This document shows positions 1-54,877 of a stretch of 54,877 bases of DNA, in pieces. Source of the DNA: Gemmatimonadota bacterium (GTDB taxonomy: Bacteria; Gemmatimonadota; Gemmatimonadetes; Gemmatimonadales; Gemmatimonadaceae); NCBI GenBank assembly GCA_031372565.1, contig JANMLN010000198.1:1-54877 (forward strand), read 5' to 3'. How positions within the stretch are numbered: the first letter of the stretch is position 1; every line of letters begins with the position of its first letter. Both the position numbers and the translations under genes were made by a program. The notes beneath the pieces were generated by a model. The model was given only the letters and a program-made list of their open reading frames with translations. It did no database searches and was not told where the DNA came from.

Positions 1-188
1 CCTCGCAGTTCGACGGCCTGGTGCAGGCGGGCGAGGTCTATCCGAATGGCGAGTCCCTGTACGACATCATCCGCCATCAGGCGGCGCACTATGGTTCCAT
101 GATCCGCACGCGTTACGGCGAGCCATTCTGGACAACCGAGACGATGCGCGTCGACGATGTGGCCACGCTCGGCGTGGCGACCTTTTGA
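1..188 (+). CDS. bshB1: 3' end of a PIG-L family deacetylase, probably bacillithiol biosynthesis deacetylase BshB1 (truncated by window edge)
   Basis: Frame from nt 3 reads SQFDGLVQAGEVYPNGESLYDIIRHQAAHYGSMIRTRYGEPFWTTETMRVDDVATLGVATF*. The SQF...G..I...YGEPF C-terminus is typical of BshB1/LmbE proteins. Confidence 0.6.
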   Translation, partial: SQFDGLVQAGEVYPNGESLYDIIRHQAAHYGSMIRTRYGEPFWTTETMRVDDVATLGVATF

Positions 189-222
189 ACGGGCGCATGC
201 GCGCCTCCTGGAGCGTGGTCCG

Positions 223-987
223 ATGAGCACTCACGACAGCATCGATGCGCCGATCACCTACGGCACCTACCTCCAGCTCGGCGAGCTCCTCAAGCTGCAG
301 GTGTTGCAGTCACAGCCGGGGCATCCGGACGAGTTGCTGTTCATCGTGGTGCACCAGTCGAGTGAACTCTGGTTCAAGGTGATCCTGCACGAACTCGACC
401 AGTTGATTGCGCACATGTCGGGCAACGATCCGCTCGGCGCGGTCAACACGCTCAAGCGGTTGAACGGGCTGGTCGCCATCGTGGCACAGTCGCTCACCGC
501 GCTCGACACGCTGCCGCCGCAGCGCTTCGCCGAGTTTCGCGGCTATCTCGGCACCTCCAGCGGATCGCAGAGCGAACAGTTCCGCGCGATCGAGGCCGCC
601 AGCGGACTGCGCGAACCGCACTTCATGCATGTGCTGAGCGAGCACGGCCCGATTCCCGAACTCGTGCAGCGCGCGCTCGCGCGCCCCACACTGCAGGCGC
701 TGTACGAGGGGATGCTGGCGCAGGCGGGCACGACGCTTGAAGCGGTGTACGCCGAAAAGGAGACGACGCCGTACTTCCTGCTCGCCGAGGAGCTGCTGGA
801 ATACGAGCAGGGGTTCGCGAAGTGGCGCTTCCTGCACGTGCAACTGGTGGAGCGGATCATCGGGCTGCTGACCGGTGGCACGGGCGGAACGCTGGGGGCC
901 AAGTACCTGCAGCGCACGGTGAGCACGCGGTTCTTTCCGGCGTTGTGGGCGGTGCGGAGTACGGTGTACGGGCCCGCGAAGGGGTGA
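223..987 (+). CDS. kynA: tryptophan 2,3-dioxygenase
   Basis: TYGTYLQL, HPDELLFIVVHQSSELWFK, FRGYLGTSSGSQSEQFR, VERIIG and GTGGT motifs of TDO. Start taken at ATG 223 (MSTHDS). Confidence 0.9.
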   Translation: MSTHDSIDAPITYGTYLQLGELLKLQVLQSQPGHPDELLFIVVHQSSELWFKVILHELDQLIAHMSGNDPLGAVNTLKRLNGLVAIVAQSLTALDTLPPQRFAEFRGYLGTSSGSQSEQFRAIEAASGLREPHFMHVLSEHGPIPELVQRALARPTLQALYEGMLAQAGTTLEAVYAEKETTPYFLLAEELLEYEQGFAKWRFLHVQLVERIIGLLTGGTGGTLGAKYLQRTVSTRFFPALWAVRSTVYGPAKG

Positions 988-1002
988 GCGGCGCGCGTCT
1001 GG

Positions 1003-1854
1003 TCAGCGGGCGCCGAACGCCACCGGGATGATGCCTGCGGCGCGCAGCGCCTCACGAAGTGCTGGTGAGGTGAGTGCGCGCACCTCGGCCTCGCGCTCCT
1101 CGAGGTAACCGTCGCGCGCGCGCAGGGCGTCGTCGACATGGCCCGGGTGCACCATCAACTCCGTGCGTCCCGGGGCCAGCGATTCGACGACGGCGCGCAC
1201 GTCCGCTGCAAAGGTCGGCGACCCCTGCAGCGAGATGCCGACAAAGTGGTCGGAGGTGCCGAATCCGGCTCGGTGCGCCGCCGCGCGGGAGGCGCCGCCG
1301 GCCATCGCGACACCGAGCAGTGCCTTGGAGAGCGTCGCCCGCGCTCGGCTCGCGTGCGCACGCAACGACTCGCGCGGTATGCGGATGGTCCGTACTCCGG
1401 CAGCGCGCATCGCCTCCACGACAGCGGGCCACACCACCGGATGCACGTGCGTGTGACGATGGCTGTCGAGGTGCGTGACCGGCACGCCGGCTGCACGCAG
1501 CCGCTGGAGCTGCGCCGCCACCTCCGCCTCGATCTCGCGATGCACGAGCGCCCCGGCGGTGGCGCGGGCCAGGAACGTCGCGAAGGGATGGAAGTCGCCC
1601 GTGGCCGCGTCGGTGAGCGACGGCGCCTGCGTGAGCGGGCGGCCGTCGATCAGGTTGAGATGCAACCCGAGACCGAGCGGTACGCTCGCACGTCCCGCCA
1701 TCGCGTCGTCGAAGCCCGGCGTGTTGACCATCACGCTCGCGCTCGACACGGTGCCGGCGGCTGCGCACTCGAAGATCCCGCGATTGACGCCGGGGGTGAA
1801 GCCGAGGTCGTCCGCGTTGATGACGAGCCGCCGCGCGCTAGACGTAGCGGCCAC
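1003..1854 (-). CDS. ChbG/HpnK (YdjC) family carbohydrate deacetylase
   Basis: LVINADDLG, GLHLNL, HLDSHRHTH and ELMVHPG motifs. GTG start overlaps the end of the upstream GT2. Confidence 0.85.
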   Translation of the reverse strand: MAATSSARRLVINADDLGFTPGVNRGIFECAAAGTVSSASVMVNTPGFDDAMAGRASVPLGLGLHLNLIDGRPLTQAPSLTDAATGDFHPFATFLARATAGALVHREIEAEVAAQLQRLRAAGVPVTHLDSHRHTHVHPVVWPAVVEAMRAAGVRTIRIPRESLRAHASRARATLSKALLGVAMAGGASRAAAHRAGFGTSDHFVGISLQGSPTFAADVRAVVESLAPGRTELMVHPGHVDDALRARDGYLEEREAEVRALTSPALREALRAAGIIPVAFGAR

Positions 1855-2593
1855 TCCACCCGCCCACGCGGATGTGCGCGATGTCCTTGAGCATCTGCAC
1901 GGAATCGCCGGCAAAGCTCATCGTCGTCGGCTCGCTGTCGTAGCGGAAGGTGATGGGGCACTGCTCCACGCGACCACCGTGCGTTTGCGCAATGAACAGT
2001 GCTTCGACGTCGAACCCGAAGCGATCGATGGTGAGGCGCGGGAAGACGGTCTCGGCCATCTTCGCGGTGAACCCCTTGAGTCCCGCCTGTGTGTCGAGCA
2101 CGTCGCGCAACAGCACGAGCCGCACGATCCGGTTGAAGATCCGGCTCATGACGTGGCGCGTGTAGATGTAGTTCAGGAAGCCGACGTTCATGATGTACGT
2201 GGAGTCGGGATGCACGCGACACGCGATGGCGGCATCGGCGCCCGATTCCAGCGCCTTGAGAATCACGAGGATCTCGGACGGCGGGTACGCCAGGTCGACA
2301 TCCGTGAAGATGCGATAGGCCCCTCGGGCCGCGAGCATCCCCCGTGCGACCGAGGCGCCCTTCCCCTTGTTGGGCTCGTTGCGGAGCAACGTGACGCCGG
2401 GCTCCGCGGCAGCGAACTCGCGCAGGATGCGCGCCGCCGCGGGGTCGGGGGAGCAGTCGTCGACAATGAGGAGCTCCCAGGTGAAGGGGAGCGCATGGCA
2501 GAACGCCTTGAGGTCGCGGAGCGACGCCGGCAGGCGGTCGGCGTTGTTGTAGCTCGGGACGATGACCGAGAGATGCGGCGCGGAGTCGCTCAT
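1838..2593 (-). CDS. GT2 polyprenyl-phosphate glycosyltransferase (dolichyl-P beta-glucosyltransferase-like)
   Basis: LSVIVPSYN, IVDDCSPD, NKGKGASV, FTDVDL, DTQAGLKGF and FGFDVEAL motifs. Confidence 0.85.
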   Translation of the reverse strand: MSDSAPHLSVIVPSYNNADRLPASLRDLKAFCHALPFTWELLIVDDCSPDPAAARILREFAAAEPGVTLLRNEPNKGKGASVARGMLAARGAYRIFTDVDLAYPPSEILVILKALESGADAAIACRVHPDSTYIMNVGFLNYIYTRHVMSRIFNRIVRLVLLRDVLDTQAGLKGFTAKMAETVFPRLTIDRFGFDVEALFIAQTHGGRVEQCPITFRYDSEPTTMSFAGDSVQMLKDIAHIRVGGWSGRYV

Positions 2594-2672
2594 TGTGCTG
2601 GGAGGAATCCTAGCGCCCTCCGGGGGTCCCAGCCACCTCACGTCCCGCGCTCGGCGCGACTAATTTGACTCC

Positions 2673-3830
2673 ATGCCGGATCCCCTGTACTTCGACCACG
2701 CGGCGACGACGCCCGTGCGCGCGGAGGTCGTCGACGCGATGACCCCCTTCCTCGGGCCGCGCTTCGGCAACCCGAGCAGTACGCATCGGTGGGGACGCGA
2801 GGCCCGCGCCGCGCTTGACGAAGCGCGCGAGCGCTTGGCGCGCGCCCTCGGCGCGATGACCGACGAGATCTGCTTCACCTCCGGCGGGACCGAAGCCGAC
2901 AATCTGGCCGTCCTGGGCGCGTTCCACGCCATGGCGCCCAAGGGGCGCACCGCGGTCGTCACCACCCCGGTTGAGCACAAGGCGGTGCTGGCGGCGGCCC
3001 ATCAGGTGGCGCGCGAGGGCGGATCGGAGCGGCTGCTGCGCATGATGCCGTCGGGCCAGGTCGATGCCGCGAGCTACGCCGAGGCGATGCGCGATGACGT
3101 GGCGGTCGTGTCGGTCATGTGGGTGAACAACGAGATCGGGTCGATCCAGCCGATACCCGCGCTGGCGCAGCAGGCGAAGGCCGCGGGCGCACTCTTCCAT
3201 ACCGACGGCGTGCAGGCGTTCGGGAAGGTCGAAGTGAACATGGGACAGCTGGCCGTCGACTATCTCACCATCTCCGGGCACAAGATCGGCGCGCCCAAGG
3301 GTTCCGGCGCGTTGTTCATCCGCCGCGGGGCGCCGCTCGAGCCGCTGTTTCATGGTGGCACGCAGGATCGCGGCCGTCGGCCCGGCACCGAGAATGTGGC
3401 GTTCGCCGTGGGGCTCGCGGTGGCCGCGGAACTCACGCTCGCGGAGCGCGAGAGCGAGCATGCACGGCTGGGGGCCATGCGTGACCGGCTCGAGGCCGCC
3501 CTGACAGCGGCCGTGCCGGACCTGGTGGTACACGGCGCGGGCGGTCCGCGTGCAGTGCACGTCCTCAATGTGTCGGCCCCGGGCACCGATGCCGAATCGA
3601 TGCTGATGGCGCTCGACTTGGCGGGAATTGCCGCGTCCGGCGGCTCGGCCTGTCAGTCCGGGAGCGTCGAGCCTTCGCATGTGCTGAGTGCGCTCGGCGT
3701 GTCGGCCGAGATCGCCGCAGCTGCCGTGCGACTCTCGCTGGGGGTGCTGACCGATGACGCCGCCATTGATCGGGTGGCGGAGGTCTTCCCGCGCCTGGTC
3801 GCGAAGGCGCGCGGGCTGGCGGTGGTCTGA
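2673..3830 (+). CDS. iscS: cysteine desulfurase (IscS/NifS group I)
   Basis: YFDHAATTP, GNPSS, FTSGGTEADN, HTDGVQ, SGHKIGAPKG (PLP Lys) and SGGSAC (catalytic Cys). Confidence 0.92.
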   Translation: MPDPLYFDHAATTPVRAEVVDAMTPFLGPRFGNPSSTHRWGREARAALDEARERLARALGAMTDEICFTSGGTEADNLAVLGAFHAMAPKGRTAVVTTPVEHKAVLAAAHQVAREGGSERLLRMMPSGQVDAASYAEAMRDDVAVVSVMWVNNEIGSIQPIPALAQQAKAAGALFHTDGVQAFGKVEVNMGQLAVDYLTISGHKIGAPKGSGALFIRRGAPLEPLFHGGTQDRGRRPGTENVAFAVGLAVAAELTLAERESEHARLGAMRDRLEAALTAAVPDLVVHGAGGPRAVHVLNVSAPGTDAESMLMALDLAGIAASGGSACQSGSVEPSHVLSALGVSAEIAAAAVRLSLGVLTDDAAIDRVAEVFPRLVAKARGLAVV

Positions 3831-3840
3831 GGGACGTGAC

Positions 3841-4971
3841 ATGAGCGGGGCGCGCACCACGGGCCCACGTCCCGGAGACCGCGTGCTCGTGGCGATGTCG
3901 GGCGGCGTCGACTCGTCGGTGAGCGCCGCGCTGCTCAAGCGGGAGGGCTATGACGTGGTGGGCGCCACGATGAAGCTCTATCACGACGGCGTTGATGTGC
4001 CCGATCGTCCGTGCTGCAGCCTCGATTCGGTGAACGATGCGCGACGCGTGTGCGAGCGCATCGGCGTGCCGCATTACGTGCTCAACATGCAGGCGCCGTT
4101 CGAGCGTGACGTGATGGACGACTTCGTGGCCGAGTATGCGCGCGGGCGCACCCCGATTCCGTGCGTGCGGTGCAACACGTTCACCAAGTTCCGCGATCTG
4201 GTCGCGACGGCGGACAAGATCGAGGCGCCCTGGATCGCGACGGGTCACTATGCGCGCATCGTCGGCGGCCAGCTGCATGTGGGACAGGACCCGGCCAAGG
4301 ACCAGAGCTATTTCCTGTGGGGGATCCAGCGCGAGATGCTCGCGCGCATGATTCTTCCGGTCGGGGACCGCACCAAGGCGGAGACGCGCGCGGTCGCGCG
4401 CGACCTCGGGTTGCGCATGGTGGCCAACAAGCCCGAAAGCCAGGACATCTGCTTCGTGCCCGACGGGAATCATGCCGAGATCGTGGCGTCGAGGCTCGGC
4501 GCCGACCACGCCGCGTTGCAGCCGGGGCCGCTCGTGCTCGAGGATGGTCGCCGTGCCGGGACGCATGACGGCTTCGTGCACTTCACCGTGGGGCAGCGCA
4601 AGGGACTGCCATCGGGCTTCGCGGAGCCGATGTTCGTGTTGGCGATCGACGCAGCGACGCGCACGGTGGTCATCGGGCCGCGCTCGGCGCTGACGGGGCA
4701 CGGCGTCGTGGCGCGCGAGGTGAACTGGCTCGGGCCGTGCCCACCGGTCGGGACCGTGTTCGGGGCGCGCGTCCGGCATCGCGCGCCACTGGTGCCCGCG
4801 ACCCTCGTGCGAGACGATGACGACGAGATCGAGCTGTCGCTCGCGAGCGGCGTGCAGGCGATCGCGCCCGGGCAGTCGGTGGCGTTGTACGACGGCGAGG
4901 CGCTGGTCGGTGGCGGCGTGATCGAGGTGGGGGTCCGCGCCAGGCGCGCGCTGCCGGTGATCGCCGCGTAG
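3841..4971 (+). CDS. mnmA: tRNA 2-thiouridine(34) synthase MnmA
   Basis: AMSGGVDSS PP-loop, TPIPCVRCN, ATGHYA, KDQSYFL, ESQDICF, TVGQRKGL and APGQ motifs. Confidence 0.95.
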   Translation: MSGARTTGPRPGDRVLVAMSGGVDSSVSAALLKREGYDVVGATMKLYHDGVDVPDRPCCSLDSVNDARRVCERIGVPHYVLNMQAPFERDVMDDFVAEYARGRTPIPCVRCNTFTKFRDLVATADKIEAPWIATGHYARIVGGQLHVGQDPAKDQSYFLWGIQREMLARMILPVGDRTKAETRAVARDLGLRMVANKPESQDICFVPDGNHAEIVASRLGADHAALQPGPLVLEDGRRAGTHDGFVHFTVGQRKGLPSGFAEPMFVLAIDAATRTVVIGPRSALTGHGVVAREVNWLGPCPPVGTVFGARVRHRAPLVPATLVRDDDDEIELSLASGVQAIAPGQSVALYDGEALVGGGVIEVGVRARRALPVIAA

Positions 4972-5016
4972 CCGCTCGATCGCTGGACGGCGCGCTGCGT
5001 CGTGATCGGCGCGATC

Positions 5017-5052
5017 CGTCCCGATCGTCCGCTCCCTCGTCCCGCTTGTCCC
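5017..5052 (+). promoter_or_regulatory. putative LytTR-family operator (direct repeat with 21-bp period) upstream of the PQQ dehydrogenase
   Basis: CGTCCCGATCGTCC (5017-5030) and CGTCCCGCTTGTCC (5038-5051) are 12/14 identical and 21 bp apart. A LytS/LytTR pair is adjacent. Confidence 0.55.
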
Positions 5053-5115
5053 TGATCGCGCGCGCTTTCGCCATGCGAGCCGTAGGCTGCGGTGAGCCTC
5101 TCACCGGACCTGCCG

Positions 5116-7128
5116 ATGCTGTGTCGTCCCCGTTTCCTCGCGCGTGCGTGTGCGTCCGCGCTGTGCGTTCTTGCGTCGACTGCCGCGCTCGAGGCGCAGG
5201 GTACCGTGCGCCCGACGCTCGCCGCGCCCGCAGCCGCGACGACTGACGTCAGCTGGCCCGCCTACGGCAACGACGTTGGCGGCACACGGTACTCGCCACT
5301 CGCGGACATCACGCGCGAGAACGTGGGACGGCTGCGGCTTGCGTGGCAGGTGAGCACCAAGGACCTGGAGCACAAGATGAAGGACGAGGGGCCTCGTGAG
5401 GGCTGCGCGAAGTGCCATACGGGCGCGACCAAGTTCGAGGCAACCCCGCTGGTGGTCGACGGCGTGCTCTACGTGTCGACACCGCTCAATCGCGTCGTGG
5501 CCATGGACCCGTCCACGGGACGCCAACGCTGGCGCTTCGATCCCAAGCTCACGCTCACCATCGAGCGCAACGAGGGGTTCGTGTCTCGGGGCGTGGCGCT
5601 CTGGCGTGATGTGCGAACGTCGGGGGCTGCAGCGGCGATCGCATGCCGCAAGCGCGTCTTCTTCGCGACCGTGGACGCGCGGCTGTTCGCGCTCGATGCG
5701 AACGACGGACGTCCCTGCGCCACCTTCGGTACCGACGGCATGGTGCGCCTCGATCAGGGGGTCGGGCCGGTGCAGGTCGGTCAGTACGGCGTCACGTCGC
5801 CGCCGGTGGTGATCGGTGACATCGTGATCGTCGGATCGGCGATTGGCGACAACCGGATGGTGGCGATGGAACATGGGACCGTGCGCGCATACGACGCGCG
5901 CTCGGGCGCGCTGCGATGGGCGTGGGACCCGATCCCGCGCACCGCGGGTACGCCCGGCTACGAGACGTGGACGCCCGACGGCGCGCGCAAGACGGGTGCG
6001 GCCAACGCGTGGGCGCCGCTGTCGGTGGATTCGGCGCGCGGCCTCGTCTTCGTCCCCACCGGCTCGGCGAGCCCGGACTTCTTTGGCGGCGAGCGGCCGG
6101 GTGACAATCTGTTTGCCAACTGCGTGGTGGCATTGGACGCGACGACGGGCGCGGTGCGCTGGCACTTTCAGGTGGTGCACCACGATCTGTGGGACTACGA
6201 CGTGGCGTCGCAACCGACGCTCATCGACCTCAAGCGGAACGGTCACGTGACGGCTGCCGTGGTGGTGGCCACCAAGATGGGCTTCGTGTACGTGCTTGAT
6301 CGCGATACGGGGAAGCCGCTCTTCCCGGTGGAGGAGCGCCGCGTTCCGGGAAGCACGGTAGTCGGCGAGCGCACGTCGCCCACGCAACCCTTCCCGACGC
6401 TCGCGGCCTTCCGTTTGCATCCGACCGCAGCACTCACCGAAGCGGACCTGTGGGCGCCGACATCCGAGGCGCGGGCGCAGTGCGTGCAGCAGTTCCGGGG
6501 CTTCCGCAACGAGGGGATCTTCACACCACCCTCGCTGCAAGGGACGCTGGAGTATCCCTTCTATGGCGGCGGCGTGAACTGGGGCGGCGTGACGTTCGAT
6601 CCGGTGCGACAATTGCTCGTCGTCAACTCGATGCGCCTGCCCGCATGGGTCAAGCTCCGCGCGCGCGTGCCTGGCGAGAAGGGAGGCAACATGCGCGGGA
6701 CGCCGTACGTCATGGATCGCGCCGTGTGGGTGAGTGCGGCCGGTACGCCGTGCGTGAAGGGCCCGTGGGGCATGATCACGGCGATCGACCTTGCCACCGG
6801 CACCACGAAGTGGGAGCACCCACTCGGTCGCGAACCGAAGGCGCCCGAGGGCGATGCGGCGGCGGCGTGGGGGACGCCCAACGTTGGCGGTTCGCTCGCC
6901 ACGGCGGGCGGTCTCGTGTTCATCTCGGCGGCGCGCGACGAGATGCTGCGTGCCTTCGATATCGAAACGGGACGCGAACTGTGGAAGGTGAAGTTGCCCG
7001 CCGGAGGACAAGCGACGCCGATGACGTTCCGGATCGGCGGCAAGCAGTACGTGGTGATCGCGGCCGGCGGCCACGGCGACTACGGCACGGGGCTGTCGGA
7101 TCAGGTCGTGGCGTATGCGCTGCCCTAA
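5116..7128 (+). CDS. secreted PQQ-dependent dehydrogenase (glucose/quinate/shikimate-type, lacking N-terminal TM bundle) with a CxxCH loop
   Basis: Signal peptide, WPAYGND.GGTRYSPL..I...NV, FEATPL, SRGVALW, HHDLWDYD, GGVNWGG and GQATPMTF...GKQYVVIAAGG. Alternative GTG start at 5092. Confidence 0.88.
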   Translation: MLCRPRFLARACASALCVLASTAALEAQGTVRPTLAAPAAATTDVSWPAYGNDVGGTRYSPLADITRENVGRLRLAWQVSTKDLEHKMKDEGPREGCAKCHTGATKFEATPLVVDGVLYVSTPLNRVVAMDPSTGRQRWRFDPKLTLTIERNEGFVSRGVALWRDVRTSGAAAAIACRKRVFFATVDARLFALDANDGRPCATFGTDGMVRLDQGVGPVQVGQYGVTSPPVVIGDIVIVGSAIGDNRMVAMEHGTVRAYDARSGALRWAWDPIPRTAGTPGYETWTPDGARKTGAANAWAPLSVDSARGLVFVPTGSASPDFFGGERPGDNLFANCVVALDATTGAVRWHFQVVHHDLWDYDVASQPTLIDLKRNGHVTAAVVVATKMGFVYVLDRDTGKPLFPVEERRVPGSTVVGERTSPTQPFPTLAAFRLHPTAALTEADLWAPTSEARAQCVQQFRGFRNEGIFTPPSLQGTLEYPFYGGGVNWGGVTFDPVRQLLVVNSMRLPAWVKLRARVPGEKGGNMRGTPYVMDRAVWVSAAGTPCVKGPWGMITAIDLATGTTKWEHPLGREPKAPEGDAAAAWGTPNVGGSLATAGGLVFISAARDEMLRAFDIETGRELWKVKLPAGGQATPMTFRIGGKQYVVIAAGGHGDYGTGLSDQVVAYALP

Positions 7129-7931
7129 GGCTCCGGCGACTGCGCGCGTGCCAGCTCGAACTGGGCCGCATCGCGCGCGCGGTACCGGCGGCTCCACAGG
7201 AGCGCGATGCCCGGCAGCTCGATGCGATAGTCGCCGTGCGACCACGCCGCGAGGCGCGTGATCGCGGAGAGACGCACGATGTCGGACCGGTTGACGCGCA
7301 GGAACTGGGTCGGGTCGAGGCGTTCCTCGAGGGCGACAATCGTGCCGCGCACGCGGAACTCGCCCGCAGCGGTGCGGAGCGTGACGTAGTTGCGCTGTGC
7401 ACGCGCGAGGATGACATCATCGACGCTGACGAGTGCGACACCGCCCTGCGTGTCCTGTGCCAACAGCCGTTGCAGCGGACGTGCCTGCTCCGCGGCGAGG
7501 GCCGCCACTCCGGCGTGCCGTGCACGACGATCGGCCGCCGTTGCGTCCCGCAACTGCCGAGCGCGCGTCATCGCGGCACGCAGTCGCGCCGGCTCGACGG
7601 GCTTGAGCAGGTAGTCGACAGCCCGCACGTCGAAGGCGCGTACGGCGTGTTCGTCGAACGCGGTCACGAAGATCACGGGCGGCATGAGGTTGCCAAGCGC
7701 TTCGATCACCTCGAAGCCGTCCAACCCCGGCATGCGGACGTCGAGCAGGACGAGATCGGGCTTGAGCGCGCCAACCTGCGCGACGGCACTCGGGCCATCA
7801 TCGGCCTCGCCGACCACCTCGACGCTGGTGTCCGCGGCCAGCAAGGTCGCGAGTCGCCGGCGCGCGGGGGCTTCGTCATCTACGATGAGCACGCGGAGCG
7901 GCGCGTCGGGTTCGCGCGGGGGACGCGTCAC
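7125..7931 (-). CDS. LytTR-family response regulator
   Basis: REC domain (IVDDE, LLDVRMP, FVTAFDEHAVRAF, DYLLKP) plus LytTR domain (FLRVNRSDIV, WSRRY). Confidence 0.92.
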   Translation of the reverse strand: MTRPPREPDAPLRVLIVDDEAPARRRLATLLAADTSVEVVGEADDGPSAVAQVGALKPDLVLLDVRMPGLDGFEVIEALGNLMPPVIFVTAFDEHAVRAFDVRAVDYLLKPVEPARLRAAMTRARQLRDATAADRRARHAGVAALAAEQARPLQRLLAQDTQGGVALVSVDDVILARAQRNYVTLRTAAGEFRVRGTIVALEERLDPTQFLRVNRSDIVRLSAITRLAAWSHGDYRIELPGIALLWSRRYRARDAAQFELARAQSPEP

Positions 7932-9079
7932 GAGCGCACCGTGGTGGCTGCGACGCGCGCGTCCGCCGCGCGCGTGGCTTCGCGTGCCGGCATCACGATC
8001 GCGACCTCGAAGCCGCCCGGCACATTGCCCACGCGCACCTGCTGCGCTTCACCGTAGAGCAGGCGGAGCCGCTGGATCGTGGCCGAGAGTCCGGTGCCCG
8101 TGTCGAGCGGATCGCGGCCCGGGCTGAGGCCGGGGCCATCGTCGTGGACGACGATGCGAAGCGTGCCGTCGCGACGCGTGATGGTGACCTGCACGCGCGC
8201 CGTGCCCGTACGCTCCAGTCCACCATGTCGGATCGCGTTCTCGACCAGGGGCTGCAGGAGCAGCGAGGGGACCTCGCAGCCGAGTGCCGCCGGTTCGACC
8301 TCCGTCACGATCGTGAGGCGCTGCTCGAAGCGCGCGTGCAGGAGCGCGACATAGTGCTCGAGCACCTCGAGCTCCTCGGTGAGCGGCACCTCCTGCGCAT
8401 CGGCGGTACGGACCGCCGACCGAAGCAGCGACGCGAGGTGCGTGAGCTGTTCGTCCGCCGCTGACACATTCTCGTACATCGTGGCCGAGATCGTGTTGAG
8501 GGCATTGAAGAGAAAGTGCGGCTCGAGGCGCAGGCGCAGCGCGCGCAGGTCGGCCTCGATCAGCGAACGTTCGAGGATCGCCGACCGGCGGTCGCGCTCC
8601 CGGCGTGCGAAGGCAGCGTCCACAGCCGTGAAGACGCCGACGATGGCAATCACATGCACGAGGTCGGTCGCCCCTTCGTAGACGTAGCGTGCTGCGCCGA
8701 TGTCGACCGAGTACTGGGTGTACCCGATCGCGGGTCCCAGCGCGGCGCGCAGCTGCACCAGCAGCCAGGTGTGCGCGAGCGAGATCGGCACGAACGTGCC
8801 ACCGATGGCCAGCAGCGACTGCTGCCATGTACCGCCGCTGAGCGGCAGGCGCTGGAGTAGCCACGCGAGGAAGCAGACCGGGAGCACGCCGACGACGGTT
8901 CCGGTGACTTCGTCGAAGAGGCGCGGCCCCAGGCGGCCACTGCCCTCCGCGAGCTCGAAGGCGACCACGAAGGTCAGGCGGATGGCGAACAGGAGACCGA
9001 GCGCGACGGCGGCCCCCCACCACATCCAGCGGCGGTCGGGTTCGCCGGTCATCACGGACGCACGGGGCACGGATTCCAT
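7928..9079 (-). CDS. LytS/YehU-type membrane sensor histidine kinase
   Basis: Several N-terminal TM helices, LEPHFLFNALNTI H-box, LLLQPLVENAIRHG, DDGPG and GTGL. Confidence 0.9.
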   Translation of the reverse strand: MESVPRASVMTGEPDRRWMWWGAAVALGLLFAIRLTFVVAFELAEGSGRLGPRLFDEVTGTVVGVLPVCFLAWLLQRLPLSGGTWQQSLLAIGGTFVPISLAHTWLLVQLRAALGPAIGYTQYSVDIGAARYVYEGATDLVHVIAIVGVFTAVDAAFARRERDRRSAILERSLIEADLRALRLRLEPHFLFNALNTISATMYENVSAADEQLTHLASLLRSAVRTADAQEVPLTEELEVLEHYVALLHARFEQRLTIVTEVEPAALGCEVPSLLLQPLVENAIRHGGLERTGTARVQVTITRRDGTLRIVVHDDGPGLSPGRDPLDTGTGLSATIQRLRLLYGEAQQVRVGNVPGGFEVAIVMPAREATRAADARVAATTVRS

Positions 9080-9131
9080 GACCTCAATATGCGCATGTCG
9101 CGAGATGGAATGCGACCGCCGAGGACCGTGC

Positions 9132-9162
9132 GGGACAGGCGGGACGATCCCGGGACGAGTGG
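9132..9162 (-). promoter_or_regulatory. putative LytTR operator upstream of the kinase/regulator operon
   Basis: Minus-strand TCGTCCCGCCTGTCCC (9147-9132) is 15/16 identical to TCGTCCCGCTTGTCCC at 5037-5052. A second box, CCACTCGTCCC, lies ~20 bp upstream. Confidence 0.5.
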
Positions 9163-9293
9163 CGCCCATGCGGACGCGCGATGATGTAACGGTGGACGCA
9201 CCCCGCCATGCTGTTACGAGCCAGCGCTTCAGGCTCGCCGATACTGGCCCGGTAGCCCCGCACGACTCGCGCTATCGACCGGAGAACCGCCCG

Positions 9294-10151
9294 ATGCGAA
9301 CACGCCATGCGTCCGTCCTCGTCGCCGTGATGCTCGTCTCTGCCTGTTCCGGCGAGCTCGTGGTCGAGGCGACGCGCGACCCGATGGACCCGGCTGTGCT
9401 ACAAGCCGAGGCCGATGGCGCCGCTCGGGACTGGGCACTGCACGCGCTGAGCGCCATCGCGGTATCGGCCGACACGGCCGCCTCCCCCATGGTGGCGATC
9501 TCGCCCGGCTACCTGGAGAATCCGCTCGCGTTGAGCGCGGCCGCGTGTGCGTTCGACTACGGCGCCGACGCCTTTCGCTGTGCGGCCGAACGCGACCGGT
9601 CGGTGCGCGTCGAGCGGCAGTACCGGGTCTTCATCGCCGGCGAGCCGGTCAACGCGGTGCTCGGCATGGTCGACTCCGTGCAGCGCTGGCGGTCCGCTGC
9701 GGCTGCCGACACGATCGACGCCGCGATCGAGCGCCGCATCGTGGTACGCAGCGCGCGCGACTCCGGCACGTTGACGGTACAGCGCAACCCGACGGATCGT
9801 CGCGCCATGTTCTCCACCCGCGCCGACCAGGTCGGCAGCGGGACGCACACCATCGAAACGCTGCAGGCGAGCGGTGCACGGCGTATCGAACTGGCGAGCG
9901 CGCAGGTCATCGATCAGGTGCTGCATCGGACGCCCGAGGCACACCATCCTTTCCCGGAGAGTGGCGAGATCCGCGTCACGATGCGCGGTACGGCGCGCTG
10001 GACACCAACGGCGGGCGACGCGCCTGCAGCAGTCCCGCTCGCCTCGACCGCCATCATCCGCTTCCTTGCGGCGCGGTCTGCGCTGCTCATCATCGGCTCG
10101 CGCCAGTGCTCCGTCGACCTGCCGAAGCGCCAACTCACCGGCTGTTGGTAG
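9294..10151 (+). CDS. hypothetical lipoprotein (paralog of 10387-11244)
   Basis: MRTRHASVLVAVMLVSA-C lipobox; C-terminal PFPESG...C..DL..R...GC motif shared with the next gene. Confidence 0.7.
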   Translation: MRTRHASVLVAVMLVSACSGELVVEATRDPMDPAVLQAEADGAARDWALHALSAIAVSADTAASPMVAISPGYLENPLALSAAACAFDYGADAFRCAAERDRSVRVERQYRVFIAGEPVNAVLGMVDSVQRWRSAAAADTIDAAIERRIVVRSARDSGTLTVQRNPTDRRAMFSTRADQVGSGTHTIETLQASGARRIELASAQVIDQVLHRTPEAHHPFPESGEIRVTMRGTARWTPTAGDAPAAVPLASTAIIRFLAARSALLIIGSRQCSVDLPKRQLTGCW

Positions 10152-10386
10152 CCCTCCGACGAGGTATGCTCGCGCATCGCTCGCGCAGTGCTCGCGCAGT
10201 GCTGACGCACTAAGGCTTTGCCAACGCGACGATTTACAAGGACTTACGCGACCCGATGTGATCACGCGCACGCGATGAACCGGTGACTGCATCAGCGACC
10301 GTCGCACGCGACAGGTCGATACTCGTGGGTGTCAGCCGTACAGCCGCCGCATCGGCGCCTGTTCTACTCATTCAGGAGTCTCTCGC

Positions 10387-11244
10387 ATGCGTACCAACTT
10401 CCGCACGACCGGCCTCATGCTCGCGCTTGCCACGCTCGCGGCGTGCAACGGCGATGGGAGTACCGCGCCGGACGTGAGTCCCACATCCGTGGCGGCCGTG
10501 CAGGCCGACGTGCAAAGTGTCTCGGCCGCGAGCGCGTCCGATGCGATCGATGCGATCGGATCAGGGCTGGCGAGTGCGGGGGTCTCGTCCCTCGTCGCGC
10601 CGTCTGGTAGCGCCGACCTGGCCATGGCCGCGACCGCCGGCAACTGCTCGTTCTCGGCAGGAACAGGCTTCTACACCTGCACGAGCAACAACGAGCGCGG
10701 GTTCAGCGTGACGCGCAAGTTCAAGCTCTTTTCCGCGGGCGGCGCGGGCAGCGTGGCCGATTCCACACTCGCCATCTGGACCACGTCCGGGCGCGACACG
10801 TCGTCGGGAGAGGGCCGGCAGCGCATCCGGATCGTGAATCGCGCCGACACCAACATGTCGGTCATCGCACGCGATTCGGCCCCGCCGCGTGCGCCAAACA
10901 GGTTCACCAACAATGGACACGGAACGCAGCAGGACTCGGTGATCTACAGCGACTCGAACGGCGTCAAGACGTATGTCGTCAACAACGACGTGCGCACCGC
11001 AGACGTCGTGCGCCGCGCGCCCGAATCGGTCAATCCATTCCCGGCCAGCGGAACGATCACGATCACGCTCTCCGGCACGATGCGCTACGTACCGAGAGGC
11101 AACGGCGATGCGGCCGCGGTCACGAGGTCGGTGGCGGGCACGGCCGTGATCACCTTCAATGGGACGCAGAACGCGGTGTTCGCCATGGGTGGCAAGCGCT
11201 GCGCCCTCAACCTGGTGACGCGCAAGGTCTCGGGCTGCCAGTAG
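10387..11244 (+). CDS. hypothetical lipoprotein
   Basis: AGGAG RBS, LAA-C lipobox, beta-rich sequence, C-terminal PFPASG...C.LNL..R...GC. Confidence 0.8.
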   Translation: MRTNFRTTGLMLALATLAACNGDGSTAPDVSPTSVAAVQADVQSVSAASASDAIDAIGSGLASAGVSSLVAPSGSADLAMAATAGNCSFSAGTGFYTCTSNNERGFSVTRKFKLFSAGGAGSVADSTLAIWTTSGRDTSSGEGRQRIRIVNRADTNMSVIARDSAPPRAPNRFTNNGHGTQQDSVIYSDSNGVKTYVVNNDVRTADVVRRAPESVNPFPASGTITITLSGTMRYVPRGNGDAAAVTRSVAGTAVITFNGTQNAVFAMGGKRCALNLVTRKVSGCQ

Positions 11245-11278
11245 TCGCAGACAGGCGCATCGCGACCCGCTGAGCGAG

Positions 11279-11312
11279 GCGGCCGTCCGGGGTCCTTCCC
11301 CCGGGCGGCCGT
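11279..11312 (+). terminator. GC-rich hairpin, probable intrinsic terminator
   Basis: GCGGCCGTCCGGGG-tccttc-CCCCGGGCGGCCGT forms a 14-bp stem (with G-U pairs) just after the lipoprotein stop; the U-tract is weak. Confidence 0.5.
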
Positions 11313-11367
11313 GCGTGTTGGTGGCCTCGCCGTTGCCAGCCGTGCCGCACGCGGCCAGCTTGCGCGC

Positions 11368-13170
11368 ATGACCGGAGCCCCTGCCCCCCGCGACCTCGAC
11401 TTCCTCCTGTACGAGGTCCTGCACGCCGACGCCCTGACGTCCCGCGCGCGCTTCACCGACTACTCCCGCGAAGCGTTCGACCAGGTGCTGAGCACCGCCC
11501 GCGGCCTCGCGACCGACCAGTTCGCGCCACACCGGAAGGCGAACGACGAGCAGGAGCCGAGCTACGTGGATGGCCGCGTCGTGATCGTGCCGGAGGTCGC
11601 CGTCGCGGTGCGCGCGCTCGCCGATGCCGGGTTCATCGCGGCCACGCACGACGCCGAAGTCGGCGGATTGCAGCTCCCGCACATCTTCGCCACGGCGGCC
11701 ATGTTCCACCTCGAGGCCGCGAATGTGGGCACGGCCGCCTACGCGCTGCTCGCCACTGGTGTGGCCAACCTGGTGGCCGCGTTCGGCAGCGAGGATCAGA
11801 AGCGACGCTACCTCGGCCCGCTGCTCGAGGGACGCTTTCTCGGCACCATGGCGCTGTCCGAGCCTGACGCCGGCAGCTCGCTCGCCGACGTGCGCGTCAA
11901 GGCCGAACCGCTTGACGACGGCCGGTTCGCGCTCACGGGTACCAAGATGTGGATCTCCGGCGGGGACCACGAGCTCGCCGAGAACATCGTGCACATGGTG
12001 CTCGGCCGGATCGAGGGCGCCCCTGCGGGGGTCCGCGGGATCTCGCTCTTCCTCGTCCCGAAGCGCCGCGTCGACGCCGATGGCCAGAGCGGCGCGCTCA
12101 ATGGCGTGCAGCTCGGTGGCCTGATCCACAAGCTCGGCTGGCGTGGCACGGTCAACACGGTGCTCAACTTTGGCGAGCGGGACGCGTGCATCGGCGAGCT
12201 GGTCGGACAGCCACATCACGGCCTGCAGTACATGTTCCACATGATGAACGAAGCGCGCATCGGCGTGGGCCGAGCCGCTGCGGCCATGGGGTACGAGGCG
12301 TATGTGTACTCGCTCGAGTACGCGCGCACGCGGCATCAGGGACGGCTGCCCGGCGAGAAGAATCCCGCCACCGCGCAGGTGCCCATCATCCAGCATCCGG
12401 ATGTGCGGCGGATGCTGCTGGCGCAGAAGGCCACCGTCGAGGCGGCGTTGCACCTCGTGCTCGCCTGCGCCCGACTCGTGGACGAACAGGAAACGGGAGA
12501 GTCGGAAGCCGCGCGGCGGCGCGCCACGCTTCTGCTCGAGATGTTGACCCCCGTCGCCAAGGCGTGGCCGAGCGAGGCCTGTCAGGAGTCGATCTCGCAC
12601 GCGATGCAGGTCCTCGGCGGATACGGGTATGCCCGTGAGTATCCGATCGAGCAGCTCTGGCGCGACAACCGGATCAATCCGATCCACGAAGGGACCAACG
12701 GCATCCAGGCGCTCGACCTGCTGGGCCGCAAAGTGCGCATGGAAAACGGCGCGGCGTTCAAGGCGCTGGTGGACACCATGAGCGCGTCCGTTGCCGCCGC
12801 GCAGTCCGTGGGCGGCGCGGCGGCGGAGCTCGCTGCACCCGTGGCCACCGCCGTCGAGCGCCTCACGTCGACGACCATCGCGATTGGCGCGGCATCGGCG
12901 GGGATGGAGCCGGTGCGTGCGTTGGCCAATGCGAGCGCGTACCTGGACCTCGCGAGCCGCACCATCGTCGCGTGGCTCTGGTTGGATCAGGCAACGGCCG
13001 CGACGCAAGCGCTCGTGGGCGCTGCGGGTGATGACGTGGCGTTCTACCACGGCAAGCTGCAGGCGGCGCGCTACTGGATGGGATGGGAGCTGCCGCGCAC
13101 CGAGGCGCTGGCCGAGTTGCTGACGCGCATGGACGCGGTGCCGTTCGAGATGCAGGACGCGTGGTTCTGA
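11368..13170 (+). CDS. acyl-CoA dehydrogenase
   Basis: GTMALSEPDAGSSL, GTKMWISGG, GISLFLVPK, MFHMMNEARIGVG, QVLGGYGY and IHEGTNGIQALDLLGRK. Confidence 0.92.
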   Translation: MTGAPAPRDLDFLLYEVLHADALTSRARFTDYSREAFDQVLSTARGLATDQFAPHRKANDEQEPSYVDGRVVIVPEVAVAVRALADAGFIAATHDAEVGGLQLPHIFATAAMFHLEAANVGTAAYALLATGVANLVAAFGSEDQKRRYLGPLLEGRFLGTMALSEPDAGSSLADVRVKAEPLDDGRFALTGTKMWISGGDHELAENIVHMVLGRIEGAPAGVRGISLFLVPKRRVDADGQSGALNGVQLGGLIHKLGWRGTVNTVLNFGERDACIGELVGQPHHGLQYMFHMMNEARIGVGRAAAAMGYEAYVYSLEYARTRHQGRLPGEKNPATAQVPIIQHPDVRRMLLAQKATVEAALHLVLACARLVDEQETGESEAARRRATLLLEMLTPVAKAWPSEACQESISHAMQVLGGYGYAREYPIEQLWRDNRINPIHEGTNGIQALDLLGRKVRMENGAAFKALVDTMSASVAAAQSVGGAAAELAAPVATAVERLTSTTIAIGAASAGMEPVRALANASAYLDLASRTIVAWLWLDQATAATQALVGAAGDDVAFYHGKLQAARYWMGWELPRTEALAELLTRMDAVPFEMQDAWF

Positions 13171-14087
13171 TGCCCGACGACGCGAGCGCGGTCCCGCTGC
13201 GCAGCGATGCGCTGCGCACCCCCGAAGCGCGCTTCGCGTCGGTGCCCGATTTCCCGTGGGTGCCGCAGTACACCGCCGTTGACGGATACCGGGTCGCGCA
13301 TGTCGACGCGGGACCACCCGATCAGCCACCCGTGCTCTGCCTGCACGGCGAACCGACGTGGGGGTTCCTGTATCGCAAGGTGATCACCGCACTCACGGCG
13401 GCCGGGCGCCGGGCGGTCGCCCCGGATCTGATCGGCTTTGGACGCAGCGACAAGCCGGTCGCACGGTCGACGTACAGCTATGCGGGCCATGTGGCATGGC
13501 TGCGCGCATGGATCGAGGCGCGCGACCTGCGCGATATCACGCTGGTGTGCCAGGACTGGGGGTCGCTCCTCGGACTCCGCGTGGCGATGGAACTCCCCGA
13601 GCGGTTCCGCGCGATCGTGCTCTCGAACGGTGGCCTGCCGACGGGCGAGGGGGCGGTGCCGAAGGCGTTTCGCGCGTGGGCGGCGTTCGCGCGATGGAGT
13701 CCCATCTTTCCCATCGGTCGGATTGTCGCCAGCGGCACGCGACATGGCTTGAGCGACGCAGCGCGCGCGGCCTACGACGCCCCGTTTCCCGACGACCGCT
13801 ACAAGGCGGGCACACGCGCCTTTCCCGCGCTCGTGCCGGTCGAGCGCGATCAGCCGGGAGCGGCGGACAATCGGGCCGCGTGGGAGCAACTACGCTGCTG
13901 GAACAAGCCGTTTCTCACTGCGTACACGACCGGTGACCCGATCACCCGTGGCGCGCACCGTCGCTTCCAGGCGGAGGTCCCCGGTGCACGCGGCCGCGAC
14001 CACGTGACGATTCGCGGCGCGGGGCATTTCGTGCAGGAAGATGCCGGTGACGCGCTCGCGCGCGCGGTGCTCTCCCTTGGCGTCTGA
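13170..14087 (+). CDS. haloalkane dehalogenase (alpha/beta hydrolase)
   Basis: LRTPEARF, LHGEPTW, PDLIGFGRSDKP, QDWG nucleophile elbow, AYDAPFP and GHFVQED; TGATG coupling to the upstream gene. Confidence 0.85.
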   Translation: MPDDASAVPLRSDALRTPEARFASVPDFPWVPQYTAVDGYRVAHVDAGPPDQPPVLCLHGEPTWGFLYRKVITALTAAGRRAVAPDLIGFGRSDKPVARSTYSYAGHVAWLRAWIEARDLRDITLVCQDWGSLLGLRVAMELPERFRAIVLSNGGLPTGEGAVPKAFRAWAAFARWSPIFPIGRIVASGTRHGLSDAARAAYDAPFPDDRYKAGTRAFPALVPVERDQPGAADNRAAWEQLRCWNKPFLTAYTTGDPITRGAHRRFQAEVPGARGRDHVTIRGAGHFVQEDAGDALARAVLSLGV

Positions 14088-14091
14088 CGCC

Positions 14092-14832
14092 GTGCGAGTC
14101 CATCCGTTCGACGCGGGTTTCTGGCAGCGGCGCGTGTACACGCTCGCCATCGCCACCGCCGCATTCTTCGTCGTCGCGACGCTCGCCGCGATGGCCCTGT
14201 ATCCCGGCGGCTCGTTCAACGATCGCGCCACCGTGGGCTACCTGTTCACGCGGAATTTCTTCAGTGATCTGGGCATGCTCACGGCACACAACGGTGCCTC
14301 GAACCTGCCGAGCATGACGCTGTTCTTCAGTGCGCTCTCGTTGAGTGGCGGCGGGCTGGTGCTCTTCTTCCTCGCCTTTCCGCGCCTGTTCGCCGACTCC
14401 GCGCGAGCGCGCCGCTGGAGCATGGTCGGGTCGCTCTTCGGCGTGATCGCGGGCGCCGGCTACGTGGGCGTGGCCTTCACGCCGGCCGATCTCCTGCTCG
14501 ACGCGCACATCGCCTGCGTGAAGACTGCCGCGTACAGCTTTCCGGTTGCTGCCCTCTGCTGTGCGGTCGCGATCTTCCGTTCGCACGACTACCCGCACCG
14601 TTACGCGTGGGTCTTCGTGGCGTTCGCTGCCGCGCTCGTGGGGTACGTGTTGCTGCTCGAGTTCGGTCCGAAGATCACCACCGATGCCGGGCTCGCCGTG
14701 CAGGTTGGCGGGCAGAAGCTGATCGTGTTCGGCACCGTGGCGAGTGTGCTTGTGCAGGCGATCGGGGCACGTGCGCACGTGCGCGCGCGTGCTGCCGCCG
14801 CGCCCTTCACGCCGACCGCGTTGGCCGCCTAG
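14092..14832 (+). CDS. multi-pass membrane protein (DUF998-like)
   Basis: About 6 hydrophobic helices and a YPGG...GYLFTRNFFSDLG motif; start uncertain. Confidence 0.6.
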   Translation: MRVHPFDAGFWQRRVYTLAIATAAFFVVATLAAMALYPGGSFNDRATVGYLFTRNFFSDLGMLTAHNGASNLPSMTLFFSALSLSGGGLVLFFLAFPRLFADSARARRWSMVGSLFGVIAGAGYVGVAFTPADLLLDAHIACVKTAAYSFPVAALCCAVAIFRSHDYPHRYAWVFVAFAAALVGYVLLLEFGPKITTDAGLAVQVGGQKLIVFGTVASVLVQAIGARAHVRARAAAAPFTPTALAA

Positions 14833-15959
14833 TACGCGAGACCCGCCGCCTCGGCGAACTGTTTCATCAGCTTCTCCTGTTCGGCCGTCACGGGCGCGGG
14901 CACCTCGATCGCGATCTCCGCGATGAGATCGCCAAGCTTGTCGCCCTTGTGGATCCCCTGCTTCGCAATGCGAAAGCGCTTGCCGCTTGCGGTGCCGGGC
15001 GGAATGCGCAGCGAGATCGTCTTGCCGTCGATCGTCGAGACACTTGCCTTGGAGCCCAGCGTCGCCTGCGCCACGTTGATCGGCACGCGACGCACGAGGT
15101 CAAGCCCCTCGCGGGCCCACGCCGGGTCTTCGGAGATGTGAAAGGTGATGACGACATCGCCCGCGGGTCCGCCATTGGACCCTTTCCCCCCTTGGCCCTT
15201 GAGGCGCACCTTGGTGCCGGCGTCCGCGCCCGCGGGCACGGTGATCAGCAACTTCTTGCGCGCGCGCACTTCGCCCGCGCCTGCACACGCCGCGCACGGC
15301 TTGCTCGGCACGCTCCCGCGTCCGAGGCACGCGGGACACGGGCGGCTGACCGCGAAGCCCCCTTGGCCGAAATTCACGGTCCCGAGCCCGCCGCACTCGC
15401 GACAGGTGGTCGGCCTCGTGCCTGGTGCGGACCCCGAGCCGGTACAGGTCCCGCATTCCTCGGTCAGTTCCAGATCGACCGGGACCTTGCCTCCCGTGAT
15501 CGCAACCGCGAAGGGAACCTCAAGCGTTGTCTCGACCGACTGTCCGGCCTGTGGCGCCTTGGTCCCCCCCGAGCGCTGCTGATTGAAGATCGAGCCGAAC
15601 AGATCGCCGAGCCCACCGAGCCCGCCGACGTCAAAGTCTTCGAACTTGAATGATCCGGGGGCTCCGCCGCCCGGCGCGGCTCCGCCCGGCTGCGGGCCAC
15701 GCGAGCGCGGACCGGCCGCGCCGCCGACGTCGTACGCCCCCAGTCGACGCATCTCGTCGTAGTGCTTGCGCTTCTCGACATCGCCGAGGACCTGATAGGC
15801 CTCCGAGATCTCCTTGAAGCGGTCCGCCGCCTTGGGATCGTTCTGGTTGGAGTCCGGGTGGTGCTTCTTGGCGAGTTGCCGATACGCACGCTTCACGGCG
15901 TCCTGCGACGCCCCCATACTCACGCCCAACGTCGCGTAGTAATCCTTGGAAATGGCCAT
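14829..15959 (-). CDS. dnaJ: molecular chaperone DnaJ
   Basis: J-domain with HPD, G/F region and four CxxCxGxG zinc-finger repeats. Confidence 0.95.
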   Translation of the reverse strand: MAISKDYYATLGVSMGASQDAVKRAYRQLAKKHHPDSNQNDPKAADRFKEISEAYQVLGDVEKRKHYDEMRRLGAYDVGGAAGPRSRGPQPGGAAPGGGAPGSFKFEDFDVGGLGGLGDLFGSIFNQQRSGGTKAPQAGQSVETTLEVPFAVAITGGKVPVDLELTEECGTCTGSGSAPGTRPTTCRECGGLGTVNFGQGGFAVSRPCPACLGRGSVPSKPCAACAGAGEVRARKKLLITVPAGADAGTKVRLKGQGGKGSNGGPAGDVVITFHISEDPAWAREGLDLVRRVPINVAQATLGSKASVSTIDGKTISLRIPPGTASGKRFRIAKQGIHKGDKLGDLIAEIAIEVPAPVTAEQEKLMKQFAEAAGLAY

Positions 15960-15970
15960 GCGCGGTCAGG

Positions 15971-16555
15971 TCACCCCTGCCACTTGCGCACGACCACACG
16001 CGCCGGGCGCAGCAGCTGCCCGTTGAAGCGATAGCCGACCTGAAAGACTTGCGCGATGACGTGATCGAGTTCGGCGCTCTCGGCGGGCATCGTCGTGATC
16101 GCCTCGTGCAGCGCGGGATCGAACGGGTGCTCGACCGGATGGATGACTTCGAGGCCGTGCCCGGCAAGCGACTTGAGCATCTTCTTCTCGACCATCTCGA
16201 CGCCCGCGACGACCGTCGGCGCATCGACCGTCGCGGGGTCGACGTGCGCAAAGCGGCCAAGATCGTCGAGCGCGTCAAGCAGCCCGCGGATGAGCATGCC
16301 CATGCCTCGCAGCTCCGCCTCCTGCCGCTCCTTCACGCTCCGCTTGCGGAAGTTGTCGAACTCGGCGGCGAGTCGCAGGTACTTGTCCTGCGTCTCGACG
16401 GCCGCGCGCTGCGCTGCCGCGAGCGCATCACCCGCGGCGTCCGGCGCGGACCCGGCGGTTTCGGCACCGCTGGTCACCTCAACGCCAGCAGCGGGCGCCA
16501 GGTTGGCAGGATCCATCGCAGCGTTCTCGACCGAGGAGACGTTCGGATTGCTCAT
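15971..16555 (-). CDS. grpE: nucleotide exchange factor GrpE
   Basis: YLRLAAEFDNFRKR, FDPALHEAI and GYRFNGQLLRPARVVV; start at MSNPNV. Confidence 0.93.
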   Translation of the reverse strand: MSNPNVSSVENAAMDPANLAPAAGVEVTSGAETAGSAPDAAGDALAAAQRAAVETQDKYLRLAAEFDNFRKRSVKERQEAELRGMGMLIRGLLDALDDLGRFAHVDPATVDAPTVVAGVEMVEKKMLKSLAGHGLEVIHPVEHPFDPALHEAITTMPAESAELDHVIAQVFQVGYRFNGQLLRPARVVVRKWQG

Positions 16556-16631
16556 CGTAGGGCGACCGAGTGGGAATGATGCGGCCCGTGCGGGCGTGAT
16601 AAGGAGGAATCTCCATGGTGTCCCCTCCCCC

Positions 16632-16647
16632 TGCAACGTACGTGCCT
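16632..16647 (-). promoter_or_regulatory. sigma54 (-24/-12) promoter upstream of grpE-dnaJ
   Basis: Minus strand AGGCACGTACGTTGCA matches TGGCACG-N4-TTGCW with exact GG-N10-GC spacing. Confidence 0.6.
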
Positions 16648-16750
16648 GACGCCGCTGCCGTTTCGATGGACTGCCGGGCGACCGAAGCTGCCTTCCGGGC
16701 CGGCTGGTCATCTTTCGCGACTGCCCCCCGCGGATAACTTCTTTGGGACC

Positions 16751-19576
16751 GTGTCTCTCTCGCCTGATTCCCCGCCGCTGTCCCCGCTGACCCTCCGGCT
16801 GATCGGCACACCGGAGCTTCGGGATGCTGCAGGCACGCCCCTCGAGCCCCTCCTGGCGCAGCCCAAGCGGTTGGCGTTGCTGGTGCGCCTTGTCATGGCG
16901 GGGGCAGCCGGTGTTTCGCGGCAGCAGCTGCTCGAGCTCTTCTGGAGCGATCTCGACGACGCCCATGCACGCAATGCGCTGCGCCAGTCGCTGCATTTTC
17001 TCCGACGACACCTCGCGCAGGGAGCGCTGCTCGCCAGCGAAGAGTCGGTCGCCGTCGATCCGTCCGTCGTGCAATGCGACGCGGTGCGCGCGCGTGAGGC
17101 CTTCGCGAGCGGCGATGAGGAGCTCGCTCTCGAACTGGTGACGGCACCGCTGTGCGACGGTCTGTTCGTATCGGGCGCCGTCGGATTCGAGGAGTGGCTG
17201 GATGGAGAACGCCGGCACCTCAGCCACGCCGCCACCGAGGCCGCCTGGGGACGGTCGCAGGAGGCAGAGCTGGCGGGCGATGCGGATGCCGCCGAGTTCT
17301 GGGCGCGCCGCGCCGTGTTGCTCGCTCCCGATGATCTCCTCATGCGGCAGCGACACCGGGCGCTGCGCGAGCGCTTGGCCCCCCCGCGTCAACCCGTCGC
17401 GACCGAGCAACCCGCGCTGGTCACCGCGGCAACGAACGCGCCGATCACGCAGGGACCGCCCACCCCACCGACCGTCGTCCGACCGACGCGATGGCAGCCG
17501 TTCGCCCTGTTGGCGAGCGTCGCCGCTCTGATCGTGGTCGCGGGCAGCGCCGCGTTCGCGGGACGTCGTCCGGCGCGCGTCGCCGAACCCGATCGACTGG
17601 CCGTGCTCCCCTTCGAGGCCGACGCTGCTGGACCGTTCGCCTACCTGCGCGAAGGCATGGTCGACCTGCTTGCGGCGCGTCTCGAGGGGGTGCCCGGACT
17701 GCAGATCGTGGACCCTCGCCTCACCATCCGCCACGCGGGCGACGCGGCGTCTCTGGACGACCGACGCTCCGCAGAAGCGGCGCGCAGCCTGGAGGTCGGC
17801 GCGGCGCTGACCGGTTCGATCCGCGACTCCGCCGGTATCATGATCGTCGAGGCGACGCTCGTGCGCGCAGCTGGCCATCGCGAGGGGACCGTCCGGGTCA
17901 CCGCGCCGCGTGAGCGTGGGGTCTTTGCCGCGGTGGACGATCTGGCGCGGCAGCTCATTGCCCTGCGCGGCATCGAGGAGCACGATCGGCTCGGGCAGTT
18001 GGCCGCGCGCACCACCGAGTCGCTCGACGCGCTCCGCGCGTGGCTCACCGGCGAGCGGGACTTTCGGGCCGGACGCTACGTGGCCGCGACGGATGCCTTC
18101 GAGCGCGCGACGCGTCTCGACTCGAACTTTGCCGTCGCACACTTCCGCTACGCCGTGGCCGCCGCGTACGCAACGCAGGGCCGCAGTGAGGTGCCCAGGC
18201 GCGAGCTCACCGCAGCGCTGCGCCACGGTGAGCGGCTCGGCGGCCATGATCGCCTCATGGTGCAGGCGCTCTTTCAGGACTGGCACGGACGACCCGACTC
18301 CGCCCTCCGACTCTATCGCCGGGCCATGGGCGAACGTCCGGATGATGCCGACGCGTGGGCAGGGTTCGCGGACGCGACCTTTCATCAGGGGCCGCAGAAC
18401 GGAACGGGCTTCGAGTCGGCGCGCCCCTACTTCGAACAGGCGCTGCTCCTCGACTCGACCAACTTGTCGTCGGTCGTGCACCTCGGTCGCATCGCGGCCG
18501 CGCAAGGAGACGGTGCGGCGCTGCGCCGCTTGGCCGCGCGCGAACGAGCGCTGCGACAGCCCGAGAGCATTCCGGGCGAAGTTGCGTGGCTCGCGGCCGT
18601 GTCGCTCGAGGACGAGACGGATGTGAGCGCCATGATCGCTGCGCTCGCGAACGCACCGGATCCCGTCGCTGCCGATTACGCGTGGAGGGCGGCCACCTAC
18701 GCGGCCGATCCCGCCGTCGCGGTGCGCGTGCTGACACCCCGCGTGGAGGGGGACCGACCGCAGGCGGTGCGCGCCAGCCACATGCTCGCGCTGGCCCATT
18801 TCGAGGCGGCGCGCGCGCGCCCCACGCGCGCGGCCTACTGGCTCGACCGCGCGCGCCTGATCGCTCCGACGGCGGCGCTGCAGTCCGAAGCCGGCGTGCT
18901 GTGGGCAACCGGGCTGACGGGCGACGCCTTGCAGTCCACGCGCTTCCGCCTGACACGTTGGCGGACGAGCGCGGGGGTCGGGTCACCCTTCGATGCGCGC
19001 GGGGCGAGCTCTGATCTTGCCGTCGCGGCGCTCGGACTCGAACTGGCGATTCAGGCGGCGGCCGGCAACGACTCCCTCATGCAGCGACTCGTGGTGGTCG
19101 CCGAGCGCGCGGCGCCGCCTGGCGTCGAGGACCTCAGTGGCGTGCGGCACGCGACCGCGTGGGGCAAGGCGCGCCTGCGGGCGCGGGTCGGCGACGTCCA
19201 GGGGGCGCTGCACTTGCTCGCGGAGGACGGGAGCACCGACTGGACACGCGGATCGCTGCTGATGCCGAGCGCGCTGGCGCGTCTCGAGCGCGCGCGGCTG
19301 CTCGAATCGCAGGGGCAACATCTCGAAGCGCTCCGCTGGATCAACGCCGTGCTCGAAGAGAATGGACATGATGCCGTCCTCCTGCCCGCCGTGCTCTTCG
19401 TCCGGACGCACGCGCTGGCTGCGCACGGCGACCGGCAGGGCGCGCAACGAGCCGGGGCCCGGCTGCTGAGGCTCTGGCGCGACGCGGAGCCCTCGGAGCA
19501 GTACCGCGCCGACGCGGTGCGCGCCGCCATGCGTGGCGACGCACCGCCGCCACCGCTGCGCACCGAAGGGCTCTGA
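16751..19576 (+). CDS. SARP/BTAD-type transcriptional regulator fused to a TM helix, TolB-N-like domain and TPR repeats
   Basis: LRLIG.PEL, QPKRLALL, SRQQLLELFW, NALRQSLHFLRR and FEEWLDGER; TM segment; LAVLPFE; TTESLDALRAWLTGE...A..LDSNFA.A TPR region. Confidence 0.8.
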   Translation: MSLSPDSPPLSPLTLRLIGTPELRDAAGTPLEPLLAQPKRLALLVRLVMAGAAGVSRQQLLELFWSDLDDAHARNALRQSLHFLRRHLAQGALLASEESVAVDPSVVQCDAVRAREAFASGDEELALELVTAPLCDGLFVSGAVGFEEWLDGERRHLSHAATEAAWGRSQEAELAGDADAAEFWARRAVLLAPDDLLMRQRHRALRERLAPPRQPVATEQPALVTAATNAPITQGPPTPPTVVRPTRWQPFALLASVAALIVVAGSAAFAGRRPARVAEPDRLAVLPFEADAAGPFAYLREGMVDLLAARLEGVPGLQIVDPRLTIRHAGDAASLDDRRSAEAARSLEVGAALTGSIRDSAGIMIVEATLVRAAGHREGTVRVTAPRERGVFAAVDDLARQLIALRGIEEHDRLGQLAARTTESLDALRAWLTGERDFRAGRYVAATDAFERATRLDSNFAVAHFRYAVAAAYATQGRSEVPRRELTAALRHGERLGGHDRLMVQALFQDWHGRPDSALRLYRRAMGERPDDADAWAGFADATFHQGPQNGTGFESARPYFEQALLLDSTNLSSVVHLGRIAAAQGDGAALRRLAARERALRQPESIPGEVAWLAAVSLEDETDVSAMIAALANAPDPVAADYAWRAATYAADPAVAVRVLTPRVEGDRPQAVRASHMLALAHFEAARARPTRAAYWLDRARLIAPTAALQSEAGVLWATGLTGDALQSTRFRLTRWRTSAGVGSPFDARGASSDLAVAALGLELAIQAAAGNDSLMQRLVVVAERAAPPGVEDLSGVRHATAWGKARLRARVGDVQGALHLLAEDGSTDWTRGSLLMPSALARLERARLLESQGQHLEALRWINAVLEENGHDAVLLPAVLFVRTHALAAHGDRQGAQRAGARLLRLWRDAEPSEQYRADAVRAAMRGDAPPPPLRTEGL

Positions 19577-19595
19577 CAGCGCGTCGCCGCCCCCG

Positions 19596-20867
19596 TCAGG
19601 GAGCGAGCAGCAGCTTCCGCAGCATGTTGAGCACGCCCTGCGTGGCGCGTCGACGAATCTCGTCGCGATCGCCAATCAGGCGCGCCAGCGTGGCCCGTGC
19701 ACCGAGCGGCGTCTGCACCGCGAGCCAGACCGAACCCACCGGCTTCTCCTCGGTGCCACCGCCCGGCCCCGCCACGCCGGTGATCGCGAGCCCCACCTCC
19801 GCTCCCGTGCGCGCGCACACCCCGCTCGCCATCTGCCGCACGACCGGCTCGCTGACCGCGCCGTGCGCGGCAAGGTCGCTCGCGCTGACGCCGAGATCGC
19901 GCACCTTCACGTCGTTGCTGTAGGCGATCACGCCCCCAACGAACGCGTCGCTCGATCCTGCGACCGCCGTGAGGCGCATGCCGAGCATCCCACCCGTGCA
20001 GCTCTCCGCCACCGCCGCGCGCCAGCCGCGCGTGCGCAGTTCGCGGAGCACGACCTCGGCCAGATCCTCGTTCCCGTCGGCGTAGGCCGTGTCGCCGGCG
20101 CGCACGCGCAGTTCGGCGGCGGCGCGATCCAGTGCGGCATCGGCGGCGTCCGCGCCCAGTCCCCGCGCGGTCACGCGGAGGTCGACCCCTTCCCATCCCG
20201 GCAGGAAGGCGAGCGGAAGCCCATGCACCTTGCGTCGCATGTCGCCCATGGCGTCGTGCAGCGCCGACTCGGCGATCCCGGTCGTGCGCACGGTGCGCGA
20301 GCGGATCACGGTCGGCGCGACCTCACCGCGCCAGCTGCGCAACCGGGGGAGCAGCGTATCGGCGAGCATGCCGCGCATCTCGCGGGGCACGCCGGGCAAC
20401 ATCGCGACCCAACGGCCCCGCGCGTCCTCGATCCAGATGCCTGGCGCAGAGCCGTGGCGGTTCTCGAGAATCGTCGCGCCCTCGGGCACCATCGCCTGCA
20501 GCTTGTTGGACTCGGGCACCTCGCCCGGCCACCCGCGCGACTTCCACATGGCCACGAGGCGCGCCCAGATGGCGTCATCGAAGCGCATTGCGCACCCGAA
20601 GATGGCTGCGATCGACGCCTTGGTGTTGTCGTCGCTCGTGGGCCCGAGACCGCCGGTGGTGATCACGGCGCCGGTGCGGTCGAGGGCATCGCGCACGGCC
20701 TCGGCGATCTGCGCGGCGTCATCGCCGCACGTCGTGCGACGCGCGATGCGGAAGCCCTCGGCGCCGAGCGCGCGCGCGAGATGCGCGGCGTTCGTGTCGA
20801 TGGTGAAGCCGAGCAGCAGCTCGTCGCCGATCGTCACGACCTCGATCGCATCGCGCGCCGCCGTCAT
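19596..20867 (-). CDS. cinA: competence/damage-inducible protein A (NMN deamidase fusion)
   Basis: IGDELLLG..IDTN, TGGLGPT.DD.T, LPGVPREM, AESCTGG, HGAVSE and TGVAGPGGG. Confidence 0.93.
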   Translation of the reverse strand: MTAARDAIEVVTIGDELLLGFTIDTNAAHLARALGAEGFRIARRTTCGDDAAQIAEAVRDALDRTGAVITTGGLGPTSDDNTKASIAAIFGCAMRFDDAIWARLVAMWKSRGWPGEVPESNKLQAMVPEGATILENRHGSAPGIWIEDARGRWVAMLPGVPREMRGMLADTLLPRLRSWRGEVAPTVIRSRTVRTTGIAESALHDAMGDMRRKVHGLPLAFLPGWEGVDLRVTARGLGADAADAALDRAAAELRVRAGDTAYADGNEDLAEVVLRELRTRGWRAAVAESCTGGMLGMRLTAVAGSSDAFVGGVIAYSNDVKVRDLGVSASDLAAHGAVSEPVVRQMASGVCARTGAEVGLAITGVAGPGGGTEEKPVGSVWLAVQTPLGARATLARLIGDRDEIRRRATQGVLNMLRKLLLAP

Positions 20868-21568
20868 GGTGCGGGCTGTTCCGACGTGGCGAGGAAGACG
20901 CGCGCGCCGTACTGCCGTGCATAGAGCCAGAGCGACCAGAGCGTCATGGCGACGGCCGCGCACATCGACACGGTGCCGACGATGCCGTTGAAGTTCGCGA
21001 ACAGGCGCCAGGCCGGCAGCGGCCCCCATCCCTCGGCGCGTGCGAGCGTGAGCGCGGAGAACCAGACGTACGCCGCGCCGGCCCACACCGACTGGAACGC
21101 GGTCTTCCACTTGGCCGGGCCGATGGCGGCGATCACGATGCCGCGGCGAGCCGCAATCTGTCGAAACACCGTCATGATCAGCTCGCGCGCGAGGACCACG
21201 GCCGGCACGACGAACGGGAGGCTGACGAGCCACGGATCGCCCCACCCGAGTTCGAACGGGAACTGGGCATGGTCCTCGAGGCCCGTGGCGCTGGGCCATC
21301 GGTCGCTCACGGGGGCCTGCAACAGGTACATCGAGACCAGCGTGCCGAGCAGCAGCAGCTTGTCGGCGAGCGGATCGAGCAACTTGCCGAGGTCGGACTC
21401 CTCGTTGCGCTGGCGGGCCAGTTCGCCGTCGATGTAGTCGGACACCGCGGCCACCACGAACAGGCAGAAGCCGGCCGCACGCGCCTCCCACTCGGGAACC
21501 AGGGCCAGCCAGGTCACGATCGGCGCCAGCAGGATGCGGCCGACCGTGATGGTGGTAGGGATGTTCAC
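20864..21568 (-). CDS. pgsA: CDP-diacylglycerol--glycerol-3-phosphate 3-phosphatidyltransferase
   Basis: NIPTTITVGRI and SDYIDGELAR...GKLLDPLADKLL CDP-alcohol phosphotransferase motif, KWKTAFQ; adjacent to cinA. Confidence 0.85.
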   Translation of the reverse strand: MNIPTTITVGRILLAPIVTWLALVPEWEARAAGFCLFVVAAVSDYIDGELARQRNEESDLGKLLDPLADKLLLLGTLVSMYLLQAPVSDRWPSATGLEDHAQFPFELGWGDPWLVSLPFVVPAVVLARELIMTVFRQIAARRGIVIAAIGPAKWKTAFQSVWAGAAYVWFSALTLARAEGWGPLPAWRLFANFNGIVGTVSMCAAVAMTLWSLWLYARQYGARVFLATSEQPAP

Positions 21569-21600
21569 GCGGAATTCCGGATCAGCGGGATGCCCGCCGA

Positions 21601-22278
21601 TCAGGCGAGCGACTTGAGTACGAGCTTGCTGACGGCCTTGAGCGTCTCGAACACCCCATCGCCCGTGACGGCCACGGCTTCGAAGTACGTGGCGCGCTCG
21701 ATCCATTCGCCCGTGGGCAACTGCTCGATCAGGTTCTCACCCGCGTGGTACGGATCGGGGGTCAGGCGCTGCTTGGTCGGTTCGGTGACTTCCCAGCCCG
21801 GATTGAGCGCGGCCTGCAGTTCCTTGAGCGGCGACGCGTTGGGCAAGTCGCGCTTGTTGTACTGGATCAGGAACGGCATCTTCGTGAGATCATACCCGTA
21901 CTCGGCCATGTTGTCGTACAGGTTCTGCATGGCTTCCTGATTGGCCTCCATGCGCTCGAGCTGCGAGTCGGCCACGAAGACGATGCCGTCGACGCCCTTG
22001 AGGATGAGCTTGCGCGAGGCGTTGTAGTAGACCTGCCCCGGCACCGTGTAGAGGTGGAAGCGCGTCTTGAAGCCGCGGAGCGTGCCGAGGTCGACGGGGA
22101 GGAAGTCGAAGAAGAGGGTGCGCTCGGTCTCGGTGGCGAGCGAGATCAGCTTGCCACGGGTGTCCGGCTTCACCTTGCCGTAGACATGCTCGAGGTTGGA
22201 CGTCTTGCCGCCGAGTCCCGGGCCGTAATAGACAATCTTGCAGTTGATCTCGCGCGAGGCGTAGTTGATCATCGACAT
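21601..22278 (-). CDS. mglA: MglA-family small GTPase
   Basis: [46 protein letters not shown] and QYNKRD. Confidence 0.95.
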
Positions 22279-22289
22279 GGCTGATTCTC

Positions 22290-22784
22290 CTATTGGAACA
22301 GCTTGTCGATTTCATCGTCGGCGCCGGCCAGAAGGCCGGTCTGCGCCGGGGCACCGCCCGCCTGCCCGCGCGAGAACACCTGCTCGAACAACCTGCTGAG
22401 ATCTTCCACGACGCCCTTCATCTTGAGCCGCACAAGGCCGAGGGTGGTGCGGTTGTCGAACAGCACGCAGAGGATCACGCGCCGGGCGACGTCCGCGAGG
22501 TACATCGATTCTCTCTCGCCCTGATGGAAGAGCGAGTTGAAGTCGCTCTCGCCGATGAGCTTGGCGAGCTGATCGTTCGCCGAGAAGTCCGCCGCCGTCA
22601 GCGTGGCGAAGGCGGTGGGGTCGAAGGTGGGCTGTTCGCCCACAGTGGCGACCAGCTGCCCGCTCCGATCCACCAAGAGGGCGCAGCGCGCGTTCGACTC
22701 GTAGAGGAACTTCTGGAGCAACTGCGTGATCGCGTGGAAGTCGTCTTCGGTAAACGACCAGCTCGCGCTGCCTACTGGCGGCAT
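22290..22784 (-). CDS. mglB: MglB roadblock/LC7 GTPase-activating protein
   Basis: [47 protein letters not shown] and DDEIDKLF; directly upstream of mglA. Confidence 0.9.
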
Positions 22785-22833
22785 TCCCTGTCCCCGTGGT
22801 TGCGAGTGGTGCGGAGCGCGTGTGCGGCCCGCC

Positions 22834-23424
22834 TCATGCCATGACCCGTCGTGCGGAGAGCGCCTGGGCAATCGTGACCACGTCAGCGTACTCCAAGTCG
22901 CCCCCGACCGGCAACCCGCGGGCAAGCCGCGAGACACTCACCCCCGACGCGGCCAGTTCGCGCTGCAGCCAGACGGCGGTGGCGTCGCCCTCGAGCGACG
23001 GGTTGGTGGCGACAATCACTTCGTGTACCCCGCCCGCCGCCACGCGGTCGAGCAGCGGCTGCACGGCGAGGTCGTCCGGCCCCACGCCGTCGAGCGGCGA
23101 GAGGCGACCGCCCAGCACATGGTATCGACCGCGAAACTCTGCGGAGCGTTCGATGGCGCCGATGTCGGAGGCATCCTCGACCACGCAGAGCAGCGCCGGA
23201 TCACGTCGCGGATCGGCGCAGATGGCGCAGGTGGGCGCTTCGGTGAGGTTCCCGCAGGTGGTACACGGATGCACCCGCTCCGACAGCGTCGACAACGCCC
23301 CGGCAAGCCGCTTGCTCGCCTCGGGCGGCTGCTTGAGCAGATGGTACGTCAGGCGCATCGCCGTCTTGCGGCCGATTCCGGGCAACTTGGCGAGTTCCAG
23401 TGCGAGATCCTCGATGGCCGACAT
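22834..23424 (-). CDS. recR: recombination mediator RecR
   Basis: LPGIGRKTA.RL, C4 zinc finger, Toprim domain and LARGLPVGGDLEYAD. Confidence 0.95.
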   Translation of the reverse strand: MSAIEDLALELAKLPGIGRKTAMRLTYHLLKQPPEASKRLAGALSTLSERVHPCTTCGNLTEAPTCAICADPRRDPALLCVVEDASDIGAIERSAEFRGRYHVLGGRLSPLDGVGPDDLAVQPLLDRVAAGGVHEVIVATNPSLEGDATAVWLQRELAASGVSVSRLARGLPVGGDLEYADVVTIAQALSARRVMA

Positions 23425-23431
23425 GGCCGTG

Positions 23432-23749
23432 CTAGAATGGCAGCTTGAAGGGCAGATCGAGCCCGCCCGTCAACTTGCCCATTTCGCTGGCAGCGAGCTC
23501 GGCCGCCTTCTTCTGCGCATCGCCCACCGCGACCGCAATCAAGTCTTCGAGCATTTCCTTGTCGCCCGGATTGAGCAGCTGCGGCTCGATCTGAACGCGC
23601 CGGACGGTTCCCTTCCCGTCTGCTTCGACCTTGACCATGCCGCCGCCTGCCGCGCCCGTCACGGTGCGGGTCGCGAGGTCGTCCTGCATCTGCTGCAGTT
23701 TGCCCTGCATCTGCTGGGCCTGCTGCATGATCTTCAGGATATCGGGCAT
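23432..23749 (-). CDS. ybaB: YbaB/EbfC nucleoid-associated protein
   Basis: MQQAQQMQ...G.AGGGMVKV...DKEMLEDLI; lies between dnaX and recR. Confidence 0.92.
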   Translation of the reverse strand: MPDILKIMQQAQQMQGKLQQMQDDLATRTVTGAAGGGMVKVEADGKGTVRRVQIEPQLLNPGDKEMLEDLIAVAVGDAQKKAAELAASEMGKLTGGLDLPFKLPF

Positions 23750-23827
23750 CGGCGCGGTGTGAGAGCCAAGGGAGGAAACTACCCGACGCGCGGAGGGGGT
23801 GGCAAGCGCGACCGGGGGTGCAACGGC

Positions 23828-25615
23828 TCAGTCCATCGGCTCCAGGTCGAGGGCGTCGATCGCCGCCCCCAGCACCGGGTCCCGGCGCCGCAGCGCGGCA
23901 ATCTGCTCGGCCTTGACCGTGTCGTGCGTGATCCGCGTGCGCGTGGCTGGCGCCGGTGCGGACCCCGGGACGCGCACGGCCACCCGGGTGATGGCGGGCC
24001 AGCGCATCCGGACGGCCGCCAGCACGTCGCCCGCCCCTCGCTCCACCCCTTCCATCGTGTCCGCGTCCGCGACCTCGAGAGTCAGTGTCCCGCTGGCCGC
24101 GATGGCGGCCGGCATGGCCGACTCCGCCATCGTCGCGAGCACGCCACGACCGTTGTCGCGGATCGCGGCCACGACCTGGTCCCATTCCTCGGCGATCCGG
24201 CTCGCATCCGGCAGATCCGCGACCGCGGCCCGCGTGGAGCGGACCTCGACGTCGGTCGGCGCGGCGGCCTCCGCCAGTCCGCCATCGGCCGGGTGTGGAG
24301 GTTCCTCCATGGCCGGCACGACGCGTGCCGCGGTCGCGCGCGGGGCAGGTGCGGGCTGGGCGACGGACACGGAGGGGGTGTCGCGACGCGGGGGCGCGGC
24401 CTCGACGCGCGCAACCGGACGCGCAACGGTTGCGCGCGGCGCGGACGGCGGCGCCATGGCGGCAGCCGAACCGCCGCCCTCAGGCAACCGTCGCAACATC
24501 TCCTCGATGTTGATCGTGCGATCGAGCAGCGCCAGCCGGACGAGCAGCGTCTCGAGCACGAGCTGCGGCTGCGACGCCTTGCGAAGCGCGGGCTCCACGT
24601 CGAGCACGAGCGTGAGCATGCGCAGCAGATCGCCCGGTCCCAACTGCCCCGCGCGCTCGGCGAGGGCGGCCTTGGTGCGCTCCGAGAGTGACGCGGACGC
24701 TCCGCCGAGGGAGAGCGCGAGCTGTCCGCGCAACAGGTCGGCAAAGCCGGCGAGGAACAGCGCGAAGTCCACCCCCAAGTCGGCCAAGCGCGCGACGGCC
24801 GCAAAGACGTCGCCCGCGCGCCCCTGCGCCACCAGATCGACGATCGCGAGGTACTCGTCCTCGGGCACGAGGCCGAGGGCGTCGCGCACGCGGCTCACGG
24901 TGACGCCTCCCTCGGAGCCCAGCGCGAGCACCTGATCGGTGAGCGACAGGGCGTCGCGCAGGCCGCCGTCGGCAGCGCGCGCGATCAATGCGAGCGCATC
25001 CGGCTCGAAGGTGACGTCCTCGTCCTTGAGCACGTGCGTGAGACGATCGGCGATCTCGGCCGGGCCGATGCGGCGCAGGTCGAAGCGCTGCAACCGCGAC
25101 AGCACCGGGAGCGCGGCCTGCGCGATCTTCTGCGGTTCAGTGGTGCAGAAGGTGAAGACGACGCGTGGCGGCGGTTCCTCGAGGATCTTGAGCAGCGCGT
25201 TCCACGCTTCGCGCGTGAGCATGTGCGCTTCGTCGACGATGTACACCTTCCAGCGATCCTCACCGCTTGGCGCGTAGAGCGCGCGCTCGCGCAGTTCGCG
25301 CGCGTCGTCGACGCCGCGGTTGGACGCCGCATCAATCTCGACGACGTCCATCGAGGCCTGGCCGCCCCAGATCCGCTCGCAGCTCTGGCAACGACCGCAG
25401 GGTTCGCCATCCCCCTGCTTGTTCTCGCAATTGAGCGCCATTGCCAGCACGCGCGCGAGCGTGGTCTTGCCCGTGCCGCGCGGACCGCAGAGCAGGTAGC
25501 CGTGCGCGACGCGGTCGCGCGCGATCGCGCCCTTGAGGGTGTTGGCGACGTGCGACTGGACGGCGACGGCCCCGAACGAGCGCGGGCGGTATTTGCGAGC
25601 GAGAGCGAGACGCAT
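23828..25615 (-). CDS. dnaX: DNA polymerase III subunit gamma/tau
   Basis: LARKYRP, GPRGTGKTT, PCGRCQSC, EIDAASNRGVDD, DEAHML and NALLKILEEPP. Confidence 0.95.
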   Translation of the reverse strand: MRLALARKYRPRSFGAVAVQSHVANTLKGAIARDRVAHGYLLCGPRGTGKTTLARVLAMALNCENKQGDGEPCGRCQSCERIWGGQASMDVVEIDAASNRGVDDARELRERALYAPSGEDRWKVYIVDEAHMLTREAWNALLKILEEPPPRVVFTFCTTEPQKIAQAALPVLSRLQRFDLRRIGPAEIADRLTHVLKDEDVTFEPDALALIARAADGGLRDALSLTDQVLALGSEGGVTVSRVRDALGLVPEDEYLAIVDLVAQGRAGDVFAAVARLADLGVDFALFLAGFADLLRGQLALSLGGASASLSERTKAALAERAGQLGPGDLLRMLTLVLDVEPALRKASQPQLVLETLLVRLALLDRTINIEEMLRRLPEGGGSAAAMAPPSAPRATVARPVARVEAAPPRRDTPSVSVAQPAPAPRATAARVVPAMEEPPHPADGGLAEAAAPTDVEVRSTRAAVADLPDASRIAEEWDQVVAAIRDNGRGVLATMAESAMPAAIAASGTLTLEVADADTMEGVERGAGDVLAAVRMRWPAITRVAVRVPGSAPAPATRTRITHDTVKAEQIAALRRRDPVLGAAIDALDLEPMD

Positions 25616-25698
25616 GTGGGGGAATCTACGGCGCGCGGCCCTGAATGCATCGCGCGGGCGCCCGGCCACCCGGAGGGGTAGCGAGTCGTCCCGCGCGA

Positions 25699-25800
25699 AT
25701 ACTCCGGGCCTGACGAAGCGACGACAGACACCTCATGCCGCTGCTACCTTCAGGGTCCTGACGGGATTAGAAGGCTGAAGCCCTTCGGGACCCGGAGCAC
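25699..25800 (-). ncRNA. ffs: small signal recognition particle RNA (4.5S)
   Basis: Domain IV motif GUCAGG-ACC-CUGAA-GGU-AGCAGC; terminal helix GUGCUCCGGG/CCCGGAGUAU; about 100 nt; usual position upstream of dnaX; TACATT -10 element just upstream. Confidence 0.85.
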
Positions 25801-26019
25801 ATGCAATGTAGCCATGGGGATTCTGGCGAACCAGCCCGCGGCTTCACAGGCCAGCCGAATCGGGTGCAGTCTCTCGGATCGGACACCGCCAGACTGCCGT
25901 ACGAACAGTTGTGTCAGGAGATCGTCATGTCCGACTCGGCCGCTCCCCTCCCGTCAGCCTCAGTGCTTCGGCGTCTCGCCGAGGCTGTGCATGGCCACGA
26001 CGGCCTCCTTGTCGCCGAG

Positions 26020-26264
26020 CGGACTCATGTAGGCCGGGGTCCCGACGGCGACTCACCCGACGACGTCATGCCACTGCCGTCCGGCTCGAGCACGCGCGCG
26101 ATGCCGAAGTCCGCCACCACTGCGCGTCCGGCCTCGAAGCGGCTGTTCTCAGGCTTGGTATCGCGATGGATGACCCCGTCCGCATGCGCGGAGGCGAGAG
26201 CGCCCGAGACGTCACGGGCGATGCGCACGGCGTCCTCGACGGCGAGCTGCGTCTCGCGAGCGCG
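26020..26264 (-). pseudogene. internal fragment of a Hanks-type Ser/Thr protein kinase
   Basis: RETQLAVEDAVRIARDVSGALASAHADGVIHRDTKPEN...VADFGIAR, then a frameshift near 26050 into AVGTPAYMSP. No N-lobe or C-terminus is present. Confidence 0.8.
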
Positions 26265-26396
26265 TCGACGAGGGGCTGCGGGGCCGGCGGAAGGCTCTTG
26301 TCGCGAGGGGTGGTCACAGAGCGTCAGAATAGCACCCGCTCACGGCGAATTCCAATTGGCCGATTGAATGCGGCGCGGAGTTCGGTCATCTTGCCC

Positions 26397-27113
26397 ATGA
26401 TGGCCCCCCGCTACGCGACCCCTGGGACGATTCCCGAAGCCGGCGAGGTTTGGCAGCCCGTGAGTCCCACGGCGACGCTGCTGACCGCGCACCTGGTGCC
26501 GGTCGCGGCGGTTCGGCCGCTGGTACCCGCCGGGATCGATATCGTGCAGCTGTGGCCGGGCTACACGCTCGCCAGCACGCTGCTTTCGTACTACGGGCCG
26601 GGCTCCACGCTGGTGTACAACGAGCTGGTCGTCGGCTGCGCATACGTGCGCGTAGGGCGTGCGCATGGCGTGTTCGTGTCGCACATCTATGTCGACTCGG
26701 CCGAGTCGGTCACGGGTGGGCGCCGGATGGGGCTGCCCAAGGAGTTGGCGTCGTTCAGTTGGAACGGTGCGATGCCGGGCGAAGCGTGCGTGACCGGGCC
26801 GGGCGGGATCTTGTGCCGGATTCGCTACGGGCGGCCGGGGATTCGCGTGCGCGTGCCGATGACGGGCGGAACGGTGAGCGTGCTCGATAGCGGCGAGGTG
26901 GTGCACTTCAAGTCGCGCATTGCGGGTCGGTGGGGGTTCGCGGGGGCGAGTGTCGACGTGCCGGCGATGTCGCCGCTGGCGGCGGTGCAGTTGGGGCAGC
27001 CGTTCGTGAGTCTGGTCTCAGGTCCGATGCGAGCGGAGATGGGGTTGGAGTTCCGGGCGGTTGGGATGGTGCGGCGCCGGTCGAATCCGCTGCTCGGGCC
27101 CGTACTCGGCTGA
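26397..27113 (+). CDS. acetoacetate decarboxylase-like family protein
   Basis: YNELVV, HIYVDS..SV.GGR.MGLPKELA (Schiff-base Lys motif). Confidence 0.75.
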   Translation: MMAPRYATPGTIPEAGEVWQPVSPTATLLTAHLVPVAAVRPLVPAGIDIVQLWPGYTLASTLLSYYGPGSTLVYNELVVGCAYVRVGRAHGVFVSHIYVDSAESVTGGRRMGLPKELASFSWNGAMPGEACVTGPGGILCRIRYGRPGIRVRVPMTGGTVSVLDSGEVVHFKSRIAGRWGFAGASVDVPAMSPLAAVQLGQPFVSLVSGPMRAEMGLEFRAVGMVRRRSNPLLGPVLG

Positions 27114-27335
27114 AGCAGGGCAGCGGCACGGAGCGCGACTTGACACTCCACGGTTTCCTCGGCCTGTTGCACGGTTGCAACGATCTGACTCGTGGTCGGC
27201 CACACGCCTCGGCACCGGACGGGGTACACCGCGGCGTATTTGCCGTGTTCACGACCGCCTGCAAGTCATTTACGGTCAATCGATTAGAACACTGGTCCGG
27301 GCCGAAACAACCGGAAAACGGGGCCAATAGCGCCG

Positions 27336-27351
27336 TGGTGCGCTTTTTGCT
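27336..27351 (+). promoter_or_regulatory. sigma54 promoter upstream of PEP-CTERM gene
   Basis: TGGTGCGCTTTTTGCT, GG-N10-GC with TTGC. Confidence 0.6.
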
Positions 27352-27404
27352 TCTGTGGGGAGCGAGTACGGGTTCACGTCGTTCCACCCCCTTCTGGAGT
27401 CCAC

Positions 27405-28100
27405 ATGAAGCGTTTCACTACTGCACTCGCTGCCCTGCTGCTCGCAGCACCCGCCGCGAACGCCCAGGTTCTGAACTTTGAAGGCTTGGCGAATTACGGA
27501 GTTGGCACCACGACCGTCGGCAACTTCTACAACGGCGGCACCAGCGGCGCCGGCTTCTCCGGCACGAACTACGGCATCACGTTCTCTTCGAACGCCCTGA
27601 TGCTGTGCCTCAACACGGCCGGCAACCCGCGCTGCTCCAACACCTCGCGCGGCGGTCTGGGCGACCCGACGTCGCAGCGTGGCGGCCTGTTCTTCCTGTC
27701 CGGCTCGCAGACCCTCATGGAGCGTGTGGGGGGCTTCACCACCGGTTTCTCGTTCTTCTACTCGGCCGTGAACAGCGGCGGCAGCTTCCAGGTGTGGGAT
27801 GGGCTCGGTGGCACGGGCAACGTGCTGGCGTCGTTGTCCCTCGGCACGACCGGTAACGGCGGATCCAACCCCGCATGCGTCAGTTCCAACTTCTGCACGT
27901 TTCAGGCAGCCGGCGTGAGCTTCGCGGGTACGGCCCAGTCGGTCACCTTCGCGGGCGCGGCCAACCAGATCGTGTTCGATGACGTGACCTTCGGCAGCGC
28001 GACGGCGGGTCAAGTCGTGCCGGAGCCGAGCACCGTGGCCCTGATGGCCACCGGTCTCTTCGGCGTCATGGCGGCGGCCCGCCGCCGTCGTCGCGCGTAA
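27405..28100 (+). CDS. PEP-CTERM sorting domain surface protein
   Basis: Signal peptide (ANA-Q); Gly/Ser/Thr/Asn-rich body; C-terminal VPEPST-hydrophobic helix-RRRRRA. Confidence 0.93.
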   Translation: MKRFTTALAALLLAAPAANAQVLNFEGLANYGVGTTTVGNFYNGGTSGAGFSGTNYGITFSSNALMLCLNTAGNPRCSNTSRGGLGDPTSQRGGLFFLSGSQTLMERVGGFTTGFSFFYSAVNSGGSFQVWDGLGGTGNVLASLSLGTTGNGGSNPACVSSNFCTFQAAGVSFAGTAQSVTFAGAANQIVFDDVTFGSATAGQVVPEPSTVALMATGLFGVMAAARRRRRA

Positions 28101-28118
28101 CGCCAGTGCGCTGCTGGA

Positions 28119-28176
28119 GCTGACGGAGTTCCGTCAGCGACGTGCAAGAGGCGAGCCAGTGATGGCTCGCCTCTTG
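28119..28176. terminator. tandem hairpins between convergent genes, probable terminator
   Basis: GCTGACGG-agtt-CCGTCAGC (28119-28138) and a perfect 14-bp stem CAAGAGGCGAGCCA-gtga-TGGCTCGCCTCTTG (28145-28176). Confidence 0.7.
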
Positions 28177-28218
28177 TCATTTGCGGTTGAAGGTGGGACG
28201 CGGGAGGTGGGCGGACTG

Positions 28219-28246
28219 CAGATGCTTCGCTTCGCGCAGGACGACG
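28219..28246. repeat. REP-like element, copy 1 (diverged)
   Basis: CAGATGCTTCGCTTCGCGCAGGACGACG resembles the copies at 34403, 34439 and 54757. Confidence 0.6.
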
Positions 28247-28252
28247 GCGGAT

Positions 28253-28618
28253 TCAGGCCGTCGGGGCCCCGGCCTCGTTCCATGCGCGCCACCCGCCATC
28301 CATGCTGGTGACATTGGTGTAGCCCATCTTCTGCAGGGTGTCGGCCACCAGCACCGATCGGAAGCCGCCCCCGCAGTACAGGATCACCTCGGCACCCTTG
28401 TCGGGCACGGCGATCTCGATGTCGCGCTCGACGATGCCCTTGCTCAGGTGCTTGGCGCCCGCGGCGTGTCCGGCCGCATACTCGTGATCCTCGCGCACGT
28501 CGATGAAGTAGAGCGGATGGACGCTGGCGAGTCGCGCGCGCGCCTCCTCGACCGAGCACTCCTTCACGCCGGCGCGCGCCGCGTTCACCAGCGCAAGAAA
28601 TCCGGGACTGTGCTTCAT
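28253..28618 (-). CDS. single-domain rhodanese/sulfurtransferase
   Basis: IDVRE..EY..GH and YCGGGFRS active-site loop, SMDGGWRAW. Confidence 0.9.
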   Translation of the reverse strand: MKHSPGFLALVNAARAGVKECSVEEARARLASVHPLYFIDVREDHEYAAGHAAGAKHLSKGIVERDIEIAVPDKGAEVILYCGGGFRSVLVADTLQKMGYTNVTSMDGGWRAWNEAGAPTA

Positions 28619-29640
28619 GTGCCGGCCTCCAGATGATGAGCGACCACGGCGGCTGCCGCGTCGACGTCTGCTCGCGTGACATCAAGGTGCGTGATCGCAC
28701 GGAGCCGCGTCCAGTGCCATGCCGACACGCGCACGCCGTCCGCCGCACAGGCGCGCTCGATCGCGTACGCGTCGCGACCGGCCGGCAGGTCGATCATCAC
28801 GATGTTGGTGTCGGGCGGCACCACGCGGGCGCCCCCCTTTCCGTCCACGATCGCGGCGAACGCACTGGCCGTGGCGTGGTCCTCGTGCAACCGCGCCATG
28901 TTGTGCTCAAGCCCGTAGCGCGCGGCCGCTGCGATCACCCCCGACTGCCGCATGCCGCCGCCCAAGCGCTTGCGATACTCCCACGCGCGCTCGGACGGCA
29001 GTCCGCGACCTGCGACGCACGAACCCACTGGCGCGCCAAGTCCTTTCGACAGACACACCATCACGGTGTCGGCCATGCGCGCGAGTGAGGCGACGTCGGT
29101 CCCGAGCGCGACCGCCGCGTTCCAGAGCCGCGCGCCATCCACGTGTACCATGCAGCCGTGCTCGCGCGCGATCGTCGCCATCGCGTCCATGTCCGCCAGC
29201 GACGTCACCAGTCCACCCGCGCCATTGTGCGTGTTCTCGATGACCACGAGACTCGGCTTGGCCGCATGCCGACTCGGCGCGCGAAAGGTGCGCTTGAGTT
29301 CGTCGGGCGTCATCACGTAGCCCGCGGGGGTCACGGGTCGCACCTGCACCCCCCACAGCGCGGCAGCGCCCGCCATCTCCCACGCCACGATGTGCGCGTC
29401 GGCGTCCAGCAACACCTCGCTGCCATGACGGGACGTGAGGCCGATGCCGACCTGGTTGGCCATGGTGCCAGTGGGGCAGAACCAGGCCCAGTCCATGCCG
29501 AGCAGCTCGGCCACGCGCGATTCCAGCGCGCGCGTGGTCGGGTCGCCTTCGAGGACGTCGTCACCGACGTCGGCCTCGGCCATCGCGCGGCGCATGGCCG
29601 CACTCGGGCGGGTCACGGTATCGGAGCGGAGGTCAATCAC
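28615..29640 (-). CDS. ltaE: low-specificity L-threonine aldolase
   Basis: IDLRSDTVT.P, VGDDV, GTMAN, ENTHN, HVDGARLWNA, CLSKGLGAPVGS and GGGMRQ.G. Confidence 0.92.
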   Translation of the reverse strand: MIDLRSDTVTRPSAAMRRAMAEADVGDDVLEGDPTTRALESRVAELLGMDWAWFCPTGTMANQVGIGLTSRHGSEVLLDADAHIVAWEMAGAAALWGVQVRPVTPAGYVMTPDELKRTFRAPSRHAAKPSLVVIENTHNGAGGLVTSLADMDAMATIAREHGCMVHVDGARLWNAAVALGTDVASLARMADTVMVCLSKGLGAPVGSCVAGRGLPSERAWEYRKRLGGGMRQSGVIAAAARYGLEHNMARLHEDHATASAFAAIVDGKGGARVVPPDTNIVMIDLPAGRDAYAIERACAADGVRVSAWHWTRLRAITHLDVTRADVDAAAAVVAHHLEAGT

Positions 29641-29643
29641 GGG

Positions 29644-30591
29644 TCAGGTCCAGGGAGTGATGCCGAGTCGTTCGGCGCGCCGGAGTTCGAAGACGCGACC
29701 GATCTCGCCGCCGAAGGTGAAGATGATGCCCGCGTAGTAGATCCAGAACATCACCACCACGAGCGCGGCGAGCGTGCTGGTGTAGAGCGACGCGGGGTTC
29801 ATGGTCTTCACGTAGATGCCGAACAGATAGCGTGCGAGCTCGAACATGCCGGTGGTCCACGCGGCGGCCACGAGCGCCGTCACGTGACGCACGCGACGAC
29901 TCGGCAGGTAGCGGTACAGGCTCCAGAACACGTAGAGAAAGACCAGCACGGCGAAGATGCGACCACCGATGTACTCCGCCGTGCCCACCAGTGTCCGTTC
30001 GCCCACGCGCGCGCCAGGCACCGCGCGCCCGATCGCGAGATACGCCGAGAGCGCCGTCCACGCGATCACGAGGATCGTGGTGTAGATGGTGACCTTCATG
30101 TCGAGCAGCTTGCCCGCGACAATGCTGCGACGCTCGTGCATGAAACCGAAGACGCGATCGAGCGCGCTCCGGAGCGAGGCAAAGAGTCGTGTCGAGAACC
30201 AGAGGAACGAGATGGCACCGACAAGCCCGGCCGATCCGCGCGTGCGGATGATGTCGCGCAGGATCCCCTCGAGCACCTTGGTGCGGGTACCATCGGTGGG
30301 CAGGAACCGGCCGGCCACGTCGAGCACGGCCTTGACCGATGCTTCGGGGGACTTGTTGAGCACTTCGCCCAGGCCCGCGATGATGAGCAGCGCGAGCGGC
30401 ACGACAGCCAGCAGCAGGTCGAACGAAATGCCGGAGGCGAGGAAGAGGACGTCGTCTTCGCTCGTGTGCTTCCAGACGCGCCGCACGTAGTCACGGAGCG
30501 AGTCGCTCGTCGTGACCACCGCCTGCACGACGGTGGAGCGCCTCGGCGCCTCGAGATCACGCGGAGGGGTTGGAAGCGGCAGACTGGCCAT
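29644..30591 (-). CDS. YihY/virulence factor BrkB family membrane protein
   Basis: Six TM segments, LYRYLP and WIYYAGIIFTFGGEI signature. Confidence 0.85.
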   Translation of the reverse strand: MASLPLPTPPRDLEAPRRSTVVQAVVTTSDSLRDYVRRVWKHTSEDDVLFLASGISFDLLLAVVPLALLIIAGLGEVLNKSPEASVKAVLDVAGRFLPTDGTRTKVLEGILRDIIRTRGSAGLVGAISFLWFSTRLFASLRSALDRVFGFMHERRSIVAGKLLDMKVTIYTTILVIAWTALSAYLAIGRAVPGARVGERTLVGTAEYIGGRIFAVLVFLYVFWSLYRYLPSRRVRHVTALVAAAWTTGMFELARYLFGIYVKTMNPASLYTSTLAALVVVMFWIYYAGIIFTFGGEIGRVFELRRAERLGITPWT

Positions 30592-30654
30592 GGGCTCGGG
30601 ATGCCGCTCGGTGGAGTCGCTCGCACATGCGGAGCGAGCGACCCCCCCAACGCG

Positions 30655-32073
30655 TCAGTCGCTCAGGTCCGCGTCATCGGGCGCGGCGGGCACGAGCGAC
30701 TCGGCCCCCTGCGGCGCGGGTCGGTGCTGGACCGGCGCCTTCACGAACTTGGCGACGGCGGCAGCGGTCCCCCCCACGGCCAGCTGGGTGAAGAGGAACT
30801 CGAACTTGGCGTCGTACGCCGCATCCAGGCGGTGCTGCACATCGGCCGGCAACGACCAGAGCTGCTTCTTGAACGGCCCGAGCGCCTTCTTGCGCGTCTT
30901 GTAGAAGAACTGCTCGTCGGAATCCTTGGGCTTGCGCTCGTCGGCCGCATGGACCGTCAGCCAGGCGTAGATCTCCCGACGGAGTGCATCGGGCAGGTGA
31001 TCGTAGAGCATGTTCTGGAAGTTGGTCGCGAGGTGGATCTCGGCGACCTCCTTCTTCGGGAAGTTGTTGAAGGCGGTGTCGGGAAGCGTGCTGGCGCCGT
31101 GCTGGACCGCGCCGGCCATGCCGTAGCTGTCGCGCGCGAGTGTCGAGAGCTTCTCGAGCGTCGGGAGGTCGAGCGCAACGTCGGCAATCGACCCGTCGGC
31201 CAGGACGACGCCGCCGTGCGACGTGCCCGACTGCACGGAAATCTTCGAGAGCCCCGCCATGCCGGGCGCCGCTGCGGCGAGGGTCCGGTTGTACCCCTGC
31301 ATGAACGCGTGGAGCTCTTCGGGGGTGGAGTTCTCGGTGCCGACTTCGCCGATCTCGCCGCCGAGGGAGATCGTGACGCCCTCGGGCTCCAGCTCCCGGA
31401 CGACGCGGGAGAGTTCGACCGCGCGCGTGAAGTTGACGTACTGCTGCTCGTCGAGGGTGGCCTTGGAGAGATCGACCAGCGTCGAGGTATCGATGTCGAT
31501 GTTGTAGAAGCCGGCGGCGATGGCTTCGCGCGCGAGCGCCTTGACCGCGCCGACTTCGGTTTCCGGGTCGACGGCGAACTTCTTGTGATTGACCTGGAAG
31601 TGGTCGCCCTGGATGAAGACCGGTCCACGGAACCCTTCGCGCAGCGCGGCGGCGAGCATCACCGACACGTACTCGGCGGGCCGCTGTTCGGTGTAGGCGA
31701 TTTCGGAGCGGGCGATCTCGAGGAGAAAGGCGCCGGCGTTGAGCTTGATGGCGGTGCGGAAGATCGACCGGGCGACGTCGTAGCTCATCGCGCGCACGTT
31801 GATGGCGGGCACGGTGAAGCCGCCCGTCTCGCCGCGGCCGCGGGCGACGTAGAGGTCGTGAATGGACGCGGCGCGCACCCCGACGCGCTGACCGAGCTCC
31901 CAGATCATCCAGCGGGCCTGTTCGCGGGCGACCCCCTCGCCGAAGACGGCCACGCGGACCAGCGTGTCCATCGCGGGCGAGGCGAGCGCGGCCTCGTTCA
32001 GGACGTGGAGCTGGCCGTCCTTGTGGACGACAGCACTGCCGAAGAGACCGGGGTCGATGGCGAGGGAGGTCAT
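30655..32073 (-). CDS. class II fructose-bisphosphate aldolase family protein (long form)
   Basis: TVPAINVR, FIQGDH, GGEIGEVG, GTSHGG and VQHGAS metal-binding motifs. Confidence 0.85.
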   Translation of the reverse strand: MTSLAIDPGLFGSAVVHKDGQLHVLNEAALASPAMDTLVRVAVFGEGVAREQARWMIWELGQRVGVRAASIHDLYVARGRGETGGFTVPAINVRAMSYDVARSIFRTAIKLNAGAFLLEIARSEIAYTEQRPAEYVSVMLAAALREGFRGPVFIQGDHFQVNHKKFAVDPETEVGAVKALAREAIAAGFYNIDIDTSTLVDLSKATLDEQQYVNFTRAVELSRVVRELEPEGVTISLGGEIGEVGTENSTPEELHAFMQGYNRTLAAAAPGMAGLSKISVQSGTSHGGVVLADGSIADVALDLPTLEKLSTLARDSYGMAGAVQHGASTLPDTAFNNFPKKEVAEIHLATNFQNMLYDHLPDALRREIYAWLTVHAADERKPKDSDEQFFYKTRKKALGPFKKQLWSLPADVQHRLDAAYDAKFEFLFTQLAVGGTAAAVAKFVKAPVQHRPAPQGAESLVPAAPDDADLSD

Positions 32074-32327
32074 GCAGGAATCCGGAGAGGGGCCCGCGTT
32101 CACGTGGGCCGGTGACGGCGGCGCGTCGCGCGCGCGGCCGGAGTCTGATAGATGTGCCATCCGGTTCTCACCAGCGGCATCTCCGTAAATTCGCCCTTTT
32201 CAGCGGGGGCGGCAACGGGGAAAGGGCCAACGGTGACGACGTGCGGGTGTCTCTATTCACAACGAGGGGTCGCACGCCGTCTATCCTTGGATCGCTGTCA
32301 GCACCCGTCAACGCCGGATTCAGCCTC

Positions 32328-32954
32328 ATGTCGACTGCCCCGCTCGGATGTGCGTCCCGCGCACCCCACAGTCTGCTCGCACTCGTCCTTCTTCTGTCCG
32401 CCTGCGCGCCCGGCCCGGGCGGCGGTCCAGGCAGCGGCCCGGGCGGCGGCATGGGTGGCCCGCGCGGCGCTCCCATGGGCATGATGGCCATGGAGGAGGT
32501 CCCACGCGATGCCGCGACGATCGCCCTCCGGTTCCAGCACGAGCTGGCGCTGAGCGACAGCCAGGTGTCGGCCTTCTCCGCGATCCGGGCGCAACTCGCG
32601 GTCGCCACCGAACCGCTCCGGAAGCAGCTCGACACACTCGTGGTCGATCCGCGCTCCGGCGCCAACGAGACCGCCGACGACCGAACGCGTACGCAGGCCA
32701 GGCTCCGCGCGCGCGCCGGCATCGTGCGCCAACTGAAGGAGCAGGTGCAGGATGTGCGCGCGGTCGTGCTCCTCGCCCTCTCCGAACGGCAGCGGTCGCA
32801 GATGCAGATCTTCGAAGACGCGATGAAGGACGACGCACGCCCCACGTTCGGCGGGCCCGGAGGTGGCGGTCCGGGCGGACGGGGCGGTGGTGGGCGGCCC
32901 GGCGGCGGACGGCCCCCCGGCGCGAAGTCGTCCCCGGCCCAGCTGCCGCAGTAG
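32328..32954 (+). CDS. hypothetical lipoprotein, Spy/CpxP-like helical domain with Gly-rich termini
   Basis: LLLSA-C lipobox; LALSDSQ and LSERQR (LTxxQ-like) motifs. Confidence 0.6.
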   Translation: MSTAPLGCASRAPHSLLALVLLLSACAPGPGGGPGSGPGGGMGGPRGAPMGMMAMEEVPRDAATIALRFQHELALSDSQVSAFSAIRAQLAVATEPLRKQLDTLVVDPRSGANETADDRTRTQARLRARAGIVRQLKEQVQDVRAVVLLALSERQRSQMQIFEDAMKDDARPTFGGPGGGGPGGRGGGGRPGGGRPPGAKSSPAQLPQ

Positions 32955-33004
32955 CATTCTTCCCCGTCGCCCTGCAGGTGCATCCCCAGCCGTTGGAGTT
33001 GTCG

Positions 33005-34363
33005 ATGGTCCGCCCGCCGCTGCTCGCCGATGCCGCCGCCCGCGCCACACGGTACCTCGACGGACTCGATGGTCGTTCCGTCTACCCCTCCGCTGAGGCG
33101 ATCTCGGCGCTCACCGCGCTCGACGTGCCGCTTCCACACGACGCGCGCGACCCGACCGACGTCCTCGCCGAGCTCGACGCCATTGGCTCACCCGCGAGCG
33201 TGGCCATGGCCGGGCCCCGCTTCTTCGGCTTCGTGATTGGCGGTGCACTCCCGGTCTCGCTCGCGGCCAACTGGCTTGCCGGTGCGTGGGACCAGAACGC
33301 AGCGTACTTCAGCTCGACCCCGGGCGCTGCCGCCTTCGAAGCGGTCGCGCTCGCGTGGACGCTCGACCTGCTCGGCCTGCCAGCCACGGCGTCCGGCGGC
33401 TTCGTCACGGGCGCGACCGTCGCCAATGCGACCGCGCTCGCCGCGGCGCGGCACGCGGTGCTCGCGCGCGTCGGCTGGAACGTCGAAGCCGATGGCCTGA
33501 TCGGCGCGCCCGCCATCGCGGTGATCGTCGGCGCCGAGGTCCACCCCTCGGTGAGCAAGTCGCTCGGACTGCTCGGACTCGGGCGGAACCGCGTGCACAA
33601 GGTGCCCGTGGACGATCAAGGTCGCATGCGTGTCGACCTCCTCCCCGCGATCGACGGCCCGACGATCATCTGTGCGCAATCGGGCAACGTGAACACCGGT
33701 GCATTCGACGACGTCGGCGCGCTGTGCGAACGCACACGCGGCACCGGCGCGTGGGTGCACGTCGACGGTGCGTTCGGGTTGTGGGCCAATGCGTCCCCGT
33801 CGCTGCGCGCGCGCACGCGCGGACTCGAGGCCGCCGACTCGTGGGCCACCGACTTTCACAAGTGGCTCAACGTGCCGTACGACTCCGGGATCGCGATCGT
33901 GCGCGACGGCCACGCGGCGCAGGCGGCGATGGCGATCACGGCCGAGTACCTGCCGACCGAGCGCGCACAGCGCAATCCCTCCGACTACACGCCGGAACTG
34001 TCGCGCCGGGCCCGCGGGGTCGACGTGTGGGCCGCGCTGCGCGCGCTGGGCCGCGATGGCGTGGCGTCGCTGGTGGAGCGCTGCTGCGCACACGCGCGGC
34101 GATTCGCCGAGGGGCTCCGCGACGCCGGGTTCGAGATCCTCAACGAGGTGGAGTTGAACCAGGTCCTCGTCGCGTTCGGTGACGCGGCGCGTACGCAGCG
34201 CGTGATTGCCGCGATCCAGGCCGAAGGAACGTGCTGGGCGGGCATCACGGTGTGGCAGGGTCGCACGGCCATGCGCATCAGTGTCAGCAGCTGGGCGACG
34301 ACAGAGGCGGACGTGGAGTCGAGCGTGGCGGCGATGATTCGCGTGGCGTCCGGGACGCGGTGA
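33005..34363 (+). CDS. group II PLP-dependent amino-acid decarboxylase
   Basis: GPRFFGFV, WDQN, GGFVTGATVAN, WVHVDGAFGLW, DSWATDFHKWLNVPYD and PELSRRAR. Confidence 0.88.
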   Translation: MVRPPLLADAAARATRYLDGLDGRSVYPSAEAISALTALDVPLPHDARDPTDVLAELDAIGSPASVAMAGPRFFGFVIGGALPVSLAANWLAGAWDQNAAYFSSTPGAAAFEAVALAWTLDLLGLPATASGGFVTGATVANATALAAARHAVLARVGWNVEADGLIGAPAIAVIVGAEVHPSVSKSLGLLGLGRNRVHKVPVDDQGRMRVDLLPAIDGPTIICAQSGNVNTGAFDDVGALCERTRGTGAWVHVDGAFGLWANASPSLRARTRGLEAADSWATDFHKWLNVPYDSGIAIVRDGHAAQAAMAITAEYLPTERAQRNPSDYTPELSRRARGVDVWAALRALGRDGVASLVERCCAHARRFAEGLRDAGFEILNEVELNQVLVAFGDAARTQRVIAAIQAEGTCWAGITVWQGRTAMRISVSSWATTEADVESSVAAMIRVASGTR

Positions 34364-34402
34364 GCGACGCGCTGGAGCGGCAGTTTCGACAGAAAGGCAG
34401 AA

Positions 34403-34466
34403 GCAGGTCCTTCGCTTTGCTCAGGACGACATTGGGCGGCAGGTCCTTCGCTTTGCTCAGGACGAC
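34403..34466. repeat. REP-like element, tandem copies 2 and 3
   Basis: GCAGGTCCTTCGCTTTGCTCAGGACGAC occurs twice identically (34403-34430 and 34439-34466), 8 bp apart, between convergent genes. Confidence 0.8.
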
Positions 34467-34471
34467 GGTGG

Positions 34472-35251
34472 TCAGTCCACGCGGAGGGTCAGGCCGTCGA
34501 AGGCGGGGGCAATGCCACGCGGCAGTTCCGCCTCGAGATCGGCGTGCAGGTAGTCGTGCGTCAAGTGCGTGAGGAAGGTGCGCTCCGCGCCCACCGCCTG
34601 CGCGATGCGCACGGCCTCGGGAATGCTCAAGTGCGTCGGGTGCTCCACGCGAAAGAGCGCATTGATCACGAGCACGCGCACCCCGGCGATCAGGGCGAGC
34701 ACGTCGTCGGGCACCGTCTTGGCGTCGGTGATGTACGCCAGCGGGCCGATGCGAAAACCCAGCACCGAGACGTGACCGTGCGGCACCTGGAACGGGATGA
34801 TGTCCGCATCGCCAATCGAGAACGGACTCCCGGCGGTGATGATGCGGGCCGCCCCCTCGGGCTTGGACGTCCCCGGTAGCGGCTTCAGTCGATCGTCGAA
34901 GATGTAGGGAAACTTCTGCGCGAGGGCCTCGTGCGTCTGGCTCGAGGCGTAGACGGGCAGCGGCGAATCGCGGCGCACGGTGATGGCGCGCAGGTCGTCC
35001 ATCCCGTGCGTGTGATCGGCATGCTCATGCGTGACGAGCACCGCATCGACCTTGTCGATGCCGGCCGTGACCAGTTGCAATCGCAGTTCGGGGGGCGTGT
35101 CGATGAGGATCTGCACGCCGCCATCGGTCTCGACGACGGCGCCCACGCGCGTGCGGCGATCGCGTGGATCACTCGATCGGCAGACGCGGCAGTGGCACCC
35201 GATCTGCGGCACCCCGAAGCTCGTGCCGGTGCCGAGGAAGGTGAGCTTCAC
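34472..35251 (-). CDS. MBL-fold metallo-hydrolase (PhnP-like phosphodiesterase)
   Basis: LTFLGTGTSFGVPQIGC.C.VC.S.DPRD.R.R and THEHADHTHGMDDLR. Confidence 0.9.
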   Translation of the reverse strand: MKLTFLGTGTSFGVPQIGCHCRVCRSSDPRDRRTRVGAVVETDGGVQILIDTPPELRLQLVTAGIDKVDAVLVTHEHADHTHGMDDLRAITVRRDSPLPVYASSQTHEALAQKFPYIFDDRLKPLPGTSKPEGAARIITAGSPFSIGDADIIPFQVPHGHVSVLGFRIGPLAYITDAKTVPDDVLALIAGVRVLVINALFRVEHPTHLSIPEAVRIAQAVGAERTFLTHLTHDYLHADLEAELPRGIAPAFDGLTLRVD

Positions 35252-35267
35252 CGCCCCGCTCCCGCGG

Positions 35268-36674
35268 TCATATCGTCTCGACGCGGAGGTTGTTCGTCGT
35301 CCCCGGGGTGTCGAACGGCACGCCCGCCGTGACCACGACACGGTCGCCCTTCTCGGCGAGCATGCGCTTGGAGACCACGCTCTTGGCGAGCGTGGCCATC
35401 TCCTCGTAGGTCTCGCAGTGGCGCACCAACTCGGGGATCACCCCCCACACCATCGCGAGCTGGCGATAGGTGCGCGCACTGTCGGTCAACGCGAGGATCG
35501 GCACGCCGGGGCGATGTGACGACACGGTGCGTGCGCTGAAACCGGACTTGGTGAACACGATGGCGCACGGTGCGCCCAGCATCTGGACCGCGGTCACCGT
35601 CGCCGCCGCGATCGTCTCCTCGGTGGACGCCTGCTTCTGGCTGTCGCGCCGCCGGTCGTCCCGGCCGCGACGCGTCCAGCGTTGCTCGACTTCCACGATG
35701 ATCCGGTGCATCGCGTCAACCGCGAGCGCGGGATACTTCCCGGCCGCGGTTTCGGCGGACAGCATGACCGCGTCGGTCCCGTCGACGATCGCATTGGCCA
35801 CGTCGCTCGCTTCGGCACGGGTCGGGCGCGGGTTCTCGATCATGCTCTCGAGCATCTGCGTGGCCGTGATCACCGGGCGACCGTACCGATTGGCCAACTG
35901 GATGATGTGCTTCTGGGCGAGCGGCACTTCCTCGAATGGCAGTTCGACGCCCAGATCGCCGCGCGCCACCATCACGGCATCGGTCGCGATGAGGATGCGT
36001 TCGATGTCGCGCAGGGCGACGTCCTTCTCGATCTTGGCGACGACGAGCATCGCGCGCGGAATCTTCTGCCGCAGCAGCGCGATGTCCTCGGGCTTCCGCA
36101 CGAAGGACAGCGCGACATAGTCGAACTCCTGCTCCACCGCGAAGGTGACATCCTCGAGGTCCTTCTCGGTGAGCGAGGGGGCTGACACGTCGACCCCCGG
36201 GAGGTTCATCCCCTTGTGACTCGACAGGTCGCCGCCATGCACGACGCGGGCCGTGACGCGCGGGGAGTCGACGGAGACGGTCACGATCTCGATGAGGCCG
36301 TCGTTGATCAGGATGCGGTCGCCCGGGTTCACGTCGTCGGCGAGCGCCTCGTACGTGATCGGAAGCTCGTCCCCCTGCTCGAGCCCCTCTGGCACCAGCA
36401 CGATCGTCTGTCCGACCGCGAGGTGTCGCCGCGCCGGCAGGTCGCCGATGCGGATGCGCGGCCCCTGCAGGTCGCCCAGCAACGCGATCGGCTGGCCCAG
36501 CTCCGTCGCCAGTTCGCGCACGATGGCCACGGTCTCGGCGTGCTGCGCGTGCGTGCCGTGCGAGAAGTTGATGCGGGCGACGTTCATGCCCGCCTGCATC
36601 AGGGCCCGGATCTGCTCCTTGGTGCGCGTGGCCGGACCCAGCGTGCACACGATCTTGGTTCGCGGGTGATACAT
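35268..36674 (-). CDS. pyk: pyruvate kinase
   Basis: RTKIVCTLGPA, ARINFSHG, DLQGPRIR, AKIE, MVARGDLGVE, ATQMLESM and PTRAEASDVANA. Confidence 0.97.
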   Translation of the reverse strand: MYHPRTKIVCTLGPATRTKEQIRALMQAGMNVARINFSHGTHAQHAETVAIVRELATELGQPIALLGDLQGPRIRIGDLPARRHLAVGQTIVLVPEGLEQGDELPITYEALADDVNPGDRILINDGLIEIVTVSVDSPRVTARVVHGGDLSSHKGMNLPGVDVSAPSLTEKDLEDVTFAVEQEFDYVALSFVRKPEDIALLRQKIPRAMLVVAKIEKDVALRDIERILIATDAVMVARGDLGVELPFEEVPLAQKHIIQLANRYGRPVITATQMLESMIENPRPTRAEASDVANAIVDGTDAVMLSAETAAGKYPALAVDAMHRIIVEVEQRWTRRGRDDRRRDSQKQASTEETIAAATVTAVQMLGAPCAIVFTKSGFSARTVSSHRPGVPILALTDSARTYRQLAMVWGVIPELVRHCETYEEMATLAKSVVSKRMLAEKGDRVVVTAGVPFDTPGTTNNLRVETI

Positions 36675-36685
36675 GACGGCGCGCG

Positions 36686-37825
36686 TCAGCGAGTCGCGCC
36701 GACCGGCGTCGCGGCGACCTTGCGCGCGAGCCCGGCCAACAGCGTCTCGAAGCTCTTCACGAACGCCGCGAGCCCTTCGGTGAGCAGCTTCTCCGTGACC
36801 TCATCCATCGAGATGCCTTCCGCCGAGAGTGCCGCAAGCGTGGCGCGCGCGGCGGCCTCGCTCCCCGTGAGCGTATCGCGCGATTCGCCGTGATCACGGA
36901 ACGCGTCGAGCGTGGCGGGCGGCATGGTGTTGACCGTGTGCGGTCCGGCCAGCTGTTCGACGTACATCACGTCGCGATAGGCGGGACTCTTCGTGCTCGT
37001 GCTGGCCCACAGGGGCCGCTGCACGCGAGCGCCCTTGGCCGCGAGGGCGGCCCACCGCGGCCCGCTGAAGCGGGCCAGGAAGAGCGCGTACGCCATGCGT
37101 GCGTTGGCAATCGCGGCCGCACCCTTGAGCGCGGCCAGCCGCTCGCGGTGTCCCGCGGCCGTGGCGGCGACCATGTGCGCATCGAGCCGCTTGTCGACTT
37201 CGCTGTCCACGCGCGAGACGAAGAAGGATGCCACGCTGGCCACCCGGTCGATCGGCAGTCCTGCGGCGGCGCGTGCCTCGAGCCCCGCGAGGTACGCCTC
37301 GATCACGCGCGCGTGCGCCTCGACGGCGAAGAGCAGCGTCACGTTCACGTTCATCCCCTCGGCGATCAGGGTCCGGACCGCCGTCGCGCCGGCGATGGTG
37401 CCGGGGACCTTGATCATCACGTTCGGGCGGTCGATCGTCGCCCACAGCCGGCGCGCCTCCTCGACCGTGCCTGCGGCGTCATTCGCGAGATCGGGGGAGA
37501 CCTCGATCGACACGTACCCGTCGAGCGCCTGCGAGCGGGTGTAGACGCCCATGAACTGATCGCAGGCGTCGCGCACGTCACGCGTCGCCAGGTGCTCGAA
37601 GAGCGCGCGGGGCCCCATGTCCGCGCCGACCGCGCGAATGGCCTCGTCGTAGGCAGGGCCGTCGAGCGCCTTCTCGAAGATGCTCGGATTCGACGTCATG
37701 CCCGCGAGCGCTTCGTCGGTGATGCGCGCCGCGAGGGCGCCCGAGTCGAGCAGCCCCCGGTCGATGTAGTCCAGCCAGGTGGAAGTGCCGGCGTCGGCCA
37801 GCGCGTGCAGGCGGGAAGCGCTCAT
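36686..37825 (-). CDS. tal: transaldolase (type 2)
   Basis: WLDY, GMTSNPSIFEKA, VSIEVSP, NVMIKVPGT, NVTLLF, SFFVSRVD and RPLWASTSTK. Confidence 0.95.
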   Translation of the reverse strand: MSASRLHALADAGTSTWLDYIDRGLLDSGALAARITDEALAGMTSNPSIFEKALDGPAYDEAIRAVGADMGPRALFEHLATRDVRDACDQFMGVYTRSQALDGYVSIEVSPDLANDAAGTVEEARRLWATIDRPNVMIKVPGTIAGATAVRTLIAEGMNVNVTLLFAVEAHARVIEAYLAGLEARAAAGLPIDRVASVASFFVSRVDSEVDKRLDAHMVAATAAGHRERLAALKGAAAIANARMAYALFLARFSGPRWAALAAKGARVQRPLWASTSTKSPAYRDVMYVEQLAGPHTVNTMPPATLDAFRDHGESRDTLTGSEAAARATLAALSAEGISMDEVTEKLLTEGLAAFVKSFETLLAGLARKVAATPVGATR

Positions 37826-37923
37826 CGGACTCGGGGATCACGGGAAGTGGCGGGGCGGACGCTCAAGACGGGGCGCCCATCGACCATCAAAGATACCACT
37901 CGTGAAGCCCGAGCGTCGAGCGG

Positions 37924-39351
37924 TCAGTTCTTGGGCGCGGGGGCGAAGCCCTTGCGTTCCATCCGCCCCCAACCCTCGTCGCCGCGCGCCCACTTCCAGA
38001 ACGCCTGCAGGCGGAAGAAGACCGTCATCTGCCGATAGCCCACGTTCTCGATCACGGCGTAGAACAACAGGCGGGCGAAGTCCCCGGCGCGCCGATACCG
38101 GCGGAAGGTGAGTTCCTCGAGGACCACGGCCCAGACCGACAGCAGAATGCCGTAGCCGATGGCCACCGTGAAGAAGAGCAGCGCGAACTCGTCGTTCACG
38201 CTGCCCGTCGCCACGACGAGCACGGTGAGGATCCAGCCGGCAAGTTCGACGACCGGCGACAACATCTCGCCAATGACGAAGAACGGAAAGGAGATCATCC
38301 CCGTGCTGCCGTACTTCGGATTGAACAGGAGGTCCCGGTGGGACACGAGCGTGGCGATCAGCCCGCGATGCCAGCGCTCGCGCTGGCGGCCCAGCACGCG
38401 CGCGTCCGACGGGACCTCCGTCCACGCCACCGGATCGGGAATGAAGGGCATCGTGGCCTTGATCCCGCGCTCGCTGAGGTACCGGTGCAGGCGCACCACG
38501 AGGTCCATGTCCTCCGTGACGTTCCCGGTGGTGTACCCGCCGATCGCCAGCAGAAAGTCGCGGCGAAACAGACCGAAGGCGCCCGAGATCACGAGATTCC
38601 CGCCCAGCCGGTTCCATCCGAGCCGACCGAACAGGAACGCCCGCAGGTACTCGATGGTCTGGATCCCGACCATCCAGTCCTTCGACACGCGTGCAGTGGT
38701 CACGCGGCCCAACTCGACCGTGCTGCCGTTCACGACGCGAATCGTGCCACCCACCGCCGCCACGTTCTGTCCCAGCAGGAACGGGCGCGCCAGCCGCACG
38801 AGCGCGTCCGGCTCGACGAGGGTATCGGCATCAACGGCGATCACGTACGGATAGCGCGCCGCGTTCATCGCGGCGTTGAGGGCGTCCGCCTTGCCGCCGT
38901 TCGCCTTGTCGACCACGAGCAGCCGGCTGAAGCGGCGCGACCGGTAGTACGCCTTCACCGGCTTCGTCACCACCGCGACGGGAAAGGCCGGCGGCACCTC
39001 GTAGAGGTCATACTCCTCCGTGAGCCGTTCCATGGTGCGGTCCTTCGACCCGTCGTTGACGAGCACCACTTCGTGCCGCGGATACTCGAGCGTCAGGAAC
39101 GACAGCACGCTCGCGCCGATCGTGACCTCCTCGTTGTGGGCCGGCACGAGCAGCGACAGCGGCGGCAAGGCGTCGGCCCCGAGGATGCGCTGCACGTGCT
39201 CATCCTCGGCGAGATGCCAGTGCATCCAGAGCTCGGGAATCGAGAGGATGAGCAGCAGCGCGTAGAACGAGTTGATGCCGAGGAAGTAGATCAGCACGAT
39301 CGCCTCGGACCAGGGGGCGATGGCGGCGAGCACGCTGGACAGCGTCGACAC
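37924..39351 (-). CDS. membrane-embedded processive GT2 polysaccharide synthase (PgaC/IcaA-like)
   Basis: N-terminal TM; VPAHNEE, VNDGSKD, NGGKADALN, DAD, QTIEY, SGAFGLFRR, TEDMD and QRERW; C-terminal TMs; WGRMERKGF end. Confidence 0.9.
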   Translation of the reverse strand: MSTLSSVLAAIAPWSEAIVLIYFLGINSFYALLLILSIPELWMHWHLAEDEHVQRILGADALPPLSLLVPAHNEEVTIGASVLSFLTLEYPRHEVVLVNDGSKDRTMERLTEEYDLYEVPPAFPVAVVTKPVKAYYRSRRFSRLLVVDKANGGKADALNAAMNAARYPYVIAVDADTLVEPDALVRLARPFLLGQNVAAVGGTIRVVNGSTVELGRVTTARVSKDWMVGIQTIEYLRAFLFGRLGWNRLGGNLVISGAFGLFRRDFLLAIGGYTTGNVTEDMDLVVRLHRYLSERGIKATMPFIPDPVAWTEVPSDARVLGRQRERWHRGLIATLVSHRDLLFNPKYGSTGMISFPFFVIGEMLSPVVELAGWILTVLVVATGSVNDEFALLFFTVAIGYGILLSVWAVVLEELTFRRYRRAGDFARLLFYAVIENVGYRQMTVFFRLQAFWKWARGDEGWGRMERKGFAPAPKN

Positions 39352-39353
39352 GA

Positions 39354-40421
39354 TCAGCTCTCCGCGAGTTCGAGGATGCCGCCGTCCGAGAGGCCGGAGA
39401 CCATCGTGGCCATGTCCCGGGCGAACCGGTCGTCGCCCGTGCGCGCCTCGCGGAGTACCCGTCGACCGGGCTCGCCGAGCTGCGCAAGGGCCAGCGCGCC
39501 GCGGAAGCGCACCCACCACGCCGAGTCCGCGAGGCACGGCCGCAGCGCGCCGACGAACGCGGCATCCCCGAGCGAGCCTGCGGTGCGGCAGGCCGCCGCA
39601 CGCACGCGCCAGTCTTCGTCGCGCAGCAACGCGGAGAGCGTGACGAGCACGCGCGGATCGTAGAAATGCCGGAGTGACCGCGCGACCGCGAGGCGCACCT
39701 GCGCATCCTCGTGGCCCGCCAGCGCCGCGGCGGCCGTGATGCACGCGGGGTCGGTGCTCTGCTCCGCGATGGAGATCCAGACCTCGAGCGACCGCGGCGG
39801 CGAACCGGGCACCAGCCGGGCAAGCAAGGCCGGCACGGTGATCGAGTGCGCCCGCAGCACGGCCGTCATCTGGATCTGCCGCACCACGAGCGGGCGAGAT
39901 ACCAACTGGTCGAGCACGTCCTCGATGATCGTGCGGTCGGCGATGCGCTCGATGGCCCCGGTCGCGGCGGTTTGCACGGCGGGATGCCGATCGGAGAGCA
40001 GGCGCCGCAGCAGTTCACGGTCGAGCTCGGTCCCGGCCGCCGTCAGCATGCGCGCCGCAGCGAGCCGGTCCCACCACGCACGATTGCGCGCACGCGCGAG
40101 CATCGCCCGCACCCACGGCTCCCGGCGCAGCAGCGGCACCAGTTCCTGACGCGACGCCGGCGGCACACGGCGCGAGAGCGCCGCCAACGTCTCCTCGAGC
40201 GCCAGTCCGGGCGGGGCCTCGCGCAGCGTCGCGATCACGGCATGGACGTCCGTCTCACCGAGCAGCCAGCGCGTGAAGGCGAGCGCCACGGCCGGACCGC
40301 CCATTTCCTGCGTGCGACCCGCGAGCCGACGCCGCAGGCGATTGACCACGATCAGTGCGACCAGCAGGACGAAGAAGACCGCCTGCACCAGGGCGATCAC
40401 GATGAAGACTTGGGCCTTCAC
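39354..40421 (-). CDS. membrane-anchored HEAT-repeat protein
   Basis: N-terminal TM followed by repeats such as LLSDRHPAVQTAA, LLRDEDWRVRAAA and LADSAWWVRFRGALAL; coupled to both neighbours. Confidence 0.85.
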   Translation of the reverse strand: MKAQVFIVIALVQAVFFVLLVALIVVNRLRRRLAGRTQEMGGPAVALAFTRWLLGETDVHAVIATLREAPPGLALEETLAALSRRVPPASRQELVPLLRREPWVRAMLARARNRAWWDRLAAARMLTAAGTELDRELLRRLLSDRHPAVQTAATGAIERIADRTIIEDVLDQLVSRPLVVRQIQMTAVLRAHSITVPALLARLVPGSPPRSLEVWISIAEQSTDPACITAAAALAGHEDAQVRLAVARSLRHFYDPRVLVTLSALLRDEDWRVRAAACRTAGSLGDAAFVGALRPCLADSAWWVRFRGALALAQLGEPGRRVLREARTGDDRFARDMATMVSGLSDGGILELAES

Positions 40422-42394
40422 GCGCGCATCGCGCCCGTCATCGCCATCCAGTTCGAAAGCTTGGCCATCAGGACCCGCAGGCTGACCGGCTTCACGAGGT
40501 AGTCGATCGCGCCCCCGCGGAGCGCGCGCAACTGCTCGCCTTCCGACGCGTGCGCGGTCGCGAACACCACGGCGAAGACGCCGGGGCGCTCGACACGCAA
40601 CCGCTCGTGCAGCGAGTGACCGTCCAGCCCGGGCAAGTCGACGTCGAGCAGCACGAGCGGTTTGCGTCCCACCCGCGGCCGGAGCGCCCGGAGCGCGTCG
40701 AGCGCCTCGGTCCCCGTCGTGTACGCCCGATGGGTGTAGCCCTGCGTGTCGAGGGCGTAGCGGAGCATGTCGGCGAGCGCCACATCGTCCTCCACGACGA
40801 TCACGTCCGGCGCGAGCCGTGCGTCGTTCGCCGACCACACGTGCACGCGCTGCCCGTCGAGCTCGGCCACGCCGGCAGCGTCCACCGCTGCGCTCAGCAT
40901 CGCATCGGTGCCATCGAGCACGCCCGAGGCGCCCACCACCCCCGCGTACCACGCGGGTGCCCCCGCGGGCGCATCACGGGCACTGGCGTCGAGCAGTGTC
41001 ACGAGCGGCTCGACCGCGCCGGCCGACACCATCGCGAGTGCGGTGTCATCGGCATAGCCGACCAGCAGGCCGGGGGTGCGCGCCAGCACCGCATCGGCCA
41101 CGCGACGCACTTCCGTGTGCCATCCGGCAAGCGCCGTTCCGCCAGGCGCCACGCCGGCCGCTCGCACGATCGCGACCGATCCCCCCGGCGGCCGTGTGCG
41201 CCACCGGGCGATCTCCGCGCCCAGCACGGTCCGGAACGTCGCGGCGAGCGGGAACCCGGTCCCCGGATGACAGCCCTCGTCGAGTCGGCGCAGTCGCTCG
41301 GCGTCCAGGCGTGCCGTGACGCGCGCGCGGAGCTCGCTGCCGACGATGGGCTTGGGCACGAACTCGTCCGCTCCGGCATCGAGCGCGGCCTGACGCATGC
41401 GCGCATCCGCCTCGCTGGAGAACACGATCAGCGGCAGCGACGCGAACGCGTCAACGGCGCGCACCGCCCGGGTGAGCGCGATGCCGTTCGACCGGCCAAG
41501 GTTGACGTCGAGCAGGAGCAACGACGGACGACTCCGCTCCAGCTCGGCGAGCAGCTGGTCGGGGTCGAGGAGCGTGCGCACCTGCATCCCGGCTTCTTCC
41601 ACGATGAGGCGCACCAGCGCGAGCACGTCCGGGTCGTCGTCGCACACGAGGACCGTGGCGCCGTCCCAGGAGGCGCGCGCCGCCGCGCGCGCGACGACAT
41701 CGAACACCGCCGCGGCATCGTCATCGGCATGCAACACCCGCGCACCGGCAATCCGGCTGGCACGCCGCGCGGCCGCGGGGGCTTCGCCGTCGTCGAGGAT
41801 GACGAGCGGCACGCTCGACTGCCCAAGCGCGCGGTGCACCGCCTCGGCCGATCCCACGGACGTGACGACGACGTGCGGCGCGGTGCCTCGCAAGGACGCC
41901 GGGCTCCACATCCCCTCGGCGTGCACGATCACGTCGTAGCCGCGCAGCCGCCCTTCCTCGCGCAGGCGATCCGTGAAGTCCGCACGCAGGTCGACGGCGA
42001 GCAGGGACCGGGACGCCCCCACGGCCCCGGGCTCCGCGAGCGCCGGAGCGGCACTCTCGTCGAAGGCCGACCGTAACGCCGCCACATACCGTGCGAGGAT
42101 CGTGGCGCGCTCGGTGGCTTCGAGGCGCGCATCCCCTGCCCACCGAACGGCGCGCTCCTCCATCACGGCCGACAGGCGGCTCGCTTCCGCGAAGCCGTAG
42201 CTCCCGGCCGTGCCGCGCACGCGATGCAGTTCGCGGCGGAGGTTGTCGACGACCTCGGGCGTGTCCGGTTGTTCCGCGAGTCGTGCGCCAAGCGTCCGGA
42301 ACGCCTCCAGCGTGTTGGAGATGGACGCGCGATAGCGCTGCTGCAGCGCCTCGAGGGCCTGCGCCATGGCGGCATCGCGTGCCGGATCGGTCAT
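40418..42394 (-). CDS. multidomain signalling protein: Hpt - degenerate REC - REC - degenerate GGDEF-like - REC
   Basis: ELHRVRGTAGSYGF (Hpt); VCDDDPD..LLLDVNL..FVPKP; HPGTGFP...GYADDT (eroded DxLTGL/GGDEF); VEDD..LLDVDLPGLDG..DYLVKP. Confidence 0.8.
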   Translation of the reverse strand: MTDPARDAAMAQALEALQQRYRASISNTLEAFRTLGARLAEQPDTPEVVDNLRRELHRVRGTAGSYGFAEASRLSAVMEERAVRWAGDARLEATERATILARYVAALRSAFDESAAPALAEPGAVGASRSLLAVDLRADFTDRLREEGRLRGYDVIVHAEGMWSPASLRGTAPHVVVTSVGSAEAVHRALGQSSVPLVILDDGEAPAAARRASRIAGARVLHADDDAAAVFDVVARAAARASWDGATVLVCDDDPDVLALVRLIVEEAGMQVRTLLDPDQLLAELERSRPSLLLLDVNLGRSNGIALTRAVRAVDAFASLPLIVFSSEADARMRQAALDAGADEFVPKPIVGSELRARVTARLDAERLRRLDEGCHPGTGFPLAATFRTVLGAEIARWRTRPPGGSVAIVRAAGVAPGGTALAGWHTEVRRVADAVLARTPGLLVGYADDTALAMVSAGAVEPLVTLLDASARDAPAGAPAWYAGVVGASGVLDGTDAMLSAAVDAAGVAELDGQRVHVWSANDARLAPDVIVVEDDVALADMLRYALDTQGYTHRAYTTGTEALDALRALRPRVGRKPLVLLDVDLPGLDGHSLHERLRVERPGVFAVVFATAHASEGEQLRALRGGAIDYLVKPVSLRVLMAKLSNWMAMTGAMRA

Positions 42395-42532
42395 CGATTG
42401 CGCGGGAGATACTGCACGCTGCAAGCTCCCCAGTGTGTGCAGCGTCGGCAAGGGAGCAGTTCCTTCGGGGGTCGCGCCTCGTTATCGTGGCTGCATCGTG
42501 GCTCAGCGACATCCGCCAAGGGAGCAAGCGAC

Positions 42533-42895
42533 ATGCGCGTCCTGTGCGCCGACGACGAAGAGGACATCCGCACGATTCTCGCGCTCGCGCTCGCCCTCGA
42601 CCCCGAGATCTCGGCGGAGTTCGTCGAGAACGGTGAAGCGGCGCTCGCGCGCGCGCACGAGGGATGGGACGCCTTCCTGCTCGATGGCATGATGCCGGGG
42701 GTGGATGGATACGAAGCCTGCCGCCGACTGAAGGCGGATCCGGTCACGGCCGCCGTGCCGGTCGTTTTCCTCACCGCCAAGACATCGCGCGATGATATCG
42801 CACACGCGCTCGCGCTGGGAGCGACCGGATCGCTCGCGAAGCCGTTCGATCCGATGACGCTGGCCGGAGAGTTGCGACGGCTGCTGGGGCGTTGA
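42533..42895 (+). CDS. single-domain response regulator
   Basis: VLCADDEEDIR, LLDGMMPGVDG, VVFLTAK and KPFDP; GGAG RBS. Confidence 0.9.
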   Translation: MRVLCADDEEDIRTILALALALDPEISAEFVENGEAALARAHEGWDAFLLDGMMPGVDGYEACRRLKADPVTAAVPVVFLTAKTSRDDIAHALALGATGSLAKPFDPMTLAGELRRLLGR

Positions 42896-42903
42896 CGCCG
42901 TCG

Positions 42904-45573
42904 ATGATCGGCGCGCGCGTGGTCGTCCTCGGCTGCGCGATCCGGCGGGTCGTGGCGTTGGCCGGCGGCCTTGCCGCGCTCCTGCTCGTGCGGCCGGTGA
43001 GTGCGTGGGCGCAGCGCGCGGCTGGCTGCGTGACCACGGCGGACGCCGACTCGGCCTGGGCCGCCTTTCGTGCCCAGCGACTCGACGAGGCGCGACGACG
43101 CTTCGCGACCGCCACCGCCCGCTGTCCGACCGATGCCGGTGCGCGCGTGGGCCTCGCCTACGTCGCCTTGCGCGCCGGAGAGTTGAGGACCGCACGCGCG
43201 GGCTTCGATGCGGCGCTCCGACTGGCCCCGGAGAACTACGACGCCCTCACCGGTCGCGGCATGCTCGCCTGGCGCGAGGGCGACCTCGCCGCCGTGCGCG
43301 CCGCCTTCCAGTCCGCGCTCCGCGTGGTGCCCGGAGACTCGCTCTCCTTGGCGTATCTGGCTCGGCTCCCCGCGATGGTCGATTCGACGCCATTGCCTGT
43401 GCGCCGGCGGCCCTCCACCACCATCGTGGCCGCCCGCACCGCATCCCGCCGGTTCGAGGTGCCCGATGGTCGCAGTGGCTGGCGGCCGTTCACGCTCAAG
43501 GCGGTGAACCTCGGCGCCGCGCTCCCCGGCAAGTATCCCTCGGAGTTTCCGCCCGACGACTCGACGTACGAGCGATGGATCGCGACCATCGCGGCGATGA
43601 AGGCCAACGCGGTGCGCGTGTACACCGTGCATCCGCCGTACTTCTACCGTGCGCTGGCGCGGTGGAATGCGGCGCATCCCGGCGACCCGCTCTGGCTGGT
43701 CCATGGCGTTTGGACCGAGCCCCCACCGGGCACGCTCGAGGACGGCTATGACGATCCGGCATGGCACCGCGCGTTCATGGCGGAGATGAACGACGTCGTG
43801 AACCTCGTGCACGGACGCGCGATCATTCCGCCGCGTCCCGGTCACGCAGGCGGTCGCTATATCCACGACGTGTCGCGCTGGACCGTCGCGTGGATTCTCG
43901 GACGCGAGTGGGAGCCGTACTCGGTGGTGGCGTACAACGCTCGGCGCCCCGGCGTGGCGGACTGGAGCGGGCGCTTCATTCGCGTGAGCCGAGGCCACGC
44001 CCTCGAGCGATGGATGGCGCAGGCTGCCGACTCCACGATCGGGTACGAGATGGCGCGCTTCAACGCACAGCGGCCCATCGCCTACACCAACTGGCCCACG
44101 CTCGACCCGCTCACGCATCCCTCAGAAGCGACGCAGGCCGAAGAGCGCGCGCTCCTGGCCATGCGCGGCGAGGAGCTGCCCGAGCCGAGCAAGGAGTTCG
44201 ACAACGACGCCGTCGGTCTCGATGCGCGCCGCATGACTGGCACGGACGCCTTTCCCGCGGGCACCTTCGCATCGTATCATGCCTACCCATACTACCCCGA
44301 CTTCATCCAGCTCGACACGGCCTACGCCGCCAGTCGATCGAGCGAGGGCCCCAGCTCGTACATGGGCTATCTCCGCGCTCTGGTCGCCCATCACGGCGAC
44401 ATGCCCGTGGTGATTGCCGAGTACGGTGTACCGTCGTCGCGCGGCGTGGCGCACCTGGAGCCGCAGGGATGGCACCATGGCGGACACGACGAAGCGGCGC
44501 AGGCGCGCATCAACGCGCGCCTCACCCGCGAGATCATCGAGGCCGGCTGCGCGGGACTCGCGATCTTTGCCTTGATCGACGAGTGGTTCAAGTACAACTG
44601 GGCGGTCATCGACTTCGAACGGCCCGGTGATCGCAATCGGCTCTGGTACAACGCCCTCGACGCCGAGCAGAACTACGGGATCATCGCCATGCGACCGGGG
44701 GTGCGGGACTCGGTCGTGCAACTGGACGGGCGCGGCGACGACTGGTCCACGGAACCTTGGCTGTCGCGCTCGGCGCTGGACACGAACCGCTCGCCGCTTG
44801 CCCTCAAGGCGCTCCGCGTGCAGCAGGACGAGGGCTATCTCTACCTTCGGCTGGATGTCGGCGCGATCGACTGGACGCGCGGGCGCTACCTGATCGGCAT
44901 CGACACGTACCGGCGCGATCTCGGCGATGTCGTCTTGCCGGTCACGCGCGAACGCGTGAGCACCGGGCTCGAGTTCGTCCTCGACCTGCGCGGGGCCGAC
45001 AGTGCGCAGCTGTTGGTCGACGCGCCGTACAACCCGCGGCATCCGGCGCCGGTGAAGGGCGCGCTGCGGCCAACCTCGATTCACGTGTATCAGCGGCCGT
45101 TCGAGACGCGCGCCAACGACGCCGGCCGATGGGAGGAGCTCTTCGTGCCCTCCAACCGAAGGCGCATCGGACGCGATGGCACCGTCTATCCCGAGCGAGG
45201 CACCAATTGGAGCACGCTCCGATTCGGCACGAGCGCGTCCAGCACCCTTGCGGACTGGTACGCCGACTCCACCACGGGGATCATCGAGGTCCGGCTGCCG
45301 TGGGGGCTGCTGAACGTGATCGATCCATCGGCGCGCACGGTGTTGTTCGGCATGGATGCCGACGGCAGCCCCGCCGCGATGCCAACCGACGGGTTCCGCT
45401 TTCTGGTGCGCAGCTATGACCCGCGCACACCGACGCTGCCAGGCGACGCCCTGCCGCTGCGCGGTACGCCGCTTGCCACGTGGAGTTGGCGCCCCTGGGA
45501 GACGCCGCGATGGTATGCGGAACGCAAGCCGCAGTTCGACGCACTGCGCGCGGTGTTCGAGTCGCTGCCGTAG
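42904..45573 (+). CDS. secreted TPR + TIM-barrel glycoside hydrolase-like protein with C-terminal beta-sandwich
   Basis: Signal peptide (AWA-Q); TPRs; KAVNLG, ANAVRVYT, ILGREWEP (acid/base position), SYHAYPYYPDF, VIAEYG (nucleophile position) and DEWFK. Confidence 0.75.
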   Translation: MIGARVVVLGCAIRRVVALAGGLAALLLVRPVSAWAQRAAGCVTTADADSAWAAFRAQRLDEARRRFATATARCPTDAGARVGLAYVALRAGELRTARAGFDAALRLAPENYDALTGRGMLAWREGDLAAVRAAFQSALRVVPGDSLSLAYLARLPAMVDSTPLPVRRRPSTTIVAARTASRRFEVPDGRSGWRPFTLKAVNLGAALPGKYPSEFPPDDSTYERWIATIAAMKANAVRVYTVHPPYFYRALARWNAAHPGDPLWLVHGVWTEPPPGTLEDGYDDPAWHRAFMAEMNDVVNLVHGRAIIPPRPGHAGGRYIHDVSRWTVAWILGREWEPYSVVAYNARRPGVADWSGRFIRVSRGHALERWMAQAADSTIGYEMARFNAQRPIAYTNWPTLDPLTHPSEATQAEERALLAMRGEELPEPSKEFDNDAVGLDARRMTGTDAFPAGTFASYHAYPYYPDFIQLDTAYAASRSSEGPSSYMGYLRALVAHHGDMPVVIAEYGVPSSRGVAHLEPQGWHHGGHDEAAQARINARLTREIIEAGCAGLAIFALIDEWFKYNWAVIDFERPGDRNRLWYNALDAEQNYGIIAMRPGVRDSVVQLDGRGDDWSTEPWLSRSALDTNRSPLALKALRVQQDEGYLYLRLDVGAIDWTRGRYLIGIDTYRRDLGDVVLPVTRERVSTGLEFVLDLRGADSAQLLVDAPYNPRHPAPVKGALRPTSIHVYQRPFETRANDAGRWEELFVPSNRRRIGRDGTVYPERGTNWSTLRFGTSASSTLADWYADSTTGIIEVRLPWGLLNVIDPSARTVLFGMDADGSPAAMPTDGFRFLVRSYDPRTPTLPGDALPLRGTPLATWSWRPWETPRWYAERKPQFDALRAVFESLP

Positions 45574-45582
45574 GTCGCGACG

Positions 45583-45616
45583 ACTACAACACCACTACAA
45601 CACCACTAGAACACCA
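45583..45616. repeat. 11-bp tandem repeat, three copies
   Basis: ACTACAACACC ACTACAACACC ACTAGAACACC; the third copy contains the stop codon of the minus-strand gene. Confidence 0.8.
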
Positions 45617-47420
45617 GCCGACCGCGCGCCGTGAGGCCGCCCGCCCGGTACTCGGAGGTCGCCGCGAATGGCGACGCCACATTGGCGATCCACAGCACAG
45701 CCGACCACTCGGTCCCCGGAATCGGCCGGTACAGCACGCCCAACTGCGCGCGCTGCGCCCCCTTGTTGGTGGAGGGATTCGACCCGATGCGAATCGTCTG
45801 CGTCCCCACGCCGACGTCCGCCAACACGTTCCAGCCGATGTCCTTGGGCAACTCGAAGTGCGCGGCCGCCTCGACCAGCGTGAAGCGCTGGGGCGCGAAA
45901 TAGCCGTCACCGCCCGCGGTCGTATCGTATCCGAAGGTGCGCGCCACCACACCGAGCCACGAGCCACGCGTCACCGCGTAGCGCAGCGCGCCGCTCATGG
46001 CCAGGCGCGCATTCGGCGTGGCGCCATTGCCGATCCTGGCCCAGCTCGCGCCACCGCCAACGGTGAACCGCCCGGGCAGCGTGATGCTGATGTCGCCATC
46101 GAGGCCGTCGGACCGGATCCGCCGGACAATCAGCACCGCGGTCTCGTCGAACGGCCCCCCCGACGCGCTGATGCCCGCGACCACGCGCGGCGCGACGGGT
46201 CCCGACGCGCGCACGGAGTAGGAGAGCAGCGTACCGACACTCCGGCTCGCTGGGACGCTACCGGGAGGACCCCCGATCGGCAGCAGCCCGACCGTGGGAT
46301 CGTCCCCGCTGAGCAGCGTGACGCCTCCCTCGCCGCGCAGCGTCCACGCGGTACCCGCCGGCGTCCACGAGGATGACAGTCGCACTGCGGTACTCGTTCC
46401 CCGGAACGCGCTGAACTCCGCCGTCCGGAACTGCGCGCTGAGCGTTGCGCGCCCCTGCCACGGGGGCGCCAGCGATCCGCTCACCGTCGTCGTGAGCATC
46501 CGGTTCTGGTCCGAGTCGTTGCCGTACGCGACGCTGACGTCGCCCGCAGGGGCAAGTTCCGCCCGGACCCACGCGCGTTGCGAGATCGCATCCGGGTACC
46601 CGGGGCGCACCACCAACGCCTGCGCGAGCGCGCGATCCGCGTCGCGGGCACGGCCCTGCCACCGTTCCACCTGTGCAAGCCCCGTCCAGCCTTCCGGATC
46701 GGTCGGGAAACGTACCGTCACATCGGCCCACTGCGCGCGGGCCGCGTCGAGGTCCCCGCGCCACGCCGTGACCCGCGCGATCCCCTTGGCGGCCTCGGCC
46801 GGCGCACGCGATGCCAGCAACCCGTACTCCGCCGCCGCATCGTCGAAACGCCCGTCCCACGACAAGGTGCGCGCGAGCCCGGCGCGCGCGTCATCATCCT
46901 CCGGCGAACGCACCAGCCAGTCGCGATAGCGCGCGGCTGCCGCGCTCAGGTCGCCCGCCCAAGCCAGTACCTGCGCGCGGAAGAGCGCGATTTCGCGCTC
47001 GAGGGGCATCGCCTGCGAGAGCGAATCGAGCACCCCGAGCGCCGGCGCATAGCGCGAGGCCCACGCGAGCGTGCGGGCACGCGCGAGCGGTCCGCCGTAA
47101 TCGCCCGGCTCCATCCGCTCATAGCGAGCAAACAGCGCCAGCGCACTGTCGGTGCGACTCGCCCACGCCAGCGTCGTCGCGACGCGAAAGACGGCGCGCG
47201 ACGAGGCGAGGGAATCCTGCATCAGCGCGGCGCGATACAGCACCGCCGCACTGTCCGGGCGGCCGGCCCCCCACAACGAGTCGGCGCGCACCAGAAGCGG
47301 CGTGACGGCCTGTCCACCAGCCGGCCTCGCCGCCAGCGCCAGCAGCACGCCCGCAGCCACGCGCACGCACGCGCCCCCGAGGGCCCGTCCGCGCGCGATG
47401 TCCTGCGGGCGCGCGTCCAC
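45606..47420 (-). CDS. TPR-repeat protein with probable C-terminal outer-membrane beta-barrel (PgaA/YaiO/BcsC-like exporter)
   Basis: Signal peptide; repeated LAR.L.W.G TPR units; alternating beta-strand C-terminal half with YFAPQRF; terminal Phe (GRLVF). Start uncertain. Confidence 0.72.
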   Translation of the reverse strand: MDARPQDIARGRALGGACVRVAAGVLLALAARPAGGQAVTPLLVRADSLWGAGRPDSAAVLYRAALMQDSLASSRAVFRVATTLAWASRTDSALALFARYERMEPGDYGGPLARARTLAWASRYAPALGVLDSLSQAMPLEREIALFRAQVLAWAGDLSAAAARYRDWLVRSPEDDDARAGLARTLSWDGRFDDAAAEYGLLASRAPAEAAKGIARVTAWRGDLDAARAQWADVTVRFPTDPEGWTGLAQVERWQGRARDADRALAQALVVRPGYPDAISQRAWVRAELAPAGDVSVAYGNDSDQNRMLTTTVSGSLAPPWQGRATLSAQFRTAEFSAFRGTSTAVRLSSSWTPAGTAWTLRGEGGVTLLSGDDPTVGLLPIGGPPGSVPASRSVGTLLSYSVRASGPVAPRVVAGISASGGPFDETAVLIVRRIRSDGLDGDISITLPGRFTVGGGASWARIGNGATPNARLAMSGALRYAVTRGSWLGVVARTFGYDTTAGGDGYFAPQRFTLVEAAAHFELPKDIGWNVLADVGVGTQTIRIGSNPSTNKGAQRAQLGVLYRPIPGTEWSAVLWIANVASPFAATSEYRAGGLTARGRLVF

Positions 47421-47422
47421 GG

Positions 47423-47986
47423 CTACTTCGCCGACCAGTCCACCGAGAGCATCACCGTGCCCCACGCGATGGTCATGACCCCCTTGGCCGCACCCTCGCC
47501 GGGCACCAGCGCGATCTGCAGGCTCTCGACCGCATCGGTCAGCGTCCGCGCCTTCAGATCCACCTTGACCAGGTCGGCCGAGGCGTCGTACTCGGTGCCC
47601 CACTCACCGGTCTTCTTGTTCACGATGAGCTTCCAGCCCGACTTCGAGGGCATGGTGAAGAGCGTGTACTTCCCCTTCGGGATCGTGGCGCCGCCCAGCA
47701 CGAGATCGACGTCGGTCGAGAACTCCGTGGCGGCGTTGGCCCCGAGACGCCAGACCTCCTCCAGCTTCACCACGTCGTGCATCACCTTGCGGCCGCGCGC
47801 GTGCGGCTGGCCATAATCGACACGGATCTTGAGCGGCGCAGGCGCGGGCTGCCCTTGCACGCGCGGCAGCGCGAGGGCGACTTCCGCCGTCGCGCGGGTG
47901 CTGGGGTTCGCGCGCAGCTGGGCTTCGAGCGGCAGGACAACGAGGGCGCTCAAGGCGAGCGCGGCGGAGAGGCGGAGTCGGGTCAT
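47423..47986 (-). CDS. DUF2911 domain secreted protein
   Basis: Signal peptide, VDYGQP..RGR, VWRLGANAAT, GKYTLFT.P and WGTEYD. Confidence 0.85.
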   Translation of the reverse strand: MTRLRLSAALALSALVVLPLEAQLRANPSTRATAEVALALPRVQGQPAPAPLKIRVDYGQPHARGRKVMHDVVKLEEVWRLGANAATEFSTDVDLVLGGATIPKGKYTLFTMPSKSGWKLIVNKKTGEWGTEYDASADLVKVDLKARTLTDAVESLQIALVPGEGAAKGVMTIAWGTVMLSVDWSAK

Positions 47987-48065
47987 GGTGGGTTCGGTGG
48001 TGGAAGTATCGGCCGCAGCGGGGGCCAGCCGTCCTGCTGATGAGACGAGCGAACGCGGGCGCGCG

Positions 48066-48629
48066 TCAGCCCGCGATGTGATCGGCATGGCGCGCCTTGG
48101 CGTGGTGCGGGAGCTTCTTCTCGGGCTTCCGTGGCGCGAGGATGGTGCCTCGACAGCTGGTCGCGCCGCATCGGCAGGCATAGCGGCGCTCGTCCTCCTC
48201 GGTCTCGGTGCCATCGCGTTCGTACCCGTAGTCGTACGCGAGTTCCTCTCCCTTGGTGATGTCGCGACGCGCCTCGACGAAGATCCGGCGTCCCTCGATC
48301 ACGGCTTCGCAGTTCGGATCGCAGGCGTGATTGATGTAGCGGGCGTCGTTGCCACCCACGGCACCGTCGACGACCGTGCGGGACGTGAGCGTGAAGAGGA
48401 ACGTGTGATGGCGCCGCATCGCCACGTCGTCATAGCGCCGATCGGCCTCCGCGTGGGAGATGTGCTCGCCCGTGTACTCCATGATGCGCGTCCCCTTCGG
48501 GATCGCCTGGCGCGCAAAGACGCCGCGCCCCTGGATGGCCGAGCGACGAACGACGTGCAGCAGAGCGGGTGCGGCGGTGGTCGCGCGCGCGGCTGCGGCG
48601 CTCGACGTGCGGGGACGAGTGGGTGCCAT
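48066..48629 (-). CDS. SET-domain protein-lysine methyltransferase with post-SET domain
   Basis: S.IQGRGVFA, ARYINHACDPNC, GEELAYDY and CRCGATSCRG. Confidence 0.92.
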   Translation of the reverse strand: MAPTRPRTSSAAAARATTAAPALLHVVRRSAIQGRGVFARQAIPKGTRIMEYTGEHISHAEADRRYDDVAMRRHHTFLFTLTSRTVVDGAVGGNDARYINHACDPNCEAVIEGRRIFVEARRDITKGEELAYDYGYERDGTETEEDERRYACRCGATSCRGTILAPRKPEKKLPHHAKARHADHIAG

Positions 48630-48640
48630 GGCGGGGAAAA

Positions 48641-51600
48641 CTAAGCGGAGGATGCCGAACCTTCGGGTGCCCGAAGCAGGCGTGCCGCGAGCGTGACCAT
48701 CAGCGCCGCCATGACCACGCCGCCGACCGCCGACCATCGGTCGCCCGGATGGGCCGCCAGCGCGAGCCGGTCCGCCGCGTTGAGCCCCGCCGCGACCGCC
48801 GCGCCAATCACCCAGGCCCCAACGCCGTCACGCCCCCAACGCGCGATCGCGACCCACCACACGACGCTCGCGACCAGGACGGCGCCCGACACCACCGGCG
48901 CCCGCCACGGCTCCTCCCCGCCCCACGCGGTGAGCAACAGCCAGGTGCCGCCCGTCGCGACAGCAAGGGCGGCCGTGCGAACCCACGCGCGGCGCGCGAG
49001 GCTCGCGACCAGCAGCGCGGGGAGCGCCACCGCCAAGGGCATGACCATCACCGCGCGCCACACGTCGAGTGCCCCCGAGCCAGACGGCCAGAGCGCCCCG
49101 AGCGCGGTCTCGGGCCCGGTCGGCATTCCCCGCAGGGCGCCCGCCCAGGCCGCCAGCCGCGCGGTCACGAATGCCAACGCCCCGAGTGCGGCTCCCGATC
49201 GCCAACTCTCGCGTGACGCCACAACGGCCGGCACGCCGACGCGCCGCCGGAGCGCGTCGGTCATCAGCCAGAGCGAGGCCGGGAGCACCACGGTGACGAG
49301 TTGCTCGACGAGCCCTAGGGTCACCGTCAACACGTGTGAGCGCCACGGCGTCGCCGAGTCCCAGCTCGCCAGCGCGCGCGGCAGCGCGTTCACCCCCGAA
49401 GCGGCCATCAGCAGCAGCGCCGCGATCCCGACCACGATCAGCGCTCGACGACTGAGCGGACGATCCTGCAGTCGCGGCGGCCGCCGACCCGCGACGATCG
49501 CGATCACGATGCCGGCGAGCAGTCCGAGCAGGATCGCGACCATGCCGATCGTCCCGCGACGCTCCATCCGGGCCGTGTCGGCACGCGACCACTGCTCGAG
49601 CAGTCGCACCGAGCGCCAGAGCGCCACCGCGTCGTTGCCGGCGACGCGTACCCGCACACGTGCCGACGCACCACCCGGAATCGCCACCGCACGATCATCG
49701 AACACGAACACGAGGTCGCGGCGGTGCGGTCGCTGCACCTCCTCGACGCACTGCTCGCGCAGCGACACCGTGTCGATGCCGCTCGCCGCCGCCGCACGGC
49801 GCGCGATCAGGCGTGCCTCGTCGCGCGCAAGGTCGGGCCGCGCCGCGTCCTCCGGCAGCACGTGCTGCCAGTCGTGCGGCGTTCCGTCTGCAAGCAGCTG
49901 CATCCGCCACCCCTCGGCCTTCTCGCCCGCCGTGCCCTCGCGGCGGTCGAAGCGCACACGCCAGGCCGAGAGCGGCCGATAACTCCGGGCGAGTGCCTCC
50001 ACGAGGTCCGGACGTTCGATGTGCGCAAGGTAGCGGGCACTCTCGGCGTCATCGACGGCCACCGCCTCGGCCATCGGCGTGAGTCCATCGAGCAGCGCGC
50101 CGCGCGCACGCAGCGCGGAATCGGCGATCGCGATGGCACGCGCGCGATCGATGCTGAAGCGCGGCTCCGCCAGGCGCACACCGCGCGGCACCAGCAGCAT
50201 GGCCACCGCCACCGCCATCAGCCACGGCCGCTCATCCCACCTGCGGCGTACCGGCGCGATGCGATCCACGACCGGTGGCATCGCCGGCACGGGCGCCTGC
50301 CCGTCGGCTGTCGGCGCTTCCAGTCCGCCGTCGGACTCAACGTCCAACGGCGGCTGCCACGCGCCGAAGGTGAGCGCGTCCCATGCCGGTGCGGCGCCGC
50401 GTGGCCGCCAGCGCGCCCAGAGCACGATCAACGCCGGTGTGCACATGACCAGCGCCACCACCGCGAGCGACACACGATACGCCGGTGCATCGCCCTGCAT
50501 GGCGAACAGCCCGAACAGGAAGAGATCGAAGGTGAAGTGGCCGATGACTGTCGGCACGAGACCGACGCGCAGGAAGATGAGCGCCCACAGCACCGCCTCG
50601 GCGAACAGCTCGACGCCGCGCGAGTACGCAGGCCACGAGGCATAGCTGGCGTGCGCGAAACCGAACACGATCGCCGTCACCACGACCGTCACCGCCATCG
50701 CGGCGCGATGCCACGAACGACCACGCGTCAGCAGCGCGACCGCGGACAGCGGCACGGCGCGGAACAACACCTCCTCGAGGACCCCGGCCTGCGCGGCGTT
50801 CGCGATGGCCGAGAGAAACGGAAGCGGCGACGCAATCGCGTTCGGATCGTCGAGCAGCGCACTCGGCACCCACCAGCCGAGCAGGTGCCGCGCGGCATAG
50901 TAGAAGGTGGCGACATATCCGAGGCCCACCGCACACACCGCGTATCCCGCGAAGACCTGGCGCGCCACTCGCGGATGCGCGCGGGCGCGCCACACCGACC
51001 ACCAGTCGAGGTGCGCAGGAAAGGCCGCGCGGGTCAGCGTCTCGCCGCCGCCCAGCACCACCACGAGGAACGCGCCGAACAGGAGCGGCACGAGCAGGGC
51101 GGCCAGCGCCCGCTGCACGAGAAACGCGCCGGGTGGCGAAGCGGTGGCATAGTCGTACCAACTGCCCGGGATATCGTTGGCCATCGACGCCGCCTGCAGC
51201 CCCGCGAGCACCGCCGCCGCGGCAATGGCGGCGCGCCACCGCACGCGCCCGTCACGCTGCGCGCGATACAGGGCCAGGAGCGCGATCAGGCCGTATACGG
51301 GAAAGCCAAATGCTGCGACTTGTGCCAGCAGCTCGTTGCTCGAGCGCATCTCCGCGTACCGACGCACGAACGTTTCCGGAATGACCACGTATTCGCGCGC
51401 GCCCGACGGTACGTCGCCGGACAGGTCGACGTCCAGTCGGATCGGCGCGCCGGCGATGCGGCGATCAGCACGCTCGTACGTGAAGTGCCAGTCGACGCGG
51501 GCGCTGGCCGGCACCACTTCACGCGATGCGCTCACGAGCGGCCACGGTACATCGCCGTGGCTCATCCACCCTGTCACCACGTCACGCGCGCGCGACTCGG

Positions 51601-52069
51601 CGGCGGCAGAGTCGAGCGCCGGCCGGCGATCGGTCTCGGAGAGTTCCCGCGAGAAGCCGGTGACCCGCCCATCGGGGGCGAAACGGACACGCGTCTCGTG
51701 GACGTCACCCGGCGTGAACGCGCGCACCGTCCAGCGGAATAGCGCGACATCGCGGCCAGCCGCGACGGAATCGAGCGTCGCCTTCCCGGCGCCTGTGCTC
51801 AGCTCGAGAAACAGTTGCAGCGACCCTTCTTCCGCGAAGCGCACCGCGGTGCGCGCCTCAGGGAACGGCAGGTCGTGTTGCCGCGCGAAGTCACGGGCCT
51901 TGGTGAGCGCGGAAGCGGCCGTCAGCGTCTGCTTGAAGCGCACCTGCGGGACGGCCTGCTCGAAGAGCAGGAAGGCGGCGAGCGCACCGAGCAGCCCCGC
52001 CGCCGCCACGCCGAGTGTTGCAGCCCCGCCACGCCATCTGATTTGTGATGTATCGCCGCGGTCTGCCAT
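48641..52069 (-). CDS. large CPBP (CAAX/Abi) family intramembrane protease with duplicated extracytoplasmic domains
   Basis: EEVLFR, FGFAH and GHFTFD motifs; many TM helices; two similar soluble domains of about 200 aa. Confidence 0.8.
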   Translation of the reverse strand: MADRGDTSQIRWRGGAATLGVAAAGLLGALAAFLLFEQAVPQVRFKQTLTAASALTKARDFARQHDLPFPEARTAVRFAEEGSLQLFLELSTGAGKATLDSVAAGRDVALFRWTVRAFTPGDVHETRVRFAPDGRVTGFSRELSETDRRPALDSAAAESRARDVVTGWMSHGDVPWPLVSASREVVPASARVDWHFTYERADRRIAGAPIRLDVDLSGDVPSGAREYVVIPETFVRRYAEMRSSNELLAQVAAFGFPVYGLIALLALYRAQRDGRVRWRAAIAAAAVLAGLQAASMANDIPGSWYDYATASPPGAFLVQRALAALLVPLLFGAFLVVVLGGGETLTRAAFPAHLDWWSVWRARAHPRVARQVFAGYAVCAVGLGYVATFYYAARHLLGWWVPSALLDDPNAIASPLPFLSAIANAAQAGVLEEVLFRAVPLSAVALLTRGRSWHRAAMAVTVVVTAIVFGFAHASYASWPAYSRGVELFAEAVLWALIFLRVGLVPTVIGHFTFDLFLFGLFAMQGDAPAYRVSLAVVALVMCTPALIVLWARWRPRGAAPAWDALTFGAWQPPLDVESDGGLEAPTADGQAPVPAMPPVVDRIAPVRRRWDERPWLMAVAVAMLLVPRGVRLAEPRFSIDRARAIAIADSALRARGALLDGLTPMAEAVAVDDAESARYLAHIERPDLVEALARSYRPLSAWRVRFDRREGTAGEKAEGWRMQLLADGTPHDWQHVLPEDAARPDLARDEARLIARRAAAASGIDTVSLREQCVEEVQRPHRRDLVFVFDDRAVAIPGGASARVRVRVAGNDAVALWRSVRLLEQWSRADTARMERRGTIGMVAILLGLLAGIVIAIVAGRRPPRLQDRPLSRRALIVVGIAALLLMAASGVNALPRALASWDSATPWRSHVLTVTLGLVEQLVTVVLPASLWLMTDALRRRVGVPAVVASRESWRSGAALGALAFVTARLAAWAGALRGMPTGPETALGALWPSGSGALDVWRAVMVMPLAVALPALLVASLARRAWVRTAALAVATGGTWLLLTAWGGEEPWRAPVVSGAVLVASVVWWVAIARWGRDGVGAWVIGAAVAAGLNAADRLALAAHPGDRWSAVGGVVMAALMVTLAARLLRAPEGSASSA

Positions 52070-52123
52070 CGAAGCAAGTTAATGGTGCACAATCGGTTAC
52101 GAGAGCGATCGCGTGTCGCGCGT

Positions 52124-52139
52124 CGGCCTGTTTCTTGCT
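52124..52139 (+). promoter_or_regulatory. possible sigma54 promoter upstream of the second PEP-CTERM gene
   Basis: CGGCCTGTTTCTTGCT, GG-N10-GC with TTGCT. A competing sigma70 -10 (TAACTT, 52143-52148) also exists. Confidence 0.4.
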
Positions 52140-52154
52140 CACTAACTTGTCACC

Positions 52155-52853
52155 GTGCTTCGACTCTCCCGCTGGTTCCTCCCACTGGTCATGGCGCTCG
52201 CTGCGGCGCTGCCGTCGCGCGCGCTGCGCGCGCAGAGCTCGCTCGTCGTCGGGCCGACGGTGCTCGACTTCGAAGCGTTCAACAGCACCAGTTCGCAGGG
52301 GTGCGGCGGCAACACGATCACGCGCTACGGCGGACTCGACTGGAGCAGCATCGGGTGGGTGAGCGCGCTCGAGTGCGGGCAGGCGGAACCGCCGTCCGGT
52401 CCGTTGAATGGCTTCCGCTTTGGGACGCGCTCCGGCACGCGCGCAGGCTACCTGCAGTTGGCCACCGGCGCCGATCCGTTCTCGCCGCTGTCGGGGACGA
52501 TCAGCACGCCGAGCGGGCGCTTCAATCTGCTGGACGGCTGGCTCACGGCCGCGTGGTCGCGGAGCCTGCGCGTGGTGATCACGGGCTACCGCGGGCCGAC
52601 GATGATCAGCTCGCAGTCACTCACCCTCGACTACGACGCGCCGCTCTTTGTCACCTTCGGCCTTGTTGACATCACGTCGGTGCGCTTCGACACCGACGGT
52701 GGCACGCCAGACTGGAACCTGGGCGGGATCGGCAATCAGCTCGTGTTCGACGACCTGCGCGTCCAGGACGCCTCAGTCATCCCGGAGCCCGCGACGCTGC
52801 TGCTCGTCGCGCCGGGGCTCGCGCTTGTCGGTCTGCTTCGCCGTCGCCGCTGA
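52155..52853 (+). CDS. PEP-CTERM sorting domain surface protein
   Basis: Signal peptide (LRA-Q); C-terminal IPEPATLLLVAPGLALVGLLRRRR. Confidence 0.9.
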   Translation: MLRLSRWFLPLVMALAAALPSRALRAQSSLVVGPTVLDFEAFNSTSSQGCGGNTITRYGGLDWSSIGWVSALECGQAEPPSGPLNGFRFGTRSGTRAGYLQLATGADPFSPLSGTISTPSGRFNLLDGWLTAAWSRSLRVVITGYRGPTMISSQSLTLDYDAPLFVTFGLVDITSVRFDTDGGTPDWNLGGIGNQLVFDDLRVQDASVIPEPATLLLVAPGLALVGLLRRRR

Positions 52854-52864
52854 ACGCTGGCGGC

Positions 52865-53338
52865 CTACCGCTCCGCGTACACCTTCGCGCTGCCGTCACG
52901 GGCGAGCAGCATCACGGAGTACCGCTCGCTCGGTCCCTGCTCCATCCCCGGCGATCCGACGGGCATGCCGGGAACCGCGAGGCCGAGCGCGACCGGTTGC
53001 TCCTTGAGCAACTTCTTCACGAGATCCGCCGGCACGTGGCCTTCGACGATATAGCGCCCGACGACCCCGGTGTGGCACGACGCGTACTTCGGCAGCACTC
53101 CCATCTGTGCCTTGACGGCATCCACGTCCTCGGTGTCGATCGCGGTCACCGCGAAGCCGGCCGCCGTCATGTGCCGCACCCAGTTGGTGCAGCATCCACA
53201 CGTGCGGCTCTTGTACACCGTGATGGCAGGCCCGCCGGCCGCGCGCGCCGTGCCCGGCAGCAGCGTGGCCGCTGCCAGCAGCCCGAGCCGTGAGAGCAGA
53301 TCACGACGCGAGAGCACCTCGCTCGACCTGATCACCAT
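52865..53338 (-). CDS. DUF411 (CopG-like) periplasmic metal-binding protein with Tat signal
   Basis: SRRDLL Tat motif; VYKSRTCGCC..W, SCHT, VEGHVP and GLAVPGMPVGSPGME. Confidence 0.88.
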   Translation of the reverse strand: MVIRSSEVLSRRDLLSRLGLLAAATLLPGTARAAGGPAITVYKSRTCGCCTNWVRHMTAAGFAVTAIDTEDVDAVKAQMGVLPKYASCHTGVVGRYIVEGHVPADLVKKLLKEQPVALGLAVPGMPVGSPGMEQGPSERYSVMLLARDGSAKVYAER

Positions 53339-53862
53339 CCGCTCCGCGTGCGCAGCGACGTGATGTGCGCCGTGTGGTGGCGCGCGTGCCATGCATACAT
53401 GCCGAGCAGGTCGTCGAGCGTCATCGGTCCGTTCTCCGGGTGTTGAAGCGTCCGCGCGAATTGCGCGGGTGTCATGAGCCGCCAGAGCGTCACGAAGCGC
53501 GCGTGCACTCCGTCGATGATCTGCAACGAGGCTTCGATCGGTGCGAGCGCCTGATCCGCAAAATCCGACCAGGCCACTTCGTCGTAGGGCTTGATCGTCG
53601 GGTTGTCTTCCGTCAGCGCGAACTTGAGCCGGCAGTAGGCGTGCATGTGGCTCTCGGCGACATGATGCACCACCTGACGCACCGTCCACCCGCCCTCGCG
53701 ATACGGCGTGTCGAACTGGCTTGCGGTGAAGCCCGCAATCGCGGCGCGGAACTGGGCCGGCGCGGCGGCGAGCACCTCGATGGCGGCGGTACGCGCTGCT
53801 GCCGAGAGCGTGCCGGACTTGCTGAAGCGGCCTACGGGGTAGCGCAACGATTCGTCGGTCAT
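53332..53862 (-). CDS. bstA: YfiT/BstA-family bacillithiol S-transferase (DinB superfamily)
   Basis: LRYPVGRF, DTPYREGGWTVRQVVHHVAESH, LKFALTEDNPTIKPYDE and YAWHARHHTAHI. Confidence 0.85.
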   Translation of the reverse strand: MTDESLRYPVGRFSKSGTLSAAARTAAIEVLAAAPAQFRAAIAGFTASQFDTPYREGGWTVRQVVHHVAESHMHAYCRLKFALTEDNPTIKPYDEVAWSDFADQALAPIEASLQIIDGVHARFVTLWRLMTPAQFARTLQHPENGPMTLDDLLGMYAWHARHHTAHITSLRTRSGW

Positions 53863-54740
53863 GAGCTCACAGAAGTCAGGGTCGAGGCCGGCTGCGCCGT
53901 CGCCAGCAGGGCGTCGGCGAACCGCGCCGCAGCCTCGGTGTGGAGCGTGAGAAAGAGCTCCGGTTCGATCAGTTCCAGCTCCATCAGCACGGGCCCGCGG
54001 GCCGTTTCGATCAGGTCGACGCGCGCATACACCGCCGCATGAGGCGCAGCCGCGAGCGATGCATCGGCCAGCGCACGCGCCTCGCTCGAGGCGTGGGCAC
54101 TGGCGTACGTACCGCCGAACTCGCGCTGCACGCGAAAGTCCCCGGCGCGGGGCGTCTTGCGGGCGGCATGCGAGAACGACCCCCCGATGTACACCAGCGA
54201 CAGCTCGCCGTTCGCCACCTCGGGCACGAACGTCTGCACCATCGCGCCGCTCGCGGTCACCACATCCCACTCGTCCTCACGGAGCGATGCACCGATGCCC
54301 AGCCGGTGGGTCCCGTGCGCCGTGGCCGAGATGCGCGGCTTGACGACGACATCGTCCCAGCCGAACGCATGGCGCACCGCGGCGAGATCGGGCCGCTCGC
54401 CGGGTTCGAACCAGACGGTGGACGGCTGCGTGACCCCCGCCGCGTGCAGGTCGCGCAGATACCCCTTGTCCATGTTCCAGCGGACGAGGGCCGGATGGTT
54501 GACGATCAACGCTCCCGCGTGCTCGCACCCGTCCATCCACGCCGCGAACTCCACGTTGCGCAGGTGATAGTCCCACGTCGAGCGGAGGCACAGGAGCTGA
54601 CCGGCCGCCTGCGCAGGTGCGACGGAATCCCAGGCGGCGTGCAGCACCCGCACACCACGCGCGTGCAGCGCCGCGGCGAGCAGCGCATCAGACGCCGTGG
54701 GCGCGTCGAGCTTCGCACAGGAGACGAGGACGCACTCCAT
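53859..54740 (-). CDS. ATP-grasp ligase (glutathione synthetase/RimK-like)
   Basis: RSTWDY, WNMDKGYL, VVKPRISA, GELSL, DFRVQ..GG, YARVD and LMELELIEP. Confidence 0.82.
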   Translation of the reverse strand: MECVLVSCAKLDAPTASDALLAAALHARGVRVLHAAWDSVAPAQAAGQLLCLRSTWDYHLRNVEFAAWMDGCEHAGALIVNHPALVRWNMDKGYLRDLHAAGVTQPSTVWFEPGERPDLAAVRHAFGWDDVVVKPRISATAHGTHRLGIGASLREDEWDVVTASGAMVQTFVPEVANGELSLVYIGGSFSHAARKTPRAGDFRVQREFGGTYASAHASSEARALADASLAAAPHAAVYARVDLIETARGPVLMELELIEPELFLTLHTEAAARFADALLATAQPASTLTSVSS

Positions 54741-54756
54741 GACATGTAACGTAGCC

Positions 54757-54781
54757 GTCGTCCTGAGCGCAGCGAAGGACC
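54757..54781. repeat. REP-like element, copy 4 (inverted orientation)
   Basis: GTCGTCCTGAGCGCAGCGAAGGACC is the reverse complement of the 34403 unit with 2 substitutions. Confidence 0.75.
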
Positions 54782-54877
54782 GGCGGTCTCACATGGTCAG
54801 TGCAACACCTTTCGGACAGTCTACAATCGGAGGTGTTGTGATGGGACGATACTGTTCGCGTTTGACGCGGGCCGAGC
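54782..54877 (+). mobile_element. probable left end of an IS30-family insertion sequence with transposase start (truncated by window edge)
   Basis: GGCGGTCTCA...AGTGCAACACC resembles IS1086-like IS30 termini (from recall); GC content drops; GGAGG RBS precedes ATG 54841, giving MGRYCSRLTRAE, like the Y..LT..ER N-terminus of IS30 transposases. Confidence 0.55.

Follow-up and report, generated by a model that had tools for sequence, protein, structure and literature searches.

Among synthase-dependent exopolysaccharide (EPS) secretion systems, those closest to the locus analyzed here are PgaABCD/IcaADBC, BcsABZC, and Pel (PelA-G). These known systems have c-di-GMP receptors, i.e., PgaD, the PilZ domain of BcsA, and PelD, of which PgaD is a co-receptor with two transmembrane (TM) segments. 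The Bcs hydrolase BcsZ belongs to family GH8, PNAG hydrolases are found in families GH153 and GH20, and the Pel system contains PelE, an inner-membrane alpha-solenoid scaffold. Two other clusters can be likened to our locus by description only. Bacillus subtilis YdaJKLMN is a synthase-dependent EPS system with a GT2 and uncharacterized large partners and, in the parts of the reports considered here, differs in being controlled by c-di-GMP through YdaK (PMC13274460, PMC5422440). Xanthomonas xagABCD, a biofilm EPS cluster built around a GT2, differs from Pga, and the parts of the reports considered here make no mention of HEAT or REC components (PMC3609779, PMC4643136, PMC3826837). In iron oxidisers, a BcsB-like gene adjoins xagBCD-like genes, and the portion of that account considered here states that no xagA-like gene was found there.

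Our locus lies in a 54,877-nt stretch of DNA, here referred to as the window (contig JANMLN010000198.1, assembly GCA_031372565.1), from a Gemmatimonadota bacterium (Gemmatimonadaceae), which has been termed a soil-type bacterium. An earlier note on this DNA had proposed that six contiguous genes at 37924-47420 constitute one polymer secretion system. Using open reading frame analysis and Pfam searches, we found all six genes in place and with the proposed identities (Table 1). They do not form one operon, as they lie in three transcription units (-, +, -). The tight coupling of the first three genes was confirmed, in that the GTG start codon of the HEAT gene overlaps the TGA stop codon of the upstream Hpt-REC gene (GTGA) and the GTG start codon of the GT2 gene lies 2 nt past the HEAT stop codon. 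The porin and hydrolase genes lie outside this synthase operon, and the porin gene starts 2 nt after a DUF2911 gene. The Hpt-REC reading frame is open from a TTG at 42451, with the ATG at 42394 giving the 658-aa product; the hydrolase frame has a TTG start at 42892 that overlaps the REC stop codon and an ATG at 42904. Because a consensus scan of the region between the two divergent units found no sigma-70-like site, its designation as a promoter follows from gene orientation only. As had been proposed, none of the six proteins matched deacetylase, PgaD, BcsB, or PilZ families (Pfam, NCBIfam). The same searches detected no GGDEF I-site family in them. No histidine kinase was found in the 54.9-kb window.

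Table 1. Features of the locus, with positions in the window
Feature	Coordinates	Strand	Description
GT2	37924..39351	-	Processive family-2 glycosyltransferase (synthase), 475 aa, TM segments at both ends
HEAT protein	39354..40421	-	Single-pass membrane-anchored HEAT-repeat protein, 355 aa
Hpt-REC protein	40418..42394	-	Hpt / pseudo-receiver / REC / middle domain / REC, 658 aa
Intergenic region	42395..42532	.	Between Hpt-REC operon and REC/hydrolase unit; presumed promoter region
Single REC	42533..42895	+	Single-domain response regulator, 120 aa, divergently transcribed
TPR-hydrolase	42892..45573	+	Secreted TPR + predicted clan GH-A (beta/alpha)8 glycoside hydrolase + C-terminal beta-sandwich region, 893 aa
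TPR-porin	45606..47420	-	TPR + predicted 16-stranded outer-membrane beta-barrel, 604 aa, convergent, C-terminal Phe

Searching with the HEAT protein, we identified 65 related loci, which by record title belong to Gemmatimonadota (40), Acidobacteriota (11), Pseudomonadota (13), and "Cyanobacteria bacterium UBA7694" (1); counts over these loci are neither independent nor unbiased because most of the genomes are uncultured and related to one another and because HEAT itself was the query. A GT2 gene follows the HEAT gene within 500 nt at 63 of the 65 loci and at all 63 with room downstream, making this adjacency the tightest link among the loci. A same-strand REC is encoded at most 2.3 kb upstream of HEAT at 61/65 loci (61/63 with room), and at 48/65 the REC is at most 400 nt from the HEAT gene. 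By their coordinates, many relatives also have overlapping or abutting start and stop codons. Thus, the conserved core is REC, HEAT, and GT2, in fixed order across phyla. In a search of the full-text literature, we found no description of a REC-HEAT-GT2 system and no study of the trio from any phylum that carries it; the Pseudomonadota operons described below are known from annotation only. The expected co-occurrence of all six genes held for this trio but not for the TPR-hydrolase (10/65) or the barrel type of the window (16/65), although contig ends cut many of the loci lacking them; moreover, in a same-genus relative, a deacetylase-like (CE4-like) gene occupies the hydrolase slot. The six genes may not form one obligatory system as a whole.

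The genes around the trio vary. In Gemmatimonadota, the hydrolase and barrel genes, where they occur, lie directly beside it in several arrangements (L027, L032, L037, L038, L052, L059, and L069). The Pseudomonadota operons (Mesorhizobium ciceri pMESCI01, Rheinheimera marina, Idiomarina, Brevundimonas) have REC, HEAT, and GT2 in the same order as the window, with Hpt and kinase genes nearby; their HEAT proteins are 19-25% identical to that of the window, of the same length, and have an N-terminal TM segment, and their GT2s are 38-43% identical. They differ in that the phosphorelay parts, which the window has fused into one 658-aa protein, are encoded individually and that an outer-membrane component, of YaiO type, is encoded inside the operon, in the order REC-YaiO barrel-HEAT-GT2 (L078, L081, and L084) or, with a TPR protein, REC-TPR protein-HEAT-GT2 (L071, L072, and L075). 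No TPR-hydrolase was seen in these operons, and no homology of the YaiO barrels to the window barrel was detected, with hhalign aligning the TPR parts only or nothing. The presence of an outer-membrane protein gene inside the operon connects the trio with outer-membrane export. In four Acidobacteriota loci (L042, L047, L049, and L062), neither porin nor hydrolase was found within the stretch examined; therefore, the core may work in these loci without a dedicated porin or with one encoded elsewhere.

The description of the synthase as a processive GT2 was borne out. It matches three GT2 Pfam families at E values of 3.4e-24 to 1.5e-15 (Glyco_tranf_2_3, 3.4e-24; Glycos_transf_2, 1.9e-20) as well as Chitin_synth_2 (1.2e-9), and its DxD (D174, D176), ED (E280, D281), and QRxRW (Q323, R324, R326, W327) motifs are invariant in 35/35 relatives. 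Together with hydrophobic segments at residues ~3-41, 357-375, and 392-410, of which the last two are C-terminal, the QRxRW motif would agree with a polymer-translocating synthase. The HEAT protein, likewise as proposed, matches HEAT_2 (2.5e-20) and has a single N-terminal TM segment (residues 7-25). Since an Arg-rich stretch follows this segment, the inferred topology places the HEAT domain in the cytoplasm, and we propose that the protein serves the synthase as an adaptor on the cytoplasmic side or as a co-subunit. In this role, HEAT would contact both GT2 and REC.

For the Hpt-REC protein, an Hpt domain (Pfam, 1.7e-6) and two REC domains (Response_reg, 8.6e-44 in two stretches) were found as described. 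H57 (Hpt), D296 and K348 (REC1), and D584 and K635 (REC2) are invariant in 11/11 long-form orthologues. An additional pseudo-receiver sits between Hpt and REC1, and its profile matches the FrzS pseudo-receiver (E 1.2e-4). The supposed GGDEF-like middle domain fared less well: 1 of 11 orthologues matches GGDEF_2 (E 0.0012), and a PDB profile search with this domain returned nothing relevant. The single REC (Response_reg, 1.8e-22), which had been called divergent, is so in its direction of transcription but not in its sequence, which has the canonical acidic pocket, Thr, and Lys. Most Gemmatimonadaceae loci carry this REC (47-87% identity). At L031, the stretch matching it lies at the N terminus of a longer open frame (806 aa) that encodes, in the divergent position, a hybrid histidine kinase (GAF-PAS-HisKA-HATPase-REC). 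The best match to this L031 kinase in the genome of the window covers its PAS-kinase core only (48% identity). In relatives, histidine kinase and Hpt genes adjoin the trio. Kinases near it have the architectures CHASE3-PAS-HisKA-HATPase-REC (L072) and MASE1-CHASE-PAS (L078), and the annotation of M. ciceri pMESCI01 lists an ATP-binding protein, two response regulators, a YaiO-family barrel, HEAT, GT2, and, in convergent orientation, Hpt. The lack of a kinase in the window and the partial match to the L031 kinase weigh against the phosphorelay reading given below; a cognate kinase is presumably encoded in the genome of the window.

The hydrolase, which matched TPR families only in Pfam, has an N-terminal hydrophobic segment, and the AF2 model of residues 165-893 (pLDDT 89.4, pTM 0.90) predicts a (beta/alpha)8 clan GH-A barrel. 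Its closest fold is GH157 (9g4n_C; Z 32.1, rmsd 2.5 A over 312 residues), at 15% identity, which says nothing of specificity; GH2 enzymes match at Z about 26. The catalytic pair is kept, with one Glu after beta4 and one on beta7 invariant in 40/40 sequences, in agreement with the earlier assignment as a secreted TPR-glycoside hydrolase. The prediction that 45606-47420 encodes a TPR protein with a barrel ending in Phe also held. The protein matches TPR families in Pfam, and its AF2 model (pLDDT 89.8) has 15 TPR helices followed by 16 strands. Specifically, the closest folds of the modeled barrel are EPS porins, i.e., 4y25, which we take for the porin domain of PgaA (Z 27.4, with 274 residues of its 290-residue chain aligned at an rmsd of 2.2 A), PelB (9h80_M, Z 27.4), and BcsC (6tzk, Z 26.6), while other, unrelated barrels scored Z 17.8 or less.

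As had been anticipated, there is no one-to-one correspondence between the locus and Pga, Bcs, Pel, or Alg, and family and profile searches placed it outside Pga, Bcs, and Pel. With PgaABCD/IcaADBC, it shares an inner-membrane processive GT2 with PgaC/IcaA as the nearest curated family, a TPR and 16-strand porin superposing on 4y25, and a small membrane partner gene beside the synthase. However, neither its GT2 nor its porin comes near the equivalog cut-off, PgaB and PgaD are lacking, the partner is a HEAT solenoid instead of a two-TM co-receptor, the periplasmic enzyme is a predicted clan GH-A hydrolase with TPRs, and its regulatory components consist of Hpt and REC domains. With BcsABZC, it shares the combination of a synthase with an endo-hydrolase in the periplasm and a TPR-porin, and BcsC is the top full-length Foldseek match of the porin; by contrast, the synthase has no PilZ domain, BcsB is absent, and the predicted hydrolase fold is not the GH8 fold of BcsZ. 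With Pel, it shares a PelB-like TPR-porin; its periplasmic enzyme, a hydrolase or a deacetylase depending on the locus, is reminiscent of the bifunctional PelA, and PelE provides a precedent for the proposed role of HEAT, but the polymerase is a GT2 rather than the GT4 PelF, and a PelD-type GAF/GGDEF receptor is lacking.

We consider it probable, though far from certain, that the locus is a synthase-dependent EPS secretion system that follows the general Pga/Bcs/Pel design with a different inner-membrane control module, in which a phosphorelay gates the synthase via the HEAT adaptor. The GT2 would polymerize and translocate a glycan, probably beta-linked, with the HEAT protein, translationally coupled just before it, as its co-subunit or adaptor. 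The REC encoded immediately upstream would be the end point of a His-Asp-His-Asp phosphorelay from hybrid kinase to Hpt to REC, and its phosphorylated form would act on the HEAT-GT2 pair to turn polymerization on or off. The REC/HEAT module would thereby fill the place of the c-di-GMP receptors. In the periplasm, the TPR-tethered retaining hydrolase would trim or release the polymer, and the TPR-porin would take it across the outer membrane. What we say of the direction of regulation and the identity of the polymer is what we infer.

A rather unlikely alternative is that REC-HEAT-GT2 is a self-contained inner-membrane module for a periplasmic, cell-surface-bound, or lipid-linked glycan. The hydrolase and porin would then be neighbors of another or looser function, and the six-gene system would therefore partly be a coincidence of position. 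Their absence from most related loci, including the Acidobacteriota loci examined, and their separate transcription units in the window, with the porin gene abutting DUF2911, weigh against the six-gene reading, and a weak match of GT2 to Glyco_transf_21 (2.1e-9) points the same way. On the other hand, the Gemmatimonadota loci with hydrolase and barrel directly beside the trio, the Pseudomonadota barrel gene between REC and HEAT, the EPS porin fold of the barrel, and the translocation-type features of the synthase speak for an export system. It is considerably less probable still that HEAT is a membrane-tethered modulator of the response regulator (a phosphatase/kinase scaffold or a sequestering anti-adaptor), with REC acting on GT2 directly. 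HEAT solenoids are generic protein-binding surfaces, and REC is often encoded close to HEAT, but in Pseudomonadota the barrel gene parts REC from HEAT and leaves HEAT next to GT2, with overlapping frames, and HEAT-GT2 is the tightest link overall.

The identity of the polymer separates two further alternatives. A divergent poly-beta-1,6-GlcNAc (Pga/Ica-type) system, with GT2 as a PgaC orthologue, the barrel as a PgaA orthologue, and HEAT/REC as accessories, is unlikely. PgaC_IcaA is the best curated (NCBIfam) match of GT2 (6.6e-38), the barrel protein scores best in NCBIfam against PGA_TPR_OMP (1e-10, over its TPR part only), 4y25 is its joint best structural match, and the same-genus relative has the CE4-like gene. 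Yet, the scores fall far under the cut-offs (130.7 versus 422.3 bits for GT2; 40.5 versus 366.65 for the porin), PgaB-type deacetylase and PgaD are missing from the window, and a search of this genome (assembly 95.85% complete) did not find the CE4-like protein. Moreover, the modeled hydrolase resembles GH157, GH2, and GH5 enzymes with a two-Glu retaining site, i.e., beta-glucanase/beta-glucuronidase-like families rather than known PNAG hydrolases. The HexNAc polymer suggested in the earlier note is thus favored by the synthase's nearest family and disfavored by its score and by the hydrolase. We find it distinctly improbable that the locus instead makes a beta-glucan of cellulose-, curdlan-, or mixed-linkage-like type and derives from Bcs by loss of PilZ and BcsB. 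BcsC 9b8a is the Foldseek hit mentioned above (E 9.4e-12), 2/14 barrel relatives match BCSC_C (best E 1.2e-4), the GH157 structure was solved with laminari-oligosaccharides, and the GT2 profile matches BcsA in the PDB (2.3e-11). Against this, CelA/BcsA NCBIfam scores of GT2 are minimal (36.9 bits), neither PilZ nor BcsB was found by Pfam, the longest-span PDB match of the GT2 profile is hyaluronan synthase (27-336), as weak as that to BcsA, and the low identity to GH157 is uninformative.

In the ESM-Atlas, the hydrolase part lies closest to clusters of unnamed Bacillota proteins, 638-739 aa long, which offer a lead, and only a lead, toward YdaJKLMN.

Using ORF listing, translation, and Pfam and NCBIfam scans, we recovered the six adjacent genes that the earlier note had described (see the table below). 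The window has a G+C content of ~70%; it corresponds to contig C194 in a 201-contig assembly with a completeness of 95.85%. Reading of the minus-strand junctions bore out the tight coupling proposed for the first three genes: the GTG start codon of the HEAT gene overlaps the TGA stop codon of the Hpt/REC gene (GTGA), and the GTG start codon of the GT2 gene lies 2 nt past the HEAT stop codon. The locus comprises three transcription units, i.e., Hpt/REC-HEAT-GT2, a divergent unit of the single REC gene and the TPR-hydrolase gene, in which the TTG start codon of the latter overlaps the REC stop codon, and the convergent porin gene, which starts 2 nt after the stop codon of a DUF2911 gene. A promoter scan returned 0 sites, and a terminator scan was uninformative, with four sites versus 2.8 expected, one of them directly past the GT2 stop codon (37915-37897). 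The remaining genes in the window are mostly housekeeping genes, together with one for a LytTR-type response regulator.

Genes of the six-gene locus and their positions in the window
Gene product	Coordinates	Strand	Remark
GT2 synthase	37924-39351	-	
TM-HEAT protein	39354-40421	-	
Hpt/REC protein	40418-42394	-	frame open from TTG 42451
Single REC	42533-42895	+	
TPR protein (hydrolase)	42892-45573	+	large C-terminal part without family
TPR protein (porin)	45606-47420	-	C-terminal Phe

We searched 41 related genomes with the HEAT protein and obtained matches over almost the entire length (at least 340 of 360 residues) in 10 of them, the others giving repeat-only matches; in seven of seven related loci examined, the HEAT, GT2, and REC genes are adjacent. 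Scanning species-representative genomes with a five-sequence HEAT alignment yielded 65 loci, which by title belong to Gemmatimonadota (40), Acidobacteriota (11), Pseudomonadota (13), and "Cyanobacteria bacterium UBA7694" (1). Based on tblastn, a GT2 gene is located within 500 nt downstream of HEAT in 63 of the 65 loci, i.e., in 63 of the 63 with room, both exceptions stopping at a contig edge, and a same-strand REC gene is located within 2.3 kb upstream in 61 (61 of 63 with room) and within 400 nt in 48 of the 65; because the loci were retrieved via HEAT and largely from related metagenome-assembled genomes, these counts overstate independence and are silent on the frequency of the GT2 subfamily in the absence of HEAT. 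The TPR-hydrolase was detected in 10 of the 65 loci and the window-type barrel in 16, both counts being lowered by the truncation of many loci at contig ends. Of the co-occurrence across phyla that the earlier note had proposed to check, the REC-HEAT-GT2 trio held up in fixed order, and the hydrolase and barrel accompany it in a minority of loci. HEAT and GT2 form the tightest link and the most widely conserved one: every locus with room has them side by side, and, judged by the coordinates of the loci, 43 of which contain both genes complete, their stop and start codons often overlap. The second link is the upstream REC, with Hpt proteins and hybrid kinases recurring nearby.

Within Gemmatimonadota, the distribution is patchy. 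When 301 evenly sampled genomes of the phylum were searched with the HEAT profile, 92 had a match at an E value of 1e-30 or better, many of these matches being HEAT-repeat proteins of ~1200 aa; at 1e-60 or better, 42 places in 41 genomes were found (including G203, a genome flagged as unpublished). The upstream REC protein also varies, in that some Gemmatimonadaceae have the long fusion and others a short Hpt+REC protein. In Acidobacteriota loci, only the C-terminal REC part of the long form finds a match by tblastn, and the one upstream protein from this phylum that was run through Pfam (locus L062) is 222 aa long and carries REC at the C terminus. In Pseudomonadota, six Pfam-annotated loci share the order REC, outer-membrane protein, HEAT, and GT2, in which the outer-membrane protein is a YaiO barrel (L078, L081, and L084) or a TPR protein of 395-458 aa (L071, L072, and L075). 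A full, annotated set is present on plasmid pMESCI01 of Mesorhizobium ciceri (L085; NC_014918.1 382807-397628), with genes for an ATP-binding protein (kinase), a pair of response regulators, a YaiO-family barrel of 580 aa, HEAT, and GT2, plus a convergent Hpt gene. We note that one genome in the phylum sample, G146, contains two full-length HEAT orthologues (C268:1869-2921 and C29:55501-56553; E ~1e-105 each).

In an alignment of 35 GT2 orthologues, D100, D174 and D176 (DxD), E280 and D281, and Q323, R324, R326, and W327 are invariant, and the catalytic domain is flanked by hydrophobic segments. At the level of sequence, this combination is characteristic of a processive synthase embedded in the membrane, and the QxxRW motif and TM segments are those of the inner-membrane processive GT2 of the general synthase-dependent exopolysaccharide (EPS) class. 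The nearest curated family is PgaC/IcaA; against the corresponding equivalog profile (NCBIfam TIGR03937), the protein scored 130.7 bits, which is below the cut-off of 422.3, with the best stretch covering profile positions 98-329 of 407. The score against CelA (NCBIfam) was 36.9 bits (cut-off 699.1). Against PDB sequences, the GT2 profile gave weak matches only, to chondroitin synthase (5.2e-17 over 65 positions), BcsA (2.3e-11), and hyaluronan synthase (2.1e-8, positions 27-336).

To analyze the TPR protein ending in Phe, we modelled it with 14 sequences (pLDDT 89.8). In the predicted model, 15 TPR helices precede 16 strands, as in the TPR and 16-strand porins of the PgaA/PelB/BcsC fold that characterize the general EPS class. 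Its closest matches are 4y25 (Z 27.4, rmsd 2.2 Å, 274 aligned residues of the 290-residue chain), PelB in the PelBC complex (Z 27.4), and BcsC (Z 26.6); other barrels scored Z 17.8 or less. The 4y25 entry is titled "bacterial polysaccharide outer membrane secretin," and we take it to be the porin domain of PgaA. The suggestion that 45606-47420 encodes a beta-barrel would have been undermined by any other fold; because the model shows a barrel, with EPS-porin Z scores of 26.6-27.4, this objection does not arise. With sequence profiles, the protein scored 40.5 bits against the PgaA equivalog TIGR03939, in the TPR part only and below the cut-off of 366.65, and lacked a match to BCSC_C (Pfam) at an E value of 1 or less, a family matched by 2 of 14 relatives (best E 1.2e-4). 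We also considered the possibility that the barrel is a homologue of YaiO (PF19413). It had no match to this family at an E value of 1 or less, YaiO was absent from the 25 (of 39) Pfam families listed for 14 barrel relatives, and hhalign of the barrel with YaiO proteins aligned the TPR part only, or nothing; homology to YaiO was not detectable by Pfam and hhalign. The YaiO barrel of the Pseudomonadota loci is itself a probable polysaccharide porin.

Residues 165-893 of the TPR-hydrolase were modelled from a 40-sequence alignment (pLDDT 89.4, pTM 0.90). Foldseek and re-alignment assign the N-terminal ~430 residues of this fragment (~165-595 of the full-length protein) to clan GH-A. The model matched the GH157 structure 9g4n_C (Z 32.1, rmsd 2.5 Å, 312 residues), a likeness that is structural only, at 15% identity; GH2 beta-glucuronidases followed at Z ~26, further fold matches were to GH5, GH158, and GH1, and phmmer against PDB sequences gave TPR matches only. 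In retaining GH-A enzymes, the acid/base and nucleophile Glu residues are located after strand 4 and on strand 7 of the (beta/alpha)8 barrel. The predicted model has this barrel, with Glu175 and Glu177 directly after strand 167-172 and Glu346 on strand 342-347 (fragment numbering), and all three residues, which are invariant in 40 of 40 sequences, would fit these catalytic roles. The family comprises at least 1818 proteins at an E value of 1e-5 or better. Among the 120 relatives listed, all are nameless or annotated as "hypothetical protein," "tetratricopeptide (TPR) repeat protein," or "Tfp pilus assembly protein PilF," and none has a Pfam family outside TPR. The ESM-Atlas clusters nearest to residues 165-893 (score 0.98) consist of unnamed proteins from Bacillota (638-739 aa), one of which is automatically named "Family 2 glycosyl transferase"; these clusters may be relatives of uncharacterised partners in Bacillus EPS operons, e.g., ydaJKLMN.

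What lies between REC and porin differs from locus to locus. The slot is empty in L021 to L024, and in the same-genus relative G003, whose GT2 is 89% identical, it is occupied by a minus-strand gene (L013:13958-15790 (-), the same locus as L020). Its product is secreted and combines a Glyco_hydro_42M-like domain (1.5e-7) with a weak, below-cut-off match to CE4 polysaccharide deacetylases (0.0011) that has NodB-like His/Asp motifs. The periplasmic modifying enzyme is thus swapped within one genus. With the CE4-like protein as the query, we found no counterpart in the genome of the window (95.85% complete).

The HEAT protein has one N-terminal TM helix followed by an Arg run and HEAT_2 repeats; by the positive-inside rule, the solenoid should therefore be cytoplasmic. 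Among 1.84 billion representatives, the HEAT profile gave 9587 matches at an E value of 1e-30 or better, a number that gives no family size because giant HEAT-repeat proteins dominate it; single-stretch proteins of ~350-370 aa account for 31 of the 150 matches listed. HEAT-repeat proteins of ~1170-1330 aa match the family profile from the profile's first residues (E 1e-34 to 1e-40) and occur in several genomes of family f2 (e.g., G073:C3:679948-680949) and among the representative-library proteins (P0198, P0209, and P0230), in three of which Pfam detects HEAT repeats only. Proteins of ~1210 aa that share the N-terminal match were considered as potential HEAT-GT2 fusions; they contain HEAT repeats only, and thus no Rosetta-stone fusion was found.

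For the phosphorelay, 11 of 11 long-form orthologues have an invariant Hpt His (H57) and invariant acceptor Asp and Lys residues in REC1 (D296 and K348) and REC2 (D584 and K635), the residues expected of a His-Asp phosphorelay, and Pfam agrees with these assignments. Hpt and REC1 are separated by a degenerate receiver, whose profile matches the FrzS pseudo-receiver (E 1.2e-4). The middle domain between the two RECs spans ~150 residues; one of 11 orthologues matched GGDEF_2 in this domain (E 0.0012), the window's own copy did not, and a profile search of the PDB gave no relevant match. No histidine kinase is encoded within the 54.9-kb window, and a search of its genome, which contains many kinases, returned 20 kinase matches with no clear orthologue and none assignable as the cognate kinase. 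Kinases adjoin the trio in L031, L072 (CHASE3-PAS-HisKA-HATPase-REC), L078 (MASE1-CHASE-PAS), and pMESCI01. In the Gemmatimonadaceae locus L031, an 806-aa open frame in the divergent position (6561-8981 (-)) encodes a GAF-PAS-HisKA-HATPase-REC hybrid kinase, at the N-terminal end of which lies the stretch matching the window's single REC; this protein is a candidate relay kinase, the component missing from the window.

Taken together, models and profiles support that the locus works like a synthase-dependent EPS system, and we asked whether it corresponds to one already characterized. A Pga system would account for the nearest synthase family and for the fold match of the barrel to 4y25; yet, the PgaC and PgaA equivalog scores are below cut-off, and Pfam and NCBIfam scans of the six proteins gave no match to a Polysacc_deac or PgaD family, leaving the locus without PgaB and PgaD. 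The porin fold likewise matches BcsC, but the synthase lacks PilZ, and Pfam detected neither PilZ nor BcsB in the six proteins. It also matches PelB; however, the polymerase here is a GT2 in contrast to the GT4 PelF, and a PelD-type receptor is absent, with no GAF or GGDEF family in the six proteins (Pfam). Hence, the view that the locus does not map one-to-one onto Pga, Bcs, or Pel stands. Two further candidates for a characterized counterpart, xagABCD and ydaJKLMN, were set beside the locus by description and not by sequence; the REC-HEAT-GT2 architecture is absent from excerpts of accounts of xagABCD (PMC3609779, PMC4643136, and PMC3826837) and of ydaJKLMN (PMC13274460 and PMC5422440), and an excerpt of PMC12419801 is unrelated to it. 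In the full-text literature, which leaves most subscription journals outside, we found no HEAT-repeat protein or YaiO tied to a polysaccharide synthase; among the 25 YaiO papers listed of 65, titles and abstract openings reveal no EPS topic, and in most of them the gene serves as a PCR marker for E. coli. The export design is familiar; as far as the searched literature reaches, neither the hydrolase family nor the REC/HEAT control module has been described.

Because of the HEAT-GT2 link, the upstream REC, and the nearby Hpt proteins and kinases, we read HEAT as a partner of the synthase and REC as the end of a relay. From gene order, the HEAT protein would be a membrane-tethered partner of the synthase, the adjacent REC the terminal acceptor of a His-Asp-His-Asp relay gating the synthase, and the porin and GH-A hydrolase would complete a Pga/Bcs/Pel-type export route. 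What links the components to one polymer is gene neighbourhood only, and this link is partial for the porin and hydrolase. Regarding the polymer, a beta-linked glycan is suggested by the predicted retaining fold of clan GH-A, acetylated sugars are hinted at by the deacetylase-like protein that takes the place of the hydrolase in the sister species, and the PgaC-, chitin-synthase-, and hyaluronan-synthase-like affinities of the GT2 sequence are compatible with HexNAc without establishing it.

No c-di-GMP-binding family (PilZ, GGDEF with I-site, or MshEN) was detected in the six proteins using Pfam and NCBIfam. To our knowledge, the well-studied synthase-dependent EPS machines (cellulose, PNAG, Pel, alginate, Nfr, and listerial Pss) are all switched on by c-di-GMP at the synthase complex. 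We tentatively raise the possibility, which we consider rather doubtful, that REC-HEAT-GT2 defines a widespread unnamed family of EPS systems in which docking of phospho-REC on a synthase-bound, membrane-tethered HEAT solenoid gates polymerisation post-translationally and independently of c-di-GMP. Such a family would range over Gemmatimonadota, Acidobacteriota, and Alpha-, Beta-, and Gammaproteobacteria, its switch would be a counterpart of the PgaD, PilZ, and PelD switches, and its polymer may also be new. If true, REC and the HEAT solenoid in the position of c-di-GMP would represent a second, phosphorylation-based gate for a processive glycan synthase. The REC-HEAT-GT2 module is found in soil phyla that are abundant but little studied (Gemmatimonadota and Acidobacteriota); because it is also present in culturable Pseudomonadota (e.g., on the Mesorhizobium ciceri plasmid and in Rheinheimera and Idiomarina), it is already open to genetic testing, with the pMESCI01 locus as a culturable handle on the system. 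Our analyses also flag two families for biochemistry, i.e., the large unannotated clan GH-A hydrolase family and the YaiO barrel.

Several other genes in the window were noted. The DUF2911 gene (47423-48214 (-)), which ends 2 nt before the porin start, encodes a secreted protein, and upstream of it lies a gene for a 1142-aa polytopic protein with an Rce1/CAAX-protease-like domain (48641-52069 (-)). The order CAAX-like, DUF2911, and porin is also found in the same-genus loci L013/L020 and L021, and in L039, DUF2911 adjoins the divergent REC. Elsewhere, a small Arf/Ras-like GTPase gene lies beside a Roadblock/LC7 gene (21601-22937 (-)), forming an MglA/MglB-like pair; a YdjC-like gene lies beside a small GT2 gene (1003-2641 (-)); a 941-aa protein has a TPR match (16751-19576 (+)); and a PEP-CTERM-tagged protein (27405-28100 (+)) hints that the genome encodes an exosortase system elsewhere.
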